Source: Candidatus Omnitrophota bacterium
Lineage (GTDB): Bacteria > Omnitrophota > Gorgyraeia > Gygaellales > Profunditerraquicolaceae
Direction: 5' to 3'
NCBI GenBank assembly: GCA_025453395.1
Contig: JALOQK010000007.1
Coordinates: forward strand, 6,524-70,523
DNA length: 64,000 nucleotides
The notes under the pieces are model-generated. The model made no database searches, was not told the DNA's origin, and worked only from the letters and a program-made list of their open reading frames with translations. A program made the translations under genes and the position numbers. How positions within the stretch are numbered: position 1 is the stretch's first letter; each line of letters starts with the position of its first letter. This document shows, piece by piece, positions 1 to 64,000 of this stretch.

Positions 1-3000
1 CTGATTAATAATTTTTCTAATACTTCTTCCGAATATCCTCTCTCTCTAAGATACGCCCTGTGCAACGCCTGTGCCTGCTCATGGGTTGATCCGCTAAGGT
101 GAGCAACTTCGTGAATCAATAAAGCGGCGAGATAATCATTCAGTGTTTTTGCATCTAAGTTACCTTGGAAATATTTTACTAAGGCCAGGGCAATATAAAC
201 TGTGGGGGTCTTTTTGTCTTTGCCTTGTCCGGCATGGACATACTGCCAGAGCTTGGCGCTAAAATACATCAGGCCTAAGAATCCCGGAGGAGATCTTTCC
301 TTGGGAACAACTAAATCTATGGCCAGCTTATTCTTGGTGTTCTCATCCACCACTGTTCCCTGCGCATCCAGGAAGGCCAAAGCAGCGCTCTTGGCTGCGG
401 CAACAGCATCTTCAAATCCGGTGTTATTGCCTACTATGTTATGCTGGGTATGCGGATCAACTAACAGATCATTGATGCCGGGCATTCCCTGGGTGCCTTT
501 GTGCGGAATGGCGGAGTTAAGGAAGTCGTGGTTAGGCTGACCTTCGCCTTTTCCAAGGTGCTCTTCCAAATACTGTTTTGCAGCGAGAATGTCATAACCA
601 GTGAGAACAGTTTCAGTATTATAGTCTACAAAATACCCATCTCCTGAGCAAGAAGCTCCGCCTGCAAATCCCTGATTTATTATTTCATTTCCTGGAACGT
701 TTTTATACGTAGCTACGATAGCTAAAGCAGTCTTAAGACCAGAAACTATTTCCTGCGGCTTATCTGTTTTTGATAATGCTACAGTGATTAAATCCTTAAT
801 ATCTGATAAAAATAGGCTGAATCCTGTTGCCGCGTTAATAATTCTCATTGTATCTTGAATATCGGGTATTCGCGGTAAGACAATATTGATTAAATCTTTA
901 ATGTCGGATAAAGAGATCCCACTATGTGCTAATGATTCAAAAATTTCTATCGTGACTTTAATATCAGCTGCTCGTTCTAAGACAATATTGATCAAATCTT
1001 TAGCATCAGATAACACCATATTACCATACCCTGCTGCTTTAAGAATTCTTATGGTAAGTTGCATATCGCTTGTTTTTGTTAATGCAAAATTAATTAAATC
1101 TTTAGTATTAGGCAAAGAGAACTGCTCCATAGCAATTGCTTGAACGATATCTATAGCATCACGGATATTGCCTGTTTTTAATAAAATAAAGTCAAATAAA
1201 TCATTAATATCTAAAAGTGAATAACAATACAACAACCTCCTGAGAAGCTCCAGATTATTTTCGATATCTATATTTCTAGCTACAAAGAAATTGATTGAGT
1301 CTTTAATTTTGTCTAGTAGGCAATTCTCTCTACTTGCCGTTTGTATTACTAGCCCTATCCTTGCGATTGGCCAACCTTTTGATAACATAAAATCAATCAA
1401 ATCTAAGCGTTTAGAAATGGAGAATTTATTTCTCCAAATATCAGAACTTGCTAAATTTAACCTATCTATTTCTTGAACACTTAAATTTTTTCTTAAATAA
1501 TGATTTAATTTATTTAAAAAACTTATAAGAATGGTGTTTCCAAACAAGACCGTAGGAATTAACGTGATGATCCATACAAAACAGCCAAGACCAAATGCTG
1601 CTGGCCAAGAAGAACCGTTCTTTATAGCTACAACAAGGTAAATTGCTGATGCTAATATGGATAATCCACTTACAAAATTCTTATTATATTTTTGCTCTTT
1701 AGAAGTTATTTTTTGAGCAATATTAAGTTTAAAACTCAATACTCGCTCAATCCGTTCTATTTTATTTTGATTTAATAAAAACAGGCAACAGATAAATATG
1801 GGAACCGATATAATTGTAGCGGCAGCAACTACAATAAAACCAAGGCTACTAATAAATGGGTGGTAAAAAATGAGGTCTTTTATGCCGCTTATAGTAACTT
1901 CTGGAATTCTATCTCCAGGAGCAATTTCTCCATTACAACCAATACCCAAAAACGCTAAAGCTGAAACTAATCCTAATAACAGTAAATTATTACGATTGGT
2001 GAAAAATCTCCAAGCTCTGCTTAAAATTACTTTACCGCTGCCCGTTGATAAGATGACCGCATTCTCCTCCGATTCACCACCAGCCCTAAAATCGCAAATC
2101 TGGCCAAACTGTTCTTTTTGAAAAGCTTCAATTTTTACTTGAAGAGCTGAAGGCAGCACGGTTAAATCGCGCTTAATCTTGGCTTCAGCTAAATTTTTAT
2201 CAAAATTAGTATTTTCTTGGTGGGTTAAACCGGGGATTAAAGCCGCGCGTAATTCATGCTCAATACTGTCAGCTTTTGCATCTGCGGGCAAGATTATCGT
2301 AATATTGGCGGCTGTAGGCGTAGACTCGTCCAGAATACATGGCCCGTATTTCCAGCCATCCGGCGCGCGGCTAAAATGAATACCGCGCTGCTTGATAAGC
2401 TCTCTAAAATCTATCGCAACCTTACACAACTCAAATCTCCTGGTGAGATTATCTATTGCTTCTTTTATAAGATCTTCCTTAACGTCAGAATTAAAGTTGG
2501 CTCTTCCGAACTCCTTGATAACCCAAATCCGCACATTATGCCCCTGAACCCGCTGATTGTGCCGCGCTACAGCGCGATTACGCTCATCTATTCTTTTTTT
2601 AAACCAATCAAGTATCAATCCAATAATTCCTATTTTGATAATATTGCCATTTTCATCTCTGACTATATTGCCCTTATTATCTTTCTTATCAAACGAACCT
2701 GCGCCATGAATAACTCTGCTCACCCATGATGCCAGTGTTTCAACTTTTACATCATTCATTATCCAGGGTATTTTTAATTCGTTTACCTTCCGGATTAAAT
2801 CATTATCCTTACCTATTTTTCTACCTGCAAATTTAAGCTGAATCTGTTTTGCCCATAGCATTACCCTTATTTTAGCCGGGTAATAAAGTACGCTCAAAAT
2901 ATAGGCGACAAATGGCCCGATATGTAAGGTAGCGCCCTGATGATTTCTTCTTGAATAAGCATAGTTAATTGCGAGCTCGATAACACCAACTGCAACTGCA

Positions 3001-6000
3001 ATCGCTGCGCTGATTCCGCCAAGGGCAATGCCCAAAGGAATTGCAGAACCAATCGTTAATAGACCCAGAGTTTTTAACCATTTCGTATCATGACCTTTTA
3101 TTCTCGGATAAAACTGATTTAATAAGACTAAACCCATACCAACTGCAACTGCAATCGCTGCGCTGATTCCGCCAAGGGCAATGCCTAAAGGAATTGCCGC
3201 AGCAATAGTAAGCAAGGCCAAAGTTTTTAAGCGGATAGAATGCAACAGGTATAAGCCTATCACTGCCAGAGTAGCAATAACCAAACTAGCCATGATATAA
3301 ATAACCGCGGCTTGGGAAAAACCAAGCAAGCTAAGGCCAATCAAAACCACAGCTGGAGAAATAGCCAAAAGTCCCTGAACAAGCCCAATTAAGAACTTTT
3401 GTATCATGAGCGGTAAATTCTCCATCAACTCTTGTGTCTTTAAAGGTAATCTTATTATAAAATTTTTTCTTGTAACTTTTGCCAATCCTCTGCTTAAAGT
3501 TTCTGCTATTGGCTTACCTTTTGCCAATTTTCCGCTTATAGCTTCTGCTATTTTAAATGTACCATTTTTGCGCGGGTTGCACATAAACGGACCAAAGGCC
3601 CAAGCCAGAGGCATTGCCAGTAAAAAGACATTGATTGCCCAGCCTAAGGGATCAAACGGCGCGCGCAAAGCCACAACCAAAAGCAACAGATTAGCTAAGA
3701 ATATGCCAAAGGAAAACTCCTTGGCCATATTCCAGAAAGTAGTCCTGACTAAAACCGGAGACCGGTCAGTTAAGCTGTATTTATCCCTGGAGTGTAAACC
3801 CTCGGTGATTAATTTATAGGCGTGCGGCGGAATAAAAGCCACAAAGAATAAGAATAAAATCGGGAAGTAAAGCATAAATAATCCCATGCCCTTAACCGCG
3901 CCATACCTCTCGGTAAAATATTCAATAGTCTGCAGGTTAATGGACTGGGCAAAAACCAACCCGGCATAGGTGAATAACCACGGCCAGAATAACCCGGCAT
4001 ACACGGCAAAAGGAAGCAGAGTGGCGCAGACAATCATCGCAATATTAGTGGCTAAGACCAGCGGCTTTCTTAAATAGAACCCAGAGGTATACAGCGCCTC
4101 TACCTTGGCTGTATAATGCACATAATCACTGCTAATAAACTCCCAGAAGATAGGGCTTAAGCTAGTCTTAGACACCGGGCCGGCAAATCTCTGAATAAAG
4201 CCGACTGAATCATAAATTGATTTTTCCTGCGACCCCTTGAAACAGATATATTCAACGTGCTTAGTGCCGTATCCGGCAGTAAGCAATAAATAGCTGGTTA
4301 TAGTGTCTTCAATAATCTGCGATGCTTCAACTCCGCCTACGCTCTCCAAAGCCGCTATATCAATAACCATCTTTCCGAACCCGCCTTCTCGGCCAACCCT
4401 GGCTTTAACTGACCTGATAGGAATATTCCAGGTATTTTCGCCTGTGGCATTACATACAATTTCCGGGCTGTATTCTTCGCCGTATACTCTATAGCTGGCT
4501 GAAAGCAGGCCTAATGTCCGGTCTTCCTGGAACTCACGGAAGACATTGGGCAGATAAATAAAATCTTCTACTTCCTGCCTGTGGCCAACATCCATACATA
4601 CAATGCGCGGGGTCCTGATATAAGAGCGCATCTGACACCAGCCGCCGTATTTCGGGTTAAAAGAGGGATTCCTGCCAGGGAACATGCAAATTACATGCGG
4701 CATATTAGCCCAAGGCCTGCTCGGATCCGGACTATGCCATTTCCCATCAGGATTAAGCCTGGGGTCATTACCTACTTCTGCATCAACAACAAACCCGTAT
4801 TCTCCAGGAATTTGGCGTTTGAATTGGGCTTCAACACTACTCCTCTTGGTGGAAGAGTATTTAAATATAATCTTTACATGCTCCTTGGCCCAGCTCTCTA
4901 ACGCGGCATTATATCTTGTCTCTTCCACCGGATCAGACAAATCTGCGTGGGCAATAATCCCCAAGCGATGGGCTAGCATCTTATATGACCACACAGCAGC
5001 TAAACGCTCGCTTTCAGTAGTCTTCCAAGCGCCTTCTGTTCTCCAACACAGCCAATCTTCCATCATATTAGTTAACTGAACATCAGTTAAGCTATTTCCT
5101 TTTAAGACAGTAAATACATCTCCTGCTCTCTTCGGAGAAAGTAAAATATCCCTATTGTCATCTGTAATTACCACTCCGCAAGCAGGGGCCAAGACATCAC
5201 TAATAAACAATCTCCACTCATAGCTGTGCTTAGAGAAAATCATTTCAAACTGGGTCATGTCAATGTCAATCACTCGTTCATCATCGGGATTTTCCCATTT
5301 TCCTTTAGCATCCACTCCCGGCATCCAATCCCTGCCTTCTTTGGTATCCCTTAAGTACACCCTATAAGGCTCGGCAGCCATGGAACCCTGGATAGTCAAT
5401 GTTTCTACTTGTGCCTGATTATCAATGCTGATTTTCTCCATATAGTAGCGATTTACCAGATCCACGATTCTTTCCCGGACAAAAGCAAGCTCGGGGACAT
5501 TGGCTTCATGGCCATCTAAAATCCCTAACAGACTGGCTTTTTCTTCTTTAGAGATCAACGGGCCGCGCCCAGCTTTGATATCAGTGAAACTGCCGTCTAT
5601 GCCGCCCCTTAAATCCTCCACAAACTTCATCCAGATATAGCGGTAGCTCGGATCTGCCTCAATTATCTCGCGGATCTTCTCAAGCGCTGTTTTACAATCA
5701 GTGACACTAACCAGGTTTTCCTTGCGCACGATATTTCTGCGTAATGCCGCGTAATTTGCCTGAGTAATGGAAAAGAAGGAAAGAATTATATTCAATAATA
5801 AAGGTAGGTAGAAAGCAATCTTCCCCCACCAAGGAACCCCGACAGGAGACCATAAACCAAATAAAACAAAAACCAACAAGCCATTATAAATAAACCACTC
5901 GGCAAAAGTTATAACCCAAAACCTTGAAGAAACACCCGAGGCAGGTTTGGCTTCCGGCGCAGAGCGCTCGCCAAACATGCCCAGCAAAATAGCGCACAGG

Positions 6001-9000
6001 ATGCCGCTTAAAAAGACCATAATAATCCCAGTGATAACTGGTAAGCTTGTAAATGCGCCTAACATAATTGCCAAGACAAAAGGCACAGCTAAAATTATTG
6101 TTATTTTAGGAACGGACAATCCGAATATTCTACCGATGATTTGAGGAAGCCTAAGAGCAAAATATTGCAATCCGCTTTGCGGTAAATTAAAGCTCGGGAT
6201 GCCGTCCCTTGCTCTTCGCTGCCGCAGAAAATCCCTAATTCCGTTTTCTCCATGGATTAAATCCATTATTATGGCATCGGTTAATTCACTCAGATGCTCC
6301 GCATAGTAAGCTAAATTATGCCCGCTGGATTCAAATTGTGTAAATAAATCTATATTTTCTTCTGCGCAATATCTATAAAGTGTATCCATATCATGTTCAG
6401 TAAAAACATACCCATCTGGAGCAGAAATTCTCTGGCCCAAGCTCCTTTGCTGCATTGCTGATATAGTCGTTGCTTCCTGATGGAAAAGTACCCTGAACCA
6501 TAAATTACGATGGTCAGAGATTAACTTCAATATTTTCCTTTCCTGTTCAGAATACTGCGCTTGGGCCTCTTCCCTCTTAGCCTTAGCTGCTGCTTTTTTA
6601 GTCTTAGCCTCCGCCTTTTTTGCAGCAGCTTCTGAATCCCTACCCAATTTTCTTAGTTTTTCAGCATCTTCTTCTAACTTCTTAGCTTCTCCTTCTAATT
6701 TATTAGCCGGTTCTTCTATTTTTTTGGCTTGTGTATCATGCTTTAATAAATCCTCAATATTCACATCCGGATATTCCAGTTGTATGCGCAGCAATAAATC
6801 ATTAATTAACCCCGGCCGATAATTCATTACCCCGATATGATTAATCACAAACATATACCAAGGATCATTGCGCAGGGCTGGCCTTACAGTCACGCTCGGA
6901 CGCTGCTTGGTATCTCTGCCGGATATTAATCCCCGCATAACAAGGCCGAGAGCGCGCAATACCCCGTATAGTGCGCCTATACCAACAACCAAACCCAGGA
7001 AACCCCAGACTAATACTTTCGCTATAGGCCAAATTGCGCCATCGCGCTTAAGCGCCGTAAATACATTGTTATGTCCCAGGTTATATTTCAGCCTTTCCCA
7101 GAAAGTCCCTGTTTTTAACTCATCGGTAAAAACATTATGCCTCTGCATGATCAATCTGCCTCTGTCATCGTGCAGGCGGCCGTCCACAGGCCCGTAAATA
7201 TAATCTTTGGCGCGGGATAAATCCAGCCATTCATGATGCTTGCGGCTTAAGAACCTCTCGTTAAACCAAAGATATCCTGGCTTAATATCAATGCCTTTTA
7301 CATCTGCGGGTATAGGCGCGGGAGTGAAAACCGAGTAAGAATCTTCTTTGTCTAATTTAATGCCGTCGGCATCCTCCACCACCTTTGTTTCTGAAGGAAA
7401 TCCGTTGCTGCCGTAATAAAGCTTTATCTTGGCCGGGCCGACTTTCGGCGTCCTTGCCTTATACATATTCCAATAAGAATCTCCATTCATCCTATAGGCT
7501 GCCTGAATCAAACTCTCGTCTCTTAATCCATCATCAGTGCCAACCCCCCTCTGCCAATTAATATCATATACATTCACCGGCCTGCCGTCTCCATTGAGCT
7601 CCTGGTGAGAATAGGTAGAGGTGAATAAAAAGTTTCCGCGATTAAGATCCATCACAAAACTGCTAGGTAAAATACCGAACGGCGCCTTGGTTAAATTAGT
7701 ACCCTGCTTCCACCATTCAGAAAGAATAAAATCCGTATCAGTCATCTGGCACAGATCGCTACCCAAGGGATCATTGGGCAAAAGATAAATGCTGTTTGTG
7801 GAATCATCCTGCTCGGTATAAACTACTTTGTAAGCACCGCTTGCGTCCTGCTTGAGCGCGGGCACCTTCAGGGTCTCAGTTACCTTTACTATCAATGTGT
7901 CCTTAGTTATATTCAACAAGGCCAGGTCGCTCCAAAGGTCCCTTCCTGTCTGCATAAAGTAAACAGCGGCTCTTTGCTCGGTAAATAAATCCCCGGCCTT
8001 AACCCTGACTATCTTGCCGTCAGCTCCGCGGCTATCATAGGTTCTAGTAATAGAATTATCTGAGTTTAAGCGTAAACTTCTAACTTGTTCTTTCCCCTGC
8101 CAAACAATACCCACAATCTTAAATGAACCCTGATCATGAACAATAACTTTTAGCGGATCGTCGGCAAGGCGATAGTCCGTCCAAACAGCTCCCCAAACAG
8201 TATTAACCCGGCTCTGATCAAGCCTGGTATTACCGTTTATGCCCGATACTGCTAAGCCGCTTCTTATCTGCGCGTCTATGCTGTTAAAAGGTATGCCGAA
8301 TATTTCGCTAAGCGTTCCTGGCTGCTGATATCTAGTTTCAAAAACCCAATTCTTGACATCGTAAGTATAAGTATTCCCGCTGCGTGCTGCGCGGTAAGTA
8401 ATCCTGTCCGGAGTATCATCGCCAGCTTTGGGACTGGAAGAAATTATCTCCACTAAATACCCGCTTCCTATTAGCTTTGAGATATTCGCTCTCTCTTCAC
8501 CATCATTATCCATTGCCCTGGCAATTACAAAGATCCCTTCAGGAGTAATCTCATTGGCAATTAACCACTTTTCACCTTTAATCTTATCATCCGTCCTAAC
8601 CACCCAACCGGCTACATTGCTTTTATTAAGGGCAGTATCCTTATCAATAGCATTACCCTGACGATCAAACAGGTTGAAATTACTATCGTAGTAAATAACC
8701 GGCCTCGTGACCAATGTATCGGACCCGATAATCACTTTACCAAGAACATTAACTGCGTTCGGAAGAGTTACGGGGCCCCTAAAGAAAAGCATTACTTCGT
8801 TACCATCGTTGTTAACACCAAAAACCCTGACTGTTTTATTAGTTTGAGTATCTATCTGGCGCATTAGCGCGGCTTTTACAGCGCCATTTTCTCTCTCTGC
8901 TGGATTACCTGCGATAACCACCTGCTCTGTCTTGAATAATAATCTACCAGTCGCCCCGCCTAAGACCGGATAATGATAGGTTTCGGTTCCGGTTTCGTTC

Positions 9001-12000
9001 CCAGCGTTATCGCGGATAATTAAGGAAGCTAACCCTCTATTACCTTTGTAGGCCTTATCTAAAGCAATGCGAACTGATTCTTTACCCGAATCGACGTCAA
9101 CCGAGAAATAAGAAACGCTGAAAGTTCCATCAGCCTTCTTCAACAACTGGGCGATTATCGGATAATCTTGATTATCAAAAGTGATTTTCTTGCCTGTCTC
9201 CACCGCCCAGCCGGTTTGGTTGACGGCAGGTAAATTGAATTCGGTATCGAATCCGCTATAGATACGTTTTACCGGTTCATCGCCGGTAAGTTCAGGAACA
9301 TCGCCGACAACAAAACTCTTTTCTCCTAAATTCACGCTTATATTCTTAATCGCGCCTTCTTTCATATACGGCTCAACAAACACCTTGCCCCAAGCGTCAT
9401 AGCCGACATAATTAAAAGGCGGCAGGTCTTTGCCATTGGCATCTTTCTTATAGTGAGCAGAGATTATAAAGCGCCCGAGAATCTTATCACCGTCTTTTAC
9501 AGTCTTTACCGCCTTAATTTCTTTGGAATAATACTGCACAACGCCATCGGACTTACCATCTTCAGTCATACCATAAACACAAGCGTCCTCTTGCCCTTTA
9601 TAAAGCCCCATAACCACAGAATCCTTAAGCTCTGCTGTCGGGTACACATACTCTACGGCATTTCCTCCGGAAACAAGGCGCATCAATGTACCGCCATTAT
9701 AAATTTCTTTTGCTAAGTTGGCGCGTATATTCGGGTCGGATAAATCGCCATTCTTAACCCATACCACACTATAATCAGCCTCAACTAACTTAACTAACAG
9801 GAGATTCTCTTGATACATCTGACCTAAAGAATCACCTAATAAACCATTTTCCTGTATTCTTACGCCGTTCATGTTAAGAATATTCACCGGCTTCCAGCCA
9901 TCAAACAATAGCTTTTCTACTTCTGAAGTTTTTTCACCCACAGAATGCTCAAAAGATTCCTGCTCTCCGATTTCAGGCCGGCCATTATTATTGTTATCTT
10001 TATACCAAATATACTTTCCGTTTTTATCCGTGCCTTGGGTGGATTGAATATTCTTCCAGGAATTATTAACAGGCACATTAACCTTTGCCCCCAGCAACAT
10101 GCCCTTGGTAACAGGCGCATTCAATAACCCCTGTTCTCCTTTTTCGTTGTAAATCAAAGTATCGGTTGAATCCTTAAAGATAATTACTCTATCTTCATCG
10201 CTATAAGATTCTTTGTTTTCTCCGATGGTCAATTTGCCTTCCACGACAAAGAGGCGCCATTCTAAGAATGCCAACTGGCGGTCCGTAAGGTAACCCGGAA
10301 GCGATAACGCAAGGCCGCTGGATTTGTTATAGAAAACGTCCCAGGCATTCTCTTTCTTTATCTCAAACGCATCTGAATCCTTAACCTTGGCAAACTGGGC
10401 TTCAGTTAAATATTCTAAATGTATCCTATCGCCTGACTTAATCGGATTGACAATATATTTTTGCGCTAATGCGTCTAAAGCTTGATATCCTTTTTCGCTA
10501 AAGCGCAATAAATTATTGCCGACAAAATACTTGTATACATTTTTCCCGGAAGCGTCTAACTTAATTTTCCCTTCTGCGTCATAGGCAAAATCAGCATAAA
10601 TATTACCTGCTAAAGCATGCTCTTCTAATTTCTTCTCATCCAAAACAACAAGCCCATTCTCCAGATCTGACACAAGCGCAACTGCGTTAGGATCATTCTC
10701 AAAATTCTGGATTTTCTCTAATACAGAAGCTCCGGCTTTGACAATAATCGGTGACTTTGCTTCTGGAAATTCCTTCAGGCGGTAATTCTTAGGCAAGATA
10801 AGCGCGCGGCCTGTATCATCGCCGACACAAACTTCTCTGTCTATTTCCTGATTGCAGTTAAAATAACCTTCGCCTTTTCTATAGTCAATTTCTTCATTAA
10901 GTAATTCGCCCTTGGACAAGGAATTAAGCGCGCGCGCGTTCACATAATCTCTTTCATTTATATCCACGATTTCCGAAGTACCGGAGATAATGCCGATATT
11001 TGATTCTTTTAATTTAGTAGTATCCTGGTAAGCGCCCGGTCCGAATTCAACCGGATTTCCTTCTTGGGTGGTATTTAATACAGGGGAAAGTTCTGCGGGA
11101 GAATTTTGCACAACAGGAGGAGCCTGCGACCTATTAGGCTGGAATCCAAAATAACAATCTAAGGGGAATTCTGCCGGAATACCTAATAAATCTACGCGCT
11201 TTTCTTTGGCAACTCTTGCCAACGGCCCAAAGGTAACTCCAAAGCCATCGTACTTTCCGCCATTAAACCAATTAATGCCATAATTAATATTGGCTGAGGC
11301 GTCCTCTGTGAATGGCACCGGGACATCCAAGCCAAAGCTAAGAGACTTCATATCATATTTATCGTTCACGCCAGCCTCTACGGTAAAGGCCATGTCTTTG
11401 GGCATTTCAATAGTAACAAAGGCTGTTCCTTTAAATGATTTGCTGCCAGCGTACATTGCGCGTCCGCCTACGGAAGTCTTAAAGTTATCATTGGACAAAG
11501 CCTCAACAGGAAGTTTTCCTTCCGCGCCAACATAAGGATAAAAAGACTTACTTGCCCACTTGGAAGTATCCCACTCGGGCCTTACGAAAACTTTCCACAT
11601 CGTGCCGGTTTCTTTATTTTCCCAGCCAAAACCAACGCTTGTATAAAGCAATCTTTCGCGAAGCATCATTGAACGCGGCAAGATAATCTCTTTTCCTTCT
11701 TTGTCATGGATAATAAAATCTGCTTTGCCCTTAGCATCAGTAAACACGCCACCTGCGCTTAATTCCGCAAAATAATTATTCGCCAGATCATCGCGTAAAT
11801 GCACATCCTGCACTATAATGTTTCCTTTATTATCCAAAGACAAATCCGCATAGCCTACATAGGCTGCTGAAATATTATCCTTAGCATAGGCCGCATTCTC
11901 CACTAAGATCATGCGGCGTTCTTTGACTTTCTCAAATTCTCCGGGTTTCTTCTCTTGATAACTTGTTCTATCAGCAATGCCCACAGCGATAAGGTTGGTC

Positions 12001-15000
12001 GCATTGTCTCCCACAGCAGTACGCACGCCAACACCGCGCTGAAGCGTATCGGGCGTGCCCTGATACTGCACAGAAACACTGTATAAATCAATCTTATTCC
12101 CAAAGGCATCGTAGAGATTAGTCACTTGAGCGTTATTATTAAGATTCCCATCGCCCCAAAAAGCATTATTCATATAAGAGCCTAAATACCCTTGTGGATT
12201 TTCTGATTCAACCAACTCCTTTACTTCTTGTTCAGTAAACACCGGCAGGTTAGGATATTTTGCTGCTAAATCTTTAGACATAGCATTAATTTCTTTTGCT
12301 TGCGCATTAAGGGCGCTCTTGTATTTCTGAACTTGCATAGATTGTTTGGCAATCTGGTCGCTTAAGTCCAGAACATTGTCTCTTGCATCCTGGAAGCGCG
12401 CCAATAATTCCCCAGCCTTTTTAATCGTCTCTGTGCGATTCCTAAGATACTCCATTGTTTTATCCATATCTTCGCCCATATCTTTCTTTAATTCTTCTAT
12501 ATAGGCGGTTATCTCCGGCAATGAAGCAATTTCATCTGTCTTATCATTTGAATTCTGGATTTTATTCAGGTATTCTTCAGCCTTCTGAACGTCATTGGCG
12601 GTCTTGGTAACATATTTATTAGCATCAACGATCAATGTGTCCTTTAATTTGTTGTAGCGCGCGGTAGCATCATTCAAACGCACCGACCAATAATCAATGT
12701 TCTTTTGTTTCTCTTCTGCGGGTATCCCAGAAGCGTTATTGGCTGCTGCAAGCTGTTGCTTAAGCCAATTAATGCTCCACTTATCATTTGATCCCAGAAT
12801 TGCAATTTCACTGGACAAAGCTGCCTGGCTTTGCAACGCCTTAGCATATTCCTGTTGGGCATAAGGGACTCCCTGTTTGGCAAGGTTAACTTTTGCCTGA
12901 ACATAACCCAATGACTTCTGAGCGTCATCCCATTGTTCAGTGGCGGCAGCCAACTGCGCATTAGCCCAACGTTCTGCGGAGCCCTGAGGATCTTTATACC
13001 ACTGTGATTCTGTGGGGACAGATCCTCGTCTGTCTTCCCAATTCTTCAAAGCATTAGTAGCATTTACTAAATCCAGAACCTCATCAAGACTTTGATCTTG
13101 ACCCGCTAACCTGCCCTTATATATCTGCGCCTGCGTAAGCTGCTGATTTAAACTATTAATATTAGCCTGTGCCTTGGGAATTAATTCATTGTAGTAAGCC
13201 ACTAACCCGCTATTCCCATTACTGATATATTTCTGGCGCAGGGAGTTTAATTGCGCCAACTCCTGCTGGGCTTGCGCGATTTCACCTGTTAAGGCGGTAA
13301 TACCGGAATCTGCTTTATTTAAAGCTTGATTATAATTTTCTTGGGCCTTTGTTTTATTTTCTTGCGCCGTTTCAATATTCTTATCAATCCACGCGGTTCT
13401 CTCGCCTGCCCACAAACCTGACTGGGTGATAAGATACTGCATGAACATTTTATTCTCTAAATCAATCCTTGTGTTCTCCTGCGCCTGTGGCAGGACACGG
13501 TAAACATTATTCAGCCATTCATACAAAGCTTTCTGATATTGATAAGAATGTACGTTTACGCTTAAGTTGTTTAGTTTAGTGAAATAATTAGATAAATCCT
13601 GATATACCTGCGGAACAGCTTCAGTAGATACTGCGGGAGTTGTCTCTAAGGCAGAAACATTGACTTTTTCTAATTGCTTTTGGATAACAAGCCCTGCCTG
13701 CTCTCTTGAAACACCGAGCTTCGTGCCGTCGGGCTGGGTAATATACGCAAATACATTGTTCTGATCAACCCCTTCTGCATATTTAACGGAATCGGCGTAT
13801 TCAATGACCCCGGGAATAACTGTTTTCTTGCCGTTGGCATCCACGCCTTCAGCTAAATACGGGGCAGCCCAGACTTTATTCACATCTGTTCCTAAAGTTA
13901 CCTTGTCTAAGCCATCACCAAAGTCAACCACGACCTTGTCTTTGGAAATCTTGCCTTGGCTGTGTAAAGCTAAGACATCGGCAACGCTAAGCCTATAAGA
14001 ATAAGGAGCGTGATTCTTGAAAGTATGCACAACCGCGTAAGGAACATCTACGACTACAGGCGTAACAAAAGCAAAATGCTGCTTGCCAAGCTTATACCCT
14101 AAATCTGAAGACCCAAATATATTTACTATTTTCTCATCCTGCTGAGTAACTTGCGTAATAGTATTTGTGTGGATCTTCCCATCTTGCCCGGTAACTTCAT
14201 ATGTATATTTATATTCTGTTCCCTTGGGAAGGATACCTGTCACAAAAGCTTCGTCTTTTTTAATATCAAATCTCACGCCGTCGCGCACAATGTATGCGGT
14301 CTGCACGCCCATTTTACCTTCGCGCATATACATTTTAATAAGCATATTCTCTAAACCGCCGATGGCAAATTGACGATTATAAGGATTTAAAGGCGCTTTA
14401 TCCATAAAGATGTTCTGCGCGTCTTCTCCCACAAAGGCGCCATTCTTAATAAGCGGGGCATCTGCAGATACAGTTACCGGAGAATCTTCAAAGCTTTGCG
14501 CGGGAGTGAAATTACCAGTAGATATATCGCTTAATCCGCCATTCTTAAGCATATTATGGAACATCACGTCTATATTGGCTAAGTCGCGCTGCCCTGTTAT
14601 GCGCATTAAAATATAAGGCTGTTCTTTCTCGGCCTGGTTGGTCAGCCAAGGCCAGAGATTCTGAAAACGCAAGAATTGCTCGGTAGATAAAGATAATTTT
14701 TCTTTGCGGAAGTCTATGGTCAGCTTGTCTTCGTCGCGATAATACATATTTGTCTTAGAAACAATCTCATTGGTATTTTTGGTTATATTCCTGCGATAAA
14801 TAATCTGTTCATGGGTATTTATGTCCGCGGACATCCAATACTGCACTTGATCATCAGTATCCGGCTCTTCCCCTGTTACCGCGCGGTAAGTAACTTCATG
14901 CTGCGCTAAAGACGGGAACACCACAACCGGGAAATTACGATACTGCGGCTGTTTAGTAAATAAAGCGCCGATAAGTTTATTTAAGGCCTCGCCAAAATTT

Positions 15001-18000
15001 TCCATATTGTAATAATCTGTCTTGTCATTGCCGAATTCGGCATTAAACTGATTCACCCCATCCTTGTTGACAATAGTCGGGAAATATAAATAAGCTCCGT
15101 ATTCAGTTTTGATAAGATAAATATTATCGTTCAACAGCGAACCATTCAAAATAATATTGGGAAGAATATTACCGAGGCGATGCTCAAAATCCACTCCTGC
15201 CTCTACGCGGGCAATCCAGGCATTAAGGCCAATCTTGGTCTGCTTGCCAACAGTAACACAACCAACTTTTCCTAAACGCAACCCCAGCAGAGTTCCATCA
15301 TCTTTCCCAAACAACCCTTCCTTGCCCAAGCCAAGGTTTAACCCAAAAACAGTCACCCCAAAACGGTCTACTACATCACCCTCATATTTAAGCGCTAAAC
15401 CGCCTATACCGTGGGCTATTTTGTGATACTTAGGAAGCTGCAGGATAGTAACGATATCATCATATAAAGCAATTGATGCCAAAGCGATATTGGTGCCTCC
15501 GGTGATTTCTTTCTGGCCGAACCCGTAGATAATATTTACTGCGTCTACTAAAGCGGCAACATCCCCGCCTAATTGAAGCCCAAGATAAGTATTCTTGAAT
15601 TTGCCTAAATTGATCATGGTATTGGCAAAATTCTGCTCTACAGCTATATAAAGCGAAACCAGATCATACAAATTCTTATCTTTGCTGGCCTTCAAAACCT
15701 CAAAATACGTCTGGCGAAGCTGTATGAATGCTTCATAGGCGCTTCCTAAGGTAGCCTCAAAATAAGCGACATCCCTGAATGACATATCTTCGGCAGAAAG
15801 CGCCATATTCTTCTTGCTAAGATTATCATCGCTATAATCTTCAAGCAGTGCGATCACTTTTTCGCTATTAACCTTTCCGGCCTGATCCAAAAGATTTTCA
15901 ACTTCTGCTTTAAGCTGGTTAGGTATAGTAATCTTCTGGCTGTTCTTCTTATCAAGCGCGTCTTGAGCAAAAGTTATTTCTTTATTTAATTTTAAGAGCT
16001 CTTCGCGCAATTCATCGCGGTTGCTGGAAATTTGGTCTCTTATTTCTTTTAGCTTTGCAGAATTCGTGGCTAAAATCTTATCCCGCTCTAATTTAATAAG
16101 CTCTATCTTTTCTTCTCTGGAAAGGTCATGCCCAGCCGCAACCGGCACATTAGGATCATTATTTACTTGAACTGGCGCTGTTTTAACATTCTGCCCTAAG
16201 AGGCTATTGCTTATCTCTTGCCCTAACTGCTTGATCTTTGTTTCTCTCTGGGCAATGCGCCCTTTGATTTCATTAATCTTCGCGTCAAGCGCGGCGATCT
16301 TGTCTTTAAGTTCGGTTATCTTAGCGAAATCATCCACCGCTACTTGGCTGGCGTAATTAATATATGTAAGCTTGGGTGAAAATTGATCAACTGGAGTATA
16401 AGCTATTGCCTGTGCTTGAGGGGCAACAACAGAATTCAAAGTTAAGGCGGAACGGAGAATTGTGCTTTGGGCAAAGCGCTTTAATAAACCGGGATGTTTT
16501 GGAGGACCTTTATTACGAGGAGCCTCTAACTGGATTTTATTTGGCAATACAATACTTTGAGGTTTAAGTGTTTCACCTTGGGATTTATCATCCTCAAGCC
16601 ACTTTTGCTGCATCGCGTCATAAACTGGCTTCTTAGAACCATCTGCTCTTAACCAACCCCAATAATCTTCTTTGTGATCCTGCTTATCCTGCTCTCCACC
16701 TTTTCTCTTGTTGTCCTCAAGGCTCATAAAGAAGATGCTTATGCCTTCTTCTTTTGCCTGACGCCAGATCTCTAATGCTGCCTGTTTCTGGAAATCTTCT
16801 CCCTCTTGGCCAGATACGCCAGCCTCAGCAACATATACAGGTTTAGCAATTCCTGCTCGCTTCTTGGCTAATTCATAAACGCTTACAATATCGCCTATAT
16901 TTCTATACCAATTAAGCCCGATCATATCTACATCGGTTTTCATTATTTGGGCAAGATGCGCAACAATATTTTCATCTCCTAATACCACAGAAATCTTTAC
17001 ATTTTCCCCAAGCTTCTTATGAATATCTTTGGCTAAACTATCCACTAATGCGAAATATTCTTCTATCGGCTTTCCGGTCCAGGCAGTATACCTGCCGGAC
17101 ATGTTGTATTCGTTACCCAACTCAAAAACGACTTCCATCTTGCCCTGTGCAAGTTTCAATACTTCCTGCATATAAGAGATTAAATTGCCTGAAGTCATGC
17201 TTATTCTTTCATCCATAGAAGGAACAACTTGGCCCCAGAAATTAGTAAGGTGATTATAGGCATAGCCGTCCAAAGGAATACCGATAGAAAGCACCTTAGT
17301 TTTTCCCTGCTCAATAATCACCTTTAAGATATCTGTACTTAGCGGATAATAGGTGCGTTCTGCGTTACCGATAAGGCGGACGACATCAGACTTATCGAAA
17401 GTCTGGGCATCAATAGTCAAGCCGTAGAACGGCTTGCCGTTCAATAAAGTCTGGGAACCTTCTAACTTTAAATCCGTCTGCTCTATTGCTGCCTCTTTAA
17501 CTTCTGCCATATCCGGCTCAATTGCTGCTAATTGCTCAACCAGCTTTACCTTCTCCTGCTGTAATTGATTTAATAACTGTTTATCATTTTGCAAATCTTT
17601 TTCTTCCTGCTGCAACAGTTCATTAAGGCTCTTTATTTCTGCGGAGACGGAAACATTTGGATCATTAACGCCTAACTGCGCGTTCTTTTTAAGGATGTCT
17701 GATAAATCCGCCAACAGCTTCTGGTTGGCGTTATGATCATACTGTTGATCAAAACCAAACTGCGGCATAAAAGAAGGCGTATGGTTAGGATCATTGTTTG
17801 CGAATGCTAGATTGCTACCGTTATATGAATTAAAATCAACACTTAAACCCGCCCATGCCCCTGCGACCAAAATAGAGAAGAAGCCAAATATTATGACAAG
17901 CCCTGCCCAAGGAGAATTTTTTCTTGTAGATACAGTTGCAGGACAAGCCTCCTGGCCAAAAACAGTGTTCAAGTTGCGCGCGCTTTCTCTTAAGGAAGCT

Positions 18001-21000
18001 ATGCTTTCCTGCAGAGCCTGAACAGCTTCTTTAAGCTTTTTATAAGCTGCCATTCTTAAAGTTCTCTTGGCAAGTTCCTCGCTTCTTAAAGCATCACCCT
18101 GCAATTTCAAAGCTTCAGACTTATTATAACGATAGCTAAAATCACTCTTAAGGCCGTTTATTATTGCCGCGTGTTCTTCTTCTAAAGAGTTTCCCGCCTT
18201 AGATATTGCCAGGGAAACTATATTCTTATAAGCGGCAAGGCTTAATATTGCTTCCGGAATAGCCAGCGCCATTTTTAAGGCTTGCGCATCAAAATTATCG
18301 CCTATTGTATCTATCATTTCCTGCTCAAGATATGCCCAGATAAGCTCTGCCAATTTTCTGCTCATCTTTTTCTGATCAGGTAAAACATTACCAAATTTGG
18401 ATAAATACGACTTAACCCAAGTATGATACTGGCTTAATGCCGCGTAAGTAAGATGTTCGGTGTTTGAAGGCGCCTGCGGCAAGGCTTCAATCTGACTACG
18501 AAGCCTTGCTATGCTGGCTTCGATTTTCTTCTCTTTACGCTGTAATTGCTTTATCTCTTCCAGAGCTTCCGGGTAAGCACCATTTATTTTTACATCTTTT
18601 TGCAGCTTACTTAACTGACTTGCTGCCTTTTCTTTCAACGCTTCTAACTGAAGAATCCTATCCGCAAGAGGGCTTACCTGCTCAGTGTATTTCTGCACTT
18701 TAGCGGAAACATCAGAGAATTTATTTTTTAACCCAGCCAGGAATTTGTAAGATTGGCCATTAAGAAATTCCGGCTTTGCCAGGCTTAATAATTTATTAAT
18801 TAGCAATAATACGCCTGCCGCGCTAAAGGCGATTATTGACACCGCCCAAGAAATCTTAGTAATAGCACCTAATGCCGCAGCGGGAATAAAAATTGCGATA
18901 AGCACGCTTACTGCTATAACTGCCACCGCCACCAGCACCGCGTTTATTCCAAACCCGCCCTCGCGATGGTGGTTTGACTTTTGTATATTTGTTTCCTCCT
19001 GCCGCTCTAATGCATACTGTGTTTCAATAATCTTCGCGTAAGCCATATCTTGTAAATCTTTATCCAAAGTAGAATAAAATGCCGCGTCAAATTCATTCCT
19101 TGCTTCTCTGTATTTGCCTTCTTTGAATAACATTTCTCCTGAATCAAAATGGCTTGCGAAATCATCCGAATTTTGAGCTATTGCCTGTTCCTGCGGCACA
19201 AGAGGAGCATTTACTAAATAATCCGCGCCATTGGCCTTGGCCAGCGCCCTGTCCATAGCCGCCCAATCATCCACCTCCCGGAAATATTGCGCAGATACGG
19301 TAAAAAATTCCTTGCTTGCCGCGATATTAGCGACATCGCCGGAATTAAGCAACGAATGGCCAAAATAGAAAGCAATCTTTGCCAAAGCGTAAAGCGTGTT
19401 ATCCGTAAGTTTCCTGCTTGCGTTGCTTTTTAATATATCTCGGGCGCGGCCCATTATTGTTTTTATATACCCATCTTCACCTGTTAAGTAAAACGCCTCG
19501 GCAAGGCCTGCTAAAGCTGTCAACTCTTTCATGGTGCTTAAGCCGGGAACACGAAGCGCTTTTCCGAAGAATCTAATTGCCTGCGTATAATTTTCCTTGC
19601 CCAAATAAGCCTGCGCCAGAGATATTAGAACCGCGTCTTTTTTTACCTCAAGTAAATGGTCTTTTCCTATGGCAAACAAGGCCCTCGTAAAATAACCAAT
19701 GGCGTTATTAAACTTTCCAAGCTCAAGCAACCTCATCCCTTCCAAATACTCTTGATCTATTAACTCAAGCGCGGCGACGCGGTCATCTTCCGTAGCAGCC
19801 CTGTCCTCTGCGTTAAGAATACCTTCTTCTTTGCGCATTTTACTTAATTCTTCCGAAGCGTATTTCAATAGATCATTGGCTTTCGTATCACCGGTATCAG
19901 CCAGCTTTAAATAGATGACGGCCTTTTCTAATAATACTATTTTCCGTAAGTTATCGCGTTGTGTAGACGCCATAGTAAGATAACATATTGCGATTTCAAA
20001 GCTAAGTCCCATATACGCCTTTTCTCTGCCTTTAATGCCGGCTACCATCCTGCGGGCTTTGTGAAAATGCCTGATGGCAATTATAGGTTTTCCGGCGTAA
20101 GAGAAAATCGAGCCAAAGTCATATTGCATCTTGTAATTATTCCTATAACGCTTTAATTGATGAATAATTTCAGCTGCTTCCACAATCGCTTTTATTTCTT
20201 CTGGCCTGGGGCCGTCTTTACTCTCAATAATCTTTGCAAAATCCTCAATCGCCGCTTCGGCAGGAAAAACAATTTCATTTACAATCGTTTTCTTTAAGTT
20301 AAAGCTGTTAAGCTCTGCCTTAACGCGCCTTGAATACCTTTTCATATCATATCTTCCCCATCTCCAGAAGAATGGCACCCCTGCCATTGCCATGCCTGCG
20401 GCAGCAGAGTGGTTTAACATTATCTGCGCCAAAATAATTAATCCGGCAACAAAAACGGACTTTAACACATTCAGGACAACTGCGCCAAGGGCGTTATCTT
20501 TATTTCTTAACCAATCAAGGGCTGCTTGCTTGGCCGCTAAATTTACTTCTAACTTATTTACCCGGAAGTCATCTTTTTTATTTTCGGCTACCGGTATAGC
20601 TAATTCTATCCTTGCGATCTGGCGTAATAAAATATTCTCCAGAGACTTTTTCTCATTACCGTTTAACCTCTGCCTTCTCCTGCCGTCTTTAAAGGTAACA
20701 TACACTTTTCCGGAAATCACTAACGCGTCAAATACGTCGCTGGAAAATGCGTATGTTACAATCTGTTCGTCGGATAGAGTATCGGCTGATGCGAGAGATT
20801 CTTTCTGCCGCGCAGTTCCACCGAATAACATATCTCTGGTTTTCGGGAAAAGCCAAAGTAACATTGCCAATGATGCTAATAGCCCAAACACGTAACCTAA
20901 TGACCCCACCTCAGTGCTAATATTACAATTTATAGCTTCCTTCGCTCCGGAAACCTGCCCTGCCTGAGCAGTATTAACCAGCAATGAAGCAAATAACATC

Positions 21001-24000
21001 ATTACTGCTACAGCTGCTGTCTTAATTGGCTGATCAGTAAAGAAGACTCCTACGCGCGTTATCAGAAGGGCGGTCTTTTTATATTGAACTGCAGAAGGAT
21101 ATCTATAATAAAGTTGCCCGCCGAAGGTGCCGCAAAATACTAAATTGTCCGGATTTTTATTATCGCCTTTTACCCAGGAAGGCTGGCTGTTCTTGGGAAC
21201 CATGGCCTTGGGGCTGTAATAAAGCACGGCGCCGCTGGTCGGATCGGCAATTTCTCCATCAAAAACGCGCTTTGCAAATATTTTGGCAATAGAAAGGTGC
21301 TTTGGGCTGGCTTTATAATAATTGGAGTTCTTATCCAGCACGCAGGAATAAGCGTATTTACGTAAGAAAACTGATTGTAAGGTTAAGGTGTATTTCTCGC
21401 CATTCTTGATTCCAAATTCTTTGGCCTTGCCTGACTTAACGCGGTTAACCGCATTCCAGACAATTGCAGAGGCCGCTTCTATATCTTCTTTGTCGCCTTT
21501 TTCTAATCCCGGCAGGAATTCCACGCCTTCACCGCAGAGTATTTTTGAAGCTATTTCAAGGTCTTGGTCATTGTAGGCGATAACCGGAGGCCCGGTAGTC
21601 GTAGGTTTAGCATTAAGAGCCACTTTCTTTATTGGCTGTTCATTTTTATTAATCTTAACAATGTTTTGCGATAACGTCTTTGTATTTGCCGCGGTCCTGT
21701 TAACCGCGCCTGCCGCGCCTGACCCCACGCCGCCGAAACCAAAGAGATAGAAAATAACCACCAAGAATTTATTCTTAAGCTTATCTTTAAAGGCAAGCCA
21801 TCCCAAGAATGGCACTGCTAACCAGGCTATGCTCAAGCTCTGGAGTATCGGGCCTAATCCATTAACCCCCATTGCCATTGCCGGCAGGCAAAGCAAAGCA
21901 GAGATTAAAATTGCGGCTATAGCAAATAATCTAAGCCCATTATTGTATTTTAATGCCGTGGGAGTGCGCTTAATAACCTCTTCTCTTTTTACTTGCGCGT
22001 TCTTTCTTTCAAAATAAGTCCTGATTATTTTAACCGCATCAAGAAATAATTTCTTAGTCAATTTAACAAAATCAACAAACATATACCCGATAGAAGTAAT
22101 GTCATAGACTTTTACGGAAGTCTTTGTATTCACCTTCGCGCCTGCCCCGGGCAATTCAGATGATCGTCGAAAGTCAACCGGCGGCACGCCCTTTTTCAAG
22201 ATCGTCGGGTTCTCTAAATTTGATAAAATCTGCGCCATTCTTGCTGCCCATTCAACACCCAAAGCTATCACGGCAAAAATACCAATACCAATGATAATTA
22301 AAGATATTTTATAAAATATCAATGCGGCTATCCCGATAGTCATAGTGATATTGGCAATCATAGCTATCTTATATATCCGTAACGCTATATATTTTTGGTA
22401 ACCATTTAACACCGGCAAGCTGTTATTGGCATATAAAGATAATGAAGATACTCCGGCTAAGAACCCTACAGCAGAAAGCGCCGCAATACTATTGAATATT
22501 TCTTTAACAGCCATTTCCGGGAAGAAAGCTTTTATGCCAAAAGCAATACCAAGGCCCGACGCCACAGTAATCATCGCGGCCTTCCAAACTTTTCGCGGAT
22601 TAATCTCTTGCTTTATTACCGCCATTTTATACATCTTATACAGTTTAAAATACACGCTGGCCGCTAAAGCTATACCTAAGAAAATAACTAAAGCCTTCAG
22701 AAATACAAGGTTGCTTAAGGCCCCCTGAACAACCTGCTCATTAAGCACAGTCTCTTGCCCTGCCTGCGCCTGCTGTGACATCAATAACACTGCCGAACCA
22801 ATCAGGGCCATCAAAATTCCAGACTGATGCGCATTAGAACCGCCCTTATCATTTTCATCTAAAGAAGATTTGGCATTCTTGTGGATCTGTTTCCTTTCAT
22901 GCCAAAAATATAAGTGTGCGCAGGATTGGACAAACGCAACTGCTCCCAATCCATAAATTGCTAAATCCTGTATTTCTGAGCCGTTTAACATCATGCCTGT
23001 CGTAAAAGGAAGCGCGGTTGCCGCCAAAATCATCCCCACCACAGAGCCATAACTTGTCTTAGGCAATTTTCCTGCAGACAACCTATTCATTATGGCGCTA
23101 TTTAATCTATCAGCCAACCCTGGATCTTCCTGAGAAATTCTATCTACAAAAGCATTAATAATATCAAATAAGAACTCTTTGTTTATTTCATTTTTACGGA
23201 TCATTCGCCTCAATGCACTAACCGATACCTTAAACTCAAATGCTATATCAGGAGTCTCTTTAACTGGACAAGCCAAATCACAGATCCTGGCTTTAAATAT
23301 TCCGTTTTCTTCTGTAATAATGATATTCTCTGGATTTGTAACTATATCGGTGGGGAATTGACCCTTAGTAAGAATATAGAACTGCGCGGCCATTATCCCG
23401 GCAGACTGGAAAATTGCGTGCATTTTGATTTTATCATCTTGGCTCATCTTGCCTTGTGTCATGAAAATCTTAATATAGCGCCTCAAATCAAGACCAGGCA
23501 AATACTCTTTAAAAATTACACGCATAGAGTGATTCTTTTTATTATAACTATAGCCATAATCAGCATACCCATATGGCCTCTGCAATATATTTTGTGCCAC
23601 GGCATATAAACGATGCAGATTGTCAAATTCGGCCTTGCTATGCTCTTCTAAATCCTGAATCTTAATACCCCTGAATTCCCTATCAATAGCCAAAGCAAAT
23701 TCTTTGGTCGTGTCATTTGTTTTAATAGTAACTTTATATACAAACCGATGAGCGCCCTCCCCGATTTTCTCTAAAGAAACTCCCCCTAAGACTATGTCCT
23801 TAATATCCTTTATATTCACTCCCAATTTGTGCGCAATATCATAGAGGTACTTGCCATGGAGATGCTCAATACCGTCATTGGCAACCGGCAGGAATAACGC
23901 GGCAACAGCTTTAAAATGAAAGTTATATTTCTTTGCCCGGGCAAAATTGTCACGGAGTTCATCACTAAAACGTATCTTCTGTATAATAGAAATATCTTGT

Positions 24001-27000
24001 TCGTCTAAAGCAACCCCTATAGCTTGCGTGAAATTGATAATTTTCTCTGACTGATTCCTTACGGCTTTATCAAAAATACTCCTGCTAGTGGCTAACAACG
24101 GCACTATTGCCAAAGCCATCCCACTATGCCCAAGATATTGCGCGGCATAATAAAATAAGCCAATAGTAAAAACAGCTAATATTGTGTTCACCACTGCGCC
24201 GGGCTTGGATGAATTAGAACCGTCCCCATTTTTCTTATCGAACTTAATACCTAAAGCTAATTCTAATTCCCGGATAAGTTTCTTTGATATCTTGATAAAA
24301 GTATTTGTATTTATAGCAGACAAGTAGAAATCTCCGTATTCTCTTACCATTTCAGCCCTAAGCACAAAATACTTCAGATCATCTGAACTCTTAACCCCCT
24401 TAACTTCTACTATCCGGCCTTCTTTCATCTTTACTAAATTCATGCCCGCTGCTGTAGATAATAAGGAATTTACAGTGTTGAAATAATAAATGGCCCTGAA
24501 TAAATTTATAGTAAAATACAGTGCTGCCAGGGTCATAAGCCCGCCAATGCCTAATATAATCGCCAAGCCGTGTTCTCCCACAAAGGCCATGGCGCGCTCT
24601 AATAAAGTAGCATGCACCTGCGGATCCATCTTAATTCCGGCGAAGGCATGGGAAGAAAGGAACAGCACTATACCGATCATGCCCACGATAGCGCCATAAC
24701 CTCTTACTACCTTACCGCCGTTTCTGCCCTGTCCGCCGTTACGCGCAAATGCGCATACATCAATATTGCCTCCTACGCCTTCGGGATTAGCCGGCTTCTT
24801 TTCTTCCTTAACAGGCTTTTTCTTAGACTGTTTTTCATTTTTGCATTTTTGGGGCAATCCAGAAGGAATTCCTTCTACAGGAGGAACTGGGCGCACACCA
24901 TTATCAGCAATAACTGGTTTAAGCGGCGACCAGCTGTTCCCGATCACAGCTATCATTAAGGTGGAAAACAGGAATATTGGGACGGGACTCTTTAATGCGC
25001 TTAAGCACAATTGCGGATTCATCTTCGGTAAGGAATTCCCAGCTGTCAATGCGGCCATTGCGGCTATAGACGTTACCAGTATTTTCATATACAAGGAATA
25101 TCCTGACGTGTTCGTGGTAGCGCGCCACAGCGAAGATAGTGTGGTCTTTTTCGAATATGACGAGATGGTCGAAACGGAGTTCTGGATCGGTGTAATTGAT
25201 CTTAACCATTGTACACCTCCTTGTTTAGAAGAAACAACACCCGCGCAATTCCAATTAGCGCGGGGTGTCTTGAGTTGTTTCAGGAGCTCCACAGCGCGGG
25301 TCAGTGTCCTGGAGGTCAGGAACGCTGCAGAGCTCCCAAAAACAACAATGCCGTTACTAATATTCCTGCCACGGAAGATATAGTTAACGGCTTGCCCTGA
25401 GTAAAATCGAAGGGCTTTGGTTAATAATTTAATTGATTGTGTGATTGTGGTAACAAATGCGCCTAATTTGGAAGATTTTTTGCTGATAGCTGACAAAGGC
25501 GGACTGCGGGCACTACGGTTTTCGCTGGGATTTGAATGGAATAAACCGGCTATAAACGACCAGATCCGCCTAAAAATAGGCGGTTTAATTACTTTTATTT
25601 GGGCTATCTGAACAGCACTTCCCGAACCACCGTTTCCAGAGCTGTTTGCACTATTGCCGGCTCCAGAACCTGCGCTGTTCTGATCTTTACTGTTTGCACC
25701 TGTAGAACTCCCCTCAGCCTGCGCCGAAACTTTTCCAGGCAAACTGCGGGCACCAACTATACTTATTACTAATGCTGCTGTTGCAAGTAATACACCTATT
25801 ACTACAAACCAATTTGTTTGCGCGAGTATTTGTTCAACGACTGCCTGTGCTTGCGCCAGCACAGCAGCCATATTAATACCGCCTGGCCCGCTTACGGCAG
25901 GGCCTCCGGTCTGTGTCCAATGAAGATGACTAATCGTGACTGGCAGGGTTACGCCTTGCGCGGCATTAACTAAACCTAAAATACCCAAAGCTGGGACAAA
26001 AGTCCTTGTGCCTAAACCTCCTACCACACTGCCAAAAGTATTTGGCGGCGTAGCCCTTGCCGGCGCCTGCGCAGGCAAAGCCTGATTCTGCCCCTTGGAG
26101 ACAGGTTTTTCTCCTGGCGCGGGACTACTCTGAGCGCCAATAGGCATTGCTGTAAACCCTGCAGCATGATCAAGATTAAGCGCTAAAAGTATTGCTTGGT
26201 CCGCAAGCGGCAAAGAGGCGATATTGGCTAATACTATTTCTTTTCCGCTCTCCATGCGCGCACTGCGCAGCCAATCCACAAGATTTGAAATATACACTGT
26301 ACTAACTTTAAGCTGGTTAGCCAAAAGCCAGTCTCTTACCTTAATAATATCCTGTTTGCTGGACCAATCCGCAGTAACGCCAATAATCCTGCCCTCTTTG
26401 GCCATTACCCTAATATTTCTGTAATTGGCTTCGTTGGAAAGCCAGGTTTCGTTACCGATTTTATCCAACCCGGACATTTTCTCCAACATGTTCAGGACAA
26501 GATAAAATTCTCCTTTTTTCATGAAATACTTAGCCCAGAACTTTTTAAGCGGCTCTTGCAGCTGCGCAGGGAACATAAGTGAGACTATGTTCCAAGCCTG
26601 TTTTCTTGCCGCGATAAAGTCTTTTTCGCTGGTATTGTCCAGCTTCCGGCTTATCGCGTCTTTAAGCTGGGATAAACTGGCATTTTCTAATTTCTGTAAT
26701 TCTCTTTCACTAAATTCCACTCCCGCAAGTAGTGCCAAATACTGCGCGCGGCTGCCTGACAGAGAAATTAACAAATTCCTAACCGGGATAAATATTTCCG
26801 CGCCAAAAGGATTGATATCCGCAATCACCAAGTAATCAAACCCACCTCTGGAAACCAAGGAAAGGTTTTGGCCGCCAAATCCAACACCCAGATAAACACC
26901 GCCTTTTACGCCCTGTAGTGCTTCATATCCGGCAGAAACGGTCTTGGTTTCGTTTGTCGCAAACCAATATCCGATATCATTAAGGTGCTGCTCTGTAAAC

Positions 27001-30000
27001 GCGCTTTCCGCAGCCGCTTCAGGATGATGTATCGGTAAGGCTTCTCCCTCTGTTGCCATATTATGAATAAGATTTGCTCGGCTTTGCGCTCTATCATAAG
27101 AAACTCCGCCTGAACGGGACAAAGATTCAATCAAACCATGCTCTAAGTCTTCTAAGGTCGCGGTTTGCGCAAGATAAATCGTGTTCGGATCCTCATCAAA
27201 AACAAATTCCCGGTCATGGTTTGAATTAAGCTCATAAAGGTTAGACATCAAAACACGCACTCCGGGGAACTGGCTGGCGCGTTCACCAATTTTTCCGCCT
27301 AGCGTAATCAATGAAGAATTATTAATGTTGCGGCTGGTTTCTCTGGCTAAACCTTCTTCTGCCACGCCGTGCCTTCCGGAGCCGGAAACCTGCTGATTTG
27401 ACGCGGGTTCTACAGCCGTGCCTTGTTCAAATAGCGATTCGCTGACCTCTGAACCGGGATGGACAACATCAATGGTTGTGCCGTCCTTAGAATTCCATTC
27501 CAGCAATAACGCTTCGGGAACAGGCGCATTAGAATAAGACGCTGCGATTTCACCGTCTTTGCCTATGCCAGTTTCTGCGGCGTAGCGATACGCGTCGGAC
27601 CACTGGGCAACACGCCATTCTTTGGATGCCTGATCAAACAAATACACCCGCGCTATGCCATTTTCAAAACCAAGAAGCACCTTAACGCCTCTATACGCCA
27701 AAAGATTAAGCGCGTTATTAAAGTTTGCGGCATTCTCACCACTTGTAAAGATGGCATGCTGATGCCAATCATGAAGCCCTGCATCTTCACCGCCTGTATT
27801 GCCGTGGAATGATTTTACCCTGCGTATTTGACCGTCAGCAGTCTGCATATAAACAGATCCCTGCTCTGTGGTAAATACGCGCACTACCGGTGAGCCGTTT
27901 GGCGCGGCTAATTTACCTTGCTTGGCCAAGTCCACAATAACCTGTCTTATCCTTTGCATAAGCTGTCCTACAACATCGGCTCCGGCGTTATTCGCGGCAA
28001 GCTGTTTCAATTCATCAGAAAGCTTATCAATCTGCTGCCATGCTTCGCCTGCCTCTGCCGATGCATCAACCTTATATTTCTGCGGGTCGCCCTTCTTTTG
28101 CTCAAACTTCACATCTTTAAGCTTTATCTTCTGGCCGTTGATCTCTATCTCCGGGTCCTCTCCGATACAAACTTTGATCTTGGCGTTATTAAGGTCGGTT
28201 TCCTTGAGTTTGTTTATAACTGTTGTTTTCTCGCTGATATTTATATCTAACTCGGCTGTGCCGATGACCTCGCCCTCATTGATGATTTCAACTTTGGTAT
28301 CATGGATGCGCACGCGGCCGGTCAACTCTGCCGGGGCCCCTCCTTTAACCACCACTTCGGCGTTCTGGACATCGATTTCCAGCTGTTGCTGGGCAGCATA
28401 TTTTGTCTTCACCAATTCTTGGGCAAGTTCTGCGGCGGCTTTGTCTTCAGAATTAACTTGAGCTGGAGATTCTTGGGCTGGCTGGGTTTCTTGGATAGGC
28501 GTTGCTGCTAAATAACCTTGTGCTCTCCTAGTCATCTGAGCGATAAAAGAATCCCCTATCCTAAGTGCTGTTTTATCACCAAGAATGACTTCTCTTCTAT
28601 GGTCTAACTCTAAAATACCTCCTGACATGCGGCCATTGATTTCAATAACATACAGCTTTCCTGTTTTATCGGCCATAAGGTCTATACTGGCATAATCCTG
28701 TTGGAGATTCCCTTTCTCTCCCTTACTTAACATATCAGCTTCCGCCTTATTCTGCATAGCCTCAAAGGCGGCGATAGAAACTTCTTCAATTCTCTTCATC
28801 TCTTCATCCGAACTAATACCTCTTGCCTTTAAGGCTTCTTCAAAAGTAAGAATTCCTCCGCCTTGAGAGATATTTACAACTCCACCTACCCGGCCGGTTC
28901 TTACAGAAATTGCCATTACCCTTGGTTTATTATCTGCTCCACGGGTGATAAAAATACGGTAATTCCAATCATACTGATTATCGCCAATCTTAATAACTGG
29001 CGGAATAATCCTACTCTGAAGCATAACGCCTGCCTTATACTCTCTATCCTTACGAGCAAGCAGTATTTGATCTACAACTTCATCAACCGTAAGCCCTTCT
29101 TTAAGTACGCGAACACCATAACCGCCATACCAATCCAAAGGCTTAATAACCACCCCACCGGGTAAATTTATTTCGCCCTGGCTAAGGCCATATAACTTCC
29201 TTACTGCAGCGGCCACTTCTTCTCTATCAGCATTTCTTGAGAATGTAACTGTACCGGGAATGCTTACGCCGGCGGGTTGGAGAATTTCCATGGTAGTTTT
29301 CTTGCTATCTTCATACTCTTCAAAAAGCTTATTACTGGAAACTGGCACTCCCATATTTTCAATCTCCAAGAAACGCTCGTTGCTAATAGGCCGGAAACTA
29401 TGTACATACCCCACGCGCACAGGTACAGAATAGCGAACAATTTCGTATTTACCTTCGCGGAATCTTATGCCCTTATTAACATACACACTGTTACCCTTGA
29501 TGATCAAATCTTCTGCCCTATCAACCCAAACTACTTCTACGGGGTGGCCAGATGCCGTGGCTCTTAAAAGAGCAAAATTAGCAAGATTGCCATCGTTATA
29601 CGCATACCTACCTATCATAACAACTGCACCCGAATGAACCGCGGCGTCTTCAACGACCCCCGGGACTAAATCGAAATCTGAACCAGCTAAATATCTAGGT
29701 AATTGCTGACGGAAATTATCTAATTGTGCCCTGAATCTCAACAAATCAGAATCCTCAAGAAGTCTCTGCTTATATTCAATGGCACGTCTATACGCCAGCT
29801 CTATATAATGATTGAGTAATTCATTGGCTTCTTGCGTCTGGCCAGAAGCTATCATTACTTGTTCTGCATGCCAAATGCCACCTGATGGATTACCGTTAAC
29901 CTCTATAACAACTGGCTCAAGCGAACCATCTGCACTCTTACGAACCATTACATCAATACCAGAAAAATCATGCTGATTACCGATAAACTCAACTGTATCA

Positions 30001-33000
30001 TTGCGCCTATATGCATCAACAATAGAAAATGCGGCTACGGCTTTAACTTTTATCTTTTCTATAAGCTGCTTTGTCTCTTCTTGGCTTAAGCCTAATTTCT
30101 GACAAACCTGCTCTATGGTCATAGCGTGGGCAGTCAAACTAATATTAACGACTTTACCTTCACTATCAACGCGTACGCCCATGCCGGTATAAACCGGATT
30201 ATTATTAGCATCACGAGATACAAATACTCTCAAATTCCAATCTTGAGGAATCCCGTTTTCTTCAAAGAGAGGTGGTACTATTCTCTCCTGCATAATAACG
30301 CTATGATCTCTTTTTAATAAATCTACTATGGCTTTTGCTATCTCTTCATCAGATGCGTTTGACTTAAATACCTTAACTCCAAATCCCGCCCACCCGTCAG
30401 ATGGCTTAACTACGACTTCTTGCCCATGCGCTAACCTGAATTTACGGACTAAACTAATAACATCTTGAACATTACCTTCCCCTCTTATTACTGATGGTGC
30501 TAACTTTATGTTTCCTTCATTGTCAATATCAACAAAAAGTAATTCGTCGCTGTGTGATTTATTTACTGCCTCCGATAAACCCACCCTATCTCTCTCGGGG
30601 GCGTTTGACAGCACAAACGACATAGACGACGGAGCAGCTACGCCGTTCTCTTCCAATAAAGCATTAACCAAGGGCTTATTCCCAGCAGTATACTCAAAAC
30701 TATGCGATTCAGAAGTAGGAACCAGCAAAGGCTCTTCTGTATTGTTCTGCGCACTATTATTAGAAGTATGTGGATACTGCGCCCAAACATCGCCGTTTCT
30801 GTATAATAAGTAATGCGCCTCAACCGGCCTTGCGGAATCGGAGAAGTTCGCGAGAACAAATCTATACTGATGCCCTTTAGTTTTAATTAAAATTAATGCT
30901 CTCTTAATAAATACCCTTCCGTCCTTGAAAATTACCCATGAAGGATCCAAAACAAACAAAGCATTTGAATCTGGCTGAACTACCATATTACGAGCAAGCA
31001 CAGTAACTTCGTTATGCCCAATAATATTTACGCCTTTAGACGAACGGCCTTCCAAATGTATGATGTTGGGGGCGTTTTCCTTAATAAATTTATAGCCGTC
31101 ATCAGTTACTTCAATATCTAACACAACCCCGCCCTCTTTGATCTTACTGCCGACTCTTAATAACTCCAGAGCCCTTAAAGCTTCTTCTTTGTTTGGTGTA
31201 ACGATAGCATTAGATGACGATGCATTAGTTACGGGCTCGTCAGAAGTACGGATTAAATTTTCCGCGGCATCTACATTAGTAAATGTGGTTTCTTGATTAA
31301 CACTAACTGACTTAGATTCTTTTGTTTCATGATCTAGTTGATAAGCATAGTAATCATTTCTACCTACTGGCTTGATAATCACATGGCCCTGTTTATCCAT
31401 AGAAACATCAAAATCACCCAATTTTGTATAAATACGCCTGGGAGCTAATAAAGCGTCTAATTCAAATTCAACAGAAATAAATTCTTGGGGATTGGTTTTG
31501 CTACGGATATCAATCTTGACAATCGCGGGCTCTTCTGCTTTATTAGAAGATACTTTCTGTACAATAATATTTACTTCTTGTGCTAGTTCATAGGCGGGGG
31601 CTTCCCTAGAAGCTGAAGGAGTAGAAACTCCTTCGGAATTAAACTTAACTTCCGATTCTTCTTGTTTAACCTCGGCGGCATCCGGCGGGGCGTTTTCCTG
31701 CTTGGGGTCTGATTTCTTGCCCTTATAATCATACGCAGTAATGCTAATCTGGAATTTCTTGCTGAACAAACCCTTACCTTTAATATCAATATCATAGCCG
31801 CGGCCAATACCTGTTGCTTTATCAAAATTAAGCTGGTCAATAAACTGGCCGTTTTGAAGTTTATCTTTGGAAATTACCACTTCTTCATTTTTATCTCCCA
31901 CCTTAACATCAAAGACTAACACATTGAAGTTTCCTTTAGTTAAACGGAACTTGCTTACTGCGGTTTTTAATATCTTATCTATAAATCTTCTTGCCGGAGC
32001 CTGCACATCCGCGTAAAAATCAAATTTATTCGCTGGTACTAACTGGCCGTTGCGGTCAACCCGCAAAACATTCTCTTGGTTTGCCTTTTTGTCTTGGTAT
32101 TGCCCTTTGACTGCCCCAAAGAAACCTTTGGATAATGTAATAGTCCCGGTGCCGATATCTACTGTAGAGCTTGCGTTCAAATCCACAATTTGGGTTTTCT
32201 TTACCCGAGGCGCATTTGCATCCGCTCCCGGAACATACCATTCCAAAAGCAAAGTTCCATCTGCCTGCTGGGTAATGGTAATTCCTCCAAGAACCCAGCG
32301 CCTTCTGCCATCTTTACTATTAACTTCTGTCTTATCATAAGCCTTAGTAACATCAATTTTGGCATTCTCGCGGGCAACAGGAGAATTATCCTGCGGCACG
32401 CCCCACCTTTGCGTTAAGAACATTGGAATACCATAATCATCGGCGTTAGTCAGTTCTACTCCTGCCTTCATCGCAGATAAATACGCCTTAATGTAATTTT
32501 CCCGGTCAAAGCCCTCATAATAATTCCAATCTGTGCGCCATCCCAGATTAGATGCCCTTAATAATGGATTCATGAATTGCGCCAAACCAAGCAACATCCT
32601 AGTTGTAAAATATGTCCCTCTTTTAGTATCATATTTCAGGATAAAATCCTGCGAGCCCGGACGGAATTCTACCCATTTATTCGCGCTTAAAACCTGATAA
32701 GGAGTAAAACTATACGGTGTTCTTAAACCGGGGTCTACCGGTGATATTTTTATCTTGCCATCGGCATCAAAATCTGCCACAAACCCGTCTTGATAATAAG
32801 GCGCTAATTTTTTAATGTCTTTCTTCTTTAAGTTTCTGCCATTTGAGGCATCCTTCTGGGCCCAGAAAGCGTATTTAAGGCTCTTATTGATCAGGCTCTT
32901 TTGGGCATCTACTATATTTCTTAAATTTAACCCTCCCAAATCGCCAAGAATATTGTATGAAATAATATTCCTAAATATATTAAGCCTAGCCGCATCTCTT

Positions 33001-36000
33001 ATGGCTTGGGTCTTTAATTTCTCTTCTGAAGCTACTACTGAATTTCTATAGACAAAGTTTTTTAAACTATTTATAAAATTTTGGACTGGATTCATAGCCT
33101 TTAAATCATCTTTGGCCTGCTGGGTTATACCATTTATATAATGAATGCTTCTGCCGGATAAAGAACGGGCTAACCCCTCCTGCACAAACTCAAGTTTAAG
33201 CTGAACATTGCCCGCTAAAATTGTTTTCCCGGACAACAAACTCACAATATCCGCGTCATTAAGCCTGTCTGCCAAAACCTGCTGCGCGGCAAAACGCACT
33301 TCTTCAGAGGCATCAAACTGCGCTAAATGCAGCAAATCAGTGTTGCTGCTGCTAGAAGATAAAGAAATTCTGTTGGCCATAATCTTTAATTCACGCACAT
33401 CCTGGCTGTTTAAATCAAGGGCTTCTTCGTCATGGAAAGTTATTTTTACGTCTCTTTGTTCTAACGCCAAAATATCCTGCACTGTCTTTTCCTTATCCTG
33501 ATCAGACAACGACCAGAAATTATTAATCCTATTTCTTAAATCATCTGCGTCGGGAGGATTCTTTAAATCTTTTCGGTTGTAATCTAATGCCTCTACTTCA
33601 GCGTCAAAAAGCCCTAAATGCGTGGAAGGAGCAGCTGGTGCGGCATTGTGGATTTCCTGGATTTTATTTATTACCTCTGGAGTAGCCTGATTTAAATAAT
33701 TAGCAGAATAATCAGAGAAGCTGATATTTAAGTTTTGCGCATTCTGCCTATGACCGTTTAATTCAGCTAAAGCATGCTCTACTGCCTGTTCTAATTCTGC
33801 CCCTTCCAAAGAAGCATCCACATAAATAACCCCTCTTCTTAATCCTACATGCTCTAACGCACCAGAGGCATCTTTTAATCCGCGTACTCTCTTAATCTGC
33901 GCCTGCTGAGGCATAAATTCTATCTTGTGCGAACCTGCCGGCAAACTGGACACCACCTGCTGGCCGTTAGCAGATATACTAACTACCGGAGCACTGGGAT
34001 TATAATTTTGTGTTGCATTAGCAGCAATAACCGCGCCTGATGAATTGCCTGACGCAATATTTAAATCATTCCCGTTTTGAGTAACTGTTACTGCCTGATC
34101 GCCATAATTGGTAATGGTTGTCTGGCCATTAGGACTAACCTCAATTACAATATTGGGCAGTGCCTGATTTTGCGGCAAGGTAACGCCGTTTAAAACACCG
34201 TTTACATTTACTCCGCCTAAGACCGTCGTGTCCACGCCAGGGACATTGATGTTGGTACCGCCGTTTTCCGCAGCAATAACCGCATCTACATGCCCGGCTG
34301 GAGTAACCCCGATTCCGGTATTGGAAACAGCCGGGTTAGAAGGGTTTGTCTGATTCTGAAAACGATTATTGGGAATATTAAAATTAAGGTGCGCAGAAAG
34401 AGTATTTGTGTTCGGATGCCGGTCATAGGCTTCCTGGAACCACTCCATCACCTGCTGATAGACTGCCTGTGCATAAGCATAATCTTCTGCTGAAGTATAA
34501 TCAATCCTTCTTGGAGCTGCGGCAATGCCGCCTGTTCTGTCAAATATCACCCTCATTACTGCGTTGGTAATTTGTTCTCTAAAAGCTTCTTCTCCGAAAA
34601 AGTCTATAAAACCTCCAACTCTATTCCGCAAAGCTTCATTCTTAATTGCTCCGGCCAATATTCTGCCATCGCCTAGAACGTCAGCGATAAATGTCTGTAT
34701 CTGTGACAATATAGGTATATTCATCAAGCCTTCATACAGAATTGGCCTGACAAAATGCATGGTCGGGCCAAAAGTAAAGGCAACCTTTACGCCTTCCCAC
34801 GAAGAAATGGACATCTGATTAGCCGCATATTTTAAAGAACCAAAAATAGATCCGTCTTTTAAGTCTTGGATCCGGTTTAAAATATTTTCTCTCTCTGCGC
34901 CATGGACAGTTCCAACACGCTGCTCTAATTCTGTTATCTCTACAGCCCTTTGCAGTTCCCAAAGGCTTTTACCGTGATTAGGATCAATGCCTAATTCTAA
35001 TGCCCTGCGGGCCATTCCCGGGCCGACAATCCCCTCTTCGTCCAGAATAGTAGCAGTAACCACTTCTCTTATCCGCATTGATTTATCTTTATCGCTATAG
35101 GAAGATTTTCTGATTAAGGCAATAAGGTTCTTGGCTTTCTCGGCTTTCTCGGGAGCGACATTTTTAGCAAGAAAATCTTCTGCGCTCTGGCGGTTTTCGT
35201 CATGCATCCAAGCTAAAATCTTATTCGCCGTATCAACACCAATCTGGTCAAGATTAAACATCTGACGCACCTGCTCTGCTACCCAGCTTTCCTTGCTAAA
35301 CTTACCATACAATAATAAATTCTCTACTATCGGAAAGGTCGGCATCATCAGGGCCAATTGCGGAACCATATGCCGCGCTTCTTGCGCCAGATTACCCACA
35401 ACCTGCCAAGGAGTAGCGGTTATACCCTTAAAAGTAAACCACTCTACATATAATTTATTCGGATTCAAAAGCCCGGGAGCTAATATTTTAGTGCCTAATA
35501 ACGCCCAGTTAACTGCTTCATAGATTTGTTCGTGCTTAGAAATAAAATCACTGTGAGGAGCTCCAAATATCCAGCCAACAGTTAAAGCCCATTCTGCCAG
35601 ATTCCCGCCTCTAAATATACCAAGTAACCCCTTAGAATCATTGCCCCACAACCTGCCCTTAACTTCTTCTCGCCACCACTTAAGAGAATTTTCTTTAAAA
35701 TTAAGCTTTTCATTACTGCCACCTTCGGCTCCTAGGCGCCGCGCCAAAGAAACCATAAGCCATGTATTATTAAAATTACGTATAGTATCTGCAAAAACCG
35801 GGCCAATCACCCCGCCATTTTTAAACTCTTTGCCAAAAATCTTTCCCTGTTGTAATACATCTGTGCCAATATCCACCACTGCCCAGACATAAAGAGAAGG
35901 GGATTTCACAAAACCCAATAGGTTCTTTTCGATTAAAGTGCTGCGCGCATCAAACTCAATCTTATCGAAATCAAGATTGCCCTTTTTGGTTATTAACTCT

Positions 36001-39000
36001 CTATTCCATTTGAGGAAGCCATAGAAAATAGAGCCTGCGGCATAACCAGCAATAAAATCCTGAACCGGAGTTGCCCATCTGTAGTTTTCTTTACTCTTGT
36101 TGCCGCCAGAGACAAACGGATAAAGAAAATGATTTGCCAAGCCTGATCCGGATACAGCTACAGCGCTACTTGTAGCAAAGGAATAGGGGTTGACCACATC
36201 TTTTGCTCTTGCCGCAGGCATAATCTTCATTCCGGCAAGCATTAATAACGCGCCAGTTACGGTTTGGAATAAAAACTCGCCCTTATTCTCGCCAAAAGGA
36301 GTAGACCCGCGGATAATCGCCCTTGAGCCGCCTAAAACCGCTCCAGTAACAAGCGCGCTTGTTGTAGGATATTGGCTAAAAACTTTATACAAAGGCACCC
36401 ATCCGAATAGAGGAGATAAGGCTTCCGCGCCTAATGCCCATAAGGCTGCGGTTCTGCCCTGCTGGGTATAGATTCTGGTGGCGACAAGTGGATCTAGGAA
36501 CTCACCATTAACAACTAAACTCTTGCCTTCATTATATAAAGTAAAACCGCCTCCTATGACGTTGTACCAAAATAAAGCTTGCTTGCCAGCTTTTATGGCT
36601 TTAGCTGCCATAGTAGCTTTTCTGGATAATTCATAAAAACCGAATATGCTCCTAAAGGTACTGACTGTTTTTACAGTTGCGGCGCCTGTGGCCGATACTC
36701 CTTCTACTTTTGTTGGAGACAATATTGACCATATAACTGCACCTACCAGTAAAGCCGCATCCGCGCCTAATTCTATGGAATTCTGGGTCAATTCACGTAT
36801 ATAATCATTGGCCGCCATTGCCGGAGAAAGAACGCCCAATATATTCTTCAAGTTATCTTTGTTTGCCGGAACGGATAAATCGTTCTTTAGGGCCAGCTTC
36901 CAGACCTGCATCAAATACGGCTCGAGATTATTTATATAATAGGATTTACCATTGCTTAATATGGCAAAGTTGTTCTCGTTTTTCCCGCTGTCTATACTAT
37001 TGATGAACTCTAATTTCTCAACCCCTTTACCCAGATGTTCAATAGCCCACTCCAGATTGGAATTAAACCTCCCGCTATCTATATAATAAGATTTACCCGT
37101 TGCTTTGCCATCTGCACCAAGCTGAAATATTTCCACATCATCAGAACCCCACCACCACCACGCCTTACTTTCCTTTTTATGCTCTATGTTAACTAAAACC
37201 CTGACAACTGTTGCTTTTGTGCCATCAGTTTTATCTATTTCTTTAACGTTATTAGGATTAGAAAGATAATCTTTTATAAGCGCCTTATCCACATCACTGT
37301 GTTTGGCCTGTTGCTCAAAATTCTCTTTTTGAATCCAGGCCTCCATATATCGATCTGTTCCGCCAACCACGCCTTCATTGAGTTCTTTTGCGCTTTCTGC
37401 TAATTTAACAGGATCCTTGCCCCAATCCGCAGGCAAAGCTTCACTTGAAATAGTAACGGTTTCTCCGGCAGCATTCTTGGCATATTTAGACCACCACCAT
37501 CCGCGCTTTTCTGTGCTGTTAACAATAGCACTCCTGCCGTATCCATCTGTAACTACTTCCCAGGAAACTTTTTTGCCTGGGCGCTTCTTGTCCCATTCAC
37601 TTGCCGGGATCCAATTGATTTTTTCTTTTCCTCCTAAAATAGTATCTACTGTCATCCCCTCATCATCCGGAAGAAGCGCGATATATTTAGATTTGCCATC
37701 TTTGTCTATTTCTTCCTGAAATACCGAGAAAAACGTGTTTCTGTTCTGCCGCAGGCCCCGGAAGCTCGACTCAATAAAATTCTTAAAGCTTGCCGAATCC
37801 CATAATAATATATTGCCTTTTATTCCTAATCCGGATGAAAGGGAAAAACCATCAACCCCGATCCCGTTTAGCGCAAAAAACTGCTTTCCGCTTGCAGTCA
37901 AATCAATCAATCCTTTTTCTGCATCAATATTATATTTTGTTATCTGGGAACTAGCGGTAATCCCTAACTGACCGTCCCCGATATTATCTCTTGCGGCATT
38001 CTCCTTTTTAGAACTATCTTCCCTGCCGGTTTTAATCAATATAGAATTAATACCTACTGAACTATCTTCAACAACCATATTTCTAAAGAAGGACGGCAAT
38101 GGAACGCCTTTATAGGTAAAAATTCCGTCTGCGACAAAGCCTTCCCTGACTGGGCCTTTGGCGCCATAAACAGCATCCCAGGCAATTATTTTCTGCATAG
38201 CGCCCAGATCATCAAAAAGCGATCCGGAAACTCCATAAATAGTAGCTCCCGTGCCTAAGAACTTCCCAAATTCATTAGTAAATTTATGGCCGCGATAAAC
38301 AAGCGGATCTTGAATTGTAGCGGGGTCAATTCTTTGCACTTTATTGTCCTGGATATCGGTATAATCTTTTAGCTTGTAGCTGCCTATGCGGCTTTGAGTA
38401 AGAGACTGGTCTGAACCTTCGCCTCTTTCTATTTCACCCGCGCCGCTAAAGCTTATATTCTTTCCTGTATCAAAATAACGCGCGATGGCTCTTTCTTTCC
38501 CTTTTTCGCCTTCTTTGGTAAATTCAATGCGCGGATTAGCGCCATTTTTAAATACAAGCCCTGATTCATTGGCTAAAATTTTATTCGTATGTATGTAGTT
38601 ATTGGCAATGAATAGCTCATCCGGGCGCGCCCAGGTTATTTTTGAGCCATCTCCTGTATAATGAAGCGTAGGCATTAATAGCTCATTATTCAAAGCAAAG
38701 ACTAACCTGCCGGTTTTGCCGCTGTCAAAAACAACTCCGCCAAAGAAATCATCTGTCTTAAAGATGCCGCGCGAAGTAATGGTTGCAATAGTCGCCACGT
38801 CTTGGGCTTTCGTAGCTTTTGGCTCTTGAGGATTAGCCAAGGATTCATATTTGGAACTATACGGGGAGCTAACTGACCAGTAATTCCCAGCGCCTGTTAA
38901 TGCCGCGCCAGAAAACGCCTTATTCTCCGGCAATACCAAATTCCCTATTAAAGTAGAAAATTCTTTTGCCCCTGAAGCAAAAGACGCGGTTACCTGCTGG

Positions 39001-42000
39001 TCAATCTGGCCTAACGCAGAAGGGCTGGTGCCTGCTGGACCGCTATAGACCCAATCATTGCCATCGCGCTTAAACCATCCTGCTCCTGAAGTCACCGTAT
39101 AATCTATATTCCCTATCTGCTTAAAAGATACTCCATCTTTAGAAGGATTGGCCTTTAAAAAATTCTCCGCCTCATCAAGCAACTTGCCATACAATTCTAA
39201 ATCTGATAAAGAAACATCTTGATCATTATTCAAAGACGCCAAAGCATGAGCCTTATTAAAAAGCTCCTGCCCCTGAGAATCAGCAAAATATCCCTCTGCC
39301 ATATCTTTCTGATCTTGAAGGTTTTTCAGCCTAAACTTAGATAACTCTAACTTCGCTATATTATTGCTCTTATCAACCCTCAATGATTTCAGAAAACCCG
39401 CATAAGGCAAAGCTTCTTTTTCTTTAGCTAGAGATTCTATTTCTCCTTCGACTTGCCTTATAAGTTTATTCAATCTATCGGAGTAAGATTTTCTAAAAGA
39501 TTCTTTATCTTTTACATCAACCGATTTATCTTCTAATACGGCTTTTACTATATAGACTAAATCCGTGTTCTCTCTTCCTTTCGCTAGCAAAGCTTTCATC
39601 CTATCGTTATCTTCTTTTAATTTGGCAATTTCAGGTAGATTCACTGTATGATTTTCATCAATGCCGAATTTCCTGTGAATCAACTGCGGAGAAAAATTAT
39701 CTGCGGGGACAAAATTCCCATCTTTGCTATAGCTTACAAATCTACCTAATAAATCCTGCTCCATGGACTTGGGAGAATTAGGCTTATCGGGAAGCTGTAA
39801 AACCATATGCTCTAAATTACCGGTCCCGGCGTCAAACAACAGGCCCTTTTCAAAATCAAAATTTAACGCCCCCTCAAATAATGTTTGGGTTGTATTTTTA
39901 TCATCCCTGAAAGTTAGCCCCTTGCTTCGAATATCAGCAAAAACCCCGGACTGCTCTAATAGATACTTTTTATAAACTTCCGGATTAGTTTCTTTTAAAA
40001 TAGCTAAATCTTTCTCACCTTTAGTAAAATTCTCTACGTTTAATCTTACCGCCGGATCATAGACTAATTTCTTAGAAGCAGAGATGCGCGTTCCGGCAAG
40101 CCCAAAAGTCGGCTGCATCAAAGGATTATCTACCTGAAGAACATAAGTTAGCCTTCTTGCCTGTCCGGTCTTCTCATCTATCCCGGCAGCATTCACGTCT
40201 ATAAATTTACCCTTACCGGAAATTTCTTGGCCGGGCTTTGCTTCTACTATATTAAGGTAAGCATCAAAGACAATTTTGCTTACTTCGCTTTCAGCTTTTT
40301 CATCGGGGACCTTGCCATTAAGCCAATCATTGATCTGGACTGAATTAATCTTCAGCTGATTCAATATCTTTTGAGCGTCTTCTTTGGTCAAGCCTAATTT
40401 TCCCAGATCAATCCCTGAATCGCTAAGGTTATCCACAGTTACTGATTTTATGTCTGTTTTCTTGCTGCCACGCAATGCCAAAAGAATATCCTGGCCGGGG
40501 TTATACCTTATATTAGGCATATATACTGGCACATAATAATCGCCACCGGTTTTTGTCGCCCCACCCCATGATAATAAAAGCCCATATTTAGGATCTGAAT
40601 GCGCGCCCCGATAGGCCAACGGCTCACCTCTATAAACCAGTGGGCCAGCAGAAATCTGGTTATTGTCAATTGAACTTTGTGTGGCCTGCCAACTGCCAAA
40701 ATTTTCCAATAAGATATCTTCATTATTTATATCTTTCAAAACACTATCCAGGATAACTTCGGCGGCCTTGCCTTTTCCCTCTAAATCTGCTGCCATCGCG
40801 TCCTTTAAAGTCTGGCCTTCCTGCACTTCTACAGTCTTATACTCGCCATTTACCCTTACCCAGAGAGCCGTTTTCTTGTTAAAGATGGTTTCCGCGCTAA
40901 CATTAACCCCGCGTGTAAACCAGGCATCCTGCCCATAAACCACCACCGCGCTTTTTTCTAATAACTCCAGATTATTAACAATTAAATCCGCTTCTTTCAC
41001 CCCGTTTTCTTGAGCTATCTGGCTTAAAGTCTTAGAGCCATCTATTGTTTTCTTTTCTTTGTTTATAACAAGTTCGGTTATTCCAATGGCTGATAGCTGG
41101 ATATCTGGATTAATTTCAAAAGGCCGCACCTTGCTCATCTCGGCAAACACCGGGCTCCAGGAAGCATCCTTGTTAAAATCTACAACACGAGAAACTTGGC
41201 CGTCTTTGCCTTCTTTATCAGAGAAGGAAATTAATGATCCTGTTTTCCATTCGCGCAAACCTATACCCCAGCTAAATGGAACCGCTGTGCCAGATTTTCC
41301 AGCTACACCATCTATTACTCCATAACGGGAATAGTTAAACAGATTTACACTCTGCAAAGAGCCCCCGGTTAAAGCAAACCCGGATTTATCCTGGGTAAAA
41401 TCAAGTATCTTCTGTTTGTCTTCGGATAATTTAAACTGGCCTAAAGTAAAACGGCTGAAGACATCAAATCTTTTATCTCCGGCAAAAATTGCGCTCACCG
41501 CCACATCACCATCAATAAGCTCCGACTGGCCCTTGCCACCACCCACAGGAAAAGCAAAAGAAGGAATATTCTGGGCATAAAAATTATAGTGATTATCAAT
41601 ATTTAGGGCAAACTCTCCGGGCGAAGATATAGAGACAGGGTTGCCATTAACATCAACAGTAATTATCGCAGTTTCAGTCTTGGATAAATTCGGACTTTTC
41701 TGCCAACTGCTATAATTCTGCTCTACTGTAACCTGCTTGATCGCCTCAAGATGCGCCTTAGTCCCGTCCTGGGTAGTTGCCTCCAATGCCACAGGAGGCA
41801 TACTGGCAAGAACATCTGACACATCATCCTTAAGTGCTTCCTGTGCTGCTGTAGCAGGCGGCCTTAGGGATAAAGAAGGATCGGCCTCAAAAACCATATA
41901 AGCCCGCAGGTTCAGGGATTCAGCTCCCCGCATGCTCCATTCATAATTTTCTTCAACTCCGCGCAGGTCCCATTCATTATAATAATGGTAAGGATCGATT

Positions 42001-45000
42001 TCTACTATCCGATCTCCACCCGCGTTTCCTTTGATAAGTTTATCAAGCAGCGATGTTTCGGGATCCAAGTTTAAAGCCGAGTCTTTTGTACCAGCACTTA
42101 AGAAACCTATATCCTGCGGAATAATCCTATACAGCCCTGTGAAAAGGGCGCAACCATCGCTTTTAATAGTGGCGGTTTCCGGGATCTTACGCATGGCATC
42201 CAGAAGAAGCCCGACTGCCTGGTCATGAGAAACCGCTGAAGGCACCTTGACATCCTGCGGGTTATCTACGTTAATATTGTAGCGGCCCAGGAACGCAGAA
42301 AGTCCGTCCTTATCATTATTTTTCAGAATGTTTTCCAGCTCAAGCGCGGCATTTTTGTCTTTTATGGTAAGGCCTAATTTTGCGGCCTCTTCCGGCTTAA
42401 GCGAAGCCTTAAGCATTTCACCAAACTCTTTATCAAGGCCTACACCTTTTAAAAAGCTCGAGATAATGTCCATACGACTAACGGTCCTGTCCGGCTCAGC
42501 AAAGCTCATAGACCTGTTCACGATATACGCGGCAACAAAACCCTTATCAGCTATACCCTCTCTTGCCCCTGTAAGATAAAGAATGCCTGTTTTTGGGGCA
42601 TAATCAAAAAGCACGCTTGTCTTAGCTTCAGAATTAAAGATATCTCCTCTTGCGTCATCGGTCTTGCCGCCGATAAAGATCTCTCCATTGATATTGGCGT
42701 AGAGATTGGGCTTACCTGCCTCGATCTTAGCCATGCCTTTTAATGCGCCATCCTGGATTGTCTTAATATATCCTTCGGGCGCGGCAGGCATCTGCGCTTC
42801 AAGGCTGTGGCCATTTATTAAGCCGGTAGTGTATTGAAGATGGGCGCGCCCGTTATTATCCAGATAATATGCCCCTTCGTTACCGAAGCGGGCGATCACA
42901 TCAACCGCATAATCATCAGACAAAGTAAAATTGTATTCTGCGGTCCCGGATAACTGGGCTCTGTATCCCTGCTTATTTACATTATAATAAATACCTTTAC
43001 CTAAATCAGTTTCTCCGGTTAGGGGATCCCAATGCACAAGCGCTGAGTTAGCAAGCTGCGCAGCATAGGCTCTACCGGCGAAATCAATCTTTGCTACCAC
43101 CTGTCCATTATCCTTTATGCCTGAACCTGCGTTCTCTTGCTGTGGAAGAAGCGCCTGCCCAACCGGGACGGTGGCAACCTTATCTAAACCTTCTACAAGC
43201 GCCCTGTCTTGAGGATTCTGAGAATGTAATACAGAATAGCTACCGGCATCTTTCTTTAAATCCTCCCACAACTGACTTGCCTTCTGCATGGCTTTTTGCT
43301 TATCTATAAGGCTTCTGGTATCTGGACTGGAATCAATATCTTTAATCACGCCTGCTAATTCTTTACCCTTATCCCCCATCTTCTCTAATTCCGGGATGGC
43401 TTCCGGAGCAGGGATTTGTGCGGACTGAGAAACCGGGCCAATGCCATTTGCCATTACCTCGCCAGTGGCTCCGACGCGATTTCCAGTGGAATTAAAATAA
43501 AGTTGGCCATCATGCGCCTCTAATAATCCAGTAGCTATGCCCTCAAATTCTTTGCCGTTGCTTTTTACCGAGGTTAACGCCTCAACTGTCATTTCTTTTG
43601 GCGAACGCTTAATGTCCCATTTGGCATTACTATCACCGTCAAAATCCGCCTGAATATCTAAATTCTTAATCGTGTAAGATTGCGCGTTCTCTAATCCCTG
43701 GATCAAAGAATTCCCGGAATAAGAAAATTCTTTTCCCGGTTCATAAGTAAAACGGCTGGACATGTTCGCCCAGCTTAACTGTTTATTGGCGTTTGCCCCG
43801 AACATGGCATCTTTACCGTCTTTGCCAAAAAGATGCGTATAGGTGGAAATTTTCTCTTCGCCTTCTTTATTGATCATCTTTAACGATGTCCCGGCCTTAA
43901 AATCCACATGATGCCCTAAATTAGCCACATCATAATGCAAGCCCTCACCAATATTCATCCTACCGTCTAAGGTTGAGAAAGCGATATGCATACCCTCTTT
44001 GCCGGCAACGGCAGTTCCGGTTTCGCCTTTACCTATAATTAATGCCGCGGAAATTCCGCTTGGGTTGGCAGGCTTCTCGCCTTTTCCGCCGCTTGTTTTT
44101 GCAAGATCCGGCAGGATCGGCTGGGCCTCTTGGGCCTCAAAATTATATTCCGCTTTGGCAAGGGTTCTTAAGAAAGGAGTGGAAAATACCGTGCCGTTTT
44201 TACTAACGCTTGCAAAATCTATTGTGGAAGCCAAGCGCACAGGATCATCTATTTCTTGGCCAAAAGTTGCATAGGTGCTTCCAGCGGCAAGGCTGCCTTT
44301 CGCGCCTTCGGAAGTATATTCTAAAGAAGAACCTTTCTTTAATAAAAGCCCGTTCTCCTGACTGTCTTGAGTGACTATTCCCTTGACCCATCCTGAATCA
44401 ACTCCTGTCCCTGCGCCGGGCGAAAGGACTAATTCTGTGCTATTCTTATCCGCGTAATAATTAAACAAACCTAATTTCGCGGAATCAGGAATATCATTGC
44501 CAAAACCGGAAATTCTCCCCTGATGCCCTAATTTGGGATCACCAAAAAGATTACCGTCGCTTGCTACTACAAATCTACCGATAACGTCCTCGGGAGCGTA
44601 TTTAAGTTTACGCGTTGCCCCGCTTTGGCCAAAACCAGTGATATACTGTTTGCCGGCAAAAAATAAAGTATCTCCGACCCTGACATCTGCTCCGGTAGCA
44701 TAACTAATATGCGCGAAAGGCCTATCCGGAGTAACAAATATCACCGCAACATCAGAATTCGGAATATTGGTATATCCATATTCAAACGGCCGCATTGCCT
44801 CTGCTCTATTGAGCGCTAAATCAGGCGTGCTTTTTGTCTCGGGTTTACCATCAATCATATTACCGATATTCTCATTGATAAAAGCGATGTTCTGATAAGT
44901 CATGTTATTGATGTGCCCGCTAAAGCCTTCAGGGGTGATCTGAAAATTATCGCCTTTTACTGTAGAAACCTGCGCTGGATTTGTGCCAGAGCCAATCTTA

Positions 45001-46292: not shown

Positions 46293-46293
46293 A

Positions 46294-49200
46294 TTATTTA
46301 GTTAAACCGCTTTTACGCAGATAATCGCTTTCGCTCATCTGCGGCCTTACTCCGTACATGGGATTAGGAAAAACCCAGAACTTGGTTTCTATGGCACCCA
46401 TGCCGCCGTGGAACACCTGGGCCTGGATAGAATACCTGTTCCGGGATAAATCTGCAGGCATATACCAATGTTGCAGGCCCTGCTCTGTCTTAAGGGTTAA
46501 TTCTGAAGCCGAATCAACAAGATAAGCATCCAGCCACGAAGCGGGTTTCTCTGGATAAGAAATTTCTGTGGACAGCGTCTCAAATCCGCCTTTTCTGGCC
46601 AAGGGATTATCAGCGTAATTGCTCGCGGTCTGTTTGTTGAAAGTATTAGTAAAACCATAATCCGCGTTCCAGATTAAATTTTCTGACTGGCCTGCAGCCT
46701 TAGCCGCGTACTTAAAGGCTAACTGCTGGCGGGTGATCGGCTCGCTTACATCCTTTAAGGTGTGCAACCTGACTAATCTCTGCGGCTGCATATTAAACAT
46801 CCGGGTAACCCCGGGCACCTGCACTAACGCGCCGGCTATAGCATTACCCGCAGCATCCTGATTAGACTGTGAATATAAATAAGACAAGGTCTCAGCCAGC
46901 CCTTTACTGTTATAAATATTGACTAGGGTGGGAAGCGAATATGCGGAATATGAATTCGCGTAATTATGCCAGGCAAAAGAAGAGATCTGCGATGAATCTA
47001 CGCCAAACCCTGCTTTGCCGCGTTCAGAGGTCAACGGTAAACCAAAGGTAAACATCTTATTCGCCCACTCAACATTTGACTGCTGCATACTAGCCCCCAC
47101 AGAACGCATAAGCCCGGGATTTCTATCGTCGGCAACAAGGCTGGCTACCCAGCGGGGATCTTCGGCCCCCTGGTTATAATCCCACTTCATCCTCTCCCGA
47201 TGCAAAATAAGCCCGTTGCCCGGGGTCATGTTATAAGTAGCTACGAATTTATTAAAAGCAAGCAAGTCTCTATCATAGGAGGTCTGGCTTAATACATCCT
47301 GTATGGCATTGTAACTGGGATTTTCTACTGCCTGGCCATATTGGTCTAATATCATACTTCCGGTCTTGACATCTGTAAGATAGAAGCTCTCTTTATACGG
47401 CTGGGGCATGACAAAATCCAATTCATTCTGCCATTCAGATTTATCTGCGGTAGAATTGTTCCAACCCAAAGACCATGCCGCCCCGCGTATCACTGAAGCA
47501 GCCATATTCACTCCGGAAGAGAAAAGCATCTTTGTCGTCATATTTCTTTCATCGCCGAAGTTCTTATCCAAAGCAGACTGCAGGCCTCCGGTAACCAGGC
47601 TTTCAAATACACCGGAAGTTACTCCACTATAAACCTGACTGGCAAATATCTGGCCCCTTGTAACGCCAATCTGTTTTAAGGCCTCATCAGTAGTAAGCGC
47701 GTCAGCCAAACCTTTCAATTGGCCCATAGATACCTTACCGGCAAACATAGGCATCTTTTCAGCGAGTTGCTTCCTCAAGGAAGCTATGGCCAAGTTACGA
47801 TTCATCTGGGCCTCATCAATACTTCCTCTTTGTAAATTTAATGACCCGGCCAAAGCCTTGCTATTAATCCTTTCCTGTTCTACTATCCCGGAGTTGTTTG
47901 CGCCTAAAGCATTATTTATCTTATTTTGTAACTGTTCTTGGGATAATTTCTGCGCATCCCCTTGAACCAAAAGAAGCTCAAACGGAATACTGGCGATTTT
48001 ATTTAGCTCCTTGTTATACTGCTCGAAGGTTATCTTTCCATCACGATAGTCTTTGTATGTTTTCTGTATTAAAGCAATGTCTTTAGCGCTTGCCAGATCC
48101 ACGCCAGCTGCGCGCAAGGTATAATCATAACGAAGCCTGGCCTCTATTTTGTCCTGTTTGCTGCCAAAATACCTTGAGGCATCTAACCCGTAGGTATTGG
48201 CCATGCCGCTAAATATAGGATAACTTACAGACTGAACCAGGCCTCCTACCAAAGGAGCCAGATATTTCTTTTTTTCCGGCAAGCTGTTGGTGGCAATTAT
48301 AGACATGGAGCTGGCGGCTAATCCCGGCCAACTCTGGGCATTAAAAGTATCCACAAAAGCGGCCTTGGCGAATCTGCCAAAAATTTGGCCGCCGCCTATT
48401 TGAGCTTTAGTATCAGTCCATTTTAAAATATCGGGATTGCTGGTGGGTTCAGCCAGATAGCGGCCAGGCTCAAGAGGCCCTTTAGGCACAACAGAAACAT
48501 CTGAAAATTGCCACATTTTATTTTTATCCAATGAAACCTCGTTGCCGCTTTTTGCATCAATATATTTTGAGTCATAATGATATACCTTGGGGTCCCAAAT
48601 AGACCTGCCTAAATTCGTAGCGCTTACCCCCGCAAACATCCCCAATATCTGCGCTGTTGCCCCGGGATTTTTTGCTGAATTGATTTTATCGCGATCTAAC
48701 GCGGCTATTACCGCGCTATTAGCAAACCCGCTCAAGGCTCCGACAGAAGCGCCTTTAAGCATATTAGAAAAGTTGGTGTTAAATCCAAAGTTACTAAAAC
48801 TGTTAGTGGTTTGAGTAATTCCAAAGGAATGCGTTGGTAGGCTAGGATTATTAATCTGGCTGTTAAGTGCTTCGGTCGGCTTAGCATCGCCAAGGGCGTC
48901 TGACGGATTAAGAAATCCCGCGGTTGCTCCGATTGCAACCCCAGAAACAATCATGGTGGTAGCCGGCTTCCACCCATAATAATTTCCTGCCACGCCCACA
49001 AGTCTTCCCACTTGGGAAGCGGCAACAAAAGTAGTATAACCTTTGGCCATGTTTGTAAGAGCAAAGCTGTTCTTTAAGGCGTCTCCCATAGCCGAGAAAG
49101 GCTTAATCGCGTTTACAGCAGTACTTCCTGGAGTGTTTGTAATAAGATTGCCCATGCCGGTGAAAGTATTGCTAAATCTGGTGCCCATGGTCGCGGTTTC

Positions 49201-49452
49201 AGAAGTAACTGGAGTTGCGGCTTCAAAACCGGAATTTAAGCTTGCGCCAATTGCCGCGGTACCAATAGAGATACCCGCGCTGGTAGCTATTTTGCCCCAA
49301 TCCACTTTAGAAATTTCTCCGCCGCCTGCGGAACTCCGAGCAGCAAAAGCTAATGGTTGTAATATTAAACAAAAAATTATTATTAGGGAAATAAGGTTTC
49401 CCCCTTTCCCCAATCTTTGACTGGTTTTCATCTGCAACTTTTTTTCAGTCAT
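46294..49452 (-). CDS. Exported 1052-aa protein with N-terminal signal/anchor and a G/S/T/A/N-rich N-terminal half; function unknown. Probably co-transcribed with the giant gene (1-nt spacer).
   Basis: ORF track. The N-terminus is MTEKKLQMKTSQRLGKGGNLISLIIIFCLILQPLAFAARSSAGGG. The stop at 46294-46296 is followed by the giant-gene ATG at 46290-46292. Confidence 0.8.
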   Translation of the reverse strand: MTEKKLQMKTSQRLGKGGNLISLIIIFCLILQPLAFAARSSAGGGEISKVDWGKIATSAGISIGTAAIGASLNSGFEAATPVTSETATMGTRFSNTFTGMGNLITNTPGSTAVNAIKPFSAMGDALKNSFALTNMAKGYTTFVAASQVGRLVGVAGNYYGWKPATTMIVSGVAIGATAGFLNPSDALGDAKPTEALNSQINNPSLPTHSFGITQTTNSFSNFGFNTNFSNMLKGASVGALSGFANSAVIAALDRDKINSAKNPGATAQILGMFAGVSATNLGRSIWDPKVYHYDSKYIDAKSGNEVSLDKNKMWQFSDVSVVPKGPLEPGRYLAEPTSNPDILKWTDTKAQIGGGQIFGRFAKAAFVDTFNAQSWPGLAASSMSIIATNSLPEKKKYLAPLVGGLVQSVSYPIFSGMANTYGLDASRYFGSKQDKIEARLRYDYTLRAAGVDLASAKDIALIQKTYKDYRDGKITFEQYNKELNKIASIPFELLLVQGDAQKLSQEQLQNKINNALGANNSGIVEQERINSKALAGSLNLQRGSIDEAQMNRNLAIASLRKQLAEKMPMFAGKVSMGQLKGLADALTTDEALKQIGVTRGQIFASQVYSGVTSGVFESLVTGGLQSALDKNFGDERNMTTKMLFSSGVNMAASVIRGAAWSLGWNNSTADKSEWQNELDFVMPQPYKESFYLTDVKTGSMILDQYGQAVENPSYNAIQDVLSQTSYDRDLLAFNKFVATYNMTPGNGLILHRERMKWDYNQGAEDPRWVASLVADDRNPGLMRSVGASMQQSNVEWANKMFTFGLPLTSERGKAGFGVDSSQISSFAWHNYANSYSAYSLPTLVNIYNSKGLAETLSYLYSQSNQDAAGNAIAGALVQVPGVTRMFNMQPQRLVRLHTLKDVSEPITRQQLAFKYAAKAAGQSENLIWNADYGFTNTFNKQTASNYADNPLARKGGFETLSTEISYPEKPASWLDAYLVDSASELTLKTEQGLQHWYMPADLSRNRYSIQAQVFHGGMGAIETKFWVFPNPMYGVRPQMSESDYLRKSGLTK

Positions 49453-49599
49453 TTTTGAGTTTTTAAGCTCTTTGTGAAACTATTTGTTATCAACTTAAAA
49501 AGAAAACCGGACTGTCAAATACCTGATTTCTCGTCGGTATCGGCAGCCCGGCTATCTTAAGCTTTTACTTTTTCGCTTTACTTTTTTCGCTTTTAAGAT

Positions 49600-49620
49600 C
49601 CGTGGCTTTGCGCCCTCCGA
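49600..49620 (-). promoter_or_regulatory. Conserved leader motif CCGTGGCTTTGCG-N-CCTCCGA (+ strand), copy A. A partial second copy CCGTGGCTTTC lies at 49645-49655.
   Basis: The same 13-mer plus CCTCCGA recurs at 58524-58553, at the same relative position (about +20 to +60) downstream of a second TTGACA/TATAGT promoter. Confidence 0.5.
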
Positions 49621-49669
49621 TTTCTCGGAGTTTGCCTGTTCGTTCCGTGGCTTTCTTAACGACACTTGA

Positions 49670-49697
49670 AGTATAACATATACATATATAGTGTCAA
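49670..49697 (-). promoter_or_regulatory. Near-consensus sigma70 promoter for the operon of the 1052-aa gene plus the giant gene: -35 TTGACA (49692-49697), 16-nt spacer, -10 TATACT (49670-49675)
   Basis: The minus strand reads gcgcTTGACActatatatgtatatgtTATACTtcaag. It lies about 215 nt upstream of the ATG at 49452. Confidence 0.55.
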
Positions 49698-49969
49698 GCG
49701 CTTTTACAAAGAATTTTGAGAGCGTTTTCAATCCGGGGATTTTGGCATATTCTGTTGCGAATAATGAGGTTTGGCGCCTGCTAAAAAAGAGCTTAAAGAG
49801 CTGATATTGCACTATTTTTAGAACTCTAAAACGGCCTTTTCTTAGGGTAAGTTTGAGGGTGAATAACGGGGGTGGGTAGTCAGGAATGAGTGGTGGGTTT
49901 AGCTAGACTAATAACCCACTACCCCTGCCTACCGGCAGGCGGCACAACTCATCCTCAGATTGGACATTG

Positions 49970-50018
49970 AACGGGCAGATTGGACATTAATATTGCAGAT
50001 TGGACATTTCATAGTTTG
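49970..50018 (+). promoter_or_regulatory. Operator-like array of 3 perfect copies of CAGATTGGACATT with 20-bp centre-to-centre phasing (TTGGACATT at 49970, 49990 and 50010)
   Basis: Direct sequence. The same TTGGACATT core recurs 3 times at 60431, 60471 and 60491 over the promoter of the HTH gene. Confidence 0.6.
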
Positions 50019-50554
50019 AAACAATCTGGATATTTGGCATTATATTCAGCTATCTTGGCTTCTTTAGCAGTTATCTTCTCGCTGATTAGTTCAATTTGCT
50101 TCTCTATCGTGTTAATTGCCTTGTTTAGCTTCTCAATAGCAGAGGCATAATCGCCACCAGTAGCCTGCAATGCCAATATCTGGCTTTTTAAATCATCAAC
50201 CGTTGCCTCTAAAGAGGCTCTTTGCGCCAAAAGCCCGGTAGTTACTTCACCATCCGGCTTGGCCTCACCATCAAGCTCTTTGCGCATAACAGCTATCCTG
50301 GCCAATATAATCGGGCAATCATCTTTTTCTTCTGGCGGCTCAGGAACAATAGCGCCGCTTTTAGAGGTATTTTGAGATTGGGTTATTCCCAAAGCATACT
50401 GATTTCCCTCTCCAAAAACATCTCCTGCCTGGCGATATTTATCCTGCACTGACCTGCCCATATAAATCTTCATCGCCACTAATGCCGCGGCGATTATAAT
50501 AACCAGAACCGCATACTCAATAAAACCTTGTGCCTTATTTTTTATTTTCCGCAT
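50009..50554 (-). CDS. Flp-type pilin-like N-terminus (KAQGFIEYAVLVIIIAAALVAM) fused to a C-terminal coiled-coil domain of about 100 aa (181 aa)
   Basis: ORF track. It has the (A/G)Q(G/S/T)xxEY class-III prepilin motif followed by a hydrophobic helix. The C-terminal half has a heptad-rich sequence (LEATVDDLKSQILALQ...KQIELISEKITAKEAKIAEYNAKY). Confidence 0.65.
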   Translation of the reverse strand: MRKIKNKAQGFIEYAVLVIIIAAALVAMKIYMGRSVQDKYRQAGDVFGEGNQYALGITQSQNTSKSGAIVPEPPEEKDDCPIILARIAVMRKELDGEAKPDGEVTTGLLAQRASLEATVDDLKSQILALQATGGDYASAIEKLNKAINTIEKQIELISEKITAKEAKIAEYNAKYPDCFKL

Positions 50555-51461
50555 AGTCCACCAATATTGTGGTTATTGACATATTCTCAGAGGCATTGCT
50601 GGCATTAGAAAGCATAATATTACATTTGTCCCCGGACGGATTAGAAAAATTCAATTCGGTCAAGGCTAACTCTATCTTCATATCTGCCGCTGGCGTCAGC
50701 TTCTTGCATGAAGGACAATCCCCGGACACGCCTCCGGCAACCTTTCTTTCAATAGGCTTCATATCCACCAGGTTCCATCCTTTAGCGGACATATTATCCT
50801 TATAAAAATTGGCCACAGGCTCTATATCGCTTGAGACAGAATAAGTCGCTCTCATTGTTTTATCCTGCTCTGACAAAGTCAACAAGGATGCCCCCGGATA
50901 AACCGGAGTAACGTCTTTCTTTGGATGCGCCAGCAACTTGGGGAAAACATTTTCCGCCTCTTTAGAAGAACTTGCATTATCATTTGTCTTGCTGTATGAA
51001 ACCGTAAATCTTGTCTTATTGTCCCGGGAAAATTCAGAAGGCATAAAACTTATGATCACCTGCTCCGGGTCTTTAGAAAAATACATGGTGCGCCCCATGG
51101 AATCTTCCATTTCCGGGGTCACCCTTACTGCCGGCAGTTTCTTTAGATTCTGCATTAATTCCTGCTCTGTCCAGCCTGATGCCGATAATTTTTTGCGGTA
51201 GAAATCCTTTATTGCCGCGGCGCCCTGGCTGGAAGCATAATAAATAAAATCTAATTTTCTCCCGGCGATCATCCGCTCTTCCCTCTTGACTTCTTCCGTT
51301 CCATAAGGAACGGACAATTCCTGTTTGGCAGATCCAAGTTCCCACCAGGAAGCGGAAGCAGAATTGGCCCCCGCGGTCAAAATAAAAATCATCAGCGCCA
51401 CCGGAAACATTTTTTTACGGCAATAAAACATTTTTCTCTTCCTCCTGTTTTCTAAAAACAA
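50535..51461 (-). CDS. Exported hypothetical protein with two related domains (xFYxxxxSAxGW motif twice). The true start is probably one of the internal Met codons (MFPVALMIFILTAGANSASA).
   Basis: ORF track. The N-terminus is signal-like. Its 5' end overlaps the end of the upstream TadG-like gene. Confidence 0.6.
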   Translation of the reverse strand: MFLENRRKRKMFYCRKKMFPVALMIFILTAGANSASASWWELGSAKQELSVPYGTEEVKREERMIAGRKLDFIYYASSQGAAAIKDFYRKKLSASGWTEQELMQNLKKLPAVRVTPEMEDSMGRTMYFSKDPEQVIISFMPSEFSRDNKTRFTVSYSKTNDNASSSKEAENVFPKLLAHPKKDVTPVYPGASLLTLSEQDKTMRATYSVSSDIEPVANFYKDNMSAKGWNLVDMKPIERKVAGGVSGDCPSCKKLTPAADMKIELALTELNFSNPSGDKCNIMLSNASNASENMSITTILVDYAENKK

Positions 51462-53281
51462 TCGGCATTGGCGGTACGCAGTTCTTTTATTTGCGTCTCT
51501 ATGTCCGCGGCATTTTGCCTGAAACCATCGGCATTATCCCTTAACAGATCCGCGGAAGCAAAAAGTGCGTTGGCCTGCTCTATCAACCCGGCAACCAACA
51601 ATGCGTTTGCCTCAACCTCCGTCTCACTTGCCTGACTTTCCATAGTTGCGGCGTTTTGATATAAATCCACTACTTGCCCTTCCAAAGCCGAAACATCTTC
51701 AACAACACTTTTGCAACGGTTATAGGTTACCCCCGGGTCGTCGGTCTCCACAATCGAGGCATCATGGCGCAATACCGGTTCATGGATCTGGCCAAGCCCG
51801 GTGAAATTAACCACACTGTAACTTGTAATATCCGGATATTCTGTTTGCCACAAACCAAGATCCCCGCCTTGATGATGTTGAGTAGTCCTTAAAGTAACTA
51901 AGCGGTCATGCACAATATCATCTATCCAGCAGATGATAAAAGGAAATGACGACTCAAGGTTTCCGCTTCGCACTGGGTACGCCGGCAACAATCCTGCCAA
52001 GGCTATGGCAAGAGGTGCGTACATTGAGGCCATCGTAGCTATGGCTGCTGCATTAGATTCCAAACCAAGTGCATTCATTTTTAAACCGGCGAAATTGGTT
52101 TCTATGCCTGCAAAAAGAGCAGCTTCCGCAGCCGCACATTGCGTAGCCCAGGTATGGCAACAAGGACAACCGGCATGGCAATGGCTGTGGCAACATGATA
52201 AACAAGGCCCCACGCAGGCGCAGGCAAGGACCAGAGCATCTTCTGCGATAGTATAACTTACTCCCGCTGCCACCCAACTAGCCTCAGCGGAAGCATATGA
52301 TGCCCCTGCCGCAGTTAAGGAAGCTGTAGCTGCCTTTGCAGAAGAAATAATATTCCACAAAAGCGGCAATTCCACAACACTGGGAAGTGCCGCGACTTTT
52401 AAATCAAAGGTATCCACCTTATCAAGCTTAACGCTTGTTTTGACAAAATGCAATCTTTCCTGGCCGTCTACCCAGCGATATTCATATTCATCGCCATGCT
52501 TTATATTATCAAGAAAATCGCTAAAGCTATCCCGGTAATTATTTCTTGCATCATCGCCAACAACAGAACTTGCGGGCTTGCCGGCTTTAAGCTTTGAACC
52601 GATTTCGCTGTTCATAAAAGCGAATTTATGCGCCAGTTCAATCGCGCTTTCCCTGCCTTCTTTTGCCATCTTTCTTATTGAAGCGTAAAAATAGATCTGC
52701 GCTGCGGCAAAGGCAGCAACAGAAATAAAGATCGCTATAAGCGTAGTAGTAAAAACCTCCATTGCCTCAAGCGCCAAGCCAATAGCAATTATCGCCTTGC
52801 CTATGCTAAATCCCGCCGCAGCCAGTTTCCCGATTGCCGCTGAAGTAAAGCCCAATGCCGCGCAAGGTGACGGACATGCAGTTGATTCCGCGGAACCGGC
52901 AGCAATTACCGCGGCAGTGGCTGCGGCCTCCGCGGCGGTTGCCGCAGCCTGACCGGCAATCGCCTGCGTATGCGCCTGGATCAAGTTATAAGTAGCAATG
53001 GCAAAAGAAACAGCCACCAGCGCATAAAACTCCCAATACCCTGTTTCCATGGCTGAATTGGCCTGGGCTACGCCGTTAAAGACATTTGCCATCACCGACC
53101 CGCCGGCTAAACTTCCGGCATCAGCGGCATTGCTGGTATCGGTCTTAAAAAAAGCCACCTTGCTTAAATTCATAGTCACCAGCGACATGGTGATAAGCAC
53201 AACCAGAACCACAAGAAATATGGGGATAAGCTGGCCCTTTTTGCCGAGACGGAATTTATAGAAATGAAATCTACGGAACAT
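51452..53281 (-). CDS. tadG: TadG-like pilus assembly protein (609 aa) with an N-terminal Tad_N-type TM segment and an unusual Cys/His-rich cluster
   Basis: The N-terminus is GQLIPIFLVVLVVLITMSLVTMNLSKV ... NAADAGSLAGG (a TadE/G-like motif). The internal cluster is CACVGPCLSCCHSHCHAGCPCCHTWATQC (about 52140-52230). Confidence 0.6.
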   Translation of the reverse strand: MFRRFHFYKFRLGKKGQLIPIFLVVLVVLITMSLVTMNLSKVAFFKTDTSNAADAGSLAGGSVMANVFNGVAQANSAMETGYWEFYALVAVSFAIATYNLIQAHTQAIAGQAAATAAEAAATAAVIAAGSAESTACPSPCAALGFTSAAIGKLAAAGFSIGKAIIAIGLALEAMEVFTTTLIAIFISVAAFAAAQIYFYASIRKMAKEGRESAIELAHKFAFMNSEIGSKLKAGKPASSVVGDDARNNYRDSFSDFLDNIKHGDEYEYRWVDGQERLHFVKTSVKLDKVDTFDLKVAALPSVVELPLLWNIISSAKAATASLTAAGASYASAEASWVAAGVSYTIAEDALVLACACVGPCLSCCHSHCHAGCPCCHTWATQCAAAEAALFAGIETNFAGLKMNALGLESNAAAIATMASMYAPLAIALAGLLPAYPVRSGNLESSFPFIICWIDDIVHDRLVTLRTTQHHQGGDLGLWQTEYPDITSYSVVNFTGLGQIHEPVLRHDASIVETDDPGVTYNRCKSVVEDVSALEGQVVDLYQNAATMESQASETEVEANALLVAGLIEQANALFASADLLRDNADGFRQNAADIETQIKELRTANADCF

Positions 53282-53288
53282 ATTATTC

Positions 53289-53573
53289 CTATTTTTGCCC
53301 TGTGCCGCCGGTTAAGACTTCTTCTTCTGTCAGATTATCCGGGGCATAGACCGGCCAGCGTAGCGTGTATTTGTCAGACGAAGTCCCGGCGGGAACCCGC
53401 GAGGCATTATAATTGGCCTGCCGCTTGACGATCTGGGCGTTGCCCCAGAACCAGATCCTGATGATCCCGCCGATAAAAAGAAAAATAATAATGAAAACCA
53501 CCGCGGTCTCAAGCGTTGACTGCCCGGATCGGCCTTTCTTAATCGGATTTATTCTGCGAACGGAGTTACCCAT
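53289..53573 (-). CDS. tadE: TadE-like minor pseudopilin (94 aa)
   Basis: The N-terminus is GQSTLETAVVFIIIFLFIGGIIRIWFW. It lies within the tad gene string. Confidence 0.55.
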   Translation of the reverse strand: MGNSVRRINPIKKGRSGQSTLETAVVFIIIFLFIGGIIRIWFWGNAQIVKRQANYNASRVPAGTSSDKYTLRWPVYAPDNLTEEEVLTGGTGQK

Positions 53574-54298
53574 TGCTGCGTCCTCTCCACTGTGCCATCC
53601 TTAGAGGCCTTACTGCTGTATTTATACTGACCATCAACCGGATCACGGTAAATATACTGCTCTACATCCACCAGATTTCCTCCTGAAATAATCTTATCAT
53701 TATCATCATTGCTATCGTCGTCGTTTTCCCTGATAGTGTAGGGAATAGTTGTCCTGATGCGCTCCTTAAGGCTAGAGCCCTTAATATTAGAAATACCGCC
53801 ATAATCTTCCTGCTTATTAACATTCTCTTCAAACTCAAGATTAGATTCTGTTGTCATATCTTCAACCCTTAAAGACCTGTTTTCTTCATCATCTTCTGAA
53901 ATATAATCACGGAATTTCCTTGTGTACTCGTCTTCATTGATCCGATAGGTCATGGTATTTTCCGGCTGTTCTCCCACCTTAGGCACTGCCCAAAACACAT
54001 TCGCAGAGCCGCTTACAGTCTGGGGGCTTCCTTTTTTGAAGCTTGAAAAATCCGCGTTGCGCCGATTCTGTAATAAGGTATACTGGACAGACGCGCCTGC
54101 TCCTTCGGATTCTGACCCGATATAAGTGCACCCCTTTTGCAACGCTCTCCGGAAAGCCTCCATTTTGGTGTATTGCTGGTCGTTTAATCTTTGCATGTAA
54201 GAAATAAGCATCCCGAATAAAAAAAGGATCAGCCCGCCGAAAATGGCAAGCTCTATGACTGCCTGGCCTTTTTCTCTGAAAACTGTCCCCGCGCGCAT
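53549..54298 (-). CDS. tadF: TadE/TadF-like pseudopilin (249 aa)
   Basis: The N-terminus is GQAVIELAIFGGLILFLFGMLISYMQ. It lies within the tad gene string. Confidence 0.55.
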   Translation of the reverse strand: MRAGTVFREKGQAVIELAIFGGLILFLFGMLISYMQRLNDQQYTKMEAFRRALQKGCTYIGSESEGAGASVQYTLLQNRRNADFSSFKKGSPQTVSGSANVFWAVPKVGEQPENTMTYRINEDEYTRKFRDYISEDDEENRSLRVEDMTTESNLEFEENVNKQEDYGGISNIKGSSLKERIRTTIPYTIRENDDDSNDDNDKIISGGNLVDVEQYIYRDPVDGQYKYSSKASKDGTVERTQQWVTPFAE

Positions 54299-54315
54299 TT
54301 TACCTCTTTCTTATG

Positions 54316-54750
54316 TTACTCCTTTGAATCTACTAAACTGGCCTCTAAATCTTCATTCTTAAATTCACTGTCAGACGCTCTTACAATATCATCAGGCAGA
54401 CCCTTCTTGGAAGAAATAAAATCGTATTTATCTTCGCCGCCCGCATATTCCTCTGAACGGCTGGAACCGGTAATAATGGTTGTGCCCTGAAGGTTGGAAC
54501 TTGTGCCGCCTCCCCGCAAAAGCCTAGTTGTGCTGACCATATCAGAAGTTGTGCTGGATTTACTTTGCGCGTACACCCCGGGGCTGGGCTCCCCTTCCTG
54601 AACAGGACTGATAAAAGCGTCTGTCATATCCTTAACTTTGCCCTGGAGGCCGCGTTTAATGTATGTATTCATACCGATAAAAGCCGCGGCCACCACGCTT
54701 AAGATAATCGCGTACTCCACAAAAGACAATCCTTTATTCTGTCTTATCAT
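54316..54750 (-). CDS. Flp-family pilin paralogue with extended C-terminal domain (144 aa)
   Basis: KGLSFVEYAIILSVVAAAFIGMNTYIKRGLQGKV. Confidence 0.65.
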   Translation of the reverse strand: MIRQNKGLSFVEYAIILSVVAAAFIGMNTYIKRGLQGKVKDMTDAFISPVQEGEPSPGVYAQSKSSTTSDMVSTTRLLRGGGTSSNLQGTTIITGSSRSEEYAGGEDKYDFISSKKGLPDDIVRASDSEFKNEDLEASLVDSKE

Positions 54751-54753
54751 CTT

Positions 54754-55104
54754 TTACCTCTGGGGTTCTTGGCTAAAATCCCCGACACTCTCATCCTTGC
54801 TTATATTCTGCTCTATCCGGGTACTGCTTTCCGAGATGCTCTTATTTGCTTCAAGCACAGAGCCTGAAGAACTGTCCGCGGGATTAGTGTAGCTTGTGGA
54901 AGTTTCCGCGATCTTACGCGTTATTCTGCTGTTGGCGACTGTCGCCCCGGGAGAATACATACCGCCATCGCTTATTTGCCCGGCAGTATTACGTAAAGAC
55001 CCCTGCACGCCTCTTTTAAAATAGACAGTCATGGAAAAAATAGCAATAGCCACAACCCCGATCATCACAACATACTCCATTATGCTCTGGGCCTTGTTCT
55101 TCAT
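54754..55104 (-). CDS. Flp-family pilin paralogue (116 aa)
   Basis: KAQSIMEYVVMIGVVAIAIFSMTVYFKRGVQG. Confidence 0.65.
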   Translation of the reverse strand: MKNKAQSIMEYVVMIGVVAIAIFSMTVYFKRGVQGSLRNTAGQISDGGMYSPGATVANSRITRKIAETSTSYTNPADSSSGSVLEANKSISESSTRIEQNISKDESVGDFSQEPQR

Positions 55105-55107
55105 AAC

Positions 55108-55263
55108 TTACCTCTTGGATTCATCCAGCTCTTCCTGCGCCTGCTTTAGCCGCGCGTTCATTGAGCGCTGGATATATTGATACATCGCTATCAATGCCGC
55201 CGATATAACAATAATAAGCATCGCGTATTCCAGAAAGTTCTGCCCGCGTTTTGAATTAAGCAT
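55108..55263 (-). CDS. flp: Short Flp pilin (51 aa), absent from the ORF track because it is under 60 aa
   Basis: Manual translation gives MLNSKRGQNFLEYAMLIIVISAALIAMYQYIQRSMNARLKQAQEELDESKR*. The ATG is at 55261-55263 and the TAA at 55108-55110. Confidence 0.65.
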   Translation of the reverse strand: MLNSKRGQNFLEYAMLIIVISAALIAMYQYIQRSMNARLKQAQEELDESKR

Positions 55264-55266
55264 AAA

Positions 55267-55545
55267 CTATTCTCCGCTATCTTTTCCTGCGATGTTGCTT
55301 GTTACCGAAGCTGCCACCGTGCCCATAACCCCTTCTTTAGTCAACCCGCCCTCAGGGGCAGCTTCGCCTTGGCTTACATTTCCGGTGTCATCCGGGACAT
55401 TGTTGACTATTGCCCCGGAGGCAGTGTTAAAATAATTTTTAAATGAGCCCTTCATTTTCATAATAAAACCCGCTGATACTATCGCGGCTATTACCACCGC
55501 CATAATTACAAAATACTCCGCTGTTGTCTGGGCTTTTTTATTCAT
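55267..55545 (-). CDS. Flp-family pilin paralogue (92 aa)
   Basis: KAQTTAEYFVIMAVVIAAIVSAGFIM. Confidence 0.7.
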   Translation of the reverse strand: MNKKAQTTAEYFVIMAVVIAAIVSAGFIMKMKGSFKNYFNTASGAIVNNVPDDTGNVSQGEAAPEGGLTKEGVMGTVAASVTSNIAGKDSGE

Positions 55546-56400
55546 TTAGAGCACCTTTTTAGTCACAAAATCCAAGAGTATCGGCCCGCCGATGACAATG
55601 CCGATAACCGGAAGTATGCAGAATATTAAAGGTATCAATATCTTTAACGGCGCCTGCATGGCGATTCTCTCTCCGCGGTTAAACCTCTGCATGCGCGAAT
55701 CTTCAGAAAGTATGGTAAAAGCCTCGGCAACCGGGGTGCCCATTCTCTCGGCCAAAACAAGGGTCTGGACAAAGGAACTAACTTCAGAAATATTAAGCCT
55801 TCTGGACATGTCTTTTAATGCCTGCGAACGCGATTTGCCCCACTTGATTTCCTCCAGCACAAAACCCAATTCTTCAAGCATGGGGTTCATGGTGGTTTTT
55901 TCAAGTATCCATTTTATGGAAGTGGTAAAATCCAGGCCTGCCTCAATACAAAGCCCTAACAGATCTACTGTTTCCGGCAAAATGCGCGCGATAGCATTTT
56001 TGCGCCGCGCGATTATCTGCTTTAAGAAAATATCCGGGATAATATACCCTAATGCCAGACAAACAATAAATGTCGGGGGGTCGAATTTATTAAAACCGAA
56101 ATAAGCCGCTATGCACAAGACAACTATCAACAATATTTTCAGATTAAAAAAGGCCTGAACGCTGAATTTTACCCGCGAGGCGTCAAGCTTAAGCTTGATC
56201 TTGTCATAAATCTTGATCTTCTCCAGCATTTTATGCGTAAAAGGAAAGATATCATTAAGAAAAGAATTAAAATTAAATTTCCCTCCAGTTGCCTCTTCGG
56301 ATAATTTCATGCGCGAGGCGGAAACTTTCTCATCATACCGCGAGGCAAGAAGGATGAAACTGGCGCATCCCACGATAAAAAGAATTATTAATATTTCCAT
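55546..56400 (-). CDS. tadC: TadC-like inner-membrane platform protein (T2SS F-type domain), 284 aa
   Basis: Polytopic membrane protein with T2SSF-like helices. It is adjacent to the TadB-like gene and the pilin genes. Confidence 0.75.
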   Translation of the reverse strand: MEILIILFIVGCASFILLASRYDEKVSASRMKLSEEATGGKFNFNSFLNDIFPFTHKMLEKIKIYDKIKLKLDASRVKFSVQAFFNLKILLIVVLCIAAYFGFNKFDPPTFIVCLALGYIIPDIFLKQIIARRKNAIARILPETVDLLGLCIEAGLDFTTSIKWILEKTTMNPMLEELGFVLEEIKWGKSRSQALKDMSRRLNISEVSSFVQTLVLAERMGTPVAEAFTILSEDSRMQRFNRGERIAMQAPLKILIPLIFCILPVIGIVIGGPILLDFVTKKVL

Positions 56401-56418
56401 ATCTCTCCTATTATCCGC

Positions 56419-57288
56419 CTATACTTTTATTTGGCTGAATTTATGGATCAAAATCATCCCCACTATTTGTAAACCGCCCGCGATAATCAACATAAACCTG
56501 CCCTGCTCGTTTTGCATCATCGCGTCAAAATGATGCGGATTAAATTTCAATACCCACATCACAAAAAGTATCGGAAGAACCGACATGATTATGCCCTGCA
56601 GCCTTCCCTGAAGGGTCAAGGTCTTAATATTCTCTTTTAGTTTACGGTTATCTCTAATGGTAGTCACCAGGCGGCTGAAGACCTTGGTTAAATCTCCTCC
56701 TGTTTCACGCGCCACCAAAATAGAATTAACTACCATGCTTAAATCTTCCATCATCATTCTTTTATCCAGCCTGCGCAAACTCTCCTCAAGGGTGATACCC
56801 ATCTTATTTTCCCTTACCACTAAGCCGATTTCCTGGCTCATCGGAGCAGGCATTTCTTCAATCAAAACCTCAAGCGACTGCAAAAGGCTCAAGCCGCCTT
56901 TTAAGGAACTTGAAAGTATCATAATCGCGTCTAATATCTGGACATTGAATTTTTTGCGCCGCCTGCCATTACGGATTTTTAATATAAGATTTGGTATGAC
57001 AAGGCCCAAAAACAACCCTGCGATAGCAATAAGCGGCGAGCCTGAAAGTAAAAAGAATATTCCGGCAAATATCGGAGGCAGGATAAAGTAAAAACGCACG
57101 ATGGATTTGGGGCTTTTATCATAATAAAAAAGCTTATCCAGCTCCTGCGCTACGACTTCTTCTTTTTTTTCTTTCCAGATTTTTAGTTTATCTTCAAGGG
57201 AAGGGGCAAACGCCATAGTAAGGATCACAATGGCCGCCGCTGTCAAAAACAAAACACTTATCAAAGCCATGCCGCTAAACATTGTCAA
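56419..57288 (-). CDS. tadB: TadB-like inner-membrane platform protein, 289 aa
   Basis: Membrane protein paralogous to the adjacent TadC-like gene, in the order typical of tad loci. Confidence 0.75.
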   Translation of the reverse strand: MTMFSGMALISVLFLTAAAIVILTMAFAPSLEDKLKIWKEKKEEVVAQELDKLFYYDKSPKSIVRFYFILPPIFAGIFFLLSGSPLIAIAGLFLGLVIPNLILKIRNGRRRKKFNVQILDAIMILSSSLKGGLSLLQSLEVLIEEMPAPMSQEIGLVVRENKMGITLEESLRRLDKRMMMEDLSMVVNSILVARETGGDLTKVFSRLVTTIRDNRKLKENIKTLTLQGRLQGIIMSVLPILFVMWVLKFNPHHFDAMMQNEQGRFMLIIAGGLQIVGMILIHKFSQIKV

Positions 57289-57312
57289 CTCCTGTTATGG
57301 TGTGCTTGCCTT

Positions 57313-57669
57313 TTATTGTGGCCAGTACTCATCACTCTGCTTGGCAACTGTTTCTGTGCCTGTGCGGGTCTGCTTCTGCTTACTGACAGTAGTAGTCTTG
57401 GTCTTCGCGCCAACATCATCCCCGGCCGCAGCGTCTTCGGTTGTGCCAGACACATCCTCGGAAGATTCTGTGTTGCTGATAATTGTATATTCATTGGTAG
57501 TCTGCCCGGGAGAAAATTGTTCTCCGATCTGGTCAGAAGCTTCCCTTATTTTTCCTTGCACGCCGCGCTTAAAATATGTCTGCATGGCGATAAGAGCGGC
57601 TACTACTACGGCAATAATTACCGCGTATTCCAGAGTGCTCTGAGCTTTTTCACTATCACGCATAAACAT
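57313..57669 (-). CDS. Flp-family pilin paralogue with C-terminal extension (118 aa)
   Basis: KAQSTLEYAVIIAVVVAALIAMQTYFKRGVQGKI. Confidence 0.65.
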   Translation of the reverse strand: MFMRDSEKAQSTLEYAVIIAVVVAALIAMQTYFKRGVQGKIREASDQIGEQFSPGQTTNEYTIISNTESSEDVSGTTEDAAAGDDVGAKTKTTTVSKQKQTRTGTETVAKQSDEYWPQ

Positions 57670-57712
57670 TTTATCACCTCCTCAAGCTTTTGACCACCTT
57701 CTATTAACAAAT

Positions 57713-58096
57713 TTAATGACCGCCCAAATACCCCGGGGCAGAAGTATCTTCTTCCTGCCACCCGATAACCTGCTGACGAGAAGCATCGGTTACTTCGCTA
57801 CCCACAACTCTCTCTACCTCTCCCTCTTTCTTCAGTCTCTCTGTTTTAGTAGCATCGGTCTTACTCTGGGCGCTTGAGGAAGCATAATACGGCTCATATT
57901 GTCCGCTTGTAAATTCTAAAGTCTGCCCTCCCACATCCCCAGCTGCACCGGTATGATCCACAACGTCTTTTGTCCTTCCCTGCAAGCCCCTTCTCACATA
58001 AACCTGCATGGCTAATGCCGCGCCTACAACCAAGCCTATTAAGATGGCGTATTCTGCGGTAGACTGTCCGTTCTTTTTTCTTAAACGCATAAACAT
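57713..58096 (-). CDS. Flp-family pilin paralogue with C-terminal extension (127 aa)
   Basis: KNGQSTAEYAILIGLVVGAALAMQVYVRRGLQG. Confidence 0.65.
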   Translation of the reverse strand: MFMRLRKKNGQSTAEYAILIGLVVGAALAMQVYVRRGLQGRTKDVVDHTGAAGDVGGQTLEFTSGQYEPYYASSSAQSKTDATKTERLKKEGEVERVVGSEVTDASRQQVIGWQEEDTSAPGYLGGH

Positions 58097-58144
58097 TTTT
58101 CACCCCCCTTTTTTTATACCCTTAGCTTGCCAATTGCCTGCCTG

Positions 58145-58312
58145 CTAAAACTTTATCTTGTCTACCCCGCTTTTCATCTGGTCGCCTACATGCGTCAACG
58201 AATCTTGAACCCTATTTCCGATTACCTTGTTGGCAACCACAACTATTGCCGCGACAATGGCTGTCAGGATAACCACATACTCCAAGGTTGACTGCCCTTT
58301 TTTCTTGATCAT
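58145..58312 (-). CDS. flp: Canonical short Flp pilin (55 aa), first gene after the promoter and leader; absent from the ORF track
   Basis: Manual translation gives MIKKKGQSTLEYVVILTAIVAAIVVVANKVIGNRVQDSLTHVGDQMKSGVDKIKF*. The SD GGAGGAG lies 6 nt upstream of the ATG (58310-58312). The stop TAG is at 58145-58147. Confidence 0.75.
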   Translation of the reverse strand: MIKKKGQSTLEYVVILTAIVAAIVVVANKVIGNRVQDSLTHVGDQMKSGVDKIKF

Positions 58313-58342
58313 ATCTCTCCTCCAGTTAATAAACTGTTGTTT

Positions 58343-58480
58343 ATCCCGACGTTACGCTTCGCGTAAGTCGGGATTATTTCGGCCAAACGATTTACGTTCA
58401 CTTCGTTCCGTAAATCGTGGCCTCAATAAAAAAGCCGAGTTACCAATATAAACCTTTTTTAGGCTTTCGGTAACCCGGCT
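58343..58480 (-). promoter_or_regulatory. Structured 5' leader: three consecutive stem-loops between the promoter and the first flp gene
   Basis: H1 (58343-58374) pairs atcccgacgttacgc with gcgtaagtcgggat. H2 (58381-58422) pairs a perfect 10-bp acgatttacg with cgtaaatcgt and has GGCC clamps. H3 (58433-58480) pairs agccgagttacc with ggtaacccggct. None is followed by a U-tract on the coding strand. Confidence 0.5.
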
Positions 58481-58523
58481 AACGTTGTCGCTTTTGACCC
58501 TCCAGAAATTGCGAGCAATCGTC

Positions 58524-58553
58524 CCGTGGCTTTGCGTGGCCGCCGACCTCCGA
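58524..58553 (-). promoter_or_regulatory. Conserved leader motif CCGTGGCTTTGCG...CCTCCGA, copy B
   Basis: Identical 13-mer plus 7-mer to the copy at 49600-49620. Confidence 0.5.
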
Positions 58554-58582
58554 CAGCCGTGCTATTTCGTTGCCGCAATCAA

Positions 58583-58611
58583 ACTATAACATTTCTAATA
58601 AACACTGTCAA
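58583..58611 (-). promoter_or_regulatory. Near-consensus sigma70 promoter for the flp/tad operon: -35 TTGACA (58606-58611), 17-nt spacer, -10 TATAGT (58583-58588)
   Basis: The minus strand reads cTTGACAgtgtttattagaaatgtTATAGTttg. It starts about 33 nt after the stop of the HTH gene. Confidence 0.6.
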
Positions 58612-58643
58612 GCCGATTACCCCTAAGACAAGAAACCGTTTTC

Positions 58644-60419
58644 TTAAAGCTTAAACCAGATTCTTTTTTCCTGAAAACTGCATCCGGTTTCGTTAAGCCT
58701 TAAAAAAGCGTATTCCAGATCTTTGCGCCAGGCGCAATTTTCCGGAAAAATAAATTCCGCGGTATAATGTTTATCAAAGGCGGATAGTTTTGTTTTTAGA
58801 TTGTAGAAACGGCTTTTCATCGTCGAGAAATCCACGTCCTGATAGGACGCGGGCAAAAAATGCCACCTGAAATAGGCGTCCAGAAAATATAAATATCTCT
58901 CCAGGTACTCTTTTATTTCGGCGGGTTTTTCCTGCGCGTCCACCCAGGAAAAGAAACGCTGGGCATCAGCGGTATAAGTGAACAATTCCATTTTACGGCT
59001 ATAATCCTGAAAGGTTAATTCCGGAGCCGGCCATCTTTGAAAATAGGCATGGCATAAATCTTCTGTTGACAAGTTTGCAAGCAAAGAATTCTTCAGAATA
59101 AGCAAAGAAATCTTATCCCCTAAAGATGCTTTGACTGCGGCGCCTTTTAACGTAAACCATTGATTCTTATCCGGTTGCAGTATATTTATTTCTATGCTCG
59201 CCACAAAGATCTTCTTTCCTAAAGGCTTAATCTCAAAGGGGCAGAAATCGCTTATGGATTGAACTTTACGGTAATTGACAAATTGCCAAGGCCAAACCGC
59301 GAAGATCAAACCGGTTTTTTTATACTGGTCAAATTTGAAAATATTTATGTCCTCAAAACGCTCCCCCTGAAAAATAAGTGACGACACATAGGCATCATCT
59401 TTTCCTTCGCAGGCGTTGAATAAATCCACAAATTCTTCTGTGGGCCGTTCATATCCGGGCGCGGAAAAAAGAATCCAAATATTCTTTTCATTTAGGGCTT
59501 GGTTAGCGTAAATCCTTGTTTTGCTTAATGTTAGGGAAAAATCATAGGTTATGTAAGGAGTAGACCAAACTGTATAAAAACGCGGGTCAAAATAAAGATA
59601 CTTGCCGCTGGATAACATTATTTTCAGGCTGCGCACTTCTTCCGGGATTGTGCCCATTAAACGGCCTATTTCCGGAAAGACCATTTCCTTAACCCTTTCT
59701 AGCTCATTAAGATACGCGAGAAAATCTTCTTTGCTGAAATTGGCTCCTAATAAAGGCCAAATTTCCGGTTCCAGAGAGGGATTTAACAAGAAATTGTCAA
59801 ATAGGGAAGAATAAAATAAAGCTTCTAAGCGCTTCAACGATTGCTCGTTGTAATAAGAAGTTTTATTGAAAATTTGATTGTTCAAACGAGGCAAACCTTT
59901 AAACAAGGAATCTACTGCTTTTAAAAGAATCACCCCGGTTGTAATTGCTTCTAAGAACTTATCTTCCTGTGGTGCAATGGCTTGCGGTATAGAAACCGGA
60001 ATAAACCTTGGCTCTGGCACTGGCTCCGGAACAGGTTCGGGCTTTGGCTCTGGTTTAGGTTCAAAGATAGGTTCTACTTTGGACGGCTCTTCTGCTTTTG
60101 TTTCTTGTGGCTTTTGGCTTGTGGCTTGTGACTCACTAGTCGGATTTAATTCCGTGACAGGCTGCGCCAACGCAAGCGCCTTACGGATTCTCTCTTTTAA
60201 CTCTGGAGCAATGCTCTTTTTGGGCCTGCTTCTGCGGCCAACAGGCATACTTAAACCTGACTCTTTAAAAACCGCGTTTATGCTTGATTTTGAAATATCA
60301 ACCTGAAATTGTTCTTGGATCAATAGATTTAAAGCCCGGCAGCTTATTTTGGGGTTTTCTTTCTTTTTTAGCAGTATAAGCTGTTTTATTTCATCTGTAA
60401 CTTTGTAAGCAATCCCCAT
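58644..60419 (-). CDS. HTH-domain protein (591 aa): N-terminal helix-turn-helix, a GRRSRPKK basic patch, an (EPKP)n/(PEPV)n Pro-rich linker, and a C-terminal domain of about 400 aa of unknown function. Candidate locus regulator.
   Basis: The N-terminus KISCRALNLLIQEQFQVDISKSSINAVFKESGL is HTH-like. Its own promoter is covered by the TTGGACATT array. Confidence 0.55.
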   Translation of the reverse strand: MGIAYKVTDEIKQLILLKKKENPKISCRALNLLIQEQFQVDISKSSINAVFKESGLSMPVGRRSRPKKSIAPELKERIRKALALAQPVTELNPTSESQATSQKPQETKAEEPSKVEPIFEPKPEPKPEPVPEPVPEPRFIPVSIPQAIAPQEDKFLEAITTGVILLKAVDSLFKGLPRLNNQIFNKTSYYNEQSLKRLEALFYSSLFDNFLLNPSLEPEIWPLLGANFSKEDFLAYLNELERVKEMVFPEIGRLMGTIPEEVRSLKIMLSSGKYLYFDPRFYTVWSTPYITYDFSLTLSKTRIYANQALNEKNIWILFSAPGYERPTEEFVDLFNACEGKDDAYVSSLIFQGERFEDINIFKFDQYKKTGLIFAVWPWQFVNYRKVQSISDFCPFEIKPLGKKIFVASIEINILQPDKNQWFTLKGAAVKASLGDKISLLILKNSLLANLSTEDLCHAYFQRWPAPELTFQDYSRKMELFTYTADAQRFFSWVDAQEKPAEIKEYLERYLYFLDAYFRWHFLPASYQDVDFSTMKSRFYNLKTKLSAFDKHYTAEFIFPENCAWRKDLEYAFLRLNETGCSFQEKRIWFKL

Positions 60420-60430
60420 ATAATCCCTCT

Positions 60431-60499
60431 TTGGACATTTATTAGGTTAGATAGCAATATAACATTCAGTTTGGACATTGTCAAGGCATTTTGGACATT
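60431..60499 (+). promoter_or_regulatory. Three TTGGACATT sites (60431-60439, 60471-60479, 60491-60499; spacings 40 and 20 bp) flanking or overlapping the HTH-gene promoter, at roughly +10, the spacer/-35 edge, and -45
   Basis: Direct sequence. The orientation and core are identical to the 49970-50018 array. Confidence 0.6.
60456..60484 (-). promoter_or_regulatory. Near-consensus sigma70 promoter of the HTH gene: -35 TTGACA (60479-60484), 17-nt spacer, -10 TATATT (60456-60461). It overlaps the TTGGACATT sites.
   Basis: The minus strand reads gccTTGACAatgtccaaactgaatgtTATATTgct. The -10 lies about 37 nt upstream of the ATG at 60419. Confidence 0.6.
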
Positions 60500-60522
60500 T
60501 TATGATAGGTTTATTACGAGGA

Positions 60523-60864
60523 TTAGCTAATAAGAATGGTATCGCCTTCTTTGGATTCAGAAGAAACAAGACTGCCTGCGGGAAATTCAATAACATAGGC
60601 TGCTTGCAAATACACCCCGCTTAAACGCCAGGGCTTTAGGTTGGCAATGATCTTTATTATCCGGTTCTCTTTATTCACGAATATCAAATCCAAAGAAAAT
60701 TTCATAAAGAAGGTGTGCACAGAATTACAAGGCTGTAAAATAAGCGCTTGGCCGTAAGACAGAGATTCTTTCCCTAAAAGGCCTTTCATACGGCTAAATA
60801 AAGAATCTGCCACTGCCGCATTCTGGGCAAGGCAGACACCAGAAGTTAAATTGGTTATTCGCAT
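60523..60864 (-). CDS. DUF192 (COG1430-like) small protein, 113 aa
   Basis: LILQPCNSVHTFFMKFSLDLIFVNKENRIIKI matches the DUF192 signature block. Confidence 0.7.
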   Translation of the reverse strand: MRITNLTSGVCLAQNAAVADSLFSRMKGLLGKESLSYGQALILQPCNSVHTFFMKFSLDLIFVNKENRIIKIIANLKPWRLSGVYLQAAYVIEFPAGSLVSSESKEGDTILIS

Positions 60865-60869
60865 TGGGA

Positions 60870-63023
60870 TTATTTAGAAAAAGTGTTCTCTGGAAGAGGA
60901 ATACCTTTAATCTTAATTTCTTCCATAAAAGTAGGCAGCTCTCCGGTAGGCTTAAAATCTCCTAAAACCTTGCCTTGAGCATCTATGCCGGTTTGCTTGA
61001 AGGTAAATATGTCTTTCATGGCAATATGCATATCGTCTTTCATGCCGGTTATTTCAGTTACCTGCAGGACCTTGCGGCTGCCGTCGGAAAGCCGGGCAGT
61101 ATGCACAATGATGTTTACTGCCGAGGCGATCATCTCGCGAATGGCCCTTATAGGCAGTTCAATCCCGGACATTAAGATCATGGAATCAAAACGCGACAAA
61201 ACATCCCGGGTAGAATTGGCATGCACTGTGGTCATGGAGCCGTCGTGCCCGGTGTTCATTGCCTGAAGCATGTCCAAAGTTTCTACCCCGCGGCATTCCC
61301 CGACGATAATGCGGTCCGGGCGCATTCTTAAAGTATTGCGGAATAAATCGCGTATAGTTACAGCGCCCCTTCCCTCAATGTTTGCCGCACGAGATTCAAG
61401 ACGAACCCAGTGCTCCTGGCTTAATTTAAGCTCTGCGGCATCCTCAATAGTAACAATGCGCTCTTGATCGGGGATGAAAGCTGATAAAATATTAAGCACC
61501 GTGGTCTTGCCGCTTCCGGTACCTCCGGAAACAATGATATTCTTGCGGCATAAAACGCTTGCCTTAATAAAATCTGCCATCCCCTGGCTGAGCGAACCCA
61601 TGCCGATTAGCTCTTCAATCTTAAACCTTTCTTTGCGGAATTTTCTTATGGTAAGCGTAGGCCCGGTCAAGGAAAGAGGAGGAATAATCGCGTTGACACG
61701 CGAGCCATCCGGAAGCCGCGCGTCCACCATAGGGACTGACTCATCAATTCTTCTTCCGATGGGAGCGATGATTCTCTCAATAATTGTTTTAAGCTGGTCA
61801 TTGGAAATAAATTTCTTGCTGGTCATCTCTATTTTTCCGAAACGCTCAACATAGATTTCATCTTTATTGTTTACCATAATATCCGTAATGCTGGGGTCGG
61901 CCAAAAGGTCTTCCAAGGGGCCTAATCCCAACGCCTCGTCAAGCATCTCCTTGACTAATTTCTTGCGTATTTCCGACGATGAAATAAGGCTGCCCGCCTC
62001 TTCGGCAAGAAAATTTGTCACCATCATTTCGGCCTTTATTTTTAACTCTTGCGTTTTCTTACTGTCGGCAAAGGTGCGGGAATCCATGCGCTTTAAGTTA
62101 AGCTCTTCAATAAGCCGGGCGTGGATCCTGCGCTTTAAGATAAGGATCTCATCATCGCTGCTATAAACTTCCGGCTCCTGCAGTGGCTCGGTCAAGCCTT
62201 GCTGCAGCCAGAAATCCCCTCCCTTAGAAACAAGGATCTCTTTAATCTTTAATTCATCTATTCTGCGCGCTGGCAAATATAATTTCTCATTTACAGCTAA
62301 ATCCTGGGCTAAGGCTTTAATGGCCATGGCAATCTTGGTCTTGGGACTGTCTATCACAAGCGGCACCCCGCGGTTTATCGCCTGCCCGCAGATTTTACCT
62401 TCAGACGGGATTTTAGCGATGATCTCTGCCGGCAGGTTTACCCGCACCTCCTGCCAGCTGATGCTTGCCAGAGATTCCGCGCGGTTTAAAACTATTCTTG
62501 TCATGGCTAGAGGAAAATGTAAAAATTGCAATGTGTCAAGAGCCCATTTGGTTTGGTATATGGAAAGGATATCCGGGGTCACTACAAGCAAAATAAGGTT
62601 GGATTGATTAAGGGTAGCTATAAAAACATCGCTGAATTGCTTTCCGGCGTCAACAACAATATAATCGTAAGACTTATCCAGGCTTGCCAATATATTCTTG
62701 ATCTGCAGGGGATCAACATGCGGAGCTGACTGCGGACGGGTGACCGCGGGGATAAAATCAAGATTCAACAAAGAATTATGAAAAATATAATCTTCTTTAT
62801 TTGCCGCGCCAGGGGTCCTTTTTAATTGGCCTATCCAGTCAGCCATGGTCTTGGTAGGATGCATATCCAGCATCCGCGCCATGTCGCCAACTGCTTGCAT
62901 ATCCAGATCAATAAGACAGACCTTCTTGGCCTGGTCATTAGCCAAAGAAACAGCCAGATTAGAAGCAAGAATAGTCTTTCCTACTCCGCCTTTTATGCTA
63001 AAATTAACAATGATTTTTGCCAT
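60870..63023 (-). CDS. cpaF: Fusion of a TadZ/CpaE-like ParA/MinD-type ATPase domain (N-terminal) with a CpaF/TadA secretion ATPase (C-terminal), 717 aa
   Basis: The N-terminus has IKGGVGKT (deviant Walker A). The C-terminal part has VSGGTGSGKTT (Walker A), VGECRG and TGHDGSMTTVHANS blocks, typical of CpaF/T2SSE ATPases. Confidence 0.8.
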   Translation of the reverse strand: MAKIIVNFSIKGGVGKTILASNLAVSLANDQAKKVCLIDLDMQAVGDMARMLDMHPTKTMADWIGQLKRTPGAANKEDYIFHNSLLNLDFIPAVTRPQSAPHVDPLQIKNILASLDKSYDYIVVDAGKQFSDVFIATLNQSNLILLVVTPDILSIYQTKWALDTLQFLHFPLAMTRIVLNRAESLASISWQEVRVNLPAEIIAKIPSEGKICGQAINRGVPLVIDSPKTKIAMAIKALAQDLAVNEKLYLPARRIDELKIKEILVSKGGDFWLQQGLTEPLQEPEVYSSDDEILILKRRIHARLIEELNLKRMDSRTFADSKKTQELKIKAEMMVTNFLAEEAGSLISSSEIRKKLVKEMLDEALGLGPLEDLLADPSITDIMVNNKDEIYVERFGKIEMTSKKFISNDQLKTIIERIIAPIGRRIDESVPMVDARLPDGSRVNAIIPPLSLTGPTLTIRKFRKERFKIEELIGMGSLSQGMADFIKASVLCRKNIIVSGGTGSGKTTVLNILSAFIPDQERIVTIEDAAELKLSQEHWVRLESRAANIEGRGAVTIRDLFRNTLRMRPDRIIVGECRGVETLDMLQAMNTGHDGSMTTVHANSTRDVLSRFDSMILMSGIELPIRAIREMIASAVNIIVHTARLSDGSRKVLQVTEITGMKDDMHIAMKDIFTFKQTGIDAQGKVLGDFKPTGELPTFMEEIKIKGIPLPENTFSK

Positions 63024-63027
63024 GATT

Positions 63028-64000
63028 TTATCTTAAACGAAACTCGATAGGAATATCTACCCACGCCTCTTGCTTATCCATTGCAACAGGAAAGCTCGGA
63101 TAATTAGAAATTCCCCTTGCGGCGATAAGCGCCTGTTCGTCAAGAATATCGTACCCGGAAGAAACTTTAATAATGCTGTCCACGAGGGAACCGTTGGCGG
63201 CCAGATGAAGGCTGATTCTGACTATTCCTTCAATCCCGGCCTCTTTTGCTGCGGAAGGATAAGACAAAATATCTACTATTTTCTTCTGTAAAAGTATGCT
63301 GTATTGCCTTAATGCTTCTTGGGAAGATTCTGCTGAGTCTATCTTGGGGGCTGCCGGAGCGGCCAGCGCTTCTTTTGCTGCCTGCGCGTCTGGTTCGCGA
63401 GATACAATTGTAGGCGTAAGAGTAATATACAATTCAACATTGCCTCTTTCGCCGCTTCCGCCCCCGGTAAGATGAGATTTTTTACGAAATAGCATTCCTA
63501 TAATCGGAATATCACCTAACCCGGGAGTCTTGGTAATGTCTTCAGATTCTTTCTGTTTTATCAATCCTCCGATAGACATTATCTGCCCGCTGTTTATAAA
63601 AAGCTCAGTAGAGGCATTGCGCTTAGAAAATGGGTAGGCTTGCGCGGTGCGATTGGTAGTTAAACCGATATACTCCACTGAACCGGGCTCACTTACTTCT
63701 ACGTTAACCCCCAGCTTAATCTTTTCACCACCCATAACTACAGGCTTCATCTTTAGCTTAATGCCGTATTCCTTATATTCTACATCTGTGCCTTCGGCGC
63801 CGCTACTACCGCTTACAGTAGTAGTAAAAATAGGTTTCTCTCCGCCCACTAACAATTCTGCTTCTTTGCCGCTCTGACATGCCAGGCGCGGACGGGAAAG
63901 AATCTTGGCTTTTCCTTCTTGGACTAAGGCGTTTAAAGTCCAGGCAAAAGCCGTGCGATTCAGATTGGAAACACTAAAAAGATTTGACCACTTAGCTCCG
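63028..64000 (-). CDS. rcpA: RcpA/CpaC-type secretin, 3' part (the N-terminus lies beyond the window end), with an appended C-terminal TonB_C-like domain
   Basis: The secretin block is GLGDIPIIGMLFRKKS...NVELYITLTPTIVS. The frame stays open to position 64000. The C-terminal 90 aa YPSAAKEAGIEGIVRISLHLAANGSLVDSIIKVSSGYDILDEQALIAARGISNYPSFP match the TonB C-terminal signature. Confidence 0.75.
   Translation of the reverse strand, partial: GAKWSNLFSVSNLNRTAFAWTLNALVQEGKAKILSRPRLACQSGKEAELLVGGEKPIFTTTVSGSSGAEGTDVEYKEYGIKLKMKPVVMGGEKIKLGVNVEVSEPGSVEYIGLTTNRTAQAYPFSKRNASTELFINSGQIMSIGGLIKQKESEDITKTPGLGDIPIIGMLFRKKSHLTGGGSGERGNVELYITLTPTIVSREPDAQAAKEALAAPAAPKIDSAESSQEALRQYSILLQKKIVDILSYPSAAKEAGIEGIVRISLHLAANGSLVDSIIKVSSGYDILDEQALIAARGISNYPSFPVAMDKQEAWVDIPIEFRLR

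Follow-up and report, generated by a model that had tools for sequence, protein, structure and literature searches.

The closest described systems to the locus studied here are the phased-operator autoregulators (OmpR/PhoB direct-repeat boxes, lambda CI, and AraC), in which, as in our case, a short site is repeated at multiples of the helical turn; sites lie at about -45, in the core promoter, and just past the start of the regulator's own gene, and more arrays are present at a second unit. A further group comprises proteins with HTH or transposase N-termini (IS1 InsA, IS2 InsA, Tc3A, and the bipartite Pax paired domains), whose IS-encoded members bind the terminal repeats of their own element, which overlie the transposase promoter. 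Type IV and Tad-like pilus genes are governed by c-di-GMP riboswitches, as in pilA1 of Clostridioides difficile and the GEMM-I of Vibrio and Geobacter, and the Myb-like/HTH terminator proteins TTF-I and Reb1 bind repeated sites past genes at rDNA terminators. Domesticated transposases also serve as eukaryotic transcription factors, namely FHY3/FAR1, CENP-B, and the PGBD3 fusion (PMC3459987; bioRxiv 10.64898/2026.08.24.746577).

Our study analyzed a 64-kb stretch of DNA, hereafter the window, from a Candidatus Omnitrophota MAG (Table 1). In it we identified six exact copies of TTGGACATT, all on the + strand (starts 49960, 49980, 50000, 60431, 60471, and 60491), compared with 0.67 on average and 3 at most in shuffled windows; six were reached in none of 100 shuffles, and the repeated boxes of the original prediction are thus real. 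Copies with one mismatch stay at the background level of the window (21 observed vs 18.3 expected). Read on the gene (minus) strand, the full element is the asymmetric 13-mer AATGTCCA(A/T)TCTG. Array 1 consists of three identical 13-mers (CAGATTGGACATT in the + strand reading) at a spacing of exactly 20 bp; this phasing had been correctly predicted, whereas the coordinates proposed for it (49970-50018) were displaced by about 10-14 bp from the actual 49956-50008. Its 7-bp spacers are unrelated to each other, so array 1 did not arise by recent tandem duplication. The 181-aa gene upstream of it is the last gene of the tad locus. For array 2, both the predicted coordinates (60431-60499) and the spacings of 40 and 20 bp were accurate. 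With a position weight matrix derived from the promoters of orthologous HTH genes, the array 1 sites all reach the maximum of 24.7 bits and those of array 2 score 18.8, 23.0, and 12.9 bits, the last being site D, the weakest in the window, whose last four bases depart from the consensus. The single further match in the window, at 43611, is weak (12.2 bits), and shuffled windows average 1.26 hits.

Table 1. Coordinates of the sites, promoters, aptamers, and genes in the window.
Feature	Position	Strand	Remarks
Giant ORF	1..46301	-	>15,433 stop-free codons; continues beyond window start
1052-aa gene	46294..49452	-	first gene of unit 3' of array 1
c-di-GMP-I (GGC variant) aptamer	49538..49645	-	5'UTR of 1052-aa gene/giant-gene operon; 60.5 bits, Rfam gathering score 59
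P_giant, giant-operon promoter, TTGACA-16-TATACT with upstream TG	49670..49697	-	11/12 positions match; ~260 bp 3' of array 1
Near-palindrome GAAAACGCTCTC	49718..49729	-	family consensus AAGAAAGCGCTCTCTT; ~33 nt 5' of P_giant -35 box
Array 1 site 3, AATGTCCAATCTG	49956..49968	-	farthest downstream along transcription; 24.7 bits
Array 1 site 2, AATGTCCAATCTG	49976..49988	-	20 bp from each neighbour
Array 1 site 1, AATGTCCAATCTG	49996..50008	-	0 nt past TGA stop (50009-50011) of 181-aa gene
Second c-di-GMP-I aptamer	58466..58573	-	between HTH gene and pilin/tadB/tadC; 37.8 bits, Rfam gathering score 35
P_pilin, pilin-operon promoter, TTGACA-17-TATAGT	58583..58611	-	without TGTCCA sites
591-aa HTH protein gene, NCBI MUF05_06645	58644..60419	-	N-terminal HTH, linker, C-terminal domain
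Array 2 site D, AATGTCCAAAGAG	60427..60439	-	~+10 to +22, centre ~+16; overlaps Shine-Dalgarno GAGGG
P_HTH core promoter, TTGACA-17-TATATT with upstream TG	60456..60484	-	sigma70 consensus match 11/12 positions
Array 2 site S, AATGTCCAAACTG	60467..60479	-	covers last base of -35 box and spacer; centre ~-24
Array 2 site U, AATGTCCAAAATG	60487..60499	-	centre ~-44 of P_HTH; 23 nt past DUF192 stop codon

The sigma70-like promoter proposed for the HTH gene holds as a consensus match, and the placement of the sites around it proved correct, with 11 of 12 consensus positions matched and site centres at about -44, -24, and +16, counted from a transcription start taken as ~60449. The -35 and -10 boxes of P_HTH are kept across related loci, and the 13-mer occupies a fixed promoter position in 68 of 70 orthologous HTH genes whose proteins are merely 30-40% identical; in almost all of the ~70 species-level loci TGTCCA stands at an unchanged -22 relative to codon 2, and the count matrix is almost invariant at all 13 positions. 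An equivalent of site D, centred at +5 to +20, keeps a constant distance to the start codon and abuts the Shine-Dalgarno sequence in 63 of 67 promoters, a counterpart of site U has its centre between -45 and -50 in 37, and the -35/-10 spacer carries a site in seven, five of these inverted. Our search, which covered DNA up to ~10 kb from the HTH genes and the surroundings of perfect site pairs, returned from 82 related loci (1.29 Mb) 174 matrix matches of at least 17 bits vs 3-4 in shuffles, of which 102 belong to the HTH promoters of 70 loci and 50 to clustered arrays, and the motif was not found to be abundant elsewhere in the related loci searched. Adjacent sites are spaced with a periodicity of 10.7 bp (R = 0.61 over 115 spacings vs at most 0.32 in 2000 random uniform sets), and for this reason we read the sites as DNA and not as RNA. 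This period and the fixed promoter position support, at the level of sequence, the original interpretation of the sites as operators, and in 63 of 67 cases copies of the motif flank the core promoter or overlap it, at about -47, in the spacer, and at +10 to +15, which argues for the proposed autoregulation of the HTH gene. The 13-mer, conserved throughout the uncultured phylum Omnitrophota, is a predicted DNA site for protein binding and, unlike those of the autoregulators mentioned above, it would be an asymmetric 13-bp monomer site that is almost invariant across a phylum.

As binder of the 13-mers we infer, as the most likely candidate, the 591-aa HTH protein from the tad locus, which is composed of a transposase-type HTH (~residues 5-66), a Pro/Glu/Lys-rich linker, and a 430-aa C-terminal domain. 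The N-terminal HTH matches the Pfam families HTH_32, HTH_33, and HTH_Tnp_Tc3_2 in 64, 60, and 38 of 90 family members, respectively, all under the curated thresholds, and structural matching shows that its fold resembles the Tc3 and Pax paired domains. No other part of the protein is as well conserved as the HTH (mean identity of 58% vs 35-48% in the remaining regions), with a near-invariant stretch SKSSIN..K followed by PVGRRxKKKR, and such strong conservation appears in keeping with an invariant DNA site. In a Pfam scan of the tad-locus ORFs of the window, a DNA-binding domain was detected in this protein alone. A winged-helix response regulator, in line with the regulator type first suggested, was considered and rejected, given that the HTH is of the homeodomain/Tc3/Pax-paired type; the Pfam scan found neither a receiver nor a winged-helix Trans_reg_C domain in the protein. 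In contrast to OmpR/PhoB, lambda CI, and AraC, a homeodomain/Tc3-type HTH is here joined to a C-terminal domain for which we found no confident structural neighbour. The gene occupies the same tad-locus slot in every locus with a mapped gene order (80 species loci fetched), mostly as one copy per contig.

The last tad gene and the 1052-aa/giant-gene unit are separated by a 560-bp intergenic region, which array 1 heads at about 300-345 bp 5' of the transcription start of that unit. Counterparts of array 1, each with 2-3 co-oriented copies, are present in at least 60 loci; at least 22 species loci have one at a distance of 9-12 kb from the HTH start, as do most of 59 metagenome loci, which were retrieved by a site-pair pattern, in the same form. 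Among arrays with a defined upstream ORF, 49 of 72 begin -2 to +30 nt from the preceding stop codon, and about 250-350 bp 3' of the distal arrays there is a conserved promoter, usually a c-di-GMP-I riboswitch, and then a large or giant ORF. The P_giant-type promoter is kept 3' of arrays in other loci, while the array-to-promoter spacer is variable, often with REP-like sequences. The palindrome AAGAAAGCGCTCTCTT occurs within 500 nt 3' of 40 of 92 arrays (background 0.08 per kb), and its version in the window, GAAAACGCTCTC, is probably the site of a second regulator. The autoregulators mentioned above do not have distal arrays of this kind, located ~300 bp from the promoter and abutting the preceding stop codon. 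The predicted link with the giant-gene operon holds in that arrays recur before large ORFs; as array 1 lies ~260 bp 5' of the -35 box and abuts the stop of the last tad gene, this operon is its presumed target. Considering that distance, the variable spacer, and the occupation of the usual activator position by the conserved palindrome, direct control of P_giant is not evident, and a role connected with the end of the upstream operon would explain the adjacency to stop codons no less well.

As regards the tad locus, the evidence for the control originally predicted concerns the HTH gene only, as the pilin/tadBC operon has its own promoter and riboswitch without sites. Like the pilus genes under c-di-GMP riboswitches in other bacteria, the pilin and giant-gene operons both carry c-di-GMP-I aptamers in their leaders, an arrangement kept in relatives (at the giant unit in loci L007, L021, and L017, and before the pilin genes in L007), although here the riboswitch layer is separate from the TGTCCA sites. 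The two aptamers indicate that shared control of the two units is at least partly exerted via c-di-GMP. We found no mention of riboswitches in the Omnitrophota literature examined.

It is important to consider other explanations for these sites. The N-terminal HTH is of the kind present in IS630/Tc1/IS3 transposases, the top structural matches of the protein, all weak, are transposases (Tn4430 TnpA, piggyBac, and Tn5), and its best hhalign match, to IS4 and IS186, lands on their Y..RW.IE..F block; multiple subterminal sites are, in addition, typical of Tn7 and Mu ends. An active transposase, with the arrays as the subterminal sites of a ~10.5-kb tad-carrying transposon, is nevertheless hardly credible, because the six window sites are direct with none inverted, the relative orientation of the arrays flips where the HTH gene alone is inverted (L009 and L017), successive large ORFs are also flanked by arrays (L111 and L127), none of the 90 family members has a DDE Pfam match, and no such arrays were found in viral contigs. 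Unlike IS-encoded HTH repressors, the gene is single-copy with fixed synteny, the sites do not form inverted terminal repeats, and a catalytic DDE domain is not demonstrable in the 591-aa protein; with a fixed tad position and an array orientation that is not fixed, the sites are not transposon ends, and the possibility that the protein was a transposase with these sites as element ends, which the original prediction had itself raised, is contradicted by orientation and copy number. We also regard it as very unlikely that AAUGUCCAAUCUG is the target of a small RNA or RNA-binding protein, in the 5'UTR of the HTH mRNA by the Shine-Dalgarno sequence and, repeated several times, in the 3'UTR of the operon upstream. 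Almost every copy is sense-oriented in probably transcribed regions, site D adjoins the Shine-Dalgarno sequence at a constant distance, and the distal arrays come after a stop codon and often precede a terminator-like hairpin; however, the 10.7-bp periodicity has no rationale in RNA, in 37 of 67 loci a U site precedes the -35 box of a promoter close to consensus, inverted copies are present in promoter spacers and some arrays, and no Rfam family matches the arrays.

The same protein could instead act as a polar roadblock or insulator, in which the distal arrays, and the U and S sites after DUF192, would chiefly stop or pause RNA polymerase leaving the upstream operon and place the secretin-tadZA, HTH, pilin-tadBC, and giant-gene units each under its own promoter and riboswitch. 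This we consider unlikely, yet worth keeping in view. The stop codons that the 49 arrays follow belong to co-oriented ORFs whose identity is indifferent (p181, tadC, TP_methylase, or a 2421-aa ORF), the sites are nearly always co-oriented with transcription, array 2 of the window begins just past the DUF192 stop, the distal array keeps the strand of the pilin operon in the two loci with an inverted HTH gene, and we found no intrinsic terminator after the tad operon or the HTH gene in the window, which favours this possibility. TTF-I and Reb1 provide an analogy, with a homeodomain-like HTH and co-oriented asymmetric sites just past a transcription unit, but they are eukaryotic and act on Pol I, and the likeness is one of HTH type and site layout. 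On the other hand, many loci carry a strong hairpin with a T-run 3' of the array (e.g., L009, L021, L039, L088, and L127; 51 of 96 arrays in a loose scan vs 24 of 96 in shuffles), so that a protein roadblock is not obviously needed; the U site is distant from the DUF192 stop in most species, the link to one downstream promoter type suggests a role in initiation, and roadblock and operator functions are compatible. Finally, the operators might belong to another factor, for example one encoded elsewhere, with the 591-aa protein as merely one of its targets. The sub-threshold Pfam matches of its HTH and the arrays with no HTH gene in view at five loci (L088, L100, L119, L124, and L129) leave some room for this; we find it rather improbable in view of the motif at 68 of 70 HTH promoters, the HTH being the most conserved segment of the protein, the tad-locus ORFs of the window without a further detected DNA-binding domain, and an asymmetric 13-bp monomer site that suits a Tc3/paired-type HTH with a basic arm.

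We therefore consider it probable that the sites are operators of the locus-encoded HTH protein, serving its autoregulation and the co-control of the giant-gene unit. One molecule would bind each site via the Tc3/Pax-paired-like HTH and the adjacent basic arm and, as the sites lie at multiples of ~10.5 bp, neighbouring molecules would sit on one helix face. Occupancy of the three sites around its own near-consensus sigma70 promoter would most likely lead to autorepression, with the +16 site filling the ~25-nt 5'UTR and touching the Shine-Dalgarno sequence. At array 1, the same protein would couple the giant-gene unit, in its expression, to the tad regulator, acting jointly with the promoter-proximal palindrome at ~-62 and the c-di-GMP riboswitch of the leader. 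The logic of FHY3/FAR1, CENP-B, and PGBD3 may be shared here, with a transposase-derived binder whose former end sites are now cis-regulatory elements of the host. These sites offer the first testable handle on the regulation of the pilus and giant-gene loci of Omnitrophota.

The 64-kb window contains exactly six copies of the motif TTGGACATT, all of them on the forward strand (49960, 49980, 50000, 60431, 60471, and 60491), compared with a mean of 0.67 and a maximum of three copies in dinucleotide-preserving shuffles of the window; copies with one mismatch are at background level (21 observed versus 18.3 expected). Because all genes of this region are on the minus strand, the site is read on the gene strand as AATGTCCAATCTG. 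Three copies form array 1, ahead of the giant-gene unit, and the other three form array 2, around the promoter of the gene for the 591-aa HTH protein, our candidate regulator. The original prediction located array 2 correctly and gave coordinates about 10-14 bp too high for array 1. The 7-bp spacers between the sites of array 1 are unrelated in sequence and the site is conserved phylum-wide, which rules out chance or a recent tandem duplication as the origin of the copies.

Features of the tad and giant-gene region of the window, in order of transcription
Feature	Position	Strand	Remarks
Secretin-TonB_C	63028-63855+		First in transcription order
TadZ-TadA fusion	60870-63023		After the secretin
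DUF192	60523-60864		After TadZ-TadA
P_HTH	60484-60456	minus	Near-consensus sigma70-type promoter of the HTH gene
Array 2	60427-60499		Between DUF192 and the HTH gene
591-aa HTH gene	58644-60419	minus	After array 2
P_pilin	58611-58583	minus	Near-consensus sigma70-type promoter of the pilin operon
c-di-GMP-I riboswitch aptamer, RF01051	58466-58573	minus	37.8 bits (gathering threshold 35), full-length model
Pilin-like genes, TadB, TadC, pseudopilins, TadG-like protein, 308-aa ORF, 181-aa coiled-coil ORF	end at 50009
Array 1	49956-49968, 49976-49988, 49996-50008		Three identical 13-mers, CAGATTGGACATT; after the 181-aa ORF
Near-palindrome AAGAAAGCGCTCTCTT	49718-49729	minus	Centre at about -62 of P_giant
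P_giant	49697-49670	minus	Near-consensus sigma70-type promoter of the 1052-aa/giant-gene unit
c-di-GMP-I riboswitch aptamer, RF03167	49538-49645	minus	60.5 bits (gathering threshold 59), full-length model
1052-aa gene	46294-49452		After array 1
Giant ORF, more than 15,433 codons	1-46301	minus	Single stop-free frame; leaves the window at its start

The two arrays are placed differently with respect to the promoters. The site centres of array 2 fall at about -44, -24, and +16 relative to P_HTH, while array 1 begins 0 nt past the stop codon of the last tad gene and lies approximately 293-345 bp upstream of the transcription start of P_giant. Following this promoter, the RF03167 aptamer lies in the leader of the 1052-aa/giant-gene unit, just as the RF01051 aptamer, following P_pilin, lies in that of the pilin/tadBC operon; six related loci (L007, L017, L021, L086, L116, and L127) keep this arrangement. 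An 86-aa ORF (49552-49812, minus strand) was considered as the target gene of array 1 and rejected: it overlaps both P_giant and the riboswitch, is not called in the public assembly, and is probably no real gene. An 8-nt overlap of the giant ORF with the stop codon of the 1052-aa gene suggests that the two are translationally coupled. At the other end of the region, the C-terminal TonB_C domain of the secretin and the joining of TadZ (a ParA-like ATPase) with TadA (T2SSE) in one 717-aa protein are both fusions conserved across related loci. In two of these loci (L001, 1-2150; L003, 1-3046), the tad locus is preceded by divergent genes for a histidine kinase, a FIST-domain protein, and a GGDEF response regulator, which could plausibly supply the c-di-GMP that the riboswitches sense.

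The comparison of the HTH gene drew on 80 species-representative loci and three loci from metagenomes. Wherever we examined gene order, the gene occupies the same slot, with TadZ/A and DUF192 on its 5' side and the pilins on its 3' side, and in the species loci fetched it is mostly present in one copy per contig. The hexamer TGTCCA stands at -22 from codon 2 in nearly all of the approximately 70 loci with upstream sequence. Aligned at the start codon, these promoters read ...AAATGTCCAATCTGGAGG...ATG together with a TTGACA/TATAnT promoter, often with a second copy just 5' of the -35 box, and the count matrix of the site is almost invariant over AATGTCCA(A/T)TCTG. Among 67 promoters with a recognisable core, which have short 5'UTRs of about 24-30 nt, 63 have a downstream site centred at +5 to +20 and 37 an upstream site centred at -45 to -50; a site in the spacer is present in seven, five of them inverted. 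The site thus leaves a phylogenetic footprint, being kept at an equal promoter position in orthologous loci. In two species (L009, 9998-11821; L017, 9998-11698) the HTH gene is inverted together with its promoter sites and the rest of the tad locus is collinear; consequently, its promoter is divergent from the pilin operon. Intergenic regions of the related loci also contain scattered REP-like palindromes (GGGACGTTTC...GAAACGTCCC and GGGGACACCC...), for example in L001 (9300-9930) and, in many loci, 5' of the HTH promoter or after the arrays (L004, L010, L014, L035, L039, and L088). In L001 and L002, a Y1_Tnp (RAYT-like) gene with such palindromes on its flanks is inserted between DUF192 and the HTH gene.

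Beyond this promoter, the site recurs in a second conserved position. Matrix matches of at least 17 bits number 174 in 1.29 Mb of related loci, against 3-4 in shuffles; 102 of them fall in HTH promoters and 50 in clusters at other positions, the remaining 22 being singletons. The promoter association on which the original prediction had built therefore holds in the loci searched, where 152 of the 174 matches lie in the two conserved positions and the motif is not abundant outside such a context. The distal clusters consist of two or three co-oriented sites, 9-12 kb from the HTH start and directly past the final gene of the pilin/tadBC operon, irrespective of the identity of that gene; even in L009 and L017, where only the HTH gene is inverted, the distal array is still co-oriented with the pilin operon. 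The clusters are followed by a conserved promoter, a c-di-GMP-I riboswitch, and a 1052-aa homologue. Scanning metagenomes for pairs of perfect sites separated by 5-30 nt added 59 further loci, most of whose arrays come directly after tadC, p181, a p1052-like or TP_methylase gene, or some other large ORF, and 170-830 nt before a large ORF that has between 1000 and more than 2500 codons; such an ORF has arrays on either side in L111 and L127. An upstream ORF could be defined for 72 arrays, and 49 of these start -2 to +30 nt from the stop codon of that ORF. Terminator-like signals follow 51 of 96 arrays versus 24 of 96 in shuffles, according to a home-made scan that is weakly discriminating.

The near-palindrome AAGAAAGCGCTCTCTT is found downstream of 40 of 92 arrays (e.g., L016, L084, L112, and L126), against a background of 0.08 per kb. 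Its start lies about 33 nt 5' of the -35 box in the promoter that follows the array, and the array itself usually ends 140-270 nt before the palindrome. A second, dimeric regulator probably binds here. Two other sequences, TCGTCCAATCTGAC and AATGTCCAATCAG, lie approximately 40 bp apart and about 850-900 bp past the distal array in six loci (L038, L042, L052, L065, L069, and L081). We do not count them as extra operators: they lie within the coding region for the 1052-aa homologue, where they specify the conserved peptides ..VSSNLT.. and ..KMSNQRIDE..; one clade conserves them at the nucleotide level, and motif-like sites of this type are absent from the 1052-aa gene of the window. We also left out as evidence L098 and L104, where longer tandem repeats merely contain the 13-mer, and L129, where 11 in-frame copies (4429-4716) are inserted in a chromosomal parA, in a yidC-parA-parB-ndk context, and split its AAA_31 domain match into two stretches. 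Runs of five to eight perfect 13-mers with a 16-bp period precede small ORFs without a Pfam match in L089 (37-190), L128 (998-1135), and L130 (2179-2345).

We asked whether the sites are recognised as DNA or as RNA. In the related loci, some copies lie upstream of the -35 box and some are inverted, and neighbouring co-oriented sites are 20-22, 29-32, 39-43, 51-55, or 61-66 bp apart, with few spacings between these classes. The best period is 10.7 bp (R = 0.61, from 115 spacings that come from related loci and hence are not independent), whereas the largest R over all periods tested in 2000 uniform control sets is 0.32. Despite the kinship of the loci, this pattern indicates that the bound proteins would lie on one face of B-DNA. 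Together, the copies 5' of the -35 box, the inverted copies, and the helical spacing therefore argue for recognition as double-stranded DNA; these same observations, and the lack of any Rfam match on the arrays, led us to reject a cis-acting RNA element.

The locus itself encodes a candidate cognate DNA-binding protein, whose best-conserved segment is a transposase-type HTH. A hypothetical protein encoded by a Candidatus Omnitrophica MAG has a sequence identical to that of the HTH protein, which belongs to a large, uncharacterised family, with 73 homologues in the close database and, in the full library, 873 clusters at 50% identity; nearly all named homologues are from Omnitrophota. Its N-terminal 65 residues match HTH_32, HTH_33, and HTH_Tnp_Tc3_2 in 64, 60, and 38 of 90 members, respectively, all below the Pfam curated thresholds, and the segment superposes on the paired domains of Tc3 and Pax. 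Mean pairwise identity is 58% in this segment, 35-48% in the C-terminal parts, and 24% in the linker. Its stretch SKSSIN..K followed by PVGRRxKKKR is nearly invariant, which corresponds to the invariance of the DNA site. Neither a receiver nor a Trans_reg_C domain was found in the family, and the suggestion of a winged-helix regulator, of OmpR/PhoB type, has to be abandoned.

A transposase-like HTH raises the question of whether the sites are remnants or ends of a mobile element. Transposon or IS ends are contradicted by a gene that is single-copy and syntenic and by sites that are all direct in the window and change their relative orientation between species, as in L009 and L017, and viral contigs yielded no such arrays; the original prediction had named such ends among the findings that would refute it. 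A prophage, Mu-like, or Tn7-like element spanning 50.0-60.4 kb is likewise rejected, since the interval holds Tad pilus genes, no tRNA, and direct repeats in conserved synteny. Centromere-like or iteron arrays (parC, sopC, plasmid iterons) do not fit the window, where no par or rep genes are near the arrays, the parA of L129 being an odd case. For the protein itself, there is a hint of transposase ancestry that includes the C-terminal domain: Tn5 is among its weak top Foldseek matches (E = 0.03), one family member matches DDE_Tnp_1_4 (E = 0.065), and in hhalign comparisons with the E. coli IS4 and IS186 transposases the best segment falls on the Y..RW.IE..F block in both (E = 0.33 and 0.01). 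The 430-aa C-terminal domain has no confident structural neighbour, no Pfam match to a DDE domain was obtained in the 90 family members, a PDB profile search from the family gave no relevant match, and only family members are among the best 150 matches of a profile search of 1.84 billion proteins. It is improbable, in our judgement, that the HTH protein is a domesticated DDE-type transposase (IS4/piggyBac-like core, Tc3-like HTH) fixed in the tad locus, with its old end-binding sites turned into operator arrays, in which case a transpososome-like synapsis of the promoter and distal arrays would loop out the pilus operon of approximately 10 kb and either insulate the giant-gene units or co-activate them. 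Under that reading, the conserved acidic residues D278, E468, D472, and E478 might retain DNA-cleavage or rearrangement activity; if true, the transcription factors that eukaryotes derived from transposases would have a bacterial counterpart.

Our analysis establishes, at the level of sequence, an asymmetric 13-bp DNA site with fixed positions in the HTH promoter, helical phasing, and conserved arrays that head the intergenic regions before large or giant ORFs. In the autoregulation that we favour, the HTH protein would bind this site and repress its own near-consensus promoter, where occupancy at -44, -24, and +16 would block RNA polymerase and its escape from the promoter, and the distal array would couple the giant-gene unit to the same protein. 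Since it sits so close to the preceding stop codon and so far from P_giant, the distal array may instead or in addition act as a roadblock or insulator, a role that is compatible with that of an operator. In addition to the putative operators, the pilin and giant-gene units share a further layer of control in their c-di-GMP riboswitches, and P_giant has a third in the palindrome at about -62.

Omnitrophota are uncultured, ultra-small bacteria, probably predatory or parasitic, and their most discussed features are Tad pili and giant genes with products of tens of thousands of residues. The Omnitrophota papers checked, which deal with Tad loci and giant genes, are silent on riboswitches and on any regulator or operator. 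Autoregulated transcription factors with phased operators are a known kind of system; what is new here is the regulator family, the phylum-wide 13-mer, and the arrays that abut stop codons upstream of giant genes. The finding defines a phylum-conserved regulatory module, in which the 13-bp operator and its candidate regulator, a protein amenable to purification, are joined by the palindromic second site and two c-di-GMP riboswitches. With the module defined, and with complete genomes now available for motif scans, among them the 176 Omnitrophota genomes reported in bioRxiv 10.64898/2026.06.07.730766, the regulation of tad and giant genes becomes testable without culture.

Follow-up and report, generated by a model that had tools for sequence, protein, structure and literature searches.

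Sets of several pilins are known from other bacteria. Myxococcus Kil, a characterised predatory Tad system, has one major and 14 minor pilins (PMC12075869), and Bdellovibrio carries several non-interchangeable Flp pilins without TadV. Many small genes with class III signal peptides have also been reported upstream of giant genes (West-Roberts et al. 2023). Here we analysed a pilus locus of this kind in a 64-kb window (the whole stretch of DNA under study), which comes from a Candidatus Omnitrophota MAG. The eight ORFs of this locus are confirmed as genuine genes for Flp-like pilins of a Tad-type machine, and the region is likely to hold the complete pilin complement, major and minor, of the Tad-type (type IVc) pilus that this uncultured Omnitrophota bacterium would build.

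All eight Flp-type ORFs of the original prediction were found exactly where it had placed them, on the minus strand, as are all genes and aptamers given below. When the window was searched in six frames with a strict pattern (Met, 1–20 residues, [GA][QL]xxxE[YLTF], and then 12 or more hydrophobic or small residues), 10 distinct ORFs matched, all on the minus strand within 50009-58312, and none matched in 30 shuffled windows. In each of the eight genes, a leader that is short and basic precedes the motif (G/A)(Q/L)xxxEY, which is followed by a hydrophobic helix. The narrower motif that had been claimed, (G/A)Q(S/T/G)xxEY, is exact in six of them, the exceptions being GQNFLEY in the 51-aa gene and GLSFVEY in the 144-aa gene. 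Glu+5 and Tyr+6 are invariant throughout, while the conserved Gly expected at −1 is present in four genes and replaced by Ala in the other four. Because Gly and Ala swap freely at this position within one family (21 Gly and 14 Ala among 35 orthologues), Ala seems to be tolerated and not to count against these genes. The 55-aa and 51-aa ORFs had been described as unannotated; they are indeed missing from the ORF track, but in the NCBI record all eight genes are already CDSs (MCU0666753.1 and MCU0666747.1 for these two), IMG calls both ‘Flp pilus assembly pilin Flp’, and ‘class III signal peptide-containing protein’ is also among the IMG/NCBI names. No gene of the eight attains the cut-off of a Pfam/NCBIfam pilin family; across the pilin array, the sub-threshold Pfam matches, to Flp_Fap, Class_IIIsignal, DUF4244 and TadE, are weak but consistent. 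The operon is tightly packed, with intergenic gaps of 0–48 nt and a Shine–Dalgarno-like sequence before most genes, strongest before the first three (55, 127 and 118 aa).

The first gene of the operon (55 aa, 58145..58312, family C) has the Shine–Dalgarno sequence GGAGGAG, a leader MIKKKG and a mature protein of 49 aa, which is fully Flp-sized; it scored 22.3 bits against Class_IIIsignal (cut-off 23.7) and has reciprocal-best-hit orthologues in 12 loci. It is followed by an extended prepilin of 127 aa (57713..58096, family D) with a conserved QYEPYY motif, for which the Pfam search gave no match at threshold and whose orthologues, 108–128 aa long in 12 loci, are conserved over their full length. 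Next comes an extended prepilin of 118 aa (57313..57669, family E) with the motif GEQFSPG and a C-terminal part that is rich in Thr/Ser and closes with EYW. This family has 374 database relatives at ∼50% identity over ∼98% of the length, the named ones all from Omnitrophota, and its extension is conserved full-length, including the C-terminal motifs. The AF2 model of the 118-aa protein, with a helix (residues 9–48) and a long beta-hairpin (57–75/90–108), is of low confidence (pLDDT 64) and gave no match among solved pilin structures.

The remaining five genes lie downstream of the platform genes tadB and tadC. The 92-aa gene (55267..55545, family A) carries a Gly/Ser/Thr/Ala-rich tail of ∼40 aa, which is window-specific in the family alignment; its single reciprocal best hit is a 52-aa gene of L004, and since the family A relatives are 49–71 aa long, the tail is an extra of this copy. 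The 51-aa gene (55108..55263, family B), with a conserved RSMNARLKQxQEEL, has orthologues of 49–63 aa in 11 loci and matched Flp_Fap with 18.4 bits (cut-off 32.2). The extended 116-aa gene (54754..55104, nearest to families G/E, motif MYSPGATV) is of ambiguous orthology: its alignment partners are G-family members of 109–387 aa, with which it has a Q/Y-x-PG-x-T motif in common. In the extended 144-aa gene (54316..54750, family F; Flp_Fap 19.2 bits vs cut-off 32.2), Leu takes the place of Gln at +1, and an acidic tail of ∼30 aa is missing in its orthologues (108–115 aa, in at least six loci). The 181-aa gene (50009..50554, family L) consists of a core of 57–63 aa and a C-terminal addition of ∼120 aa, in which a linker leads to a helical bundle (residues 80–179) flanked by Cys80 and Cys178. 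The high-confidence prediction of this tail (helices 80–95, 108–131 and 137–174; pLDDT 83–91 over residues 80–179) indicates an intramolecular antiparallel bundle, not necessarily an intermolecular coiled coil. Six orthologues of this gene end at 56–63 aa, and in a search of 5.8 billion clusters its only full-length relative was P0122, with 38% identity and both Cys kept. Thus, six of the eight genes far exceed canonical Flp pilins, with extensions measured at 42–128 aa beyond a core of ∼45 mature residues, a wider range than the 60–100 aa first proposed; by sequence comparison, the extensions found in the 181-, 92- and 144-aa genes are additions specific to the lineage.

Related loci place this set in context. 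Among 19 related Omnitrophota loci, 8–13 pilin-like genes per locus are the rule, 13 being the highest number, and the pilin families recur in conserved order. For six of the eight genes (55, 127, 118, 51, 144 and 181 aa), many or most of these loci contain a reciprocal best hit; these six are, by orthology, separate and old families and not recent paralogues, so the set is mostly an old conserved complement and no local expansion, which also argues for non-redundant roles. The description of the set as unusually diversified therefore does not hold within this lineage: large pilin sets are the norm in those of its pilus loci that adjoin giant genes.

The two proteins between the 118-aa and 92-aa genes are, as predicted, not pilins. 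Both have the T2SSF domain (PF00482), in a TadB-like platform protein of 289 aa (56419..57288, E = 2.3e-18) and a TadC-like one of 284 aa (55546..56400, E = 2.7e-15). Upstream of the pilin array, a 717-aa protein (60870..63023) fuses a TadZ/CpaE-like ParA domain (AAA_31/ParA, residues 3–242) to a TadA/CpaF ATPase (T2SSE, residues 365–646, E = 5.5e-65), and the window ends in the C-terminal part of an RcpA/CpaC-type secretin fused to a TonB_C domain (63028..64000), the full gene of which encodes 534 aa and follows an RcpC/CpaB gene. The list of eight pilins proved incomplete, as two TadE/F-like genes and one TadG-like gene had been overlooked. A TadE/TadF-like minor pilin candidate of 249 aa (53549..54298, GQAVIEL) had no Pfam match and has reciprocal best hits of 201–375 aa in 14 loci; a TadE-like candidate of 94 aa (53289..53573, GQSTLET) reached 19.3 bits against PF07811 TadE (cut-off 22.9), with reciprocal best hits in 11 loci. 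The TadG-like large pilin-like protein of 609 aa (51452..53281) scored 22.3 bits against PF13400 Tad, exactly the cut-off, and is rich in cysteine (15 Cys, among them the cluster CACVGPCLSCCHSHCHAGCPCC), with 5–24 Cys in each of its orthologues from 15 loci. Between it and the 181-aa gene lies a conserved accessory protein of ∼300 aa (50535..51461, weak PF27226 match), matched by a gene of ∼260–280 aa at the equivalent position in related loci. A Tad-type locus is thus supported by RcpC, secretin, TadZ–TadA/CpaF fusion, TadB, TadC, TadE/F-like and TadG-like genes. No prepilin peptidase gene was found within the 64-kb window or in 20 other loci, i.e. the 19 related ones and L001, a second assembly of the window's locus.

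A promoter-like site (58583..58611, minus strand; TTGACA, 17 nt spacer, TATAGT and a TG extension) lies in the 331 nt that precede the first pilin gene; it was recognised by consensus match alone, with 11 of 12 positions. Downstream of it, the operon leader holds a c-di-GMP-I (GEMM-I) riboswitch aptamer (58466..58573, RF01051), whose 37.8 bits are narrowly above the gathering score of 35 with the model matched full-length. An aptamer precedes the pilin array in just two to three loci: an equivalent one in L021 scored 37.2 bits, and in L004, the closest relative, the equivalent position matches at 33.6 bits, below threshold. Two strong hairpins (58343..58420, minus strand) occupy the interval from aptamer to Shine–Dalgarno sequence, with a minimum free energy of −37.2 kcal/mol (z-score −6.06) that was equalled by none of 200 shuffles; no U-tract follows them, and they are possibly the expression platform. 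A second aptamer, a c-di-GMP-I-GGC variant (49538..49645, RF03167; 60.5 bits vs gathering score 59) with a promoter-like site nearby (49697-49670), lies upstream of a gene for a 1052-aa protein (46294..49452) without recognised domains and of the giant ORF that directly follows. This ORF (3..46292) comprises at least 15,433 codons, runs off the window start, and begins with a TM segment and a Peptidase_C39-like domain (PF03412, E = 1.2e-8). In eight related loci the large downstream ORF (or ORF region) is immediately preceded by an aptamer of the same clan. Both aptamers of the window are new observations, and the pilin operon is probably under control of its leader aptamer, with c-di-GMP as the putative ligand.

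In our model, each pilin would start as a prepilin whose leader is short and basic, and a prepilin peptidase from another part of the genome would cut after Gly or Ala at −1 to expose a Q-x-x-x-E-Y N-terminus. The TadZ/TadA ATPase fusion and TadB/TadC would then assemble the fibre, which would exit through the RcpC/secretin conduit. The 55-, 127- and 118-aa proteins are the best candidates for bulk subunits, a guess based on gene order, Shine–Dalgarno strength and duplication of their families in relatives. If so, the fibre core would consist of their conserved N-terminal helices, and the C-terminal parts of the 127- and 118-aa proteins, rich in Thr/Ser and quick to diverge, would make up the fibre surface. 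The other Flp-like, the two TadE/F-like and the Cys-rich TadG-like proteins would most likely be minor pilins for assembly priming and for an adaptor/tip complex, for which Kil offers a precedent (PMC12075869), its adaptors being small helical Flp proteins and its tip proteins TadG-like, and the 181-aa helical bundle may be a lineage-specific decoration.

A multi-member pseudopilin set is also typical of T2SS, and the same genes could instead encode a short periplasmic pseudopilus of the T2SS kind, with no long surface fibre. Serving as a piston or as a scaffold, it would push out or display the adjacent giant protein, and perhaps also the 1052-aa one, through the secretin. West-Roberts et al. 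(2023) call such loci ‘type II secretion system-like’ and place them generally before giant genes, in agreement with the large or giant ORF that comes next after the pilus locus, both here and in all related loci whose contigs reach far enough, and related aptamers stand ahead of both pilin operon and giant gene. We consider this unlikely, since the machinery is Tad-type (CpaF/TadA-like ATPase with TadZ fusion, split TadB/TadC, RcpC), GspC/L/M were not found among it, the pilins carry the Flp motif and not GspG-like sequences, and folded passage through the secretin is hard to picture for a protein of >15,000 aa with an N-terminal TM segment.

It is very unlikely that the eight are alternative major pilins, used singly or in shifting mixtures for a varied surface (antigenic, phage-escape or host-range) without a fixed major-plus-minor set. 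Families C, D and E do occur as tandem duplicates in some loci, arranged D-E-D-E in L008, L017 and L021, with C-terminal parts far more diverged (31–53% identity) than N-terminal ones (54–93%, the maximum in the E pairs of L008 and L021), and extensions differ among lineages, as in the 181-, 92- and 144-aa genes and the G family. However, the window has one copy per family in a single operon with one promoter-like site, no switching elements were seen there, and the fixed order in which the old families co-occur across most loci argues for distinct, simultaneous roles. Least probable of all is a role outside the filament for some extended ORFs (116, 144, 181 and 92 aa), as proteins of the periplasm or cell surface held in the membrane by a class-III-like signal anchor. 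The sub-threshold pilin HMM scores, the long, acidic extensions with lineage-specific 92- and 144-aa tails, and the 116-aa gene without a clear orthologue would fit such anchors, but Glu+5/Tyr+6 are invariant, Y-x-(K/R)-R-(G/S)-x-Q is kept after the helix in all four as in the conserved families, and the 181- and 144-aa cores are orthologous to short pilin families.

Thus, a Tad-like fibre of several subunit types, or one with a minor-pilin tip, is the most reasonable reading. As large sets are normal in the lineage and already mentioned in the literature, the finding is sound and brings little surprise. With one aptamer ahead of the pilin operon and another ahead of the giant gene, the fibre and the giant protein would probably be deployed together, plausibly to attach to host or prey cells or to attack them.

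Minus-strand positions 50009–58312 carry eight Flp-like ORFs, at exactly the coordinates of the original prediction, and TadB and TadC, both T2SSF-domain proteins, were placed correctly between the 118-aa and 92-aa genes (genes are named here by protein length). In each of the eight, a Lys/Arg-rich leader of 5–10 residues is followed by a small residue, x-x-x-x-E-Y, and 13–17 uninterrupted hydrophobic or small residues. Glu+5 and Tyr+6, counted from the predicted cleavage site, are invariant, as expected of Glu+5; the expected Gly at −1, the last leader residue, is found only in the 55-, 127-, 51- and 144-aa genes, and Ala takes its place in the 118-, 92-, 116- and 181-aa genes. Within the 118-aa family this position is Gly in 21 and Ala in 14 of 35 orthologues, and Ala is therefore not disqualifying; either residue is typical at −1 of archaeal class III signal peptides. 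The proposed motif (G/A)Q(S/T/G)xxEY is exact in six genes, the 51-aa and 144-aa genes departing from it with GQNFLEY and GLSFVEY. All eight, including the 55-aa and 51-aa ORFs that had been called unannotated, are annotated CDSs in the NCBI MAG record (named ‘hypothetical protein’), thus ‘unannotated’ holds only for the first-stage ORF track. Apart from such small errors of detail the original observation is correct. The 118-aa protein is identical to the NCBI protein of an Omnitrophota MAG with locus tag MUF05_06630, and five of the eight pilin-like genes carry the IMG name ‘Flp pilus assembly pilin Flp’.

A strict pattern search in six frames of the 64-kb window returned 10 distinct ORFs, all on the minus strand within 50009–58312, and the same pattern gave no match in 30 shuffled windows. 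The two additional ORFs encode proteins of 249 aa (53549–54298, GQAVIEL) and 94 aa (53289–53573, GQSTLET); together with a 609-aa gene they were absent from the original list. Both show G-Q-x-x-x-E-(L/T), and their orthologues are conserved where they would be expected, ahead of the TadG-like gene (TadE/F-like in 14 loci for the 249-aa gene, TadE-like in 11 loci for the 94-aa gene). On PF07811 TadE, 19.3 bits were obtained for the 94-aa gene, below the cut-off of 22.9, and no match for the 249-aa gene; the N-terminus of the 609-aa protein matches the Pfam ‘Tad’ (TadE/G-like) domain exactly at the cut-off. This TadG-like protein (51452–53281, minus strand) contains 15 Cys, with a dense Cys/His cluster, CACVGPCLSCCHSHCHAGCPCC, which may bind metal or form a disulfide knot; its orthologues have 5–24 Cys, and similar clusters occur in some of them (related loci L021, L014 and L019).

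Assignment of the eight genes depends on which definition of Flp is applied. The leader with the G/XXXXEY motif of Flp/Fap proteins and a hydrophobic helix of ∼20 residues after it are present in all of them, and in AlphaFold2 (AF2) models the helix spans residues 9–48 of the 118-aa and 7–47 of the 181-aa protein. The canonical mature size of ∼40–60 aa fits only the 55-aa (mature 49 aa) and 51-aa (mature 44 aa) genes, the mature lengths of the other six being 87–173 aa. None of the eight reaches PF04964 (gathering cut-off 32.2 bits), for which the best score is 19.2 bits (144-aa gene) and the others give 14.5–18.4 bits or no match. PF04021 (cut-off 23.7 bits) was likewise not reached by the 55-aa (22.3 bits), 92-aa (17.1), 118-aa (14.7) and 127-aa (13.3) genes, scores that are close misses, and a database relative, P0059, carries a precomputed PF04021 match. 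Taken over the curated cut-offs of Pfam and NCBIfam, none of the eight passes: only sub-threshold matches to Class_IIIsignal, Flp_Fap and DUF4244 were obtained, and the pilin families of NCBIfam gave no match. The surrounding genes are those of a tad locus, with TadA/CpaF ATPase, TadB, TadC, RcpA secretin and RcpC/CpaB. The 55-aa and 51-aa genes hence fit canonical Flp by motif, size and locus context and fail it by Pfam score. We class the eight as Flp-like, class-III-signal pilin-like proteins of a Tad-type system and not as members of PF04964. Compared with canonical Flp (Aggregatibacter Flp1, Caulobacter PilA, Pseudomonas Flp; PF04964), they share the short leader, G/XXXXEY, the hydrophobic helix and the tad locus, whereas six of them are 2–4 times longer, half have Ala at −1, and none attains the PF04964 cut-off. 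Archaeal class III signal pilins (PF04021; UPF0333) offer the other comparison: Class_IIIsignal is, below cut-off, the best Pfam match of the 55-aa gene, and several members of the window families carry the IMG name ‘UPF0333’, but the locus of the window is bacterial, with secretin and RcpC.

Gene order was read from the window and from L001, a second assembly of the same locus. RcpC/CpaB is followed by an RcpA/CpaC-type secretin (63028–64000 in the window, minus strand; 720–2324 in L001) with a C-terminal TonB_C domain (E = 4.7e-14), a 717-aa protein in which TadZ/CpaE-like ParA and TadA/CpaF ATPase are fused (60870–63023, minus strand), a DUF192 gene and a 591-aa protein (58644–60419, minus strand). 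Then come three pilin genes, TadB and TadC, four pilin genes, the two TadE/F-like genes, the TadG-like gene, a ∼300-aa gene, the 181-aa pilin gene and, after a gap of 556 nt, a 1052-aa gene, whose stop codon is overlapped by the start codon of a giant ORF (3–46292, minus strand). The giant ORF, which continues past the start of the window, is at least 15,433 codons long and encodes an N-terminal TM segment as well as a Peptidase_C39-like domain (PF03412, E = 1.2e-8). With the Tad-like locus directly before it, this is a typical Omnitrophota ‘giant gene’. The 591-aa protein, whose N-terminus weakly matches an HTH and which has a Pro/Glu-rich linker, may be a regulator; ORFs of 522–660 aa occupy the same position, between DUF192 and the pilin array, in several related loci. 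The secretin–TonB_C fusion also occurs in L021, which in addition has a 720-aa counterpart of the ParA–ATPase fusion with the same domains, and a 717-aa ORF is found at that position in L013.

A conserved secretion-system locus of more than 10 genes, described as ‘type II secretion system-like’, has been reported to precede Omnitrophota giant genes (West-Roberts et al. 2023, 10.1101/2023.11.21.568195). The window comes from the same phylum and has the same locus type, with rcpC, gspD-, gspE- and gspF-like genes, small class-III-signal genes and the downstream giant gene; the rotamase gene of that description is absent from the window and present in L021. Tad complexes are reported across Omnitrophota, where they have been connected with predation or parasitism (Seymour et al. 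2023, PMC10066038), and a 2026 preprint again associates pilus/secretion genes with giant genes. The core of the finding is thus already published, in one sentence and without dissection; orthologous pilin families, extended families such as D and E below, and the addition of a helical bundle do not appear in the Omnitrophota literature searched (West-Roberts, Seymour).

The set of eight had been called unusually diversified. To place it, loci were collected by a TadB scan with one genome per species, which gave 19 loci (17 titled Omnitrophota and 2 ‘uncultured Planctomycetales’), and one further locus was obtained via a pilin homologue; families, lettered A–L, were assigned by reciprocal best hits and family alignments. 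Every related locus that extends far enough has 8–13 ORFs with the same N-terminal signature. The 55-aa gene belongs to family C (orthologues of 53–63 aa in 12 loci), the 51-aa gene to family B (49–63 aa in 11 loci), the 127-aa gene to family D (108–128 aa in 12 loci, with a conserved QYEPYY motif) and the 118-aa gene to family E (∼101–121 aa in all informative loci). The 144-aa gene falls in family F, whose other members have 108–115 aa, the window copy having ∼30 extra acidic residues, and the 181-aa gene in family L, whose orthologues end at 56–63 aa (...YYKRSLQGRYRQAGDxLGGGEQYTP). For the 92-aa gene (family A, members of 49–71 aa) a clear orthologue exists only in the closest relative, L004, and the window copy is ∼40 residues longer; the 116-aa gene is G/E-like, has no clean orthologue, and aligns with a variable group of 109–387 aa. 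By these assignments the majority of the eight ‘paralogues’ have long been inherited together and did not arise by expansion in one lineage, and a large set of this kind is normal for the locus type. For this lineage, the original claim of unusual diversification does not stand. Array order varies by lineage: TadB/C split the array in the window and L004 and follow the family-L gene in most other loci.

Families D and E have also been duplicated in tandem, in the alternating order D-E-D-E, in three related loci (L008 3229–4962, L017 3314–5991 and L021 8849–10345). Identity between these duplicates is 54–93% in the N-terminal parts, with the E pairs of L008 and L021 at 93%, and only 31–53% in the C-terminal parts, a pattern that fits a buried conserved helix with an exposed, fast-evolving C-terminal part and suggests that the latter may be under diversifying pressure. 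The alternation hints that D and E could work as a pair.

For family E the extension itself could be followed. Database relatives of the 118-aa protein number 374, with ∼50% identity over ∼98% of its length, and every named one is from Omnitrophota. Conserved motifs continue well beyond the helix (GEQFSPGxTT, alternating Thr/Ser positions, RTGxExV and a terminal EYW), and the C-terminal extension of this family is real and conserved. In the AF2 model (35 sequences; mean pLDDT 64), the helix is followed by a long beta-hairpin (57–75/90–108). Foldseek of this model against the PDB gave nothing at E ≤ 0.001, the insignificant matches being only long beta-hairpins of pore-forming toxins and FliF; due to the low pLDDT and the lack of a significant structural match, the beta-hairpin fold is therefore hypothetical. 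A phmmer search with the C-terminal 69 aa against 1.84 billion representatives found two matches, in proteins of 989 and 2693 aa, the extension being so short and divergent that it could not be traced by itself. With the 55-aa pilin as query, too short for a database of such size, a homologue search retrieved no other sequence.

The 181-aa protein (50009–50554, minus strand) represents a much rarer addition. Among 5.8 billion clusters there is one other full-length relative, P0122 (38% identity), and six orthologues have no tail. In the AF2 model, built on a 2-sequence alignment, residues 80–179 (pLDDT 83–91) are predicted as three antiparallel helices (80–95, 108–131 and 137–174) after a disordered linker. 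The C-terminal ‘coiled coil’ originally proposed was roughly right, although what is predicted is an intramolecular antiparallel bundle. Cys80 and Cys178 are the sole cysteines of the protein, flank the bundle and are both kept in P0122, therefore a disulfide staple across the bundle is plausible. Foldseek against the PDB found nothing at E ≤ 0.001 for this model, only insignificant matches to generic antiparallel coiled coils of XaxA (E = 0.05), prefoldin, Kif21A and FadA. The NCBI product name, ‘sensitive to high expression protein 9 homolog’, is almost certainly spurious and a result of coiled-coil-like composition. A ‘DCF’ motif after a helical region closes both the 181-aa and the 609-aa protein, which raised the suspicion of a common C-terminal module; this was rejected, the best BLASTP E being 9.9. 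Long helix-rich, coiled-coil-like C-terminal additions are also seen in G-family genes of L008 (4967–6130, 387 aa) and L011 (5620–6189, 189 aa), and helical decorations therefore seem to have been attached to different pilin cores in different lineages.

For a prepilin peptidase, we screened all ORFs of 110–330 aa with at least four hydrophobic segments in the window and 20 other loci (the 19 related loci and L001, ∼240 kb in total), and recovered TadB and TadC only, with no peptidase candidate. Upstream coverage of the window locus ends within rcpC, 2.3 kb upstream of the ATPase gene, and the L021 cluster starts rotamase–RcpC–secretin with no peptidase in between. From the ORF screen and the gene order of L021, a TadV/CpaA of its own is therefore missing from the locus. 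A supplement of Seymour et al. (PMC10066038) has PilD (K02654) entries for at least two Omnitrophota genomes, and a literature search for prepilin peptidases in Velamenicoccus and Omnitrophota gave nothing specific beyond K02654 entries. All Bdellovibrio genomes are without TadV, yet Flp pilins are needed for predation (PMC5430801), and the Myxococcus major pilin KilP is thought to be cleaved by a peptidase outside the locus (PMC12075869). In view of the PilD entries and these two precedents, cleavage of the window pilins by an unlinked peptidase, encoded elsewhere, is plausible.

Regulation of the array was considered from its leader and spacing. Gaps between genes of the pilin array are 0–48 nt, and a Shine–Dalgarno-like sequence precedes most genes, the strongest being those of the first three (GGAGGAG, GGGGGGTGA and GAGGAGGTGA). 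Intrinsic terminators or attenuators often follow major pilin genes; intrinsic terminators and attenuator hairpins were not found after the first pilin genes here, where the folds are no better than those of shuffles. In the 331-nt gap ahead of the first pilin gene, a near-consensus promoter-like site (58611–58583, minus-strand leader) is followed by a predicted c-di-GMP-I aptamer (RF01051, 58466–58573, minus strand), matched over its full length with 37.8 bits (gathering score 35), and 3′ of it by two very stable hairpins (58343–58420, minus strand, z-score −6.06). No recognisable terminator was seen as expression platform in this leader. A second predicted aptamer, c-di-GMP-I-GGC (RF03167, 49538–49645, minus strand; 60.5 bits, gathering score 59), lies after another promoter-like site and ahead of the 1052-aa gene that precedes the giant ORF. 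Riboswitches were defined by a full-length covariance-model match at or above the Rfam gathering score in a 5′ leader on the coding strand, and both predicted aptamers have these properties.

In eight related loci, too, the large or giant ORF region has an aptamer of the same clan immediately upstream of it, as c-di-GMP-I-GGC in seven (L003 16286–16376, L005 9167–9262, L007 12335–12430, L008 13009–13100, L011 13896–13995, L015 12243–12361 and L016 12225–12321) and as plain c-di-GMP-I in L017 (12119–12246). Upstream of the pilin array, an aptamer was detected in L021 (37.2 bits) and, below threshold, at the same position in L004. GEMM-I (c-di-GMP-I) elements frequently accompany pilus and motility genes, and the window likewise has RF01051 in the pilin leader and, in addition, RF03167 before the giant gene; we know of no established ligand for the GGC variant class. 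With an aptamer ahead of the pilin operon and another ahead of the giant gene, a regulatory link via c-di-GMP or a related signal is suggested. Riboswitches are not mentioned in the Omnitrophota literature searched, and West-Roberts et al. reported PilZ genes downstream of giant genes and GGDEF domains inside them (10.1101/2023.11.21.568195).

Among known systems, the Kil Tad pilus of Myxococcus xanthus, the Tad-type machine of a contact-dependent predator, is, by its pilin repertoire, the best functional analogue. Kil has 1 major and 14 minor pilins (Herrou et al. 2025, PMC12075869), among them fully helical ∼59-aa Flp ‘adapter’ pilins, TadE/F-like pilins and a large variable TadG-like tip pilin, the tip proteins being TadG-like with variable domains (PMC12075869). 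Kil pilins are encoded in four clusters and their multiplicity lies mostly in the TadE/F/G-like tip proteins, whereas the window has eight Flp-like EY-motif genes in one operon; moreover, it has a giant ORF instead of the T3SS partner. Bdellovibrio has four non-interchangeable flp genes required for predation (Avidan et al. 2017, PMC5430801), and the eight Flp-like genes in one operon of the window exceed the complement of Bdellovibrio and like organisms (BALO), called the largest known in 2017 (PMC5430801).

As first proposed, a fibre made of more than one subunit type, or with a decorated tip, is a reasonable reading, and the conserved families strengthen it. A bolder reading would join all parts into a new attack organelle of ultrasmall Omnitrophota. 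The 127-aa and 118-aa proteins would co-polymerise as an obligate pair into a Tad filament of a new structural class, its Flp-like helical core sheathed by Thr/Ser-rich beta-hairpins; the giant protein would dock at a tip built from the other Flp-like, TadE/F- and TadG-like proteins, to which the disulfide-stapled helical bundle of the 181-aa pilin would belong, and the whole apparatus would be turned on together by the two c-di-GMP-class riboswitches. In this combined form we regard the proposal as improbable.

Omnitrophota, which are uncultured and ultrasmall, are regarded as predators or parasites, and what genomes reveal of their attack on hosts comes mainly from Tad-like loci and the giant genes next to them. 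Current views are not overturned, and a locus type known before is refined; added here are the family structure of its pilins, the conserved, extended D/E pilins, which lack a model, the rare helical bundle of the 181-aa protein and the paired riboswitch aptamers. The ‘many small class-III genes’ are now resolved as a fixed set of largely conserved pilin families, of which at least two are extended, lack a Pfam model and have variable surfaces, making them targets for proteomics, cryo-ET and multimer modelling.

Follow-up and report, generated by a model that had tools for sequence, protein, structure and literature searches.

Transposase-derived DNA-binding regulators are known from eukaryotes, where they include Pax, CENP-B and FHY3/FAR1, and from bacteria, where the TldR repressors derive from TnpB. 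The Mu repressor shares the DNA-binding domain of MuA, Piv is an IS110-related invertase of the Moraxella pilin genes, and in the Tc1-type Sleeping Beauty transposase a GRRR AT-hook-like motif adjoins the helix-turn-helix (HTH). The autoregulated bacterial repressors GalR, LacI and lambda CI work cooperatively or by looping, from operators placed on both sides of the core promoter. The gene described here, which we call REG, can be set beside both kinds of system. It belongs to the Omnitrophota, which are widespread, mostly uncultured, ultra-small and thought to be predators or parasites, a lifestyle for which the Tad pilus locus and its adjacent giant genes are the main genomic evidence. We know of no description of how this locus and the giant genes are controlled, and the literature accounts of the locus compared here mention neither the REG gene nor the locus riboswitches. 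Our analysis of a 64-kb stretch of Omnitrophota DNA (the window) and of related loci suggests that REG is no jumping gene but, most likely, a dedicated regulator at least part of which derives from transposases.

The REG open reading frame is real, and its product consists of three regions, an N-terminal HTH with a basic arm, a linker and a large C-terminal domain:

58644..60419, minus strand: REG gene, 591 aa, starting with ATG (ORF list).
60222..60419, minus strand: residues 1–66, three-helix HTH and conserved basic arm, SMPVGRRxKKKR (AlphaFold2, profiles, Foldseek).
59958..60221, minus strand: residues 67–154, disordered Pro/Glu/Lys-rich linker including (EPKP)n (pLDDT, family alignment).
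58647..59957, minus strand: residues 155–591, conserved C-terminal domain (AlphaFold2, Foldseek, hhalign).

In the full-length AlphaFold2 model the HTH helices span residues 9–21, 27–38 and 44–54 and the C-terminal domain spans residues 157–591 (about 435 aa); modelled alone, this domain reaches a pLDDT of 90.8 and a pTM of 0.90. Residues 61–154 are mostly of low confidence and are read as a disordered linker because pLDDT is below 50 over most of the stretch. In the REG translation GRRSRPKK begins at residue 61 and EPKPEPKPEPVPEPVPEP at residue 120. Linker length varies from 25 to 322 aa across the family alignment, in which mean pairwise identity is 58% for the HTH, 44% for the C-terminal domain and 23% for the linker. 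The HTH is thus the best-conserved part and its recognition-helix motif, VSKSSIN, is invariant, which parallels the near-invariant DNA core of the site described below. The homologue search returned 73 proteins of 31–40% identity, each a hypothetical protein, and 109 GTDB species carry a relative of REG; the family is unannotated and confined to the Omnitrophota. The sequence-only reading had proposed that an HTH and a basic patch confer DNA binding and that a repeat linker parts them from a large C-terminal domain. The HTH is borne out by AlphaFold2, profiles and Foldseek, and from it we infer the binding; the predicted disorder of residues 61–154 and the fold of residues 157–591 agree with the proposed layout.

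The REG HTH is clearly of the IS630/Tc1/Pax type. Pfam HTH_32, HTH_33 and HTH_Tnp_Tc3_2 match 19–31 of 42 family members and NCBIfam IS630 matches 32 of the 42, all below threshold. In REG itself, residues 8–86 align with positions 58–138 of the 299-position IS630 model (E=2.8e-5, under the family cut-off), and Foldseek matches the HTH to the Pax5/Pax6 paired domain with a probability of 0.99. The paired-like N-terminal HTH, a trait of IS630/Tc1-mariner elements, is present in REG as a single HTH unit. The DDE_3 (DD34E/D) catalytic domain is absent, as there is no Pfam DDE_3 match and the IS630 alignment stops at model position 138. The patch that had been called AT-hook-like does resemble an AT-hook but is not a canonical one: the R-G-R-P core is missing from P-V-G-R-R-S-R-P-K-K in the window, where G-R-R replaces G-R-P, and the family consensus of the arm is P-V-G-R-R-x-K-K-K-R. 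Among the proteins of the conserved module, only REG has a recognisable DNA-binding domain.

The C-terminal domain begins and ends with helical parts, between which lie an alpha/beta part and then a beta-rich one, and it carries the motifs YLDGQ.HTVWS (with D278), FMAPGY, WPWQF and ILSNL...Y..RWPNLEE.F.DYSRK. Sequence and profile searches of the PDB with REG gave no matches. No Pfam DDE family matched any of the 42 members at E<=1, and the NCBIfam DDE-type matches were all below threshold (IS4_1 at E=0.058 in two members, IS701 at E=0.2 in one). Tn5 transposase is the top Foldseek match in the PDB for the full-length and domain-only models alike, and with the latter Tn5 chains rank 1–3, 5 and 6; these matches (E~0.02, probability 0.25–0.35, TM~0.2, rmsd~16 Å) lie at the noise floor, since evidently random matches in the Foldseek viral library reach E~0.02 too. 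Profile comparison with hhalign gave no signal against the single Tn5 sequence (checked against the PDB), E=0.35 against a low-diversity IS4 profile and P=0.003 (z~5 against column shuffles) against a diverse IS4 profile of 80 sequences. The whole-domain score is 32, compared with 17.2±3.0 for column shuffles and 23.3±2.5 (maximum 28) for block shuffles. Block-shuffle and sub-profile controls place essentially all of this signal in a 34-column C1 block (score 30, P=0.0014); outside it there is none, and the putative RNase H core, taken by itself, yields P~0.3–0.5.

The C1 region reads Y459-x2-R462-W-P-N-L-E467-E468-x-F-x-D-Y-S-R475-K476, in which one-residue insertions alter the spacing of the YREK signature, Y-(2)-R-(3)-E-(6)-K. 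Across the family D278, D472 and E478 never vary and E467/E468 are retained. D278 could be the first catalytic Asp and E467/E468 the catalytic Glu. For the second Asp there is no conserved acidic residue in either register, be it FMAPGY (Ala-Pro-Gly, with A320 invariant) or the hhalign alternative KK..FIFG, and the register of the domain on the DDE triad is itself uncertain. A complete conserved D-D-E triad was not found in the REG family. An IS4/Tn5-like ancestry of the C-terminal domain is only weakly supported, and we do not claim IS4 family membership, as the hhalign signal is that of the C1 block. The sequence-only reading had suggested a domesticated transposase, to be checked by profile comparison of this domain for a DDE fold and recognised by a clear DDE match, a catalytic triad and target-site duplications. 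The HTH fits that suggestion; the C-terminal domain contributes weak IS4/Tn5-like signals confined to the C1 block, with no DDE match above threshold and the triad incomplete.

REG occupies a fixed place, with DUF192 on one side and the pilins on the other, within the Tad/Flp pilus locus ahead of the giant genes, and it has the same flanks in more than 70 species. It is single-copy: the 80 loci are spread over 78 assemblies, and those metagenome-assembled genomes that have two copies also have two Tad loci. REG protein clusters hold 1–13 members, compared with 8834 and 3088 for IS4, and a homologue search with E. coli InsG returned near-identical IS4 copies only, which are of no use for a profile but illustrate the contrast in copy number. 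The site clusters described below are direct, not inverted, repeats, and no contig was seen from which the segment is missing. REG thus lacks the traits of an insertion sequence, being fixed in place and single-copy, with direct repeats and without terminal inverted repeats. In 6 of 72 genome loci and in locus L005 the orientation of REG is reversed with respect to the neighbouring genes. Inverted repeats flank the inverted segment in L005 (125 nt, 95%) and L020 (36 nt, 97%); their arms reproduce a common REP-like hairpin rather than the REG site, and those of L005 also enclose DUF192. No flanking inverted repeat of this kind is present in the window, and we set aside the idea that these repeats form an invertible switch.

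The sequence TTGGACATT occurs exactly six times in the window against 0.67 expected, and none of 100 shuffles reaches six; copies with one mismatch are at chance level there. The six copies lie at 49960, 49980, 50000, 60431, 60471 and 60491, all on the plus strand. Read on the strand of the gene they are AATGTCCAA, and we write the site on that strand as AATGTCCAATCT. The two arrays that they form are not a product of chance. The array next to REG encloses its promoter:

60431..60499, minus strand: proximal putative operator cluster, 3 x AATGTCCAA (motif search; layout in 72 of 75 related loci).
60456..60484, minus strand: REG sigma-70-type promoter, TTGACA 60484–60479, 17-nt spacer, TATATT 60461–60456, TG extension (promoter scan 11/12).

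The three proximal copies fall within the 103 bp that separate DUF192, the upstream gene, from the REG start codon. The copy at 60499–60491 is 6 bp upstream of the -35 element, that at 60479–60471 overlaps the -35 element and the spacer, and that at 60439–60431 lies in the 5′ UTR and abuts the Shine-Dalgarno sequence GAGGG. This geometry is conserved. In relatives, TTGACA is kept at the same place upstream of REG, and in 72 of 75 species-level loci the 150 bp upstream of the gene contain AATGTCCA on its coding strand (in all, 106 copies run forward and 8 reverse), at a density of ~9.4 per kb compared with a background of 0.034 per kb per strand. The distal site of the REG promoter lies directly upstream of the conserved TTGACA; the proximal site begins 16–20 nt before the start codon in ~49 loci (AATGTCCAATCTGGAGG), forms part of the transcript and, in most loci, lies right next to GGAGG. 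Sites that are presumably cognate to REG overlap and flank its own core promoter, a trait of autoregulated transcription factors. Comparative evidence, in the form of 72 of 75 loci with fixed positions relative to the promoter and the Shine-Dalgarno sequence, strongly supports the earlier proposal that REG is a DNA-binding regulator with an operator array at its promoter.

The second array lies where the pilus operon ends, ahead of the giant-gene unit, among the following features:

58583..58643, minus strand: pilin-operon promoter, TTGACA 58611–58606, 17-nt spacer, TATAGT, upstream GAAAACG box 58643–58637 (promoter scan).
58466..58573, minus strand: c-di-GMP-I riboswitch in the Flp pilin leader, directly downstream of REG (Rfam RF01051).
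58145..58312, minus strand: first Flp-type pilin gene, 55 aa, motif G/QSTLEY (translation).
49957..50008, minus strand: distal putative operator cluster, 3 x AATGTCCAATCT at 20-bp spacing, beginning at the stop codon of the last pilus-operon gene.
49670..49729, minus strand: giant-gene-unit promoter, TTGACA 49697–49692, 16-nt spacer, TATACT, GAAAACG box 49729–49723.
49538..49645, minus strand: c-di-GMP-I-GGC riboswitch, leader of the 1052-aa gene and the giant gene (Rfam RF03167).
3..49452, minus strand: downstream unit, a 1052-aa ORF (46294–49452) and then the giant stretch (ORF list).

The giant gene is free of stops for 15,433 codons, from 46301 down to 3, where it leaves the window. The riboswitches score 37.8 bits against a gathering score of 35 (RF01051) and 60.5 bits against 59 (RF03167). 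Equivalents are present in relatives; a strict riboswitch regex under-detects the pilin-leader element (16 of 62 loci) and its count is not used as evidence. In both riboswitch promoters the -35 element is preceded, at a distance of 26 bp, by a conserved second box, GAAARCG, and therefore at least one further factor acts in the locus. The pilin promoter in the window has no REG-type site.

Counterparts of the distal cluster lie where the operon ends in at least 14 loci from genomes and at least 35 from metagenomes, with two or three sites that stand 200–350 bp in front of a promoter, a c-di-GMP riboswitch and a giant gene. The cluster is kept whatever the internal gene order, and its direction is that of the operon even in loci with an inverted REG. 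Of 78 metagenome tandem arrays, 35 are of this operon-end type, and some others precede large ORFs. The earlier observation that the arrays bracket a segment is correct: the two clusters flank the pilin/platform module (~10.4 kb), and the bracketing is conserved in relatives. In the window the giant-gene-unit promoter is ~260 bp downstream of the distal cluster. A plain operator of that promoter is ruled out, because at 200–350 bp from the next promoter the cluster is too far away for a simple operator. Spacings between adjacent sites peak at 21, 31, 40, 52 and 63 bp, and their best period is 10.6 bp with a vector strength of 0.40 (n=199), an optimistic value in that related loci are treated as independent. 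This sequence-derived phasing fits cooperative binding on one face of B-DNA.

REG probably acts as a dedicated regulator of the Omnitrophota Tad/Flp pilus and giant-gene locus by binding DNA sequence-specifically. The N-terminal HTH and basic arm would read the asymmetric site AATGTCCAATCT(G), and the C-terminal domain, tethered by the disordered linker, most likely oligomerises, which would place protomers on one face of the DNA. Negative autoregulation is predicted because of the site geometry at the REG sigma-70 promoter, with sites upstream of the -35 element and between the -10 element and the Shine-Dalgarno sequence, and the same sites possibly block read-through from the upstream secretin/ATPase genes. 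From the distal cluster REG may govern the giant-gene unit or shield it from the pilus operon, or do both, and it might act by bridging the two clusters. That REG binds the sites, the sign of the regulation and the looping are what we infer from the layout, and the link between protein and motif is one of association. REG may also have an additional or different activity, because the C-terminal domain, at ~435 aa and 44% mean identity, far exceeds what dimerisation needs. The regulator and transposase readings are not alternatives, as REG looks like a regulator with transposase parts. As a candidate master regulator, the description given by the sequence-only reading, REG does appear to be a DNA-binding regulator with a promoter operator array in 72 of 75 loci, while the epithet "master" stays conjectural.

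A more specific proposal, which we regard as possible but doubtful, is that REG is a catalytically disabled IS4/Tn5-type transposase that synapses the two clusters and loops out the ~10.4-kb pilin/platform module, switching or insulating pilus and giant-protein expression, possibly through c-di-GMP or another ligand of the C-terminal domain. A domesticated transposase that still acts on DNA, synapsing the clusters and cutting, inverting or excising the ~10.4-kb segment or its own gene to bring about pilus phase variation, seems improbable to us. The weak IS4/Tn5-like signals of the C-terminal domain, the invariant D278, D472 and E478 with the retained E467/E468, the bracketing of the pilin/platform module and the occasional inversion of REG, with inverted repeats at L005 and L020, could all be accommodated by such an enzyme. 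However, the second catalytic Asp has no conserved acidic counterpart in either register, the clusters are direct repeats, the L005 and L020 repeats are REP-like hairpins that are absent from the window, and no contig was seen with the segment missing. We give next to no credence to an active insertion sequence whose arrays would be the ends of a composite element (49,957–60,499) with the pilus genes as cargo. Although the HTH is of transposase type and the arrays bracket the module, REG keeps the same position between DUF192 and the pilins, with the same flanks, in more than 70 species, is single-copy in clusters of 1–13 members compared with thousands for IS4, matches no DDE family at threshold and lacks a complete triad. 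The active transposon envisaged by the sequence-only reading is contradicted by these findings; the segment is not mobile in relatives, and the arrays, taken there as possible transposon ends, are read by us as operators, being direct repeats at fixed loci.

It is unlikely, though less so than a transposase that still acts on DNA, that AATGTCCAATCT is bound by another factor, or is a promoter or UP-type element, and that REG is merely co-regulated, for example as a pilus-assembly or nucleoid-associated protein. The pairing of REG with the site rests on association, and the GAAARCG box at both riboswitch promoters implies at least one more factor; yet the sites are linked most tightly and universally to the REG start codon (72 of 75 loci), REG alone in the conserved module has a recognisable DNA-binding domain, and a monomeric, oligomerising HTH-plus-arm reader suits asymmetric sites in phased direct repeats. 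The promoter-proximal site might instead be an RNA-level element of the 5′ UTR that controls translation, as its transcription and its contact with GGAGG in most loci would allow. We hold this to be very improbable: other sites lie upstream of the -35 element or in untranscribed or 3′ positions, some are inverted in orientation, the spacing tracks the 10.6-bp helical repeat of DNA and the sequence forms no stable RNA hairpin.

With REG read as a dedicated DNA-binding regulator, the locus offers a testable regulatory layout composed of a phylum-specific predicted DNA-binding protein, a defined 12–14-bp site, two conserved site clusters, two c-di-GMP riboswitches and a further conserved promoter box. 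Should the C-terminal domain prove transposase-derived, REG would be a case, rare in bacteria, of a transposase that became the fixed regulator of one locus throughout a phylum, and if the synapsis or looping reading is true, it would be a bacterial regulator working through a transposase-derived synaptic complex.

The closest resemblance of the N-terminus is to IS630/Tc1-mariner transposases and the Pax paired domain, in which, as in REG, a three-helix HTH is followed by a basic Gly-Arg arm, a likeness drawn from matches that are recurrent but below threshold. REG differs from these in having one HTH unit instead of a bipartite pair and from IS630/Tc1 in lacking the DDE_3 (DD34E) catalytic domain and in being a fixed, single-copy gene. 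Among Tn5/IS4 (DDE_Tnp_1) transposases, Tn5 is resembled by the C-terminal domain in the order of its parts, an alpha/beta part, a beta-rich insertion and then a helix with Y..RW...EE, and ILSNL..LA..YL.RWPNLEE.F.DYSRK of REG aligns with LLTSL..Ei..LY..RWEIE of IS4 (hhalign, P~0.001–0.003). In contrast to Tn5/IS4, it has no family match at threshold, a TM of about 0.2, no second catalytic Asp and an altered YREK spacing, and the gene has no terminal inverted repeats and is single-copy.

As proposed for REG, transposase-derived regulators reuse a transposase DNA-binding module at fixed chromosomal sites, and TldR (flagellin) and Piv (pilin) likewise regulate a surface-appendage locus. REG would stem from another transposase lineage and combines an HTH, a long disordered linker and a large orphan domain; its recognition is predicted to be by protein and not, as in TldR, by guide RNA. 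Its locus also differs in carrying phased direct-repeat clusters at the two operon ends. With GalR, LacI and lambda CI it shares sites upstream of the -35 element and downstream of the -10 element, ~63 bp (six turns) apart on one face, and a remote second cluster. The REG sites, however, are asymmetric direct repeats and not palindromes, the remote cluster is ~10 kb away and the protein is unrelated to these repressors.

The REG gene, which encodes a 591-aa protein, sits within a Tad/Flp pilus locus. Upstream of it lie genes for a secretin, a 717-aa CpaE/CpaF-type ATPase and a DUF192 protein, and downstream lie those for Flp-type pilins, TadB, TadC, minor pilins and a TadG-like protein, followed past the pilus genes by a 1052-aa ORF. 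A "secretion-system locus upstream of giant genes" has been described in Omnitrophota (10.1101/2023.11.21.568195; PMC10066038); the window locus is that locus, and the stop-free stretch behind the 1052-aa ORF is such a giant gene. Neither of these reports nor a 2026 preprint describes the REG gene, a locus regulator or the locus riboswitches. A TonB_C domain is present in the secretin (63028-63855, minus strand), and the roughly 717-aa ATPase (60870-63023, minus strand) fuses CpaE (ParA-like) and CpaF. The features of the locus are as follows.

3-46301, minus strand: giant gene, 15,433 codons without a stop, immediately behind the 1052-aa ORF and continuing past the window start
49538-49645, minus strand: c-di-GMP-I riboswitch, leader of the unit of 1052-aa ORF and giant gene
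49723-49729 and 58637-58643, minus strand: GAAA(A/G)CG box, also found in related loci L008-L054, L091, L103, L129 and L133
49957-50008: distal cluster of three sites, starting at the last gene's stop codon
58466-58573, minus strand: c-di-GMP-I riboswitch, Flp pilin leader
58644-60419, minus strand: REG ORF, ATG start, 591 aa
60439-60431: site at the REG promoter
60484-60479 (TTGACA) and 60461-60456 (TATATT): REG promoter, 17-nt spacer, 11/12 match
60479-60471: site overlapping the -35 and spacer of the REG promoter
60499-60491: site at the REG promoter

Each of the two riboswitches is preceded by a near-consensus sigma-70 promoter, and equivalent riboswitches are present in related loci L089, L104, L117 and L135. 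At both riboswitch promoters the GAAA(A/G)CG box sits 26 bp ahead of the -35 hexamer. In relatives it widens to a near-palindrome, GAAGCGCTTTC, and a second, dimeric factor may bind it. Genes for FIST, histidine-kinase and GGDEF response-regulator proteins flank the locus in relatives (gene tables of L003/L005), which again indicates c-di-GMP control.

The sequence-only reading had described REG as an HTH protein with a GRRSRPKK patch, a linker and a C-terminal domain, and the ORF and an AlphaFold2 model built with a 42-sequence alignment confirm this architecture. The N-terminus forms a three-helix bundle (helices 9-21, 27-38 and 44-54), residues 61-154 have pLDDT values mostly below 50, and the C-terminal domain (residues 157-591) reaches a pLDDT of 90.8 and a pTM of 0.90 when modelled alone. 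Conservation within the family is highest in the first 66 residues (58% mean pairwise identity), with S43-K44-S45 and N48 of helix 3 invariant. Transposase HTH models match the family below threshold but recurrently (HTH_33 31/42, HTH_32 30/42, HTH_Tnp_Tc3_2 19/42, NCBIfam IS630 32/42), and the same 66 residues match the Pax5/Pax6 paired domain with a Foldseek probability of 0.99. The patch, which starts at residue 61 and had been called AT-hook-like, belongs to a conserved basic arm (P-V-G-R-R-x-K-K-K-R) but is not a canonical AT-hook. The low-complexity linker, with EPKPEPKPEPVPEPVPEP from residue 120, varies from 25 to 322 aa across the family and is 23% identical. The C-terminal domain is 44% identical, with D278, A320, W376, Q379, R384, Y459, W463, P464, D472, E478, R574, N576 and E577 invariant, and searches of Pfam, NCBIfam and PDB sequences found no match to it.

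The site arrays noted at the REG promoter are real: TTGGACATT occurs six times in the window against 0.67 expected, none of 100 shuffles reaches six, and one-mismatch variants are at chance level. All six copies are on the plus strand, so that the site on the coding strand of the genes is AATGTCCAA. Of 75 loci surveyed, whose proteins share just 30-40% identity with the window REG, 72 have AATGTCCA on the coding strand in the 150 bp ahead of the REG gene, which gives strong comparative support to the earlier proposal of a regulator with an operator array at its promoter. Upstream copies number 106 forward and 8 reverse, about 280-fold above background, with the consensus (A/T)AATGTCCAATCTGG. 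Two positions are stereotyped: a proximal site starts 16-20 nt ahead of the start codon and extends into the Shine-Dalgarno (AATGTCCAATCTGGAGG), and a second site, at times an [ACT]GTCCAATCT variant, is followed after a few bp by a conserved TTGACA. The promoter and site layout in the window is the geometry of an autorepressed promoter, and the sites are a conserved, predicted operator system. Six loci (L005, L012, L018, L020, L023 and L035) carry an extra inverted copy (TTGGACAT) in the -35/-10 spacer, within 60 bp upstream of REG; these are mainly loci with REG divergent from the pilin operon.

A position-weight scan revealed, in many loci, two to three further sites about 9-12 kb downstream. 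These stand directly after the last pilus-operon gene, whichever gene that is, and are operon-oriented even where REG is inverted; 200-350 bp beyond them come the GAAARCG box, a near-consensus promoter, a c-di-GMP-I riboswitch and the giant gene. Tandem exact 12-mers occur at 78 metagenome loci, 35 of the distal type and one proximal; a few come from unrelated bacteria and match by chance. Closer inspection of some of these loci found a c-di-GMP riboswitch on four of the contigs, next to the array wherever this was checked, and four arrays stand ahead of large secreted-protein genes away from pilus genes. The distal cluster is thus most readily understood as belonging to the upstream module of giant or large genes. 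Tandem REG-type sites at L091 5534-5575, L103 11472-11512, L129 2531-2572 and L133 8175-8206 precede large secreted-protein ORFs without pilus genes close by, which suggests a wider regulon; these ORFs range from 374 to over 1752 aa, and the contig end truncates most of them. The gene at whose stop codon the sites begin encodes 217 aa in L091, L103 and L133, and its L091 translation reads like an RsmI-type methyltransferase; L129 has a 508-aa ORF upstream of the sites. The 12-mer in L142, an unrelated contig (3135-3167 and two more matches), was rejected as a chance match to the DNA pattern: it is a coding repeat (peptide ..MSNLE..) in the linker of a 399-aa ORF that reads as ParA-like.

Neighbouring same-strand sites are spaced with peaks at 21, 30-31, 40, 52 and 63-64 bp, and the best period is 10.6 bp (vector strength 0.40, n=199, Rayleigh p~1e-14, which is optimistic because the loci are related). 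Such placement on one helix face would indicate cooperative protein binding to DNA, and counts against an RNA-level role of the Shine-Dalgarno-adjacent site, which we regard as very unlikely. REG is probably the reader of the sites, through its HTH and basic arm; binding by another factor is an unlikely alternative reading of the same sites. We infer the binding, the sign of regulation and any looping. REG would repress its own promoter and, by way of the distal cluster, act on the giant-gene unit or on the boundary that separates the two units. Its C-terminal domain may oligomerise REG protomers and perhaps bridge the clusters, and the riboswitches on the pilin and giant-gene leaders add a second control layer.

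The sequence-only reading had offered a transposase, with the arrays as element ends, as its alternative. A "hypothetical protein" of a Candidatus Omnitrophica MAG is identical to REG, and the 73 homologues (31-40% identity) are all unannotated and fall in clusters of 1-13 sequences, whereas those of a real IS4 transposase have thousands of members. A scan of one genome per GTDB species placed relatives in 109 species, essentially all Omnitrophota, and we retrieved 80 loci with REG from 78 assemblies; in the two MAGs with two copies, the second belongs to a second Tad locus. REG is colinear (...CpaE/F-DUF192-REG-pilins...) in 59 of 72 genome loci, inverted at the same place in six, and ahead of the secretin-ATPase module in a few. 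The fixed position and small clusters therefore identify the REG gene as a vertically inherited core component of the locus and not a mobile element, and we reject the active transposon as exceedingly improbable. In L005 and L020, two loci with REG inverted relative to the operon, inverted REP-like copies flank REG (L005 9252-9376 / 12129-12253; L020 9770-9805 / 12334-12369) and may have mediated the inversion; this hairpin (AGGGAC..CCAATCGG..GGGTGTCCC) recurs in many intergenic stretches of L008, L013, L017, L019, L036 and L135.

Descent from a transposase is a separate matter. The top PDB matches of both full-length and domain-only REG models are Tn5 transposase chains over about 450 columns, with Foldseek values (E~0.02, TM~0.2) that are at the noise floor, because a viral library gives the same E for random matches. 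The C-terminal domain shares with Tn5 the element order of an alpha/beta part, a beta-rich insert and a helix with Y..RW..EE, and its "YLDGQ.HTVWSTP", "FMAPGY" and "ILSNL..YL.RWPNLEE.F.DYSRK" resemble IS4 "AIDGV.WRTPDTP", "LMDKGY" and "LLTS..LY.HRWEIE", respectively. Against a diverse 80-member IS4 profile, hhalign scored the domain at 32.4 (P=0.0027), compared with 13.8 for the reversed profile, 17.2+-3.0 for column shuffles and 23.3+-2.5 (maximum 28) for block shuffles; the 34-column C1 block by itself scored 30, and the remainder gave P~0.3-0.5. These weak leads converge, and the block-shuffle, C1-block and noise-floor controls limit the IS4 reading. For the second catalytic Asp, a conserved acidic residue was not found in the family in either alignment register; the search for a clear DDE match, a conserved triad and target-site duplications, which would have overturned the regulator reading, was likewise negative. 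Descent of the C-terminal domain from an IS4/Tn5-like transposase is thus plausible, and somewhat favoured, as descent only, the complete DDE triad being absent from the family. The idea of a domesticated transposase holds for the DNA-binding head, by its HTH matches, and tentatively for the rest of the protein; one that still rearranges DNA is quite improbable.

REG represents an undescribed family with a predicted cognate site and two site clusters in a conserved layout, and its locus is central to the predatory way of life presumed for the whole phylum. DNA-binding regulators derived from transposases are already known, many of them from eukaryotes and a small number from bacteria; relative to these, what is new in REG is its lineage, its architecture and the arrangement of its sites.

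Follow-up and report, generated by a model that had tools for sequence, protein, structure and literature searches.

The window, i.e. the whole 64,000-nucleotide stretch of Candidatus Omnitrophota DNA that was analysed, encoded on its minus strand a single ORF of 717 aa plus stop, running from an ATG at 63023 to a stop at 60870. The gene lay in a Tad-type locus context, with TadB/TadC, Flp-type pilins and an RcpA secretin in the window, and RcpC upstream in a related locus (L027). The gene, its parts and its neighbours had the following coordinates:

55546..57288, minus strand: TadB and TadC platform proteins (Pfam T2SSF twice)
57313..58096, minus strand: two Flp-like pilin genes (pilin-like hydrophobic N-termini recognised by eye; weak DUF4244 match)
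60523..60864, minus strand: downstream DUF192 gene (Pfam DUF192), 5 nt after the stop of the fused gene
60870..63023, minus strand: whole fused gene, encoding a TadZ-type ATPase domain, a linker and CpaF/TadA (one ORF, two-domain Pfam assignment)
60873..61613, minus strand: CpaF catalytic C-terminal domain (CTD), residues 471-717 (Walker A, Asp box, E576, His box)
61614..61988, minus strand: CpaF N-terminal domain (NTD), residues 346-470, aligned to Caulobacter CpaF (8rkd/9e24)
61989..62156, minus strand: helical N-terminal region of CpaF, residues 290-345, with three helices predicted by AlphaFold2 (AF2)
62157..62273, minus strand: flexible, Glu-rich linker (19% Glu), residues 251-289, low pLDDT
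62274..63023, minus strand: MinD/ParA-fold ATPase domain of CpaE/TadZ type with no receiver in front, residues 1-250
62973..62993, minus strand: deviant Walker A KGGVGKT, residues 11-17, with signature Lys11 and P-loop Lys16
63028..64000, minus strand: upstream RcpA/CpaC-type secretin with a C-terminal TonB_C domain (Pfam Secretin and TonB_C), running off the window end

The stop of the secretin gene was located 4 nt ahead of the ATG of the fused gene, and its frame was open past 63855. Across the 80 related loci retained in a genome scan (see below), a secretin was the upstream neighbour in 77 and a DUF192 gene the downstream neighbour in 76; DUF192 was also present in a canonical Tad operon (L081). 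The Flp-like pilin genes were conserved in related loci, and L027 possessed, in addition to RcpC, a Rotamase_2 PPIase upstream of the fusion.

A preliminary description of this DNA had read the gene as a single 717-aa TadZ-CpaF polypeptide, with the KGGVGKT motif of ParA/MinD/TadZ-CpaE ATPases in its N-terminal ~250 aa and a canonical CpaF/TadA ATPase (GSGKTT, ECRG, His box) in its C-terminal ~400 aa, and had proposed as checks a domain scan and an inspection of read support for the lack of a stop or frameshift between the two halves. The reading was borne out by the one ORF and its two Pfam domain sets: AAA_31 (8e-17), CbiA and ParA matched across residues 3-245, and T2SSE (5.5e-65) across residues 365-646. 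The NCBIfam models gave the same division, with MinD-type models at residues 2-248 and TadA/VirB11/FlaI-type models at residues 330-676. Neither a stop nor a change of frame was present in the sequence between the halves.

The AF2 model of the full-length monomer, built from an alignment of 92 sequences, had a mean pLDDT of 86.6 but a pTM of 0.54, as would be expected for confidently predicted rigid bodies that are flexibly joined. Values were above 90 for residues 1-250 and fell to 40-53 for residues 251-289, i.e. the linker. Among 80 species, mean pairwise identity was 0.60 in the N-domain, 0.39 in the linker, 0.65 in the helical region, 0.83 in the NTD and 0.77 in the CTD, while the linker stayed within a length of 36-41 residues (median 39).

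The C-terminal part is an orthologue-grade CpaF. Residues ~290-717 matched Caulobacter CpaF with E = 3e-119 and 401 bits, against 148 bits for FlaI and 124 for VirB11, and the top Foldseek matches of the full model were the Caulobacter CpaF structures 8rjf/8rkd (TMt 0.79-0.82; 46% identity of the CpaF half in the structural alignment). The TadA-family NCBIfam model TIGR03819 scored 344 bits, just under its cut-off of 373. The catalytic motifs named in the preliminary description were all present: SGGTGSGKTT at residues 499-508 (Walker A G500-T508), E527/D528 in IEDAAEL, E576 in GECRG and the His box HDGSMTTVH with H593/H601. Eight of these residues (G505, K506, T507, E527, D528, E576, H593 and H601) were invariant in 80/80 species. 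Within residues 290-345, the AF2 helices spanned residues 290-308, 315-319 and 321-342, and an LKxxIHxRL motif was conserved; judging from the model, this region may be the counterpart of the CpaF N-terminal helical bundle.

As the window is part of a metagenome-assembled genome (MAG), the general point can be raised that adjacent tadZ and cpaF genes might look like one gene owing to an overlooked stop or a frameshift at the junction; the identical protein in NCBI (P0001, named TadA) is likewise a MAG protein, from a Candidatus Omnitrophica MAG. When one genome per GTDB species was scanned, 221 encoding stretches were obtained, of which 80 loci, essentially all from Omnitrophota, were retained. 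Residues 1-715 were matched continuously in all 80 of these independently assembled species-level genomes, and ORF calling returned a single ORF of 704-732 aa at each locus, one of them (L062) being cut by the contig end; to obtain the conservation counts given here, the window protein was aligned with the 79 ORFs of full length. No second MinD-like or CpaF-like ORF was found within ±10 kb in the 80 loci. Beyond the scan, more than 110 distinct database proteins of 714-730 aa matched at 68-76% identity and 100% coverage, with both Pfam domain sets. No conserved internal Met suited to a separate CpaF was found either: between residues 240 and 370, Met exceeded 30% only at position 334 (46%), within the helical region. 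Since the same continuous ORF recurs in relatives, a hidden stop or frameshift at the junction is very unlikely on comparative grounds, and the conserved linker length and the end-to-end collinearity of fused proteins from other phyla also argue against an artefact, to which we gave a negligible probability. From these comparisons, the fusion is fixed across Omnitrophota, which the literature searched does not appear to have noted.

The kinship of the N-terminal domain was inspected by sequence, structure and operon context. Modelled alone, it reached a pLDDT of 96.4 and adopted the MinD/ParA fold, in agreement with its motif and Pfam matches. An exhaustive HMMER search with residues 1-260 against 1.84 billion representatives returned fused proteins and their fragments as first matches. 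The nearest unfused relatives were proteins of ~380-420 aa that matched at their residues ~140-385 (120-149 bits, 33-39% identity), and one cluster of them bears the JGI name CpaE. Ten unfused relatives were scanned, eight of them 388-418 aa long and the other two 584 and 670 aa; in seven of the ten, a Response_reg (REC) domain preceded the ParA-type domain. MinD structures, in contrast, gave only ~55 bits. One unfused relative (P0151) was encoded in the canonical Tad operon L081, in the order Flp-TadE-TadG-RcpC-secretin-[REC+ParA]-CpaF-TadB-TadC-DUF192, where its slot between secretin and CpaF is the position of the fused N-domain in the window. In a crude neighbour-joining tree, computed without support values, the fused N-domains grouped with the REC+ParA proteins and apart from two MinDs.

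An independently recruited, generic MinD/ParA/FlhG-type ATPase, which would make "TadZ fusion" a misnomer, was also considered. With KGGVGKT, which includes both lysines, the Walker A follows the canonical MinD pattern, the fused N-domain has no atypical receiver domain (ARD), MinD models were its best curated-model matches, and the fold is shared with MinD, FlhG and FleN (TM 0.78-0.87), as is the deviant Walker A with its signature lysine. In Foldseek, the best match was the Chlorobium "ParA family" ATPase 3ea0 (TM 0.87-0.90), with MinD (0.84), FlhG and FleN ranking just behind and almost equal; Eubacterium rectale TadZ was absent from the top 50, so that structure does not discriminate between TadZ and MinD. 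However, the curated-model scores of the N-domain (minD_arch 83.7 bits, cut-off 201.75; minD_bact 78.3 bits, cut-off 212.9) were far under the thresholds, and the genuine operon CpaE also remained sub-threshold on the same models (92 and 87 bits), so these matches are what CpaE-type domains give. The nearest unfused relatives have the REC+ParA architecture of CpaE with two to three times the bit score of MinD, one of them fills the corresponding slot of a canonical Tad operon, and a complete REC+ParA+CpaF fusion exists (P0390, 853 aa, with REC, ParA and T2SSE domains). The fused domain further differs from MinD, FlhG and FleN in lying in a pilus operon, joined to a secretion ATPase. Independent recruitment was accordingly judged improbable, and the N-domain is assigned by its nearest relatives and operon context to the CpaE/TadZ lineage, without the receiver-like domain. 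Its Walker A also conforms to the Walker-A-like TadZ consensus K/RGGxGxS/T.

In classical TadZ, the N-terminal ARD is a defining feature and has been proposed to mediate polar localisation. In the fused protein, the ATPase domain begins at residue 3 and neither Pfam nor NCBIfam gave a Response_reg match; the upstream genes of L027 that were scanned included no separate REC gene. A C-terminal amphipathic helix for inner-membrane association has been reported for CpaE, and MinD, FlhG and FleN differ from the fused domain by a terminal membrane-targeting helix: after the N-domain, no clear helix of this kind was found, residues 244-258 having an only moderate peak hydrophobic moment, a proline within and low-confidence AF2 helices. 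The preliminary description had concluded that the polar-localisation module is obligately coupled to the motor. What is tethered to the motor is the ATPase/dimerisation domain, and the part proposed to act in localisation is missing; because the ARD is absent, "polar-localisation module fused to motor" exceeds the evidence.

The nucleotide site of the N-domain was strongly conserved in the clade of the window, with K11 kept in 80/80 species, K16 in 79/80, D39 in 79/80, D41 in 78/80 and D125 in 80/80. Together with G12, G13, G15 and G127, these form a set of nine site residues, each kept in 78-80 of the 80 species. As K11, K16, D39, D41 and D125 are conserved, the tethered N-domains probably still form ATP-dependent MinD-like sandwich dimers. 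The complete MinD catalytic set likewise suggests a real ATP cycle in this clade. The site has decayed in other fused lineages, where K16 was replaced by Q in 24/66 proteins and D125 by N in 14/66, and where some proteins had an unrecognisable Walker A (e.g. ETREGLGQAL). Such decay, and a TadZ consensus (K/RGGXGXS/T) that does not require the P-loop lysine, given in a preprint on Bdellovibrio (bioRxiv 10.64898/2026.07.08.737194), would suit a catalytically dead scaffold that tethers CpaF to partners without an ATP-driven cycle of its own. For the Omnitrophota protein we consider such a scaffold quite improbable, as the conservation of all nine residues would hardly be expected unless nucleotide binding and hydrolysis were under selection.

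Fused proteins were also found outside Omnitrophota. Searches seeded with the most divergent of them (P0158 and P0388) led to clades of Elusimicrobiota and of Sericytochromatia/Obscuribacterales. Overall, such proteins occurred in Elusimicrobiota and Endomicrobiales, Sericytochromatia, Obscuribacterales and other Cyanobacteria-related MAGs; the divergent ones were collinear end to end with the window protein at 39-57% identity, and longer fused variants were present in a Nocardioides isolate. From these searches, the TadZ-CpaF fusion is frequent in Elusimicrobiota and Sericytochromatia. The preliminary description had stated that the two proteins are normally separate, which holds for the model systems but not for Omnitrophota, where the fusion is fixed, for Elusimicrobiota and Sericytochromatia, where it is frequent, or for Bdellovibrionota, where it has been published.

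In Bdellovibrio bacteriovorus, an "atypical TadZA fusion ATPase" has been described in which a ParA/MinD-like TadZ region without ARD is followed by a flexible linker and, at the C-terminus, by TadA; the protein relocates dynamically from pole to pole, and RomR, a polarity hub that binds the TadZ and linker part, has been proposed to supply the localisation role in trans (bioRxiv 10.64898/2026.07.08.737194). In Peredibacter and Bdellovibrionota, a CpaF with a CpaE domain was reported in a cpaBCF cluster (PMC13147790). With these two published cases, the Omnitrophota fusion has an architecture of a known kind. By the published description, the window protein resembles the Bdellovibrio TadZA in being composed of a TadZ without ARD, a flexible linker and a TadA; the neighbourhood (rcpC/cpaB, secretin, fused ATPase) is also shared with Bdellovibrionota, and both hosts are predatory, or suspected to be predatory or parasitic. 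Seymour et al. (2023) found that Omnitrophota TadB/TadC group with those of Bdellovibrionales, and did not mention the fusion. The Omnitrophota protein differs, however, in belonging to another phylum and in retaining all MinD catalytic residues, the P-loop lysine among them. It is not known to have a RomR partner, none was visible in the window, and the locus includes both tadB and tadC, while in Bdellovibrio tadC stands apart.

Compared with the classical TadZ/CpaE and TadA/CpaF pairs of Aggregatibacter, Caulobacter and Pseudomonas, and of the canonical operon L081, the window gene combines the same two activities within the same operon order (secretin, TadZ/CpaE, TadA/CpaF, TadB, TadC), but does so in one polypeptide, without receiver/ARD and with a fixed 1:1 ratio. 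Assembly of the Caulobacter machine begins with CpaE, on which the localisation of the secretin depends; models place six CpaE dimers in a ring round one CpaF hexamer, in contact with its base in the piliated state.

The fused gene belongs to a known secretion/pilus locus upstream of an Omnitrophota giant gene. According to the available text of West-Roberts et al. (2023; bioRxiv 10.1101/2023.11.21.568195), a conserved "type II secretion-like" locus with gspD/gspE/gspF-like genes, rcpC and a PPIase lies upstream of Omnitrophota giant genes, and its small genes are said to have class III signal peptides. The window fits the locus described in that text, with a secretin, an ATPase, platform proteins and many small genes, followed by a giant C39 gene. 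In the same available text, the "gspE" homologue is not described as a CpaE-CpaF fusion. The present result corrects how the "GspE-like" ATPase of the giant-gene secretion locus is annotated.

The gene is best read as a natural fusion of adjacent tadZ/cpaE and tadA/cpaF genes in a Tad-type (type IVc) pilus/secretion locus of Omnitrophota, a reading to which we assign a probability of about 85%. Its product would be the motor ATPase CpaF of the machine, expected to be a hexamer, in which each subunit would carry a MinD/ParA ATPase domain of the TadZ type, attached by a flexible tether of ~39 residues. The receiver-like domain at the N-terminus of classical TadZ has been lost. By analogy with Caulobacter and Bdellovibrio, the TadZ module may help to nucleate or position the machine and may contact the base of the CpaF ring. 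The fusion would guarantee co-recruitment and a 1:1 stoichiometry, with six TadZ domains per hexamer; six tethered domains could form up to three MinD-like ATP sandwich dimers, compared with the six dimers modelled in Caulobacter. A more far-reaching proposal is that the tethered TadZ domains, on their length-constrained linker, are fully active MinD-type ATPases whose three ATP-dependent dimers gate or switch the motor, and that the machine exports or displays the giant C39-peptidase protein during predation or parasitism and is not only an adhesive pilus. We regard this proposal as unlikely. Omnitrophota cells are very small.

The window protein itself was already annotated and its architecture already described. 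The communication between TadZ/CpaE and the CpaF motor is a subject of current work in Caulobacter and Bdellovibrio, and the covalent link between the two is no oddity of Bdellovibrio, as it is fixed in Omnitrophota and common in Elusimicrobiota and in Sericytochromatia and related non-photosynthetic Cyanobacteria. Its wide distribution argues that TadZ and CpaF act as a physical unit, and the lineages that have kept the ATP site (Omnitrophota) or lost it offer a natural series bearing on the role of the nucleotide cycle of TadZ.

Elsewhere in the window, an alternative genetic code was considered for the ORF-poor region between 1 and 46 kb and was rejected, as a stop-to-stop scan returned one giant ORF in the standard code. 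This giant gene, which ran off the window, had more than 15,400 codons within it and encoded an N-terminal C39 peptidase domain.

The gene encoding the fused TadZ-CpaF ATPase was followed directly by a DUF192 gene in 76 of the 80 related Omnitrophota loci. The features surrounding it in the window, and those of the related locus L027 lying upstream of RcpC, were as follows.

1-46292, minus strand: giant ORF of >15,430 codons, with its ATG at 46292 and continuing beyond the window start
51452-54298 and 54316-58096, minus strand: segments of the Tad-like locus with pilin, TadE-like and TadG-like genes
58644-60419, minus strand: gene for a 591-aa protein
60523-60864: DUF192 gene, adjoining the fused ATPase gene on its downstream side
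63028-64000, minus strand: RcpA/CpaC-type secretin with a C-terminal TonB_C domain
L027:3918-7479: 754-aa TPR protein and SurA-like PPIase (Rotamase_2), upstream of RcpC

The canonical Tad operon of an unrelated genome (L081) likewise ended in a DUF192 gene (L081:12718-13086). Together with the position of this gene after the fused ATPase, this suggests a Tad accessory role for the DUF192 protein that has so far gone unrecognised. The N-terminus of the 591-aa protein gave weak transposase-like HTH matches; the protein also contained a spacer rich in Pro and Glu and a large domain without Pfam match. Its gene is not an insertion. In the majority of the 80 related loci, DUF192 was followed by a homologue, from about 400 to 850 aa in length and in occasional cases encoded on the other strand; the protein is a conserved component of the Tad-like locus.

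The window locus contained five or more small pilin genes of the Flp-like type, along with TadE-like and TadG-like (PF13400) genes; three ORFs, of 308, 181 and 1052 aa, had no Pfam match. None of the scanned window ORFs was recognisable as a prepilin peptidase gene. The tadB and tadC genes lay between two groups of pilin genes, an arrangement common to four related loci (L005, L006, L021 and L069); the majority of the other loci had both genes after the TadG-like gene. The fusion of the secretin to TonB_C was also found in L027 (L027:8393-9994), suggesting that peptidoglycan or periplasmic anchoring is a built-in part of the secretin.

The Tad-like locus was located directly upstream of the giant ORF, whose product opened with a membrane anchor plus a Peptidase_C39 domain (aa 180-258); its ATP-grasp and DUF7790 domains lay deeper inside. 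This organization fits the published Omnitrophota giant genes with a secretion locus ahead of them. The window stops short of the region beyond RcpC; the SurA-like PPIase encoded in that region of L027 matches the PPIase reported upstream of giant genes.

Across the fused lineages of alignment A1, the TadZ nucleotide site showed a graded decay: entirely MinD-like in the Omnitrophota clade (KGGVGKT / DLD / DAG), it read KGGVGQT / DFN / N-x-G in Elusimicrobiota-type proteins, and the Walker A was unrecognisable in others (e.g. ETREGLGQAL, DNQDRTRKVS). Further types of CpaF fusion occurred among database proteins P0002, P0003 (about 1150 aa), P0292, P0297 (about 780-870 aa) and P0373, namely FHA+CpaF fusions and single chains with two or three tandem CpaF modules; with three modules per polypeptide, two chains would therefore form a pseudo-hexamer.

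Follow-up and report, generated by a model that had tools for sequence, protein, structure and literature searches.

A TonB C-terminal domain fused to the Tad secretin of Omnitrophota

Does an outer-membrane secretin of an Omnitrophota bacterium truly end in a domain of the TonB family and, if so, what might such a domain do at that site? The question arises from a stretch of 64,000 nucleotides (here termed the window) of Candidatus Omnitrophota bacterium (GenBank assembly GCA_025453395.1, contig JALOQK010000007.1, positions 6,524 to 70,523), at the end of which an initial annotation, made from the sequence alone, recognized a partial RcpA/CpaC-type secretin that reads on into a TonB_C-like module. 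The secretins of type IV pili, the T2SS and the T3SS need accessory factors for their targeting, their assembly and their retention in the envelope, and these factors vary from lineage to lineage; the anchoring of the Tad secretin is an active question, with TadD in Pseudomonas and CpaD in Caulobacter as the cases at hand. Omnitrophota are ultra-small bacteria that probably live as predators or parasites.

The gene lies on the minus strand, which corrects the initial annotation. Translation of 63028-63999 gives 323 stop-free codons, with a TAA terminator at 63028-63030, and the gene extends past the window end at 64000 (Table 1). The full-length product (P0001, 534 aa), whose source is a Candidatus Omnitrophota MAG, is 100% identical over the window-encoded part and consists, in order, of a signal peptide, the pilus-N domain T2SS-T3SS_pil_N (PF13629), N1, Secretin, a linker and TonB_C; PF13629 of P0001 lies outside the window and is found in all listed full-length homologues as well. 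After the final secretin strand, ELYITLTPTIV, the chain continues without a stop for 123 aa (residues 412-534), in agreement with the in-frame extension of about 120 aa described originally, and the motif quoted at that time, YPSAAKEAGIEGIVRISLHLAANGSLVDSIIKVSSGYDILDEQALIAARGISNYPSFP, is found verbatim in this tail. The TLTPTIVS motif, taken then for the beta-barrel lip, is indeed present, but it is the strand with which the Pfam Secretin domain closes and not the beta-lip.

Table 1. Features of the secretin::TonB_C gene and of the neighboring Tad genes, in window coordinates; residue numbers are those of P0001.
Feature	Position	Strand	Remarks
Secretin::TonB_C gene, 3′ part (residues 212-534 and stop; rcpA/cpaC-type Tad secretin)	63028..64000	-	
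Secretin domain (PF00263), residues 235-410	63403..63930	-	Pfam E 8.2e-39
Linker, hypervariable, low-confidence, residues 411-433	63334..63402	-	pLDDT 46-57
N-terminal helix of the tail domain, residues 434-456	63265..63333	-	Y444 invariant, Q449 near-invariant
TonB_C proper (PF03544/TIGR01352), residues 457-533	63034..63264	-	YP motif, SSG-Y..LD, PxFP, final strand WxDIPIxF
TadZ/CpaE (ParA-like)::TadA/CpaF ATPase fusion, 717 aa	60870..63023	-	begins 4 nt past the secretin stop
DUF192 protein, 113 aa	60523..60864	-	conserved operon member
591-aa protein	58644..60419	-	weak sub-threshold HTH matches only; conserved in operon
Three Flp-type pilin genes (55, 127, 118 aa)	57313..58312	-	
TadB and TadC platform proteins (T2SSF domains)	55546..57288	-	
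Minor pilin-like genes (92, 51, 116, 144, 249 aa) and 609-aa TadG-like protein	51452..55545	-	

A fusion of this kind could be an artefact, in which a small TonB-like gene has been joined to the secretin gene through a missed stop or through a frameshift introduced by sequencing or assembly. We rejected this explanation, the probability of which we consider practically nil: the frame is unbroken in the window; the same 534-aa ORF is present at 100% identity in two independent assemblies (JGI 80-kb and Logan 62-kb contigs); and the architecture is kept in hundreds of divergent homologues from many samples. Moreover, no signal peptide or membrane anchor of the tail's own was found in the sequence, and a tail devoid of an export signal can reach the periplasm only as a part of the secretin and not by itself. 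Secretin and TonB_C are encoded by a single uninterrupted gene, and the fusion is real.

The identity of both domains, which the initial annotation had left to profile searches and structure prediction, was supported by each approach. In the window-encoded part, the Pfam Secretin model matched residues 24-199 (133.3 bits against a curated cutoff of 27.5; E-value in Table 1) and the Pfam TonB_C model (PF03544) matched residues 246-322 (E 4.7e-14, 53.0 bits against 24.6); the NCBIfam model TIGR01352 (tonB_Cterm) also scored above its cutoff (E 1e-14, 54.6 bits against 27.1), which bears out the resemblance to the TonB_C signature noted originally. Neither of the two findings that would have spoken against the fusion was made: TonB_C is matched, and the frame is open. 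Known peptidoglycan-binding families gave no match in these searches.

An AlphaFold2 monomer model of P0001, for which 115 homologues were aligned, had a mean pLDDT of 85 and a pTM of 0.52, with residues 440-534 at 96-98 and the linker (411-433) at 46-57; in the tail, a long helix (434-455) is predicted to lead into the YP turn, which is followed by two strands, another helix and one last strand. When a model of the tail only (pLDDT 90.9) was compared with the PDB using Foldseek, the top 24 matches were all TonB/TolA C-terminal domains (CTDs), with TM scores up to 0.69-0.78; they included TonB of H. pylori (6sly; E 1e-5, TM 0.69), N. meningitidis TonB in its TbpA complex, FusB, TolAIII, and E. 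coli TonB in its BtuB and FhuA complexes. The tail superposes on the TonB chains of the transporter complexes 9dc4_T, 2gsk_B and 6i97_D, and a sequence search of the PDB recovered the H. pylori TonB CTD (179-285) at E 1.3e-4, its extra N-terminal helix included. With the full-length model, the first 40 matches were all secretin chains (E 7e-27 to 1.5e-9), and P. aeruginosa RcpA (8odn_A) was matched at E 3e-14 and 23% identity; TonB CTDs followed the secretins, aligned through the tail, to which none of the 40 listed secretin chains (E <= 1.5e-9) aligns. By HMM and predicted fold, P0001 is a member of the secretin superfamily, whose proteins typically form 12-15-mer outer-membrane channels, and its tail is a genuine TonB_C family domain whose predicted structure is, with confidence, that of a TonB/TolA CTD.

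How strongly the tail is maintained can be read from the alignment of 115 sequences, in which Y444, Q449, Y458-P459, G469, G481, S491-S492-G493-Y494, D498, P512-F514-P515, W524 and P528 are invariant or near-invariant. For TonB_C, column conservation reaches 0.70, compared with 0.79 in the secretin domain and 0.67 in the pilus-N domain, so that TonB_C is about as conserved as the N-domains of the secretin itself; the linker, at 0.25, is poorly conserved, shows 18% identity compared with 67% for the secretin domain, and in P0001 has its 22 residues scattered across 100 alignment columns. Among 260 proteins, linkers range from 14 to 355 aa (median 32); they are enriched in E, K, A, S and P and are sometimes coiled-coil-like, and at least eight cluster representatives carry two tandem TonB_C domains. 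A conserved tail behind a variable linker is the hallmark of a globular domain that is functional and flexibly tethered.

The architecture is also widespread. All of the best 120 homologues (51-60% identity) possess PF13629, PF00263 and PF03544, N-terminally truncated fragments aside. When 1.8 billion cluster representatives (50% identity) were searched exhaustively, 281 were retrieved at E <= 1e-30, and custom HMMs detected the tail in 144 of the 150 best of these (27-55% identity); of the six representatives without it, four are fragments ending inside the secretin domain and two end shortly after that domain. In GTDB, scanned with one genome per species, a relative was detected in 196 genomes, and at the 80 best loci the alignment extends through residue 531-534, with one exception that is cut by a contig end. 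The check suggested originally, whether orthologous secretins share the tail, is answered in the affirmative, the counts being 120/120 for the best matches, 144/150 for the best 50%-identity representatives and 80/80 for the best loci. Among those 80 loci, 65 are labelled Omnitrophota or Omnitrophica, 11 'uncultured Planctomycetales' (TPA MAGs), 2 'bacterium', 1 Patescibacteria and 1 Margulisiibacteriota; the four other groups of labels are probably due to imprecise naming or to binning. Almost none of the distant cluster representatives has a taxonomic name; one cluster member bears the label Hydrothermarchaeota archaeon, probably as the result of erroneous binning. A search started from one of the most distant members (P0265) revealed a sharp boundary: tail-bearing proteins were found at E <= 6e-67, and the next secretins, at E >= 6e-41, lack TonB_C. 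According to their Pfam domain lists, the matches of this search also contain two TPR::secretin fusions (P0327 and P0341).

The tail is not confined to the Tad secretin. A weak match (P0374) proved to be a GspD-type secretin with N0, Secretin_N and Secretin domains and a C-terminal TonB_2 match, and a search with this protein opened up a large Omnitrophota family of GspD/MshL type, of about 600-690 aa. Precomputed TonB_C or TonB_2 assignments are present in 64 of its 120 best members, some of which are named 'energy transducer TonB', and an HMM of the Tad tail matches the extreme C-terminus in 105 of the 120 (E <= 1e-3); the rest of the 120 show the same tail pattern by eye, and the family's consensus tail is conserved. 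When the Tad and GspD-type tails were compared by hhalign, they aligned over 94 columns with a probability of 97.7% and an E of 1.7e-12, the leading helix and the PFPPFP motif included. One GspD-type member ends an MshE/T2SSF/pseudopilin/PilM-PilN/AAA_22 locus. The presence of a homologous tail on GspD-type secretins indicates that the tail is phylum-wide in Omnitrophota and not Tad-specific, and its occurrence on a second, unrelated secretin lineage suggests that its partner is probably a general envelope component and not a Tad-specific protein. The fusion was initially judged unexpected, and for secretins in general this holds; within Omnitrophota, however, it is the rule, on the GspD-type family as well. 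Omnitrophota thus appear to have a TonB/TolA-type strand-capture domain fused to both of their secretin families.

The genomic setting identifies the system in which P0001 operates. From the secretin to a giant open frame near the window start, all genes are on the minus strand (Table 1); beyond the TadG-like gene come a 1052-aa protein and then this open frame, of at least 15,433 codons, which continues past the window start. The secretin gene is preceded by rcpC/cpaB and a parvulin-type PPIase gene with a lipobox, both upstream and outside the window. The order recurs among the 80 best loci: PPIase (71/80), RcpC (76/80), secretin::TonB_C (80/80), TadZA (73/80), the DUF192 protein (61/80), the 591-aa protein (47/80) and then the pilins. 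A Pfam scan limited to the ORFs of the locus found no TPR/TadD gene and no OmpA-like (CpaD/RcpB-like) gene, and the locus contains no genes for TonB-dependent transporters or ExbBD. Neither strict nor loose patterns of the canonical TonB box, a motif prone to degeneracy, were found in 15 locus proteins, the giant ORF among them. By its domains, fold and operon, P0001 is the RcpA/CpaC-type secretin of an Omnitrophota Tad (type IVc) pilus.

P0001 is not a TonB energy transducer, as an inner-membrane anchor and an ExbBD-binding region are both missing: at the N-terminus, a signal peptide of the cleavable type leads into the secretin domains, and no inner-membrane helix with an ExbB/ExbD motif is present. 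In databases, P0001 is called 'MAG: TonB family protein [Candidatus Omnitrophica bacterium]' and 'pilus assembly protein CpaC'; given this N-terminus, the names 'TonB family protein' and 'energy transducer TonB' are misleading, and hundreds of entries that bear them are actually secretins. The domain combination has already been visible in automatic annotation, under a wrong name. In the literature on secretins, TonB, Omnitrophota and Tad, we found no published description of a secretin with a TonB_C domain; the main paper on Omnitrophota genomics covers RcpA and leaves the TonB_C fusion unmentioned (PMC10066038). A 2026 preprint lists 'TonB C-terminal domain' proteins beside giant genes and counts them as TonB-domain content, and we suspect that these proteins are such secretins.

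What the tail does may be considered from the place at which it would emerge. In solved secretins, the chain exits the barrel on its outer, periplasmic face just beneath the outer membrane, at the place taken by S-domains, the pilotin TadD, the CpaD belt and TsaP. Around a 13-14-mer channel, about 13-14 tethered TonB_C domains would accordingly be displayed, each of which might take up an exposed beta-strand from a partner protein in the periplasm or the outer membrane, in the manner of TonB and TolA CTDs, which bind their partners through beta-strand addition (PMC12204202). Such capture would fix the secretin in the envelope and perhaps aid its assembly, and the tail could thereby substitute for the separate pilotin or anchor proteins of other Tad systems, none of which is encoded at the locus. 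To this reading, which argues by analogy from position and fold and in which the tethered tail forms a built-in periplasmic docking or anchoring belt that captures a partner strand by beta-augmentation, we would give about an even chance. Several observations count against it. Linkers of up to 355 aa and tandem domains suit a loose tether better than an ordered belt; the role of assembly factor might fall to the parvulin PPIase, a conserved lipoprotein encoded upstream; and no canonical TonB-box motif was found in the locus proteins. With regard to the substitution, a pilotin or anchor gene could lie elsewhere in the genome, our scan having covered the locus alone.

Instead of a protein, the tethered TonB_C might bind the sacculus directly and hold the channel against the forces of pilus retraction, as a counterpart of the AMIN domains of PilQ, the LysM domain of TsaP and the OmpA-like CpaD. 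A tether of variable length and tandem copies would suit a layer at varying distance, and the occurrence of the tail on two secretin families suggests a generic envelope target; the Tad secretin of C. crescentus has likewise been proposed to be anchored to peptidoglycan, through CpaD, and Kaserer et al. reportedly claimed in 2008 that the C-terminus of E. coli TonB has an affinity for peptidoglycan. We nevertheless regard a direct peptidoglycan anchor as unlikely. The Tad-type tails are acidic (median pI 5.4, net charge of about -2), unlike the CTD of E. coli TonB, the pI of which is about 10, although their acidity is weak evidence; no known peptidoglycan-binding family was matched; and peptidoglycan binding is not established for the TonB_C fold, whose documented mode is strand capture (PMC12204202). 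The captured strand could also belong to the complex itself, that is, to the same or an adjacent secretin subunit (an N-domain or the linker) or to RcpC, in which case the tail would stabilize the ring, as S-domains do, or control the opening of the gate. The S-domains of T2SS and T3SS secretins staple adjacent subunits, and the median linker of 32 aa, about 100 A when extended, could reach the periplasmic domains of the secretin. Donor-strand-like contacts are made by the N-domains of the C. crescentus Tad system (CpaI-CpaC; PMC13170226), and a contact of TonB3 with the N0 domain of PilQ has been suggested by Carter et al. (PMC5285504). Linkers of up to 355 aa and duplicated domains are, however, ill-suited to a fixed geometry within the ring, and the N-domains differ between the two families (pilus-N versus N0/Secretin_N) while the tails are homologous; from the monomer model, with its pTM of 0.52, no usable inter-domain information can be drawn. 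We consider an intra-complex staple or gate rather improbable.

A last group of readings takes the TonB kinship at face value. The tail might bind the TonB boxes of TonB-dependent transporters and thereby cluster uptake near the pilus, or might couple the secretin, via a partner, to a PMF-driven motor resembling ExbBD, TolQR or PocAB. It is a bona fide TonB_C domain with the YP motif and superposes on TonB chains of transporter complexes, and TonB homologues are genetically tied to type IV pili in P. aeruginosa (TonB3) and A. baumannii (TonB2). Against this cross-talk, which appears very improbable to us, stand the tail's lack of a membrane anchor and of an ExbD-contacting region, owing to which it cannot itself transduce force, the absence of genes for TonB-dependent transporters and ExbBD from the locus, and an Omnitrophota genome survey that reports no canonical TBDR/sus clusters beside giant-gene loci. 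Quite improbable, too, is a 'Rosetta-stone' reading in which the fusion mirrors a direct partnership of TonB domain and secretin: an 'inverted TonB' hung from the outer membrane would capture a strand on a PMF-driven (ExbBD/TolQR/PocAB-like) inner-membrane or alignment component, or on the N-domain of the secretin itself. If this were true, the partner would be coupled to the gating of the channel, or to the mechanical stability of the pilus base as the cell attaches to prey, and the same contact made in trans, by TonB3 or TonB2 with PilQ in proteobacteria, would explain why type IV pili need such paralogues.

Among known systems, RcpA of P. aeruginosa (8odn) and CpaC of C. crescentus share with P0001 the pilus-N and Secretin domains and the neighbors rcpC/cpaB, tadZ/A, tadB/C and flp. 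In RcpA, the C-terminus is formed by a short, disordered S-domain, the last residues of which bind TadD, a TPR pilotin that encircles the barrel (PMC10499894); P0001 lacks a short S-domain with TadD-binding C-terminal residues of the P. aeruginosa type and has, in that place, the linker and a folded TonB_C domain of about 100 aa. The TadD-binding S-domain is not universal among Tad systems, so that the membership of P0001 in the Tad secretins stands. The belt of C. crescentus CpaC is assigned to a separate protein, the OmpA-like lipoprotein CpaD, which is thought to tie the secretin to peptidoglycan, and Tad systems have been noted to differ in the belt and anchoring of their secretins (PMC13170226); the P0001 locus contains neither a tadD nor a cpaD homologue.

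The tail itself resembles the CTDs of TonB and TolA (PF03544, PF13103; 6sly, 2gsk_B and TolAIII 3qdr) in fold and signature, namely the YP motif, the beta-beta-alpha-beta order and the final edge strand, and in TonB, as in P0001, a flexible spacer precedes the CTD. The topology, however, is inverted: the CTDs of TonB and TolA are carried by an inner-membrane helix bound to ExbBD or TolQR, whereas that of P0001 is carried by an outer-membrane channel, and a tail so placed is no energy transducer. A functional link between TonB_C and pili is known from PocAB-TonB3 of P. aeruginosa, in which a TonB paralogue is required for the assembly and localization of type IV pili; TonB3, in contrast to the tail, stands alone as a protein anchored in the inner membrane and has a motor of its own, and its contact with the secretin is hypothesized and not demonstrated, Carter et al. 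having speculated that it touches the N0 domain of PilQ (PMC5285504). A 'Rosetta-stone' relation of P0001 to TonB3 would require contact between the tail and the secretin complex itself. Without proving such a partnership between TonB domain and secretin, the fusion makes it more plausible, and the fusion may be relevant to the observation that type IV pili of Pseudomonas and Acinetobacter depend on TonB paralogues.

In the TPR::secretin proteins P0327 and P0341, a pilotin-like module has also been fused into a secretin, with a TPR fold and a different architecture. TadD/PilF, the OmpA-like CpaD, the LysM protein TsaP (PilQ-TsaP, 6ve2) and the AMIN domains of PilQ all sit outside the barrel or on the C-terminus and anchor, localize or assemble the channel. 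These peripheral accessories are separate proteins or N-terminal domains of unrelated folds, whereas the candidate adaptor of P0001 is covalently attached, C-terminal and of the TonB/TolA fold.

In Omnitrophota, a second family of secretins, of the GspD/MshL/PilQ type, also ends in a TonB_2/TonB_C-like domain, and this tail is homologous to the C-terminal tail of the Tad secretins (hhalign, 97.7%). Many database entries for this second family wrongly bear the name "TonB family protein" or "energy transducer TonB".

Within the tail-bearing Tad family itself, some members carry two TonB_C domains in tandem, and in others the linker between secretin and tail extends to 150-355 aa and is E/K-rich and in part coiled-coil-like; the tandem or long-linker members are P0157, P0161, P0173, P0175, P0182, P0190, P0193, P0229, P0238 and P0255, and P0126 and P0148. 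Just beyond the tail-bearing group sits a relative without TonB_C, P0308 (620 aa), whose C-terminus is instead extended by ~210 aa of E/K-rich, coiled-coil-like sequence and which may have been cut off by a contig end. In two further secretins, P0327 and P0341, the precomputed Pfam lists place TPR repeats and secretin in one polypeptide; lineages outside this group, e.g. Desulfobacteraceae, may thus have pilotin-like fusions of their own in these two proteins.

Coordinates of the features discussed (L-numbers, retrieved loci)
Feature	Location	Strand	Remarks
GspD/MshL/PilQ-type secretin family	L083/L084 9001-10896		P0374 (first found) and its relatives P0392-P0510
591-aa protein	window 58644-60419	minus	weak, sub-threshold helix-turn-helix matches only
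DUF192 protein	window 60523-60864	minus
Parvulin-type PPIase	L001 7232-8155		lipoprotein signal (…LAGC); upstream of window end
Stop-free frame	window 3-46301	minus	at least 15,433 codons; continues past window start
TadZ/CpaE (ParA-like) + TadA/CpaF ATPase	window 60870-63023	minus	single 717-aa ORF

The Omnitrophota Tad operon includes a 591-aa protein and a DUF192 protein, neither of which belongs to the canonical Tad component set; among the 80 related loci (the best 80 of 196 GTDB species genomes with a relative of the tail-bearing secretin), their genes are kept in 47 and 61, respectively. The gene for a parvulin-type PPIase, which on L001 is followed by rcpC and then by the secretin gene, is kept in 71 of these loci, and this lipoprotein may be a dedicated chaperone of the secretin or of the pilus.

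The Tad operon lies immediately upstream of the giant stop-free frame, whose N-terminus carries a hydrophobic helix. Giant ORFs adjoining pilus or secretion loci have already been reported for Omnitrophota, and the frame fits that description.

TadZ and TadA are fused in one ORF, which follows the secretin gene in 73/80 related loci. A comparable TadZA fusion has been described in Bdellovibrio in a 2026 preprint, and the Omnitrophota TadZ::TadA ORF is similar to it.
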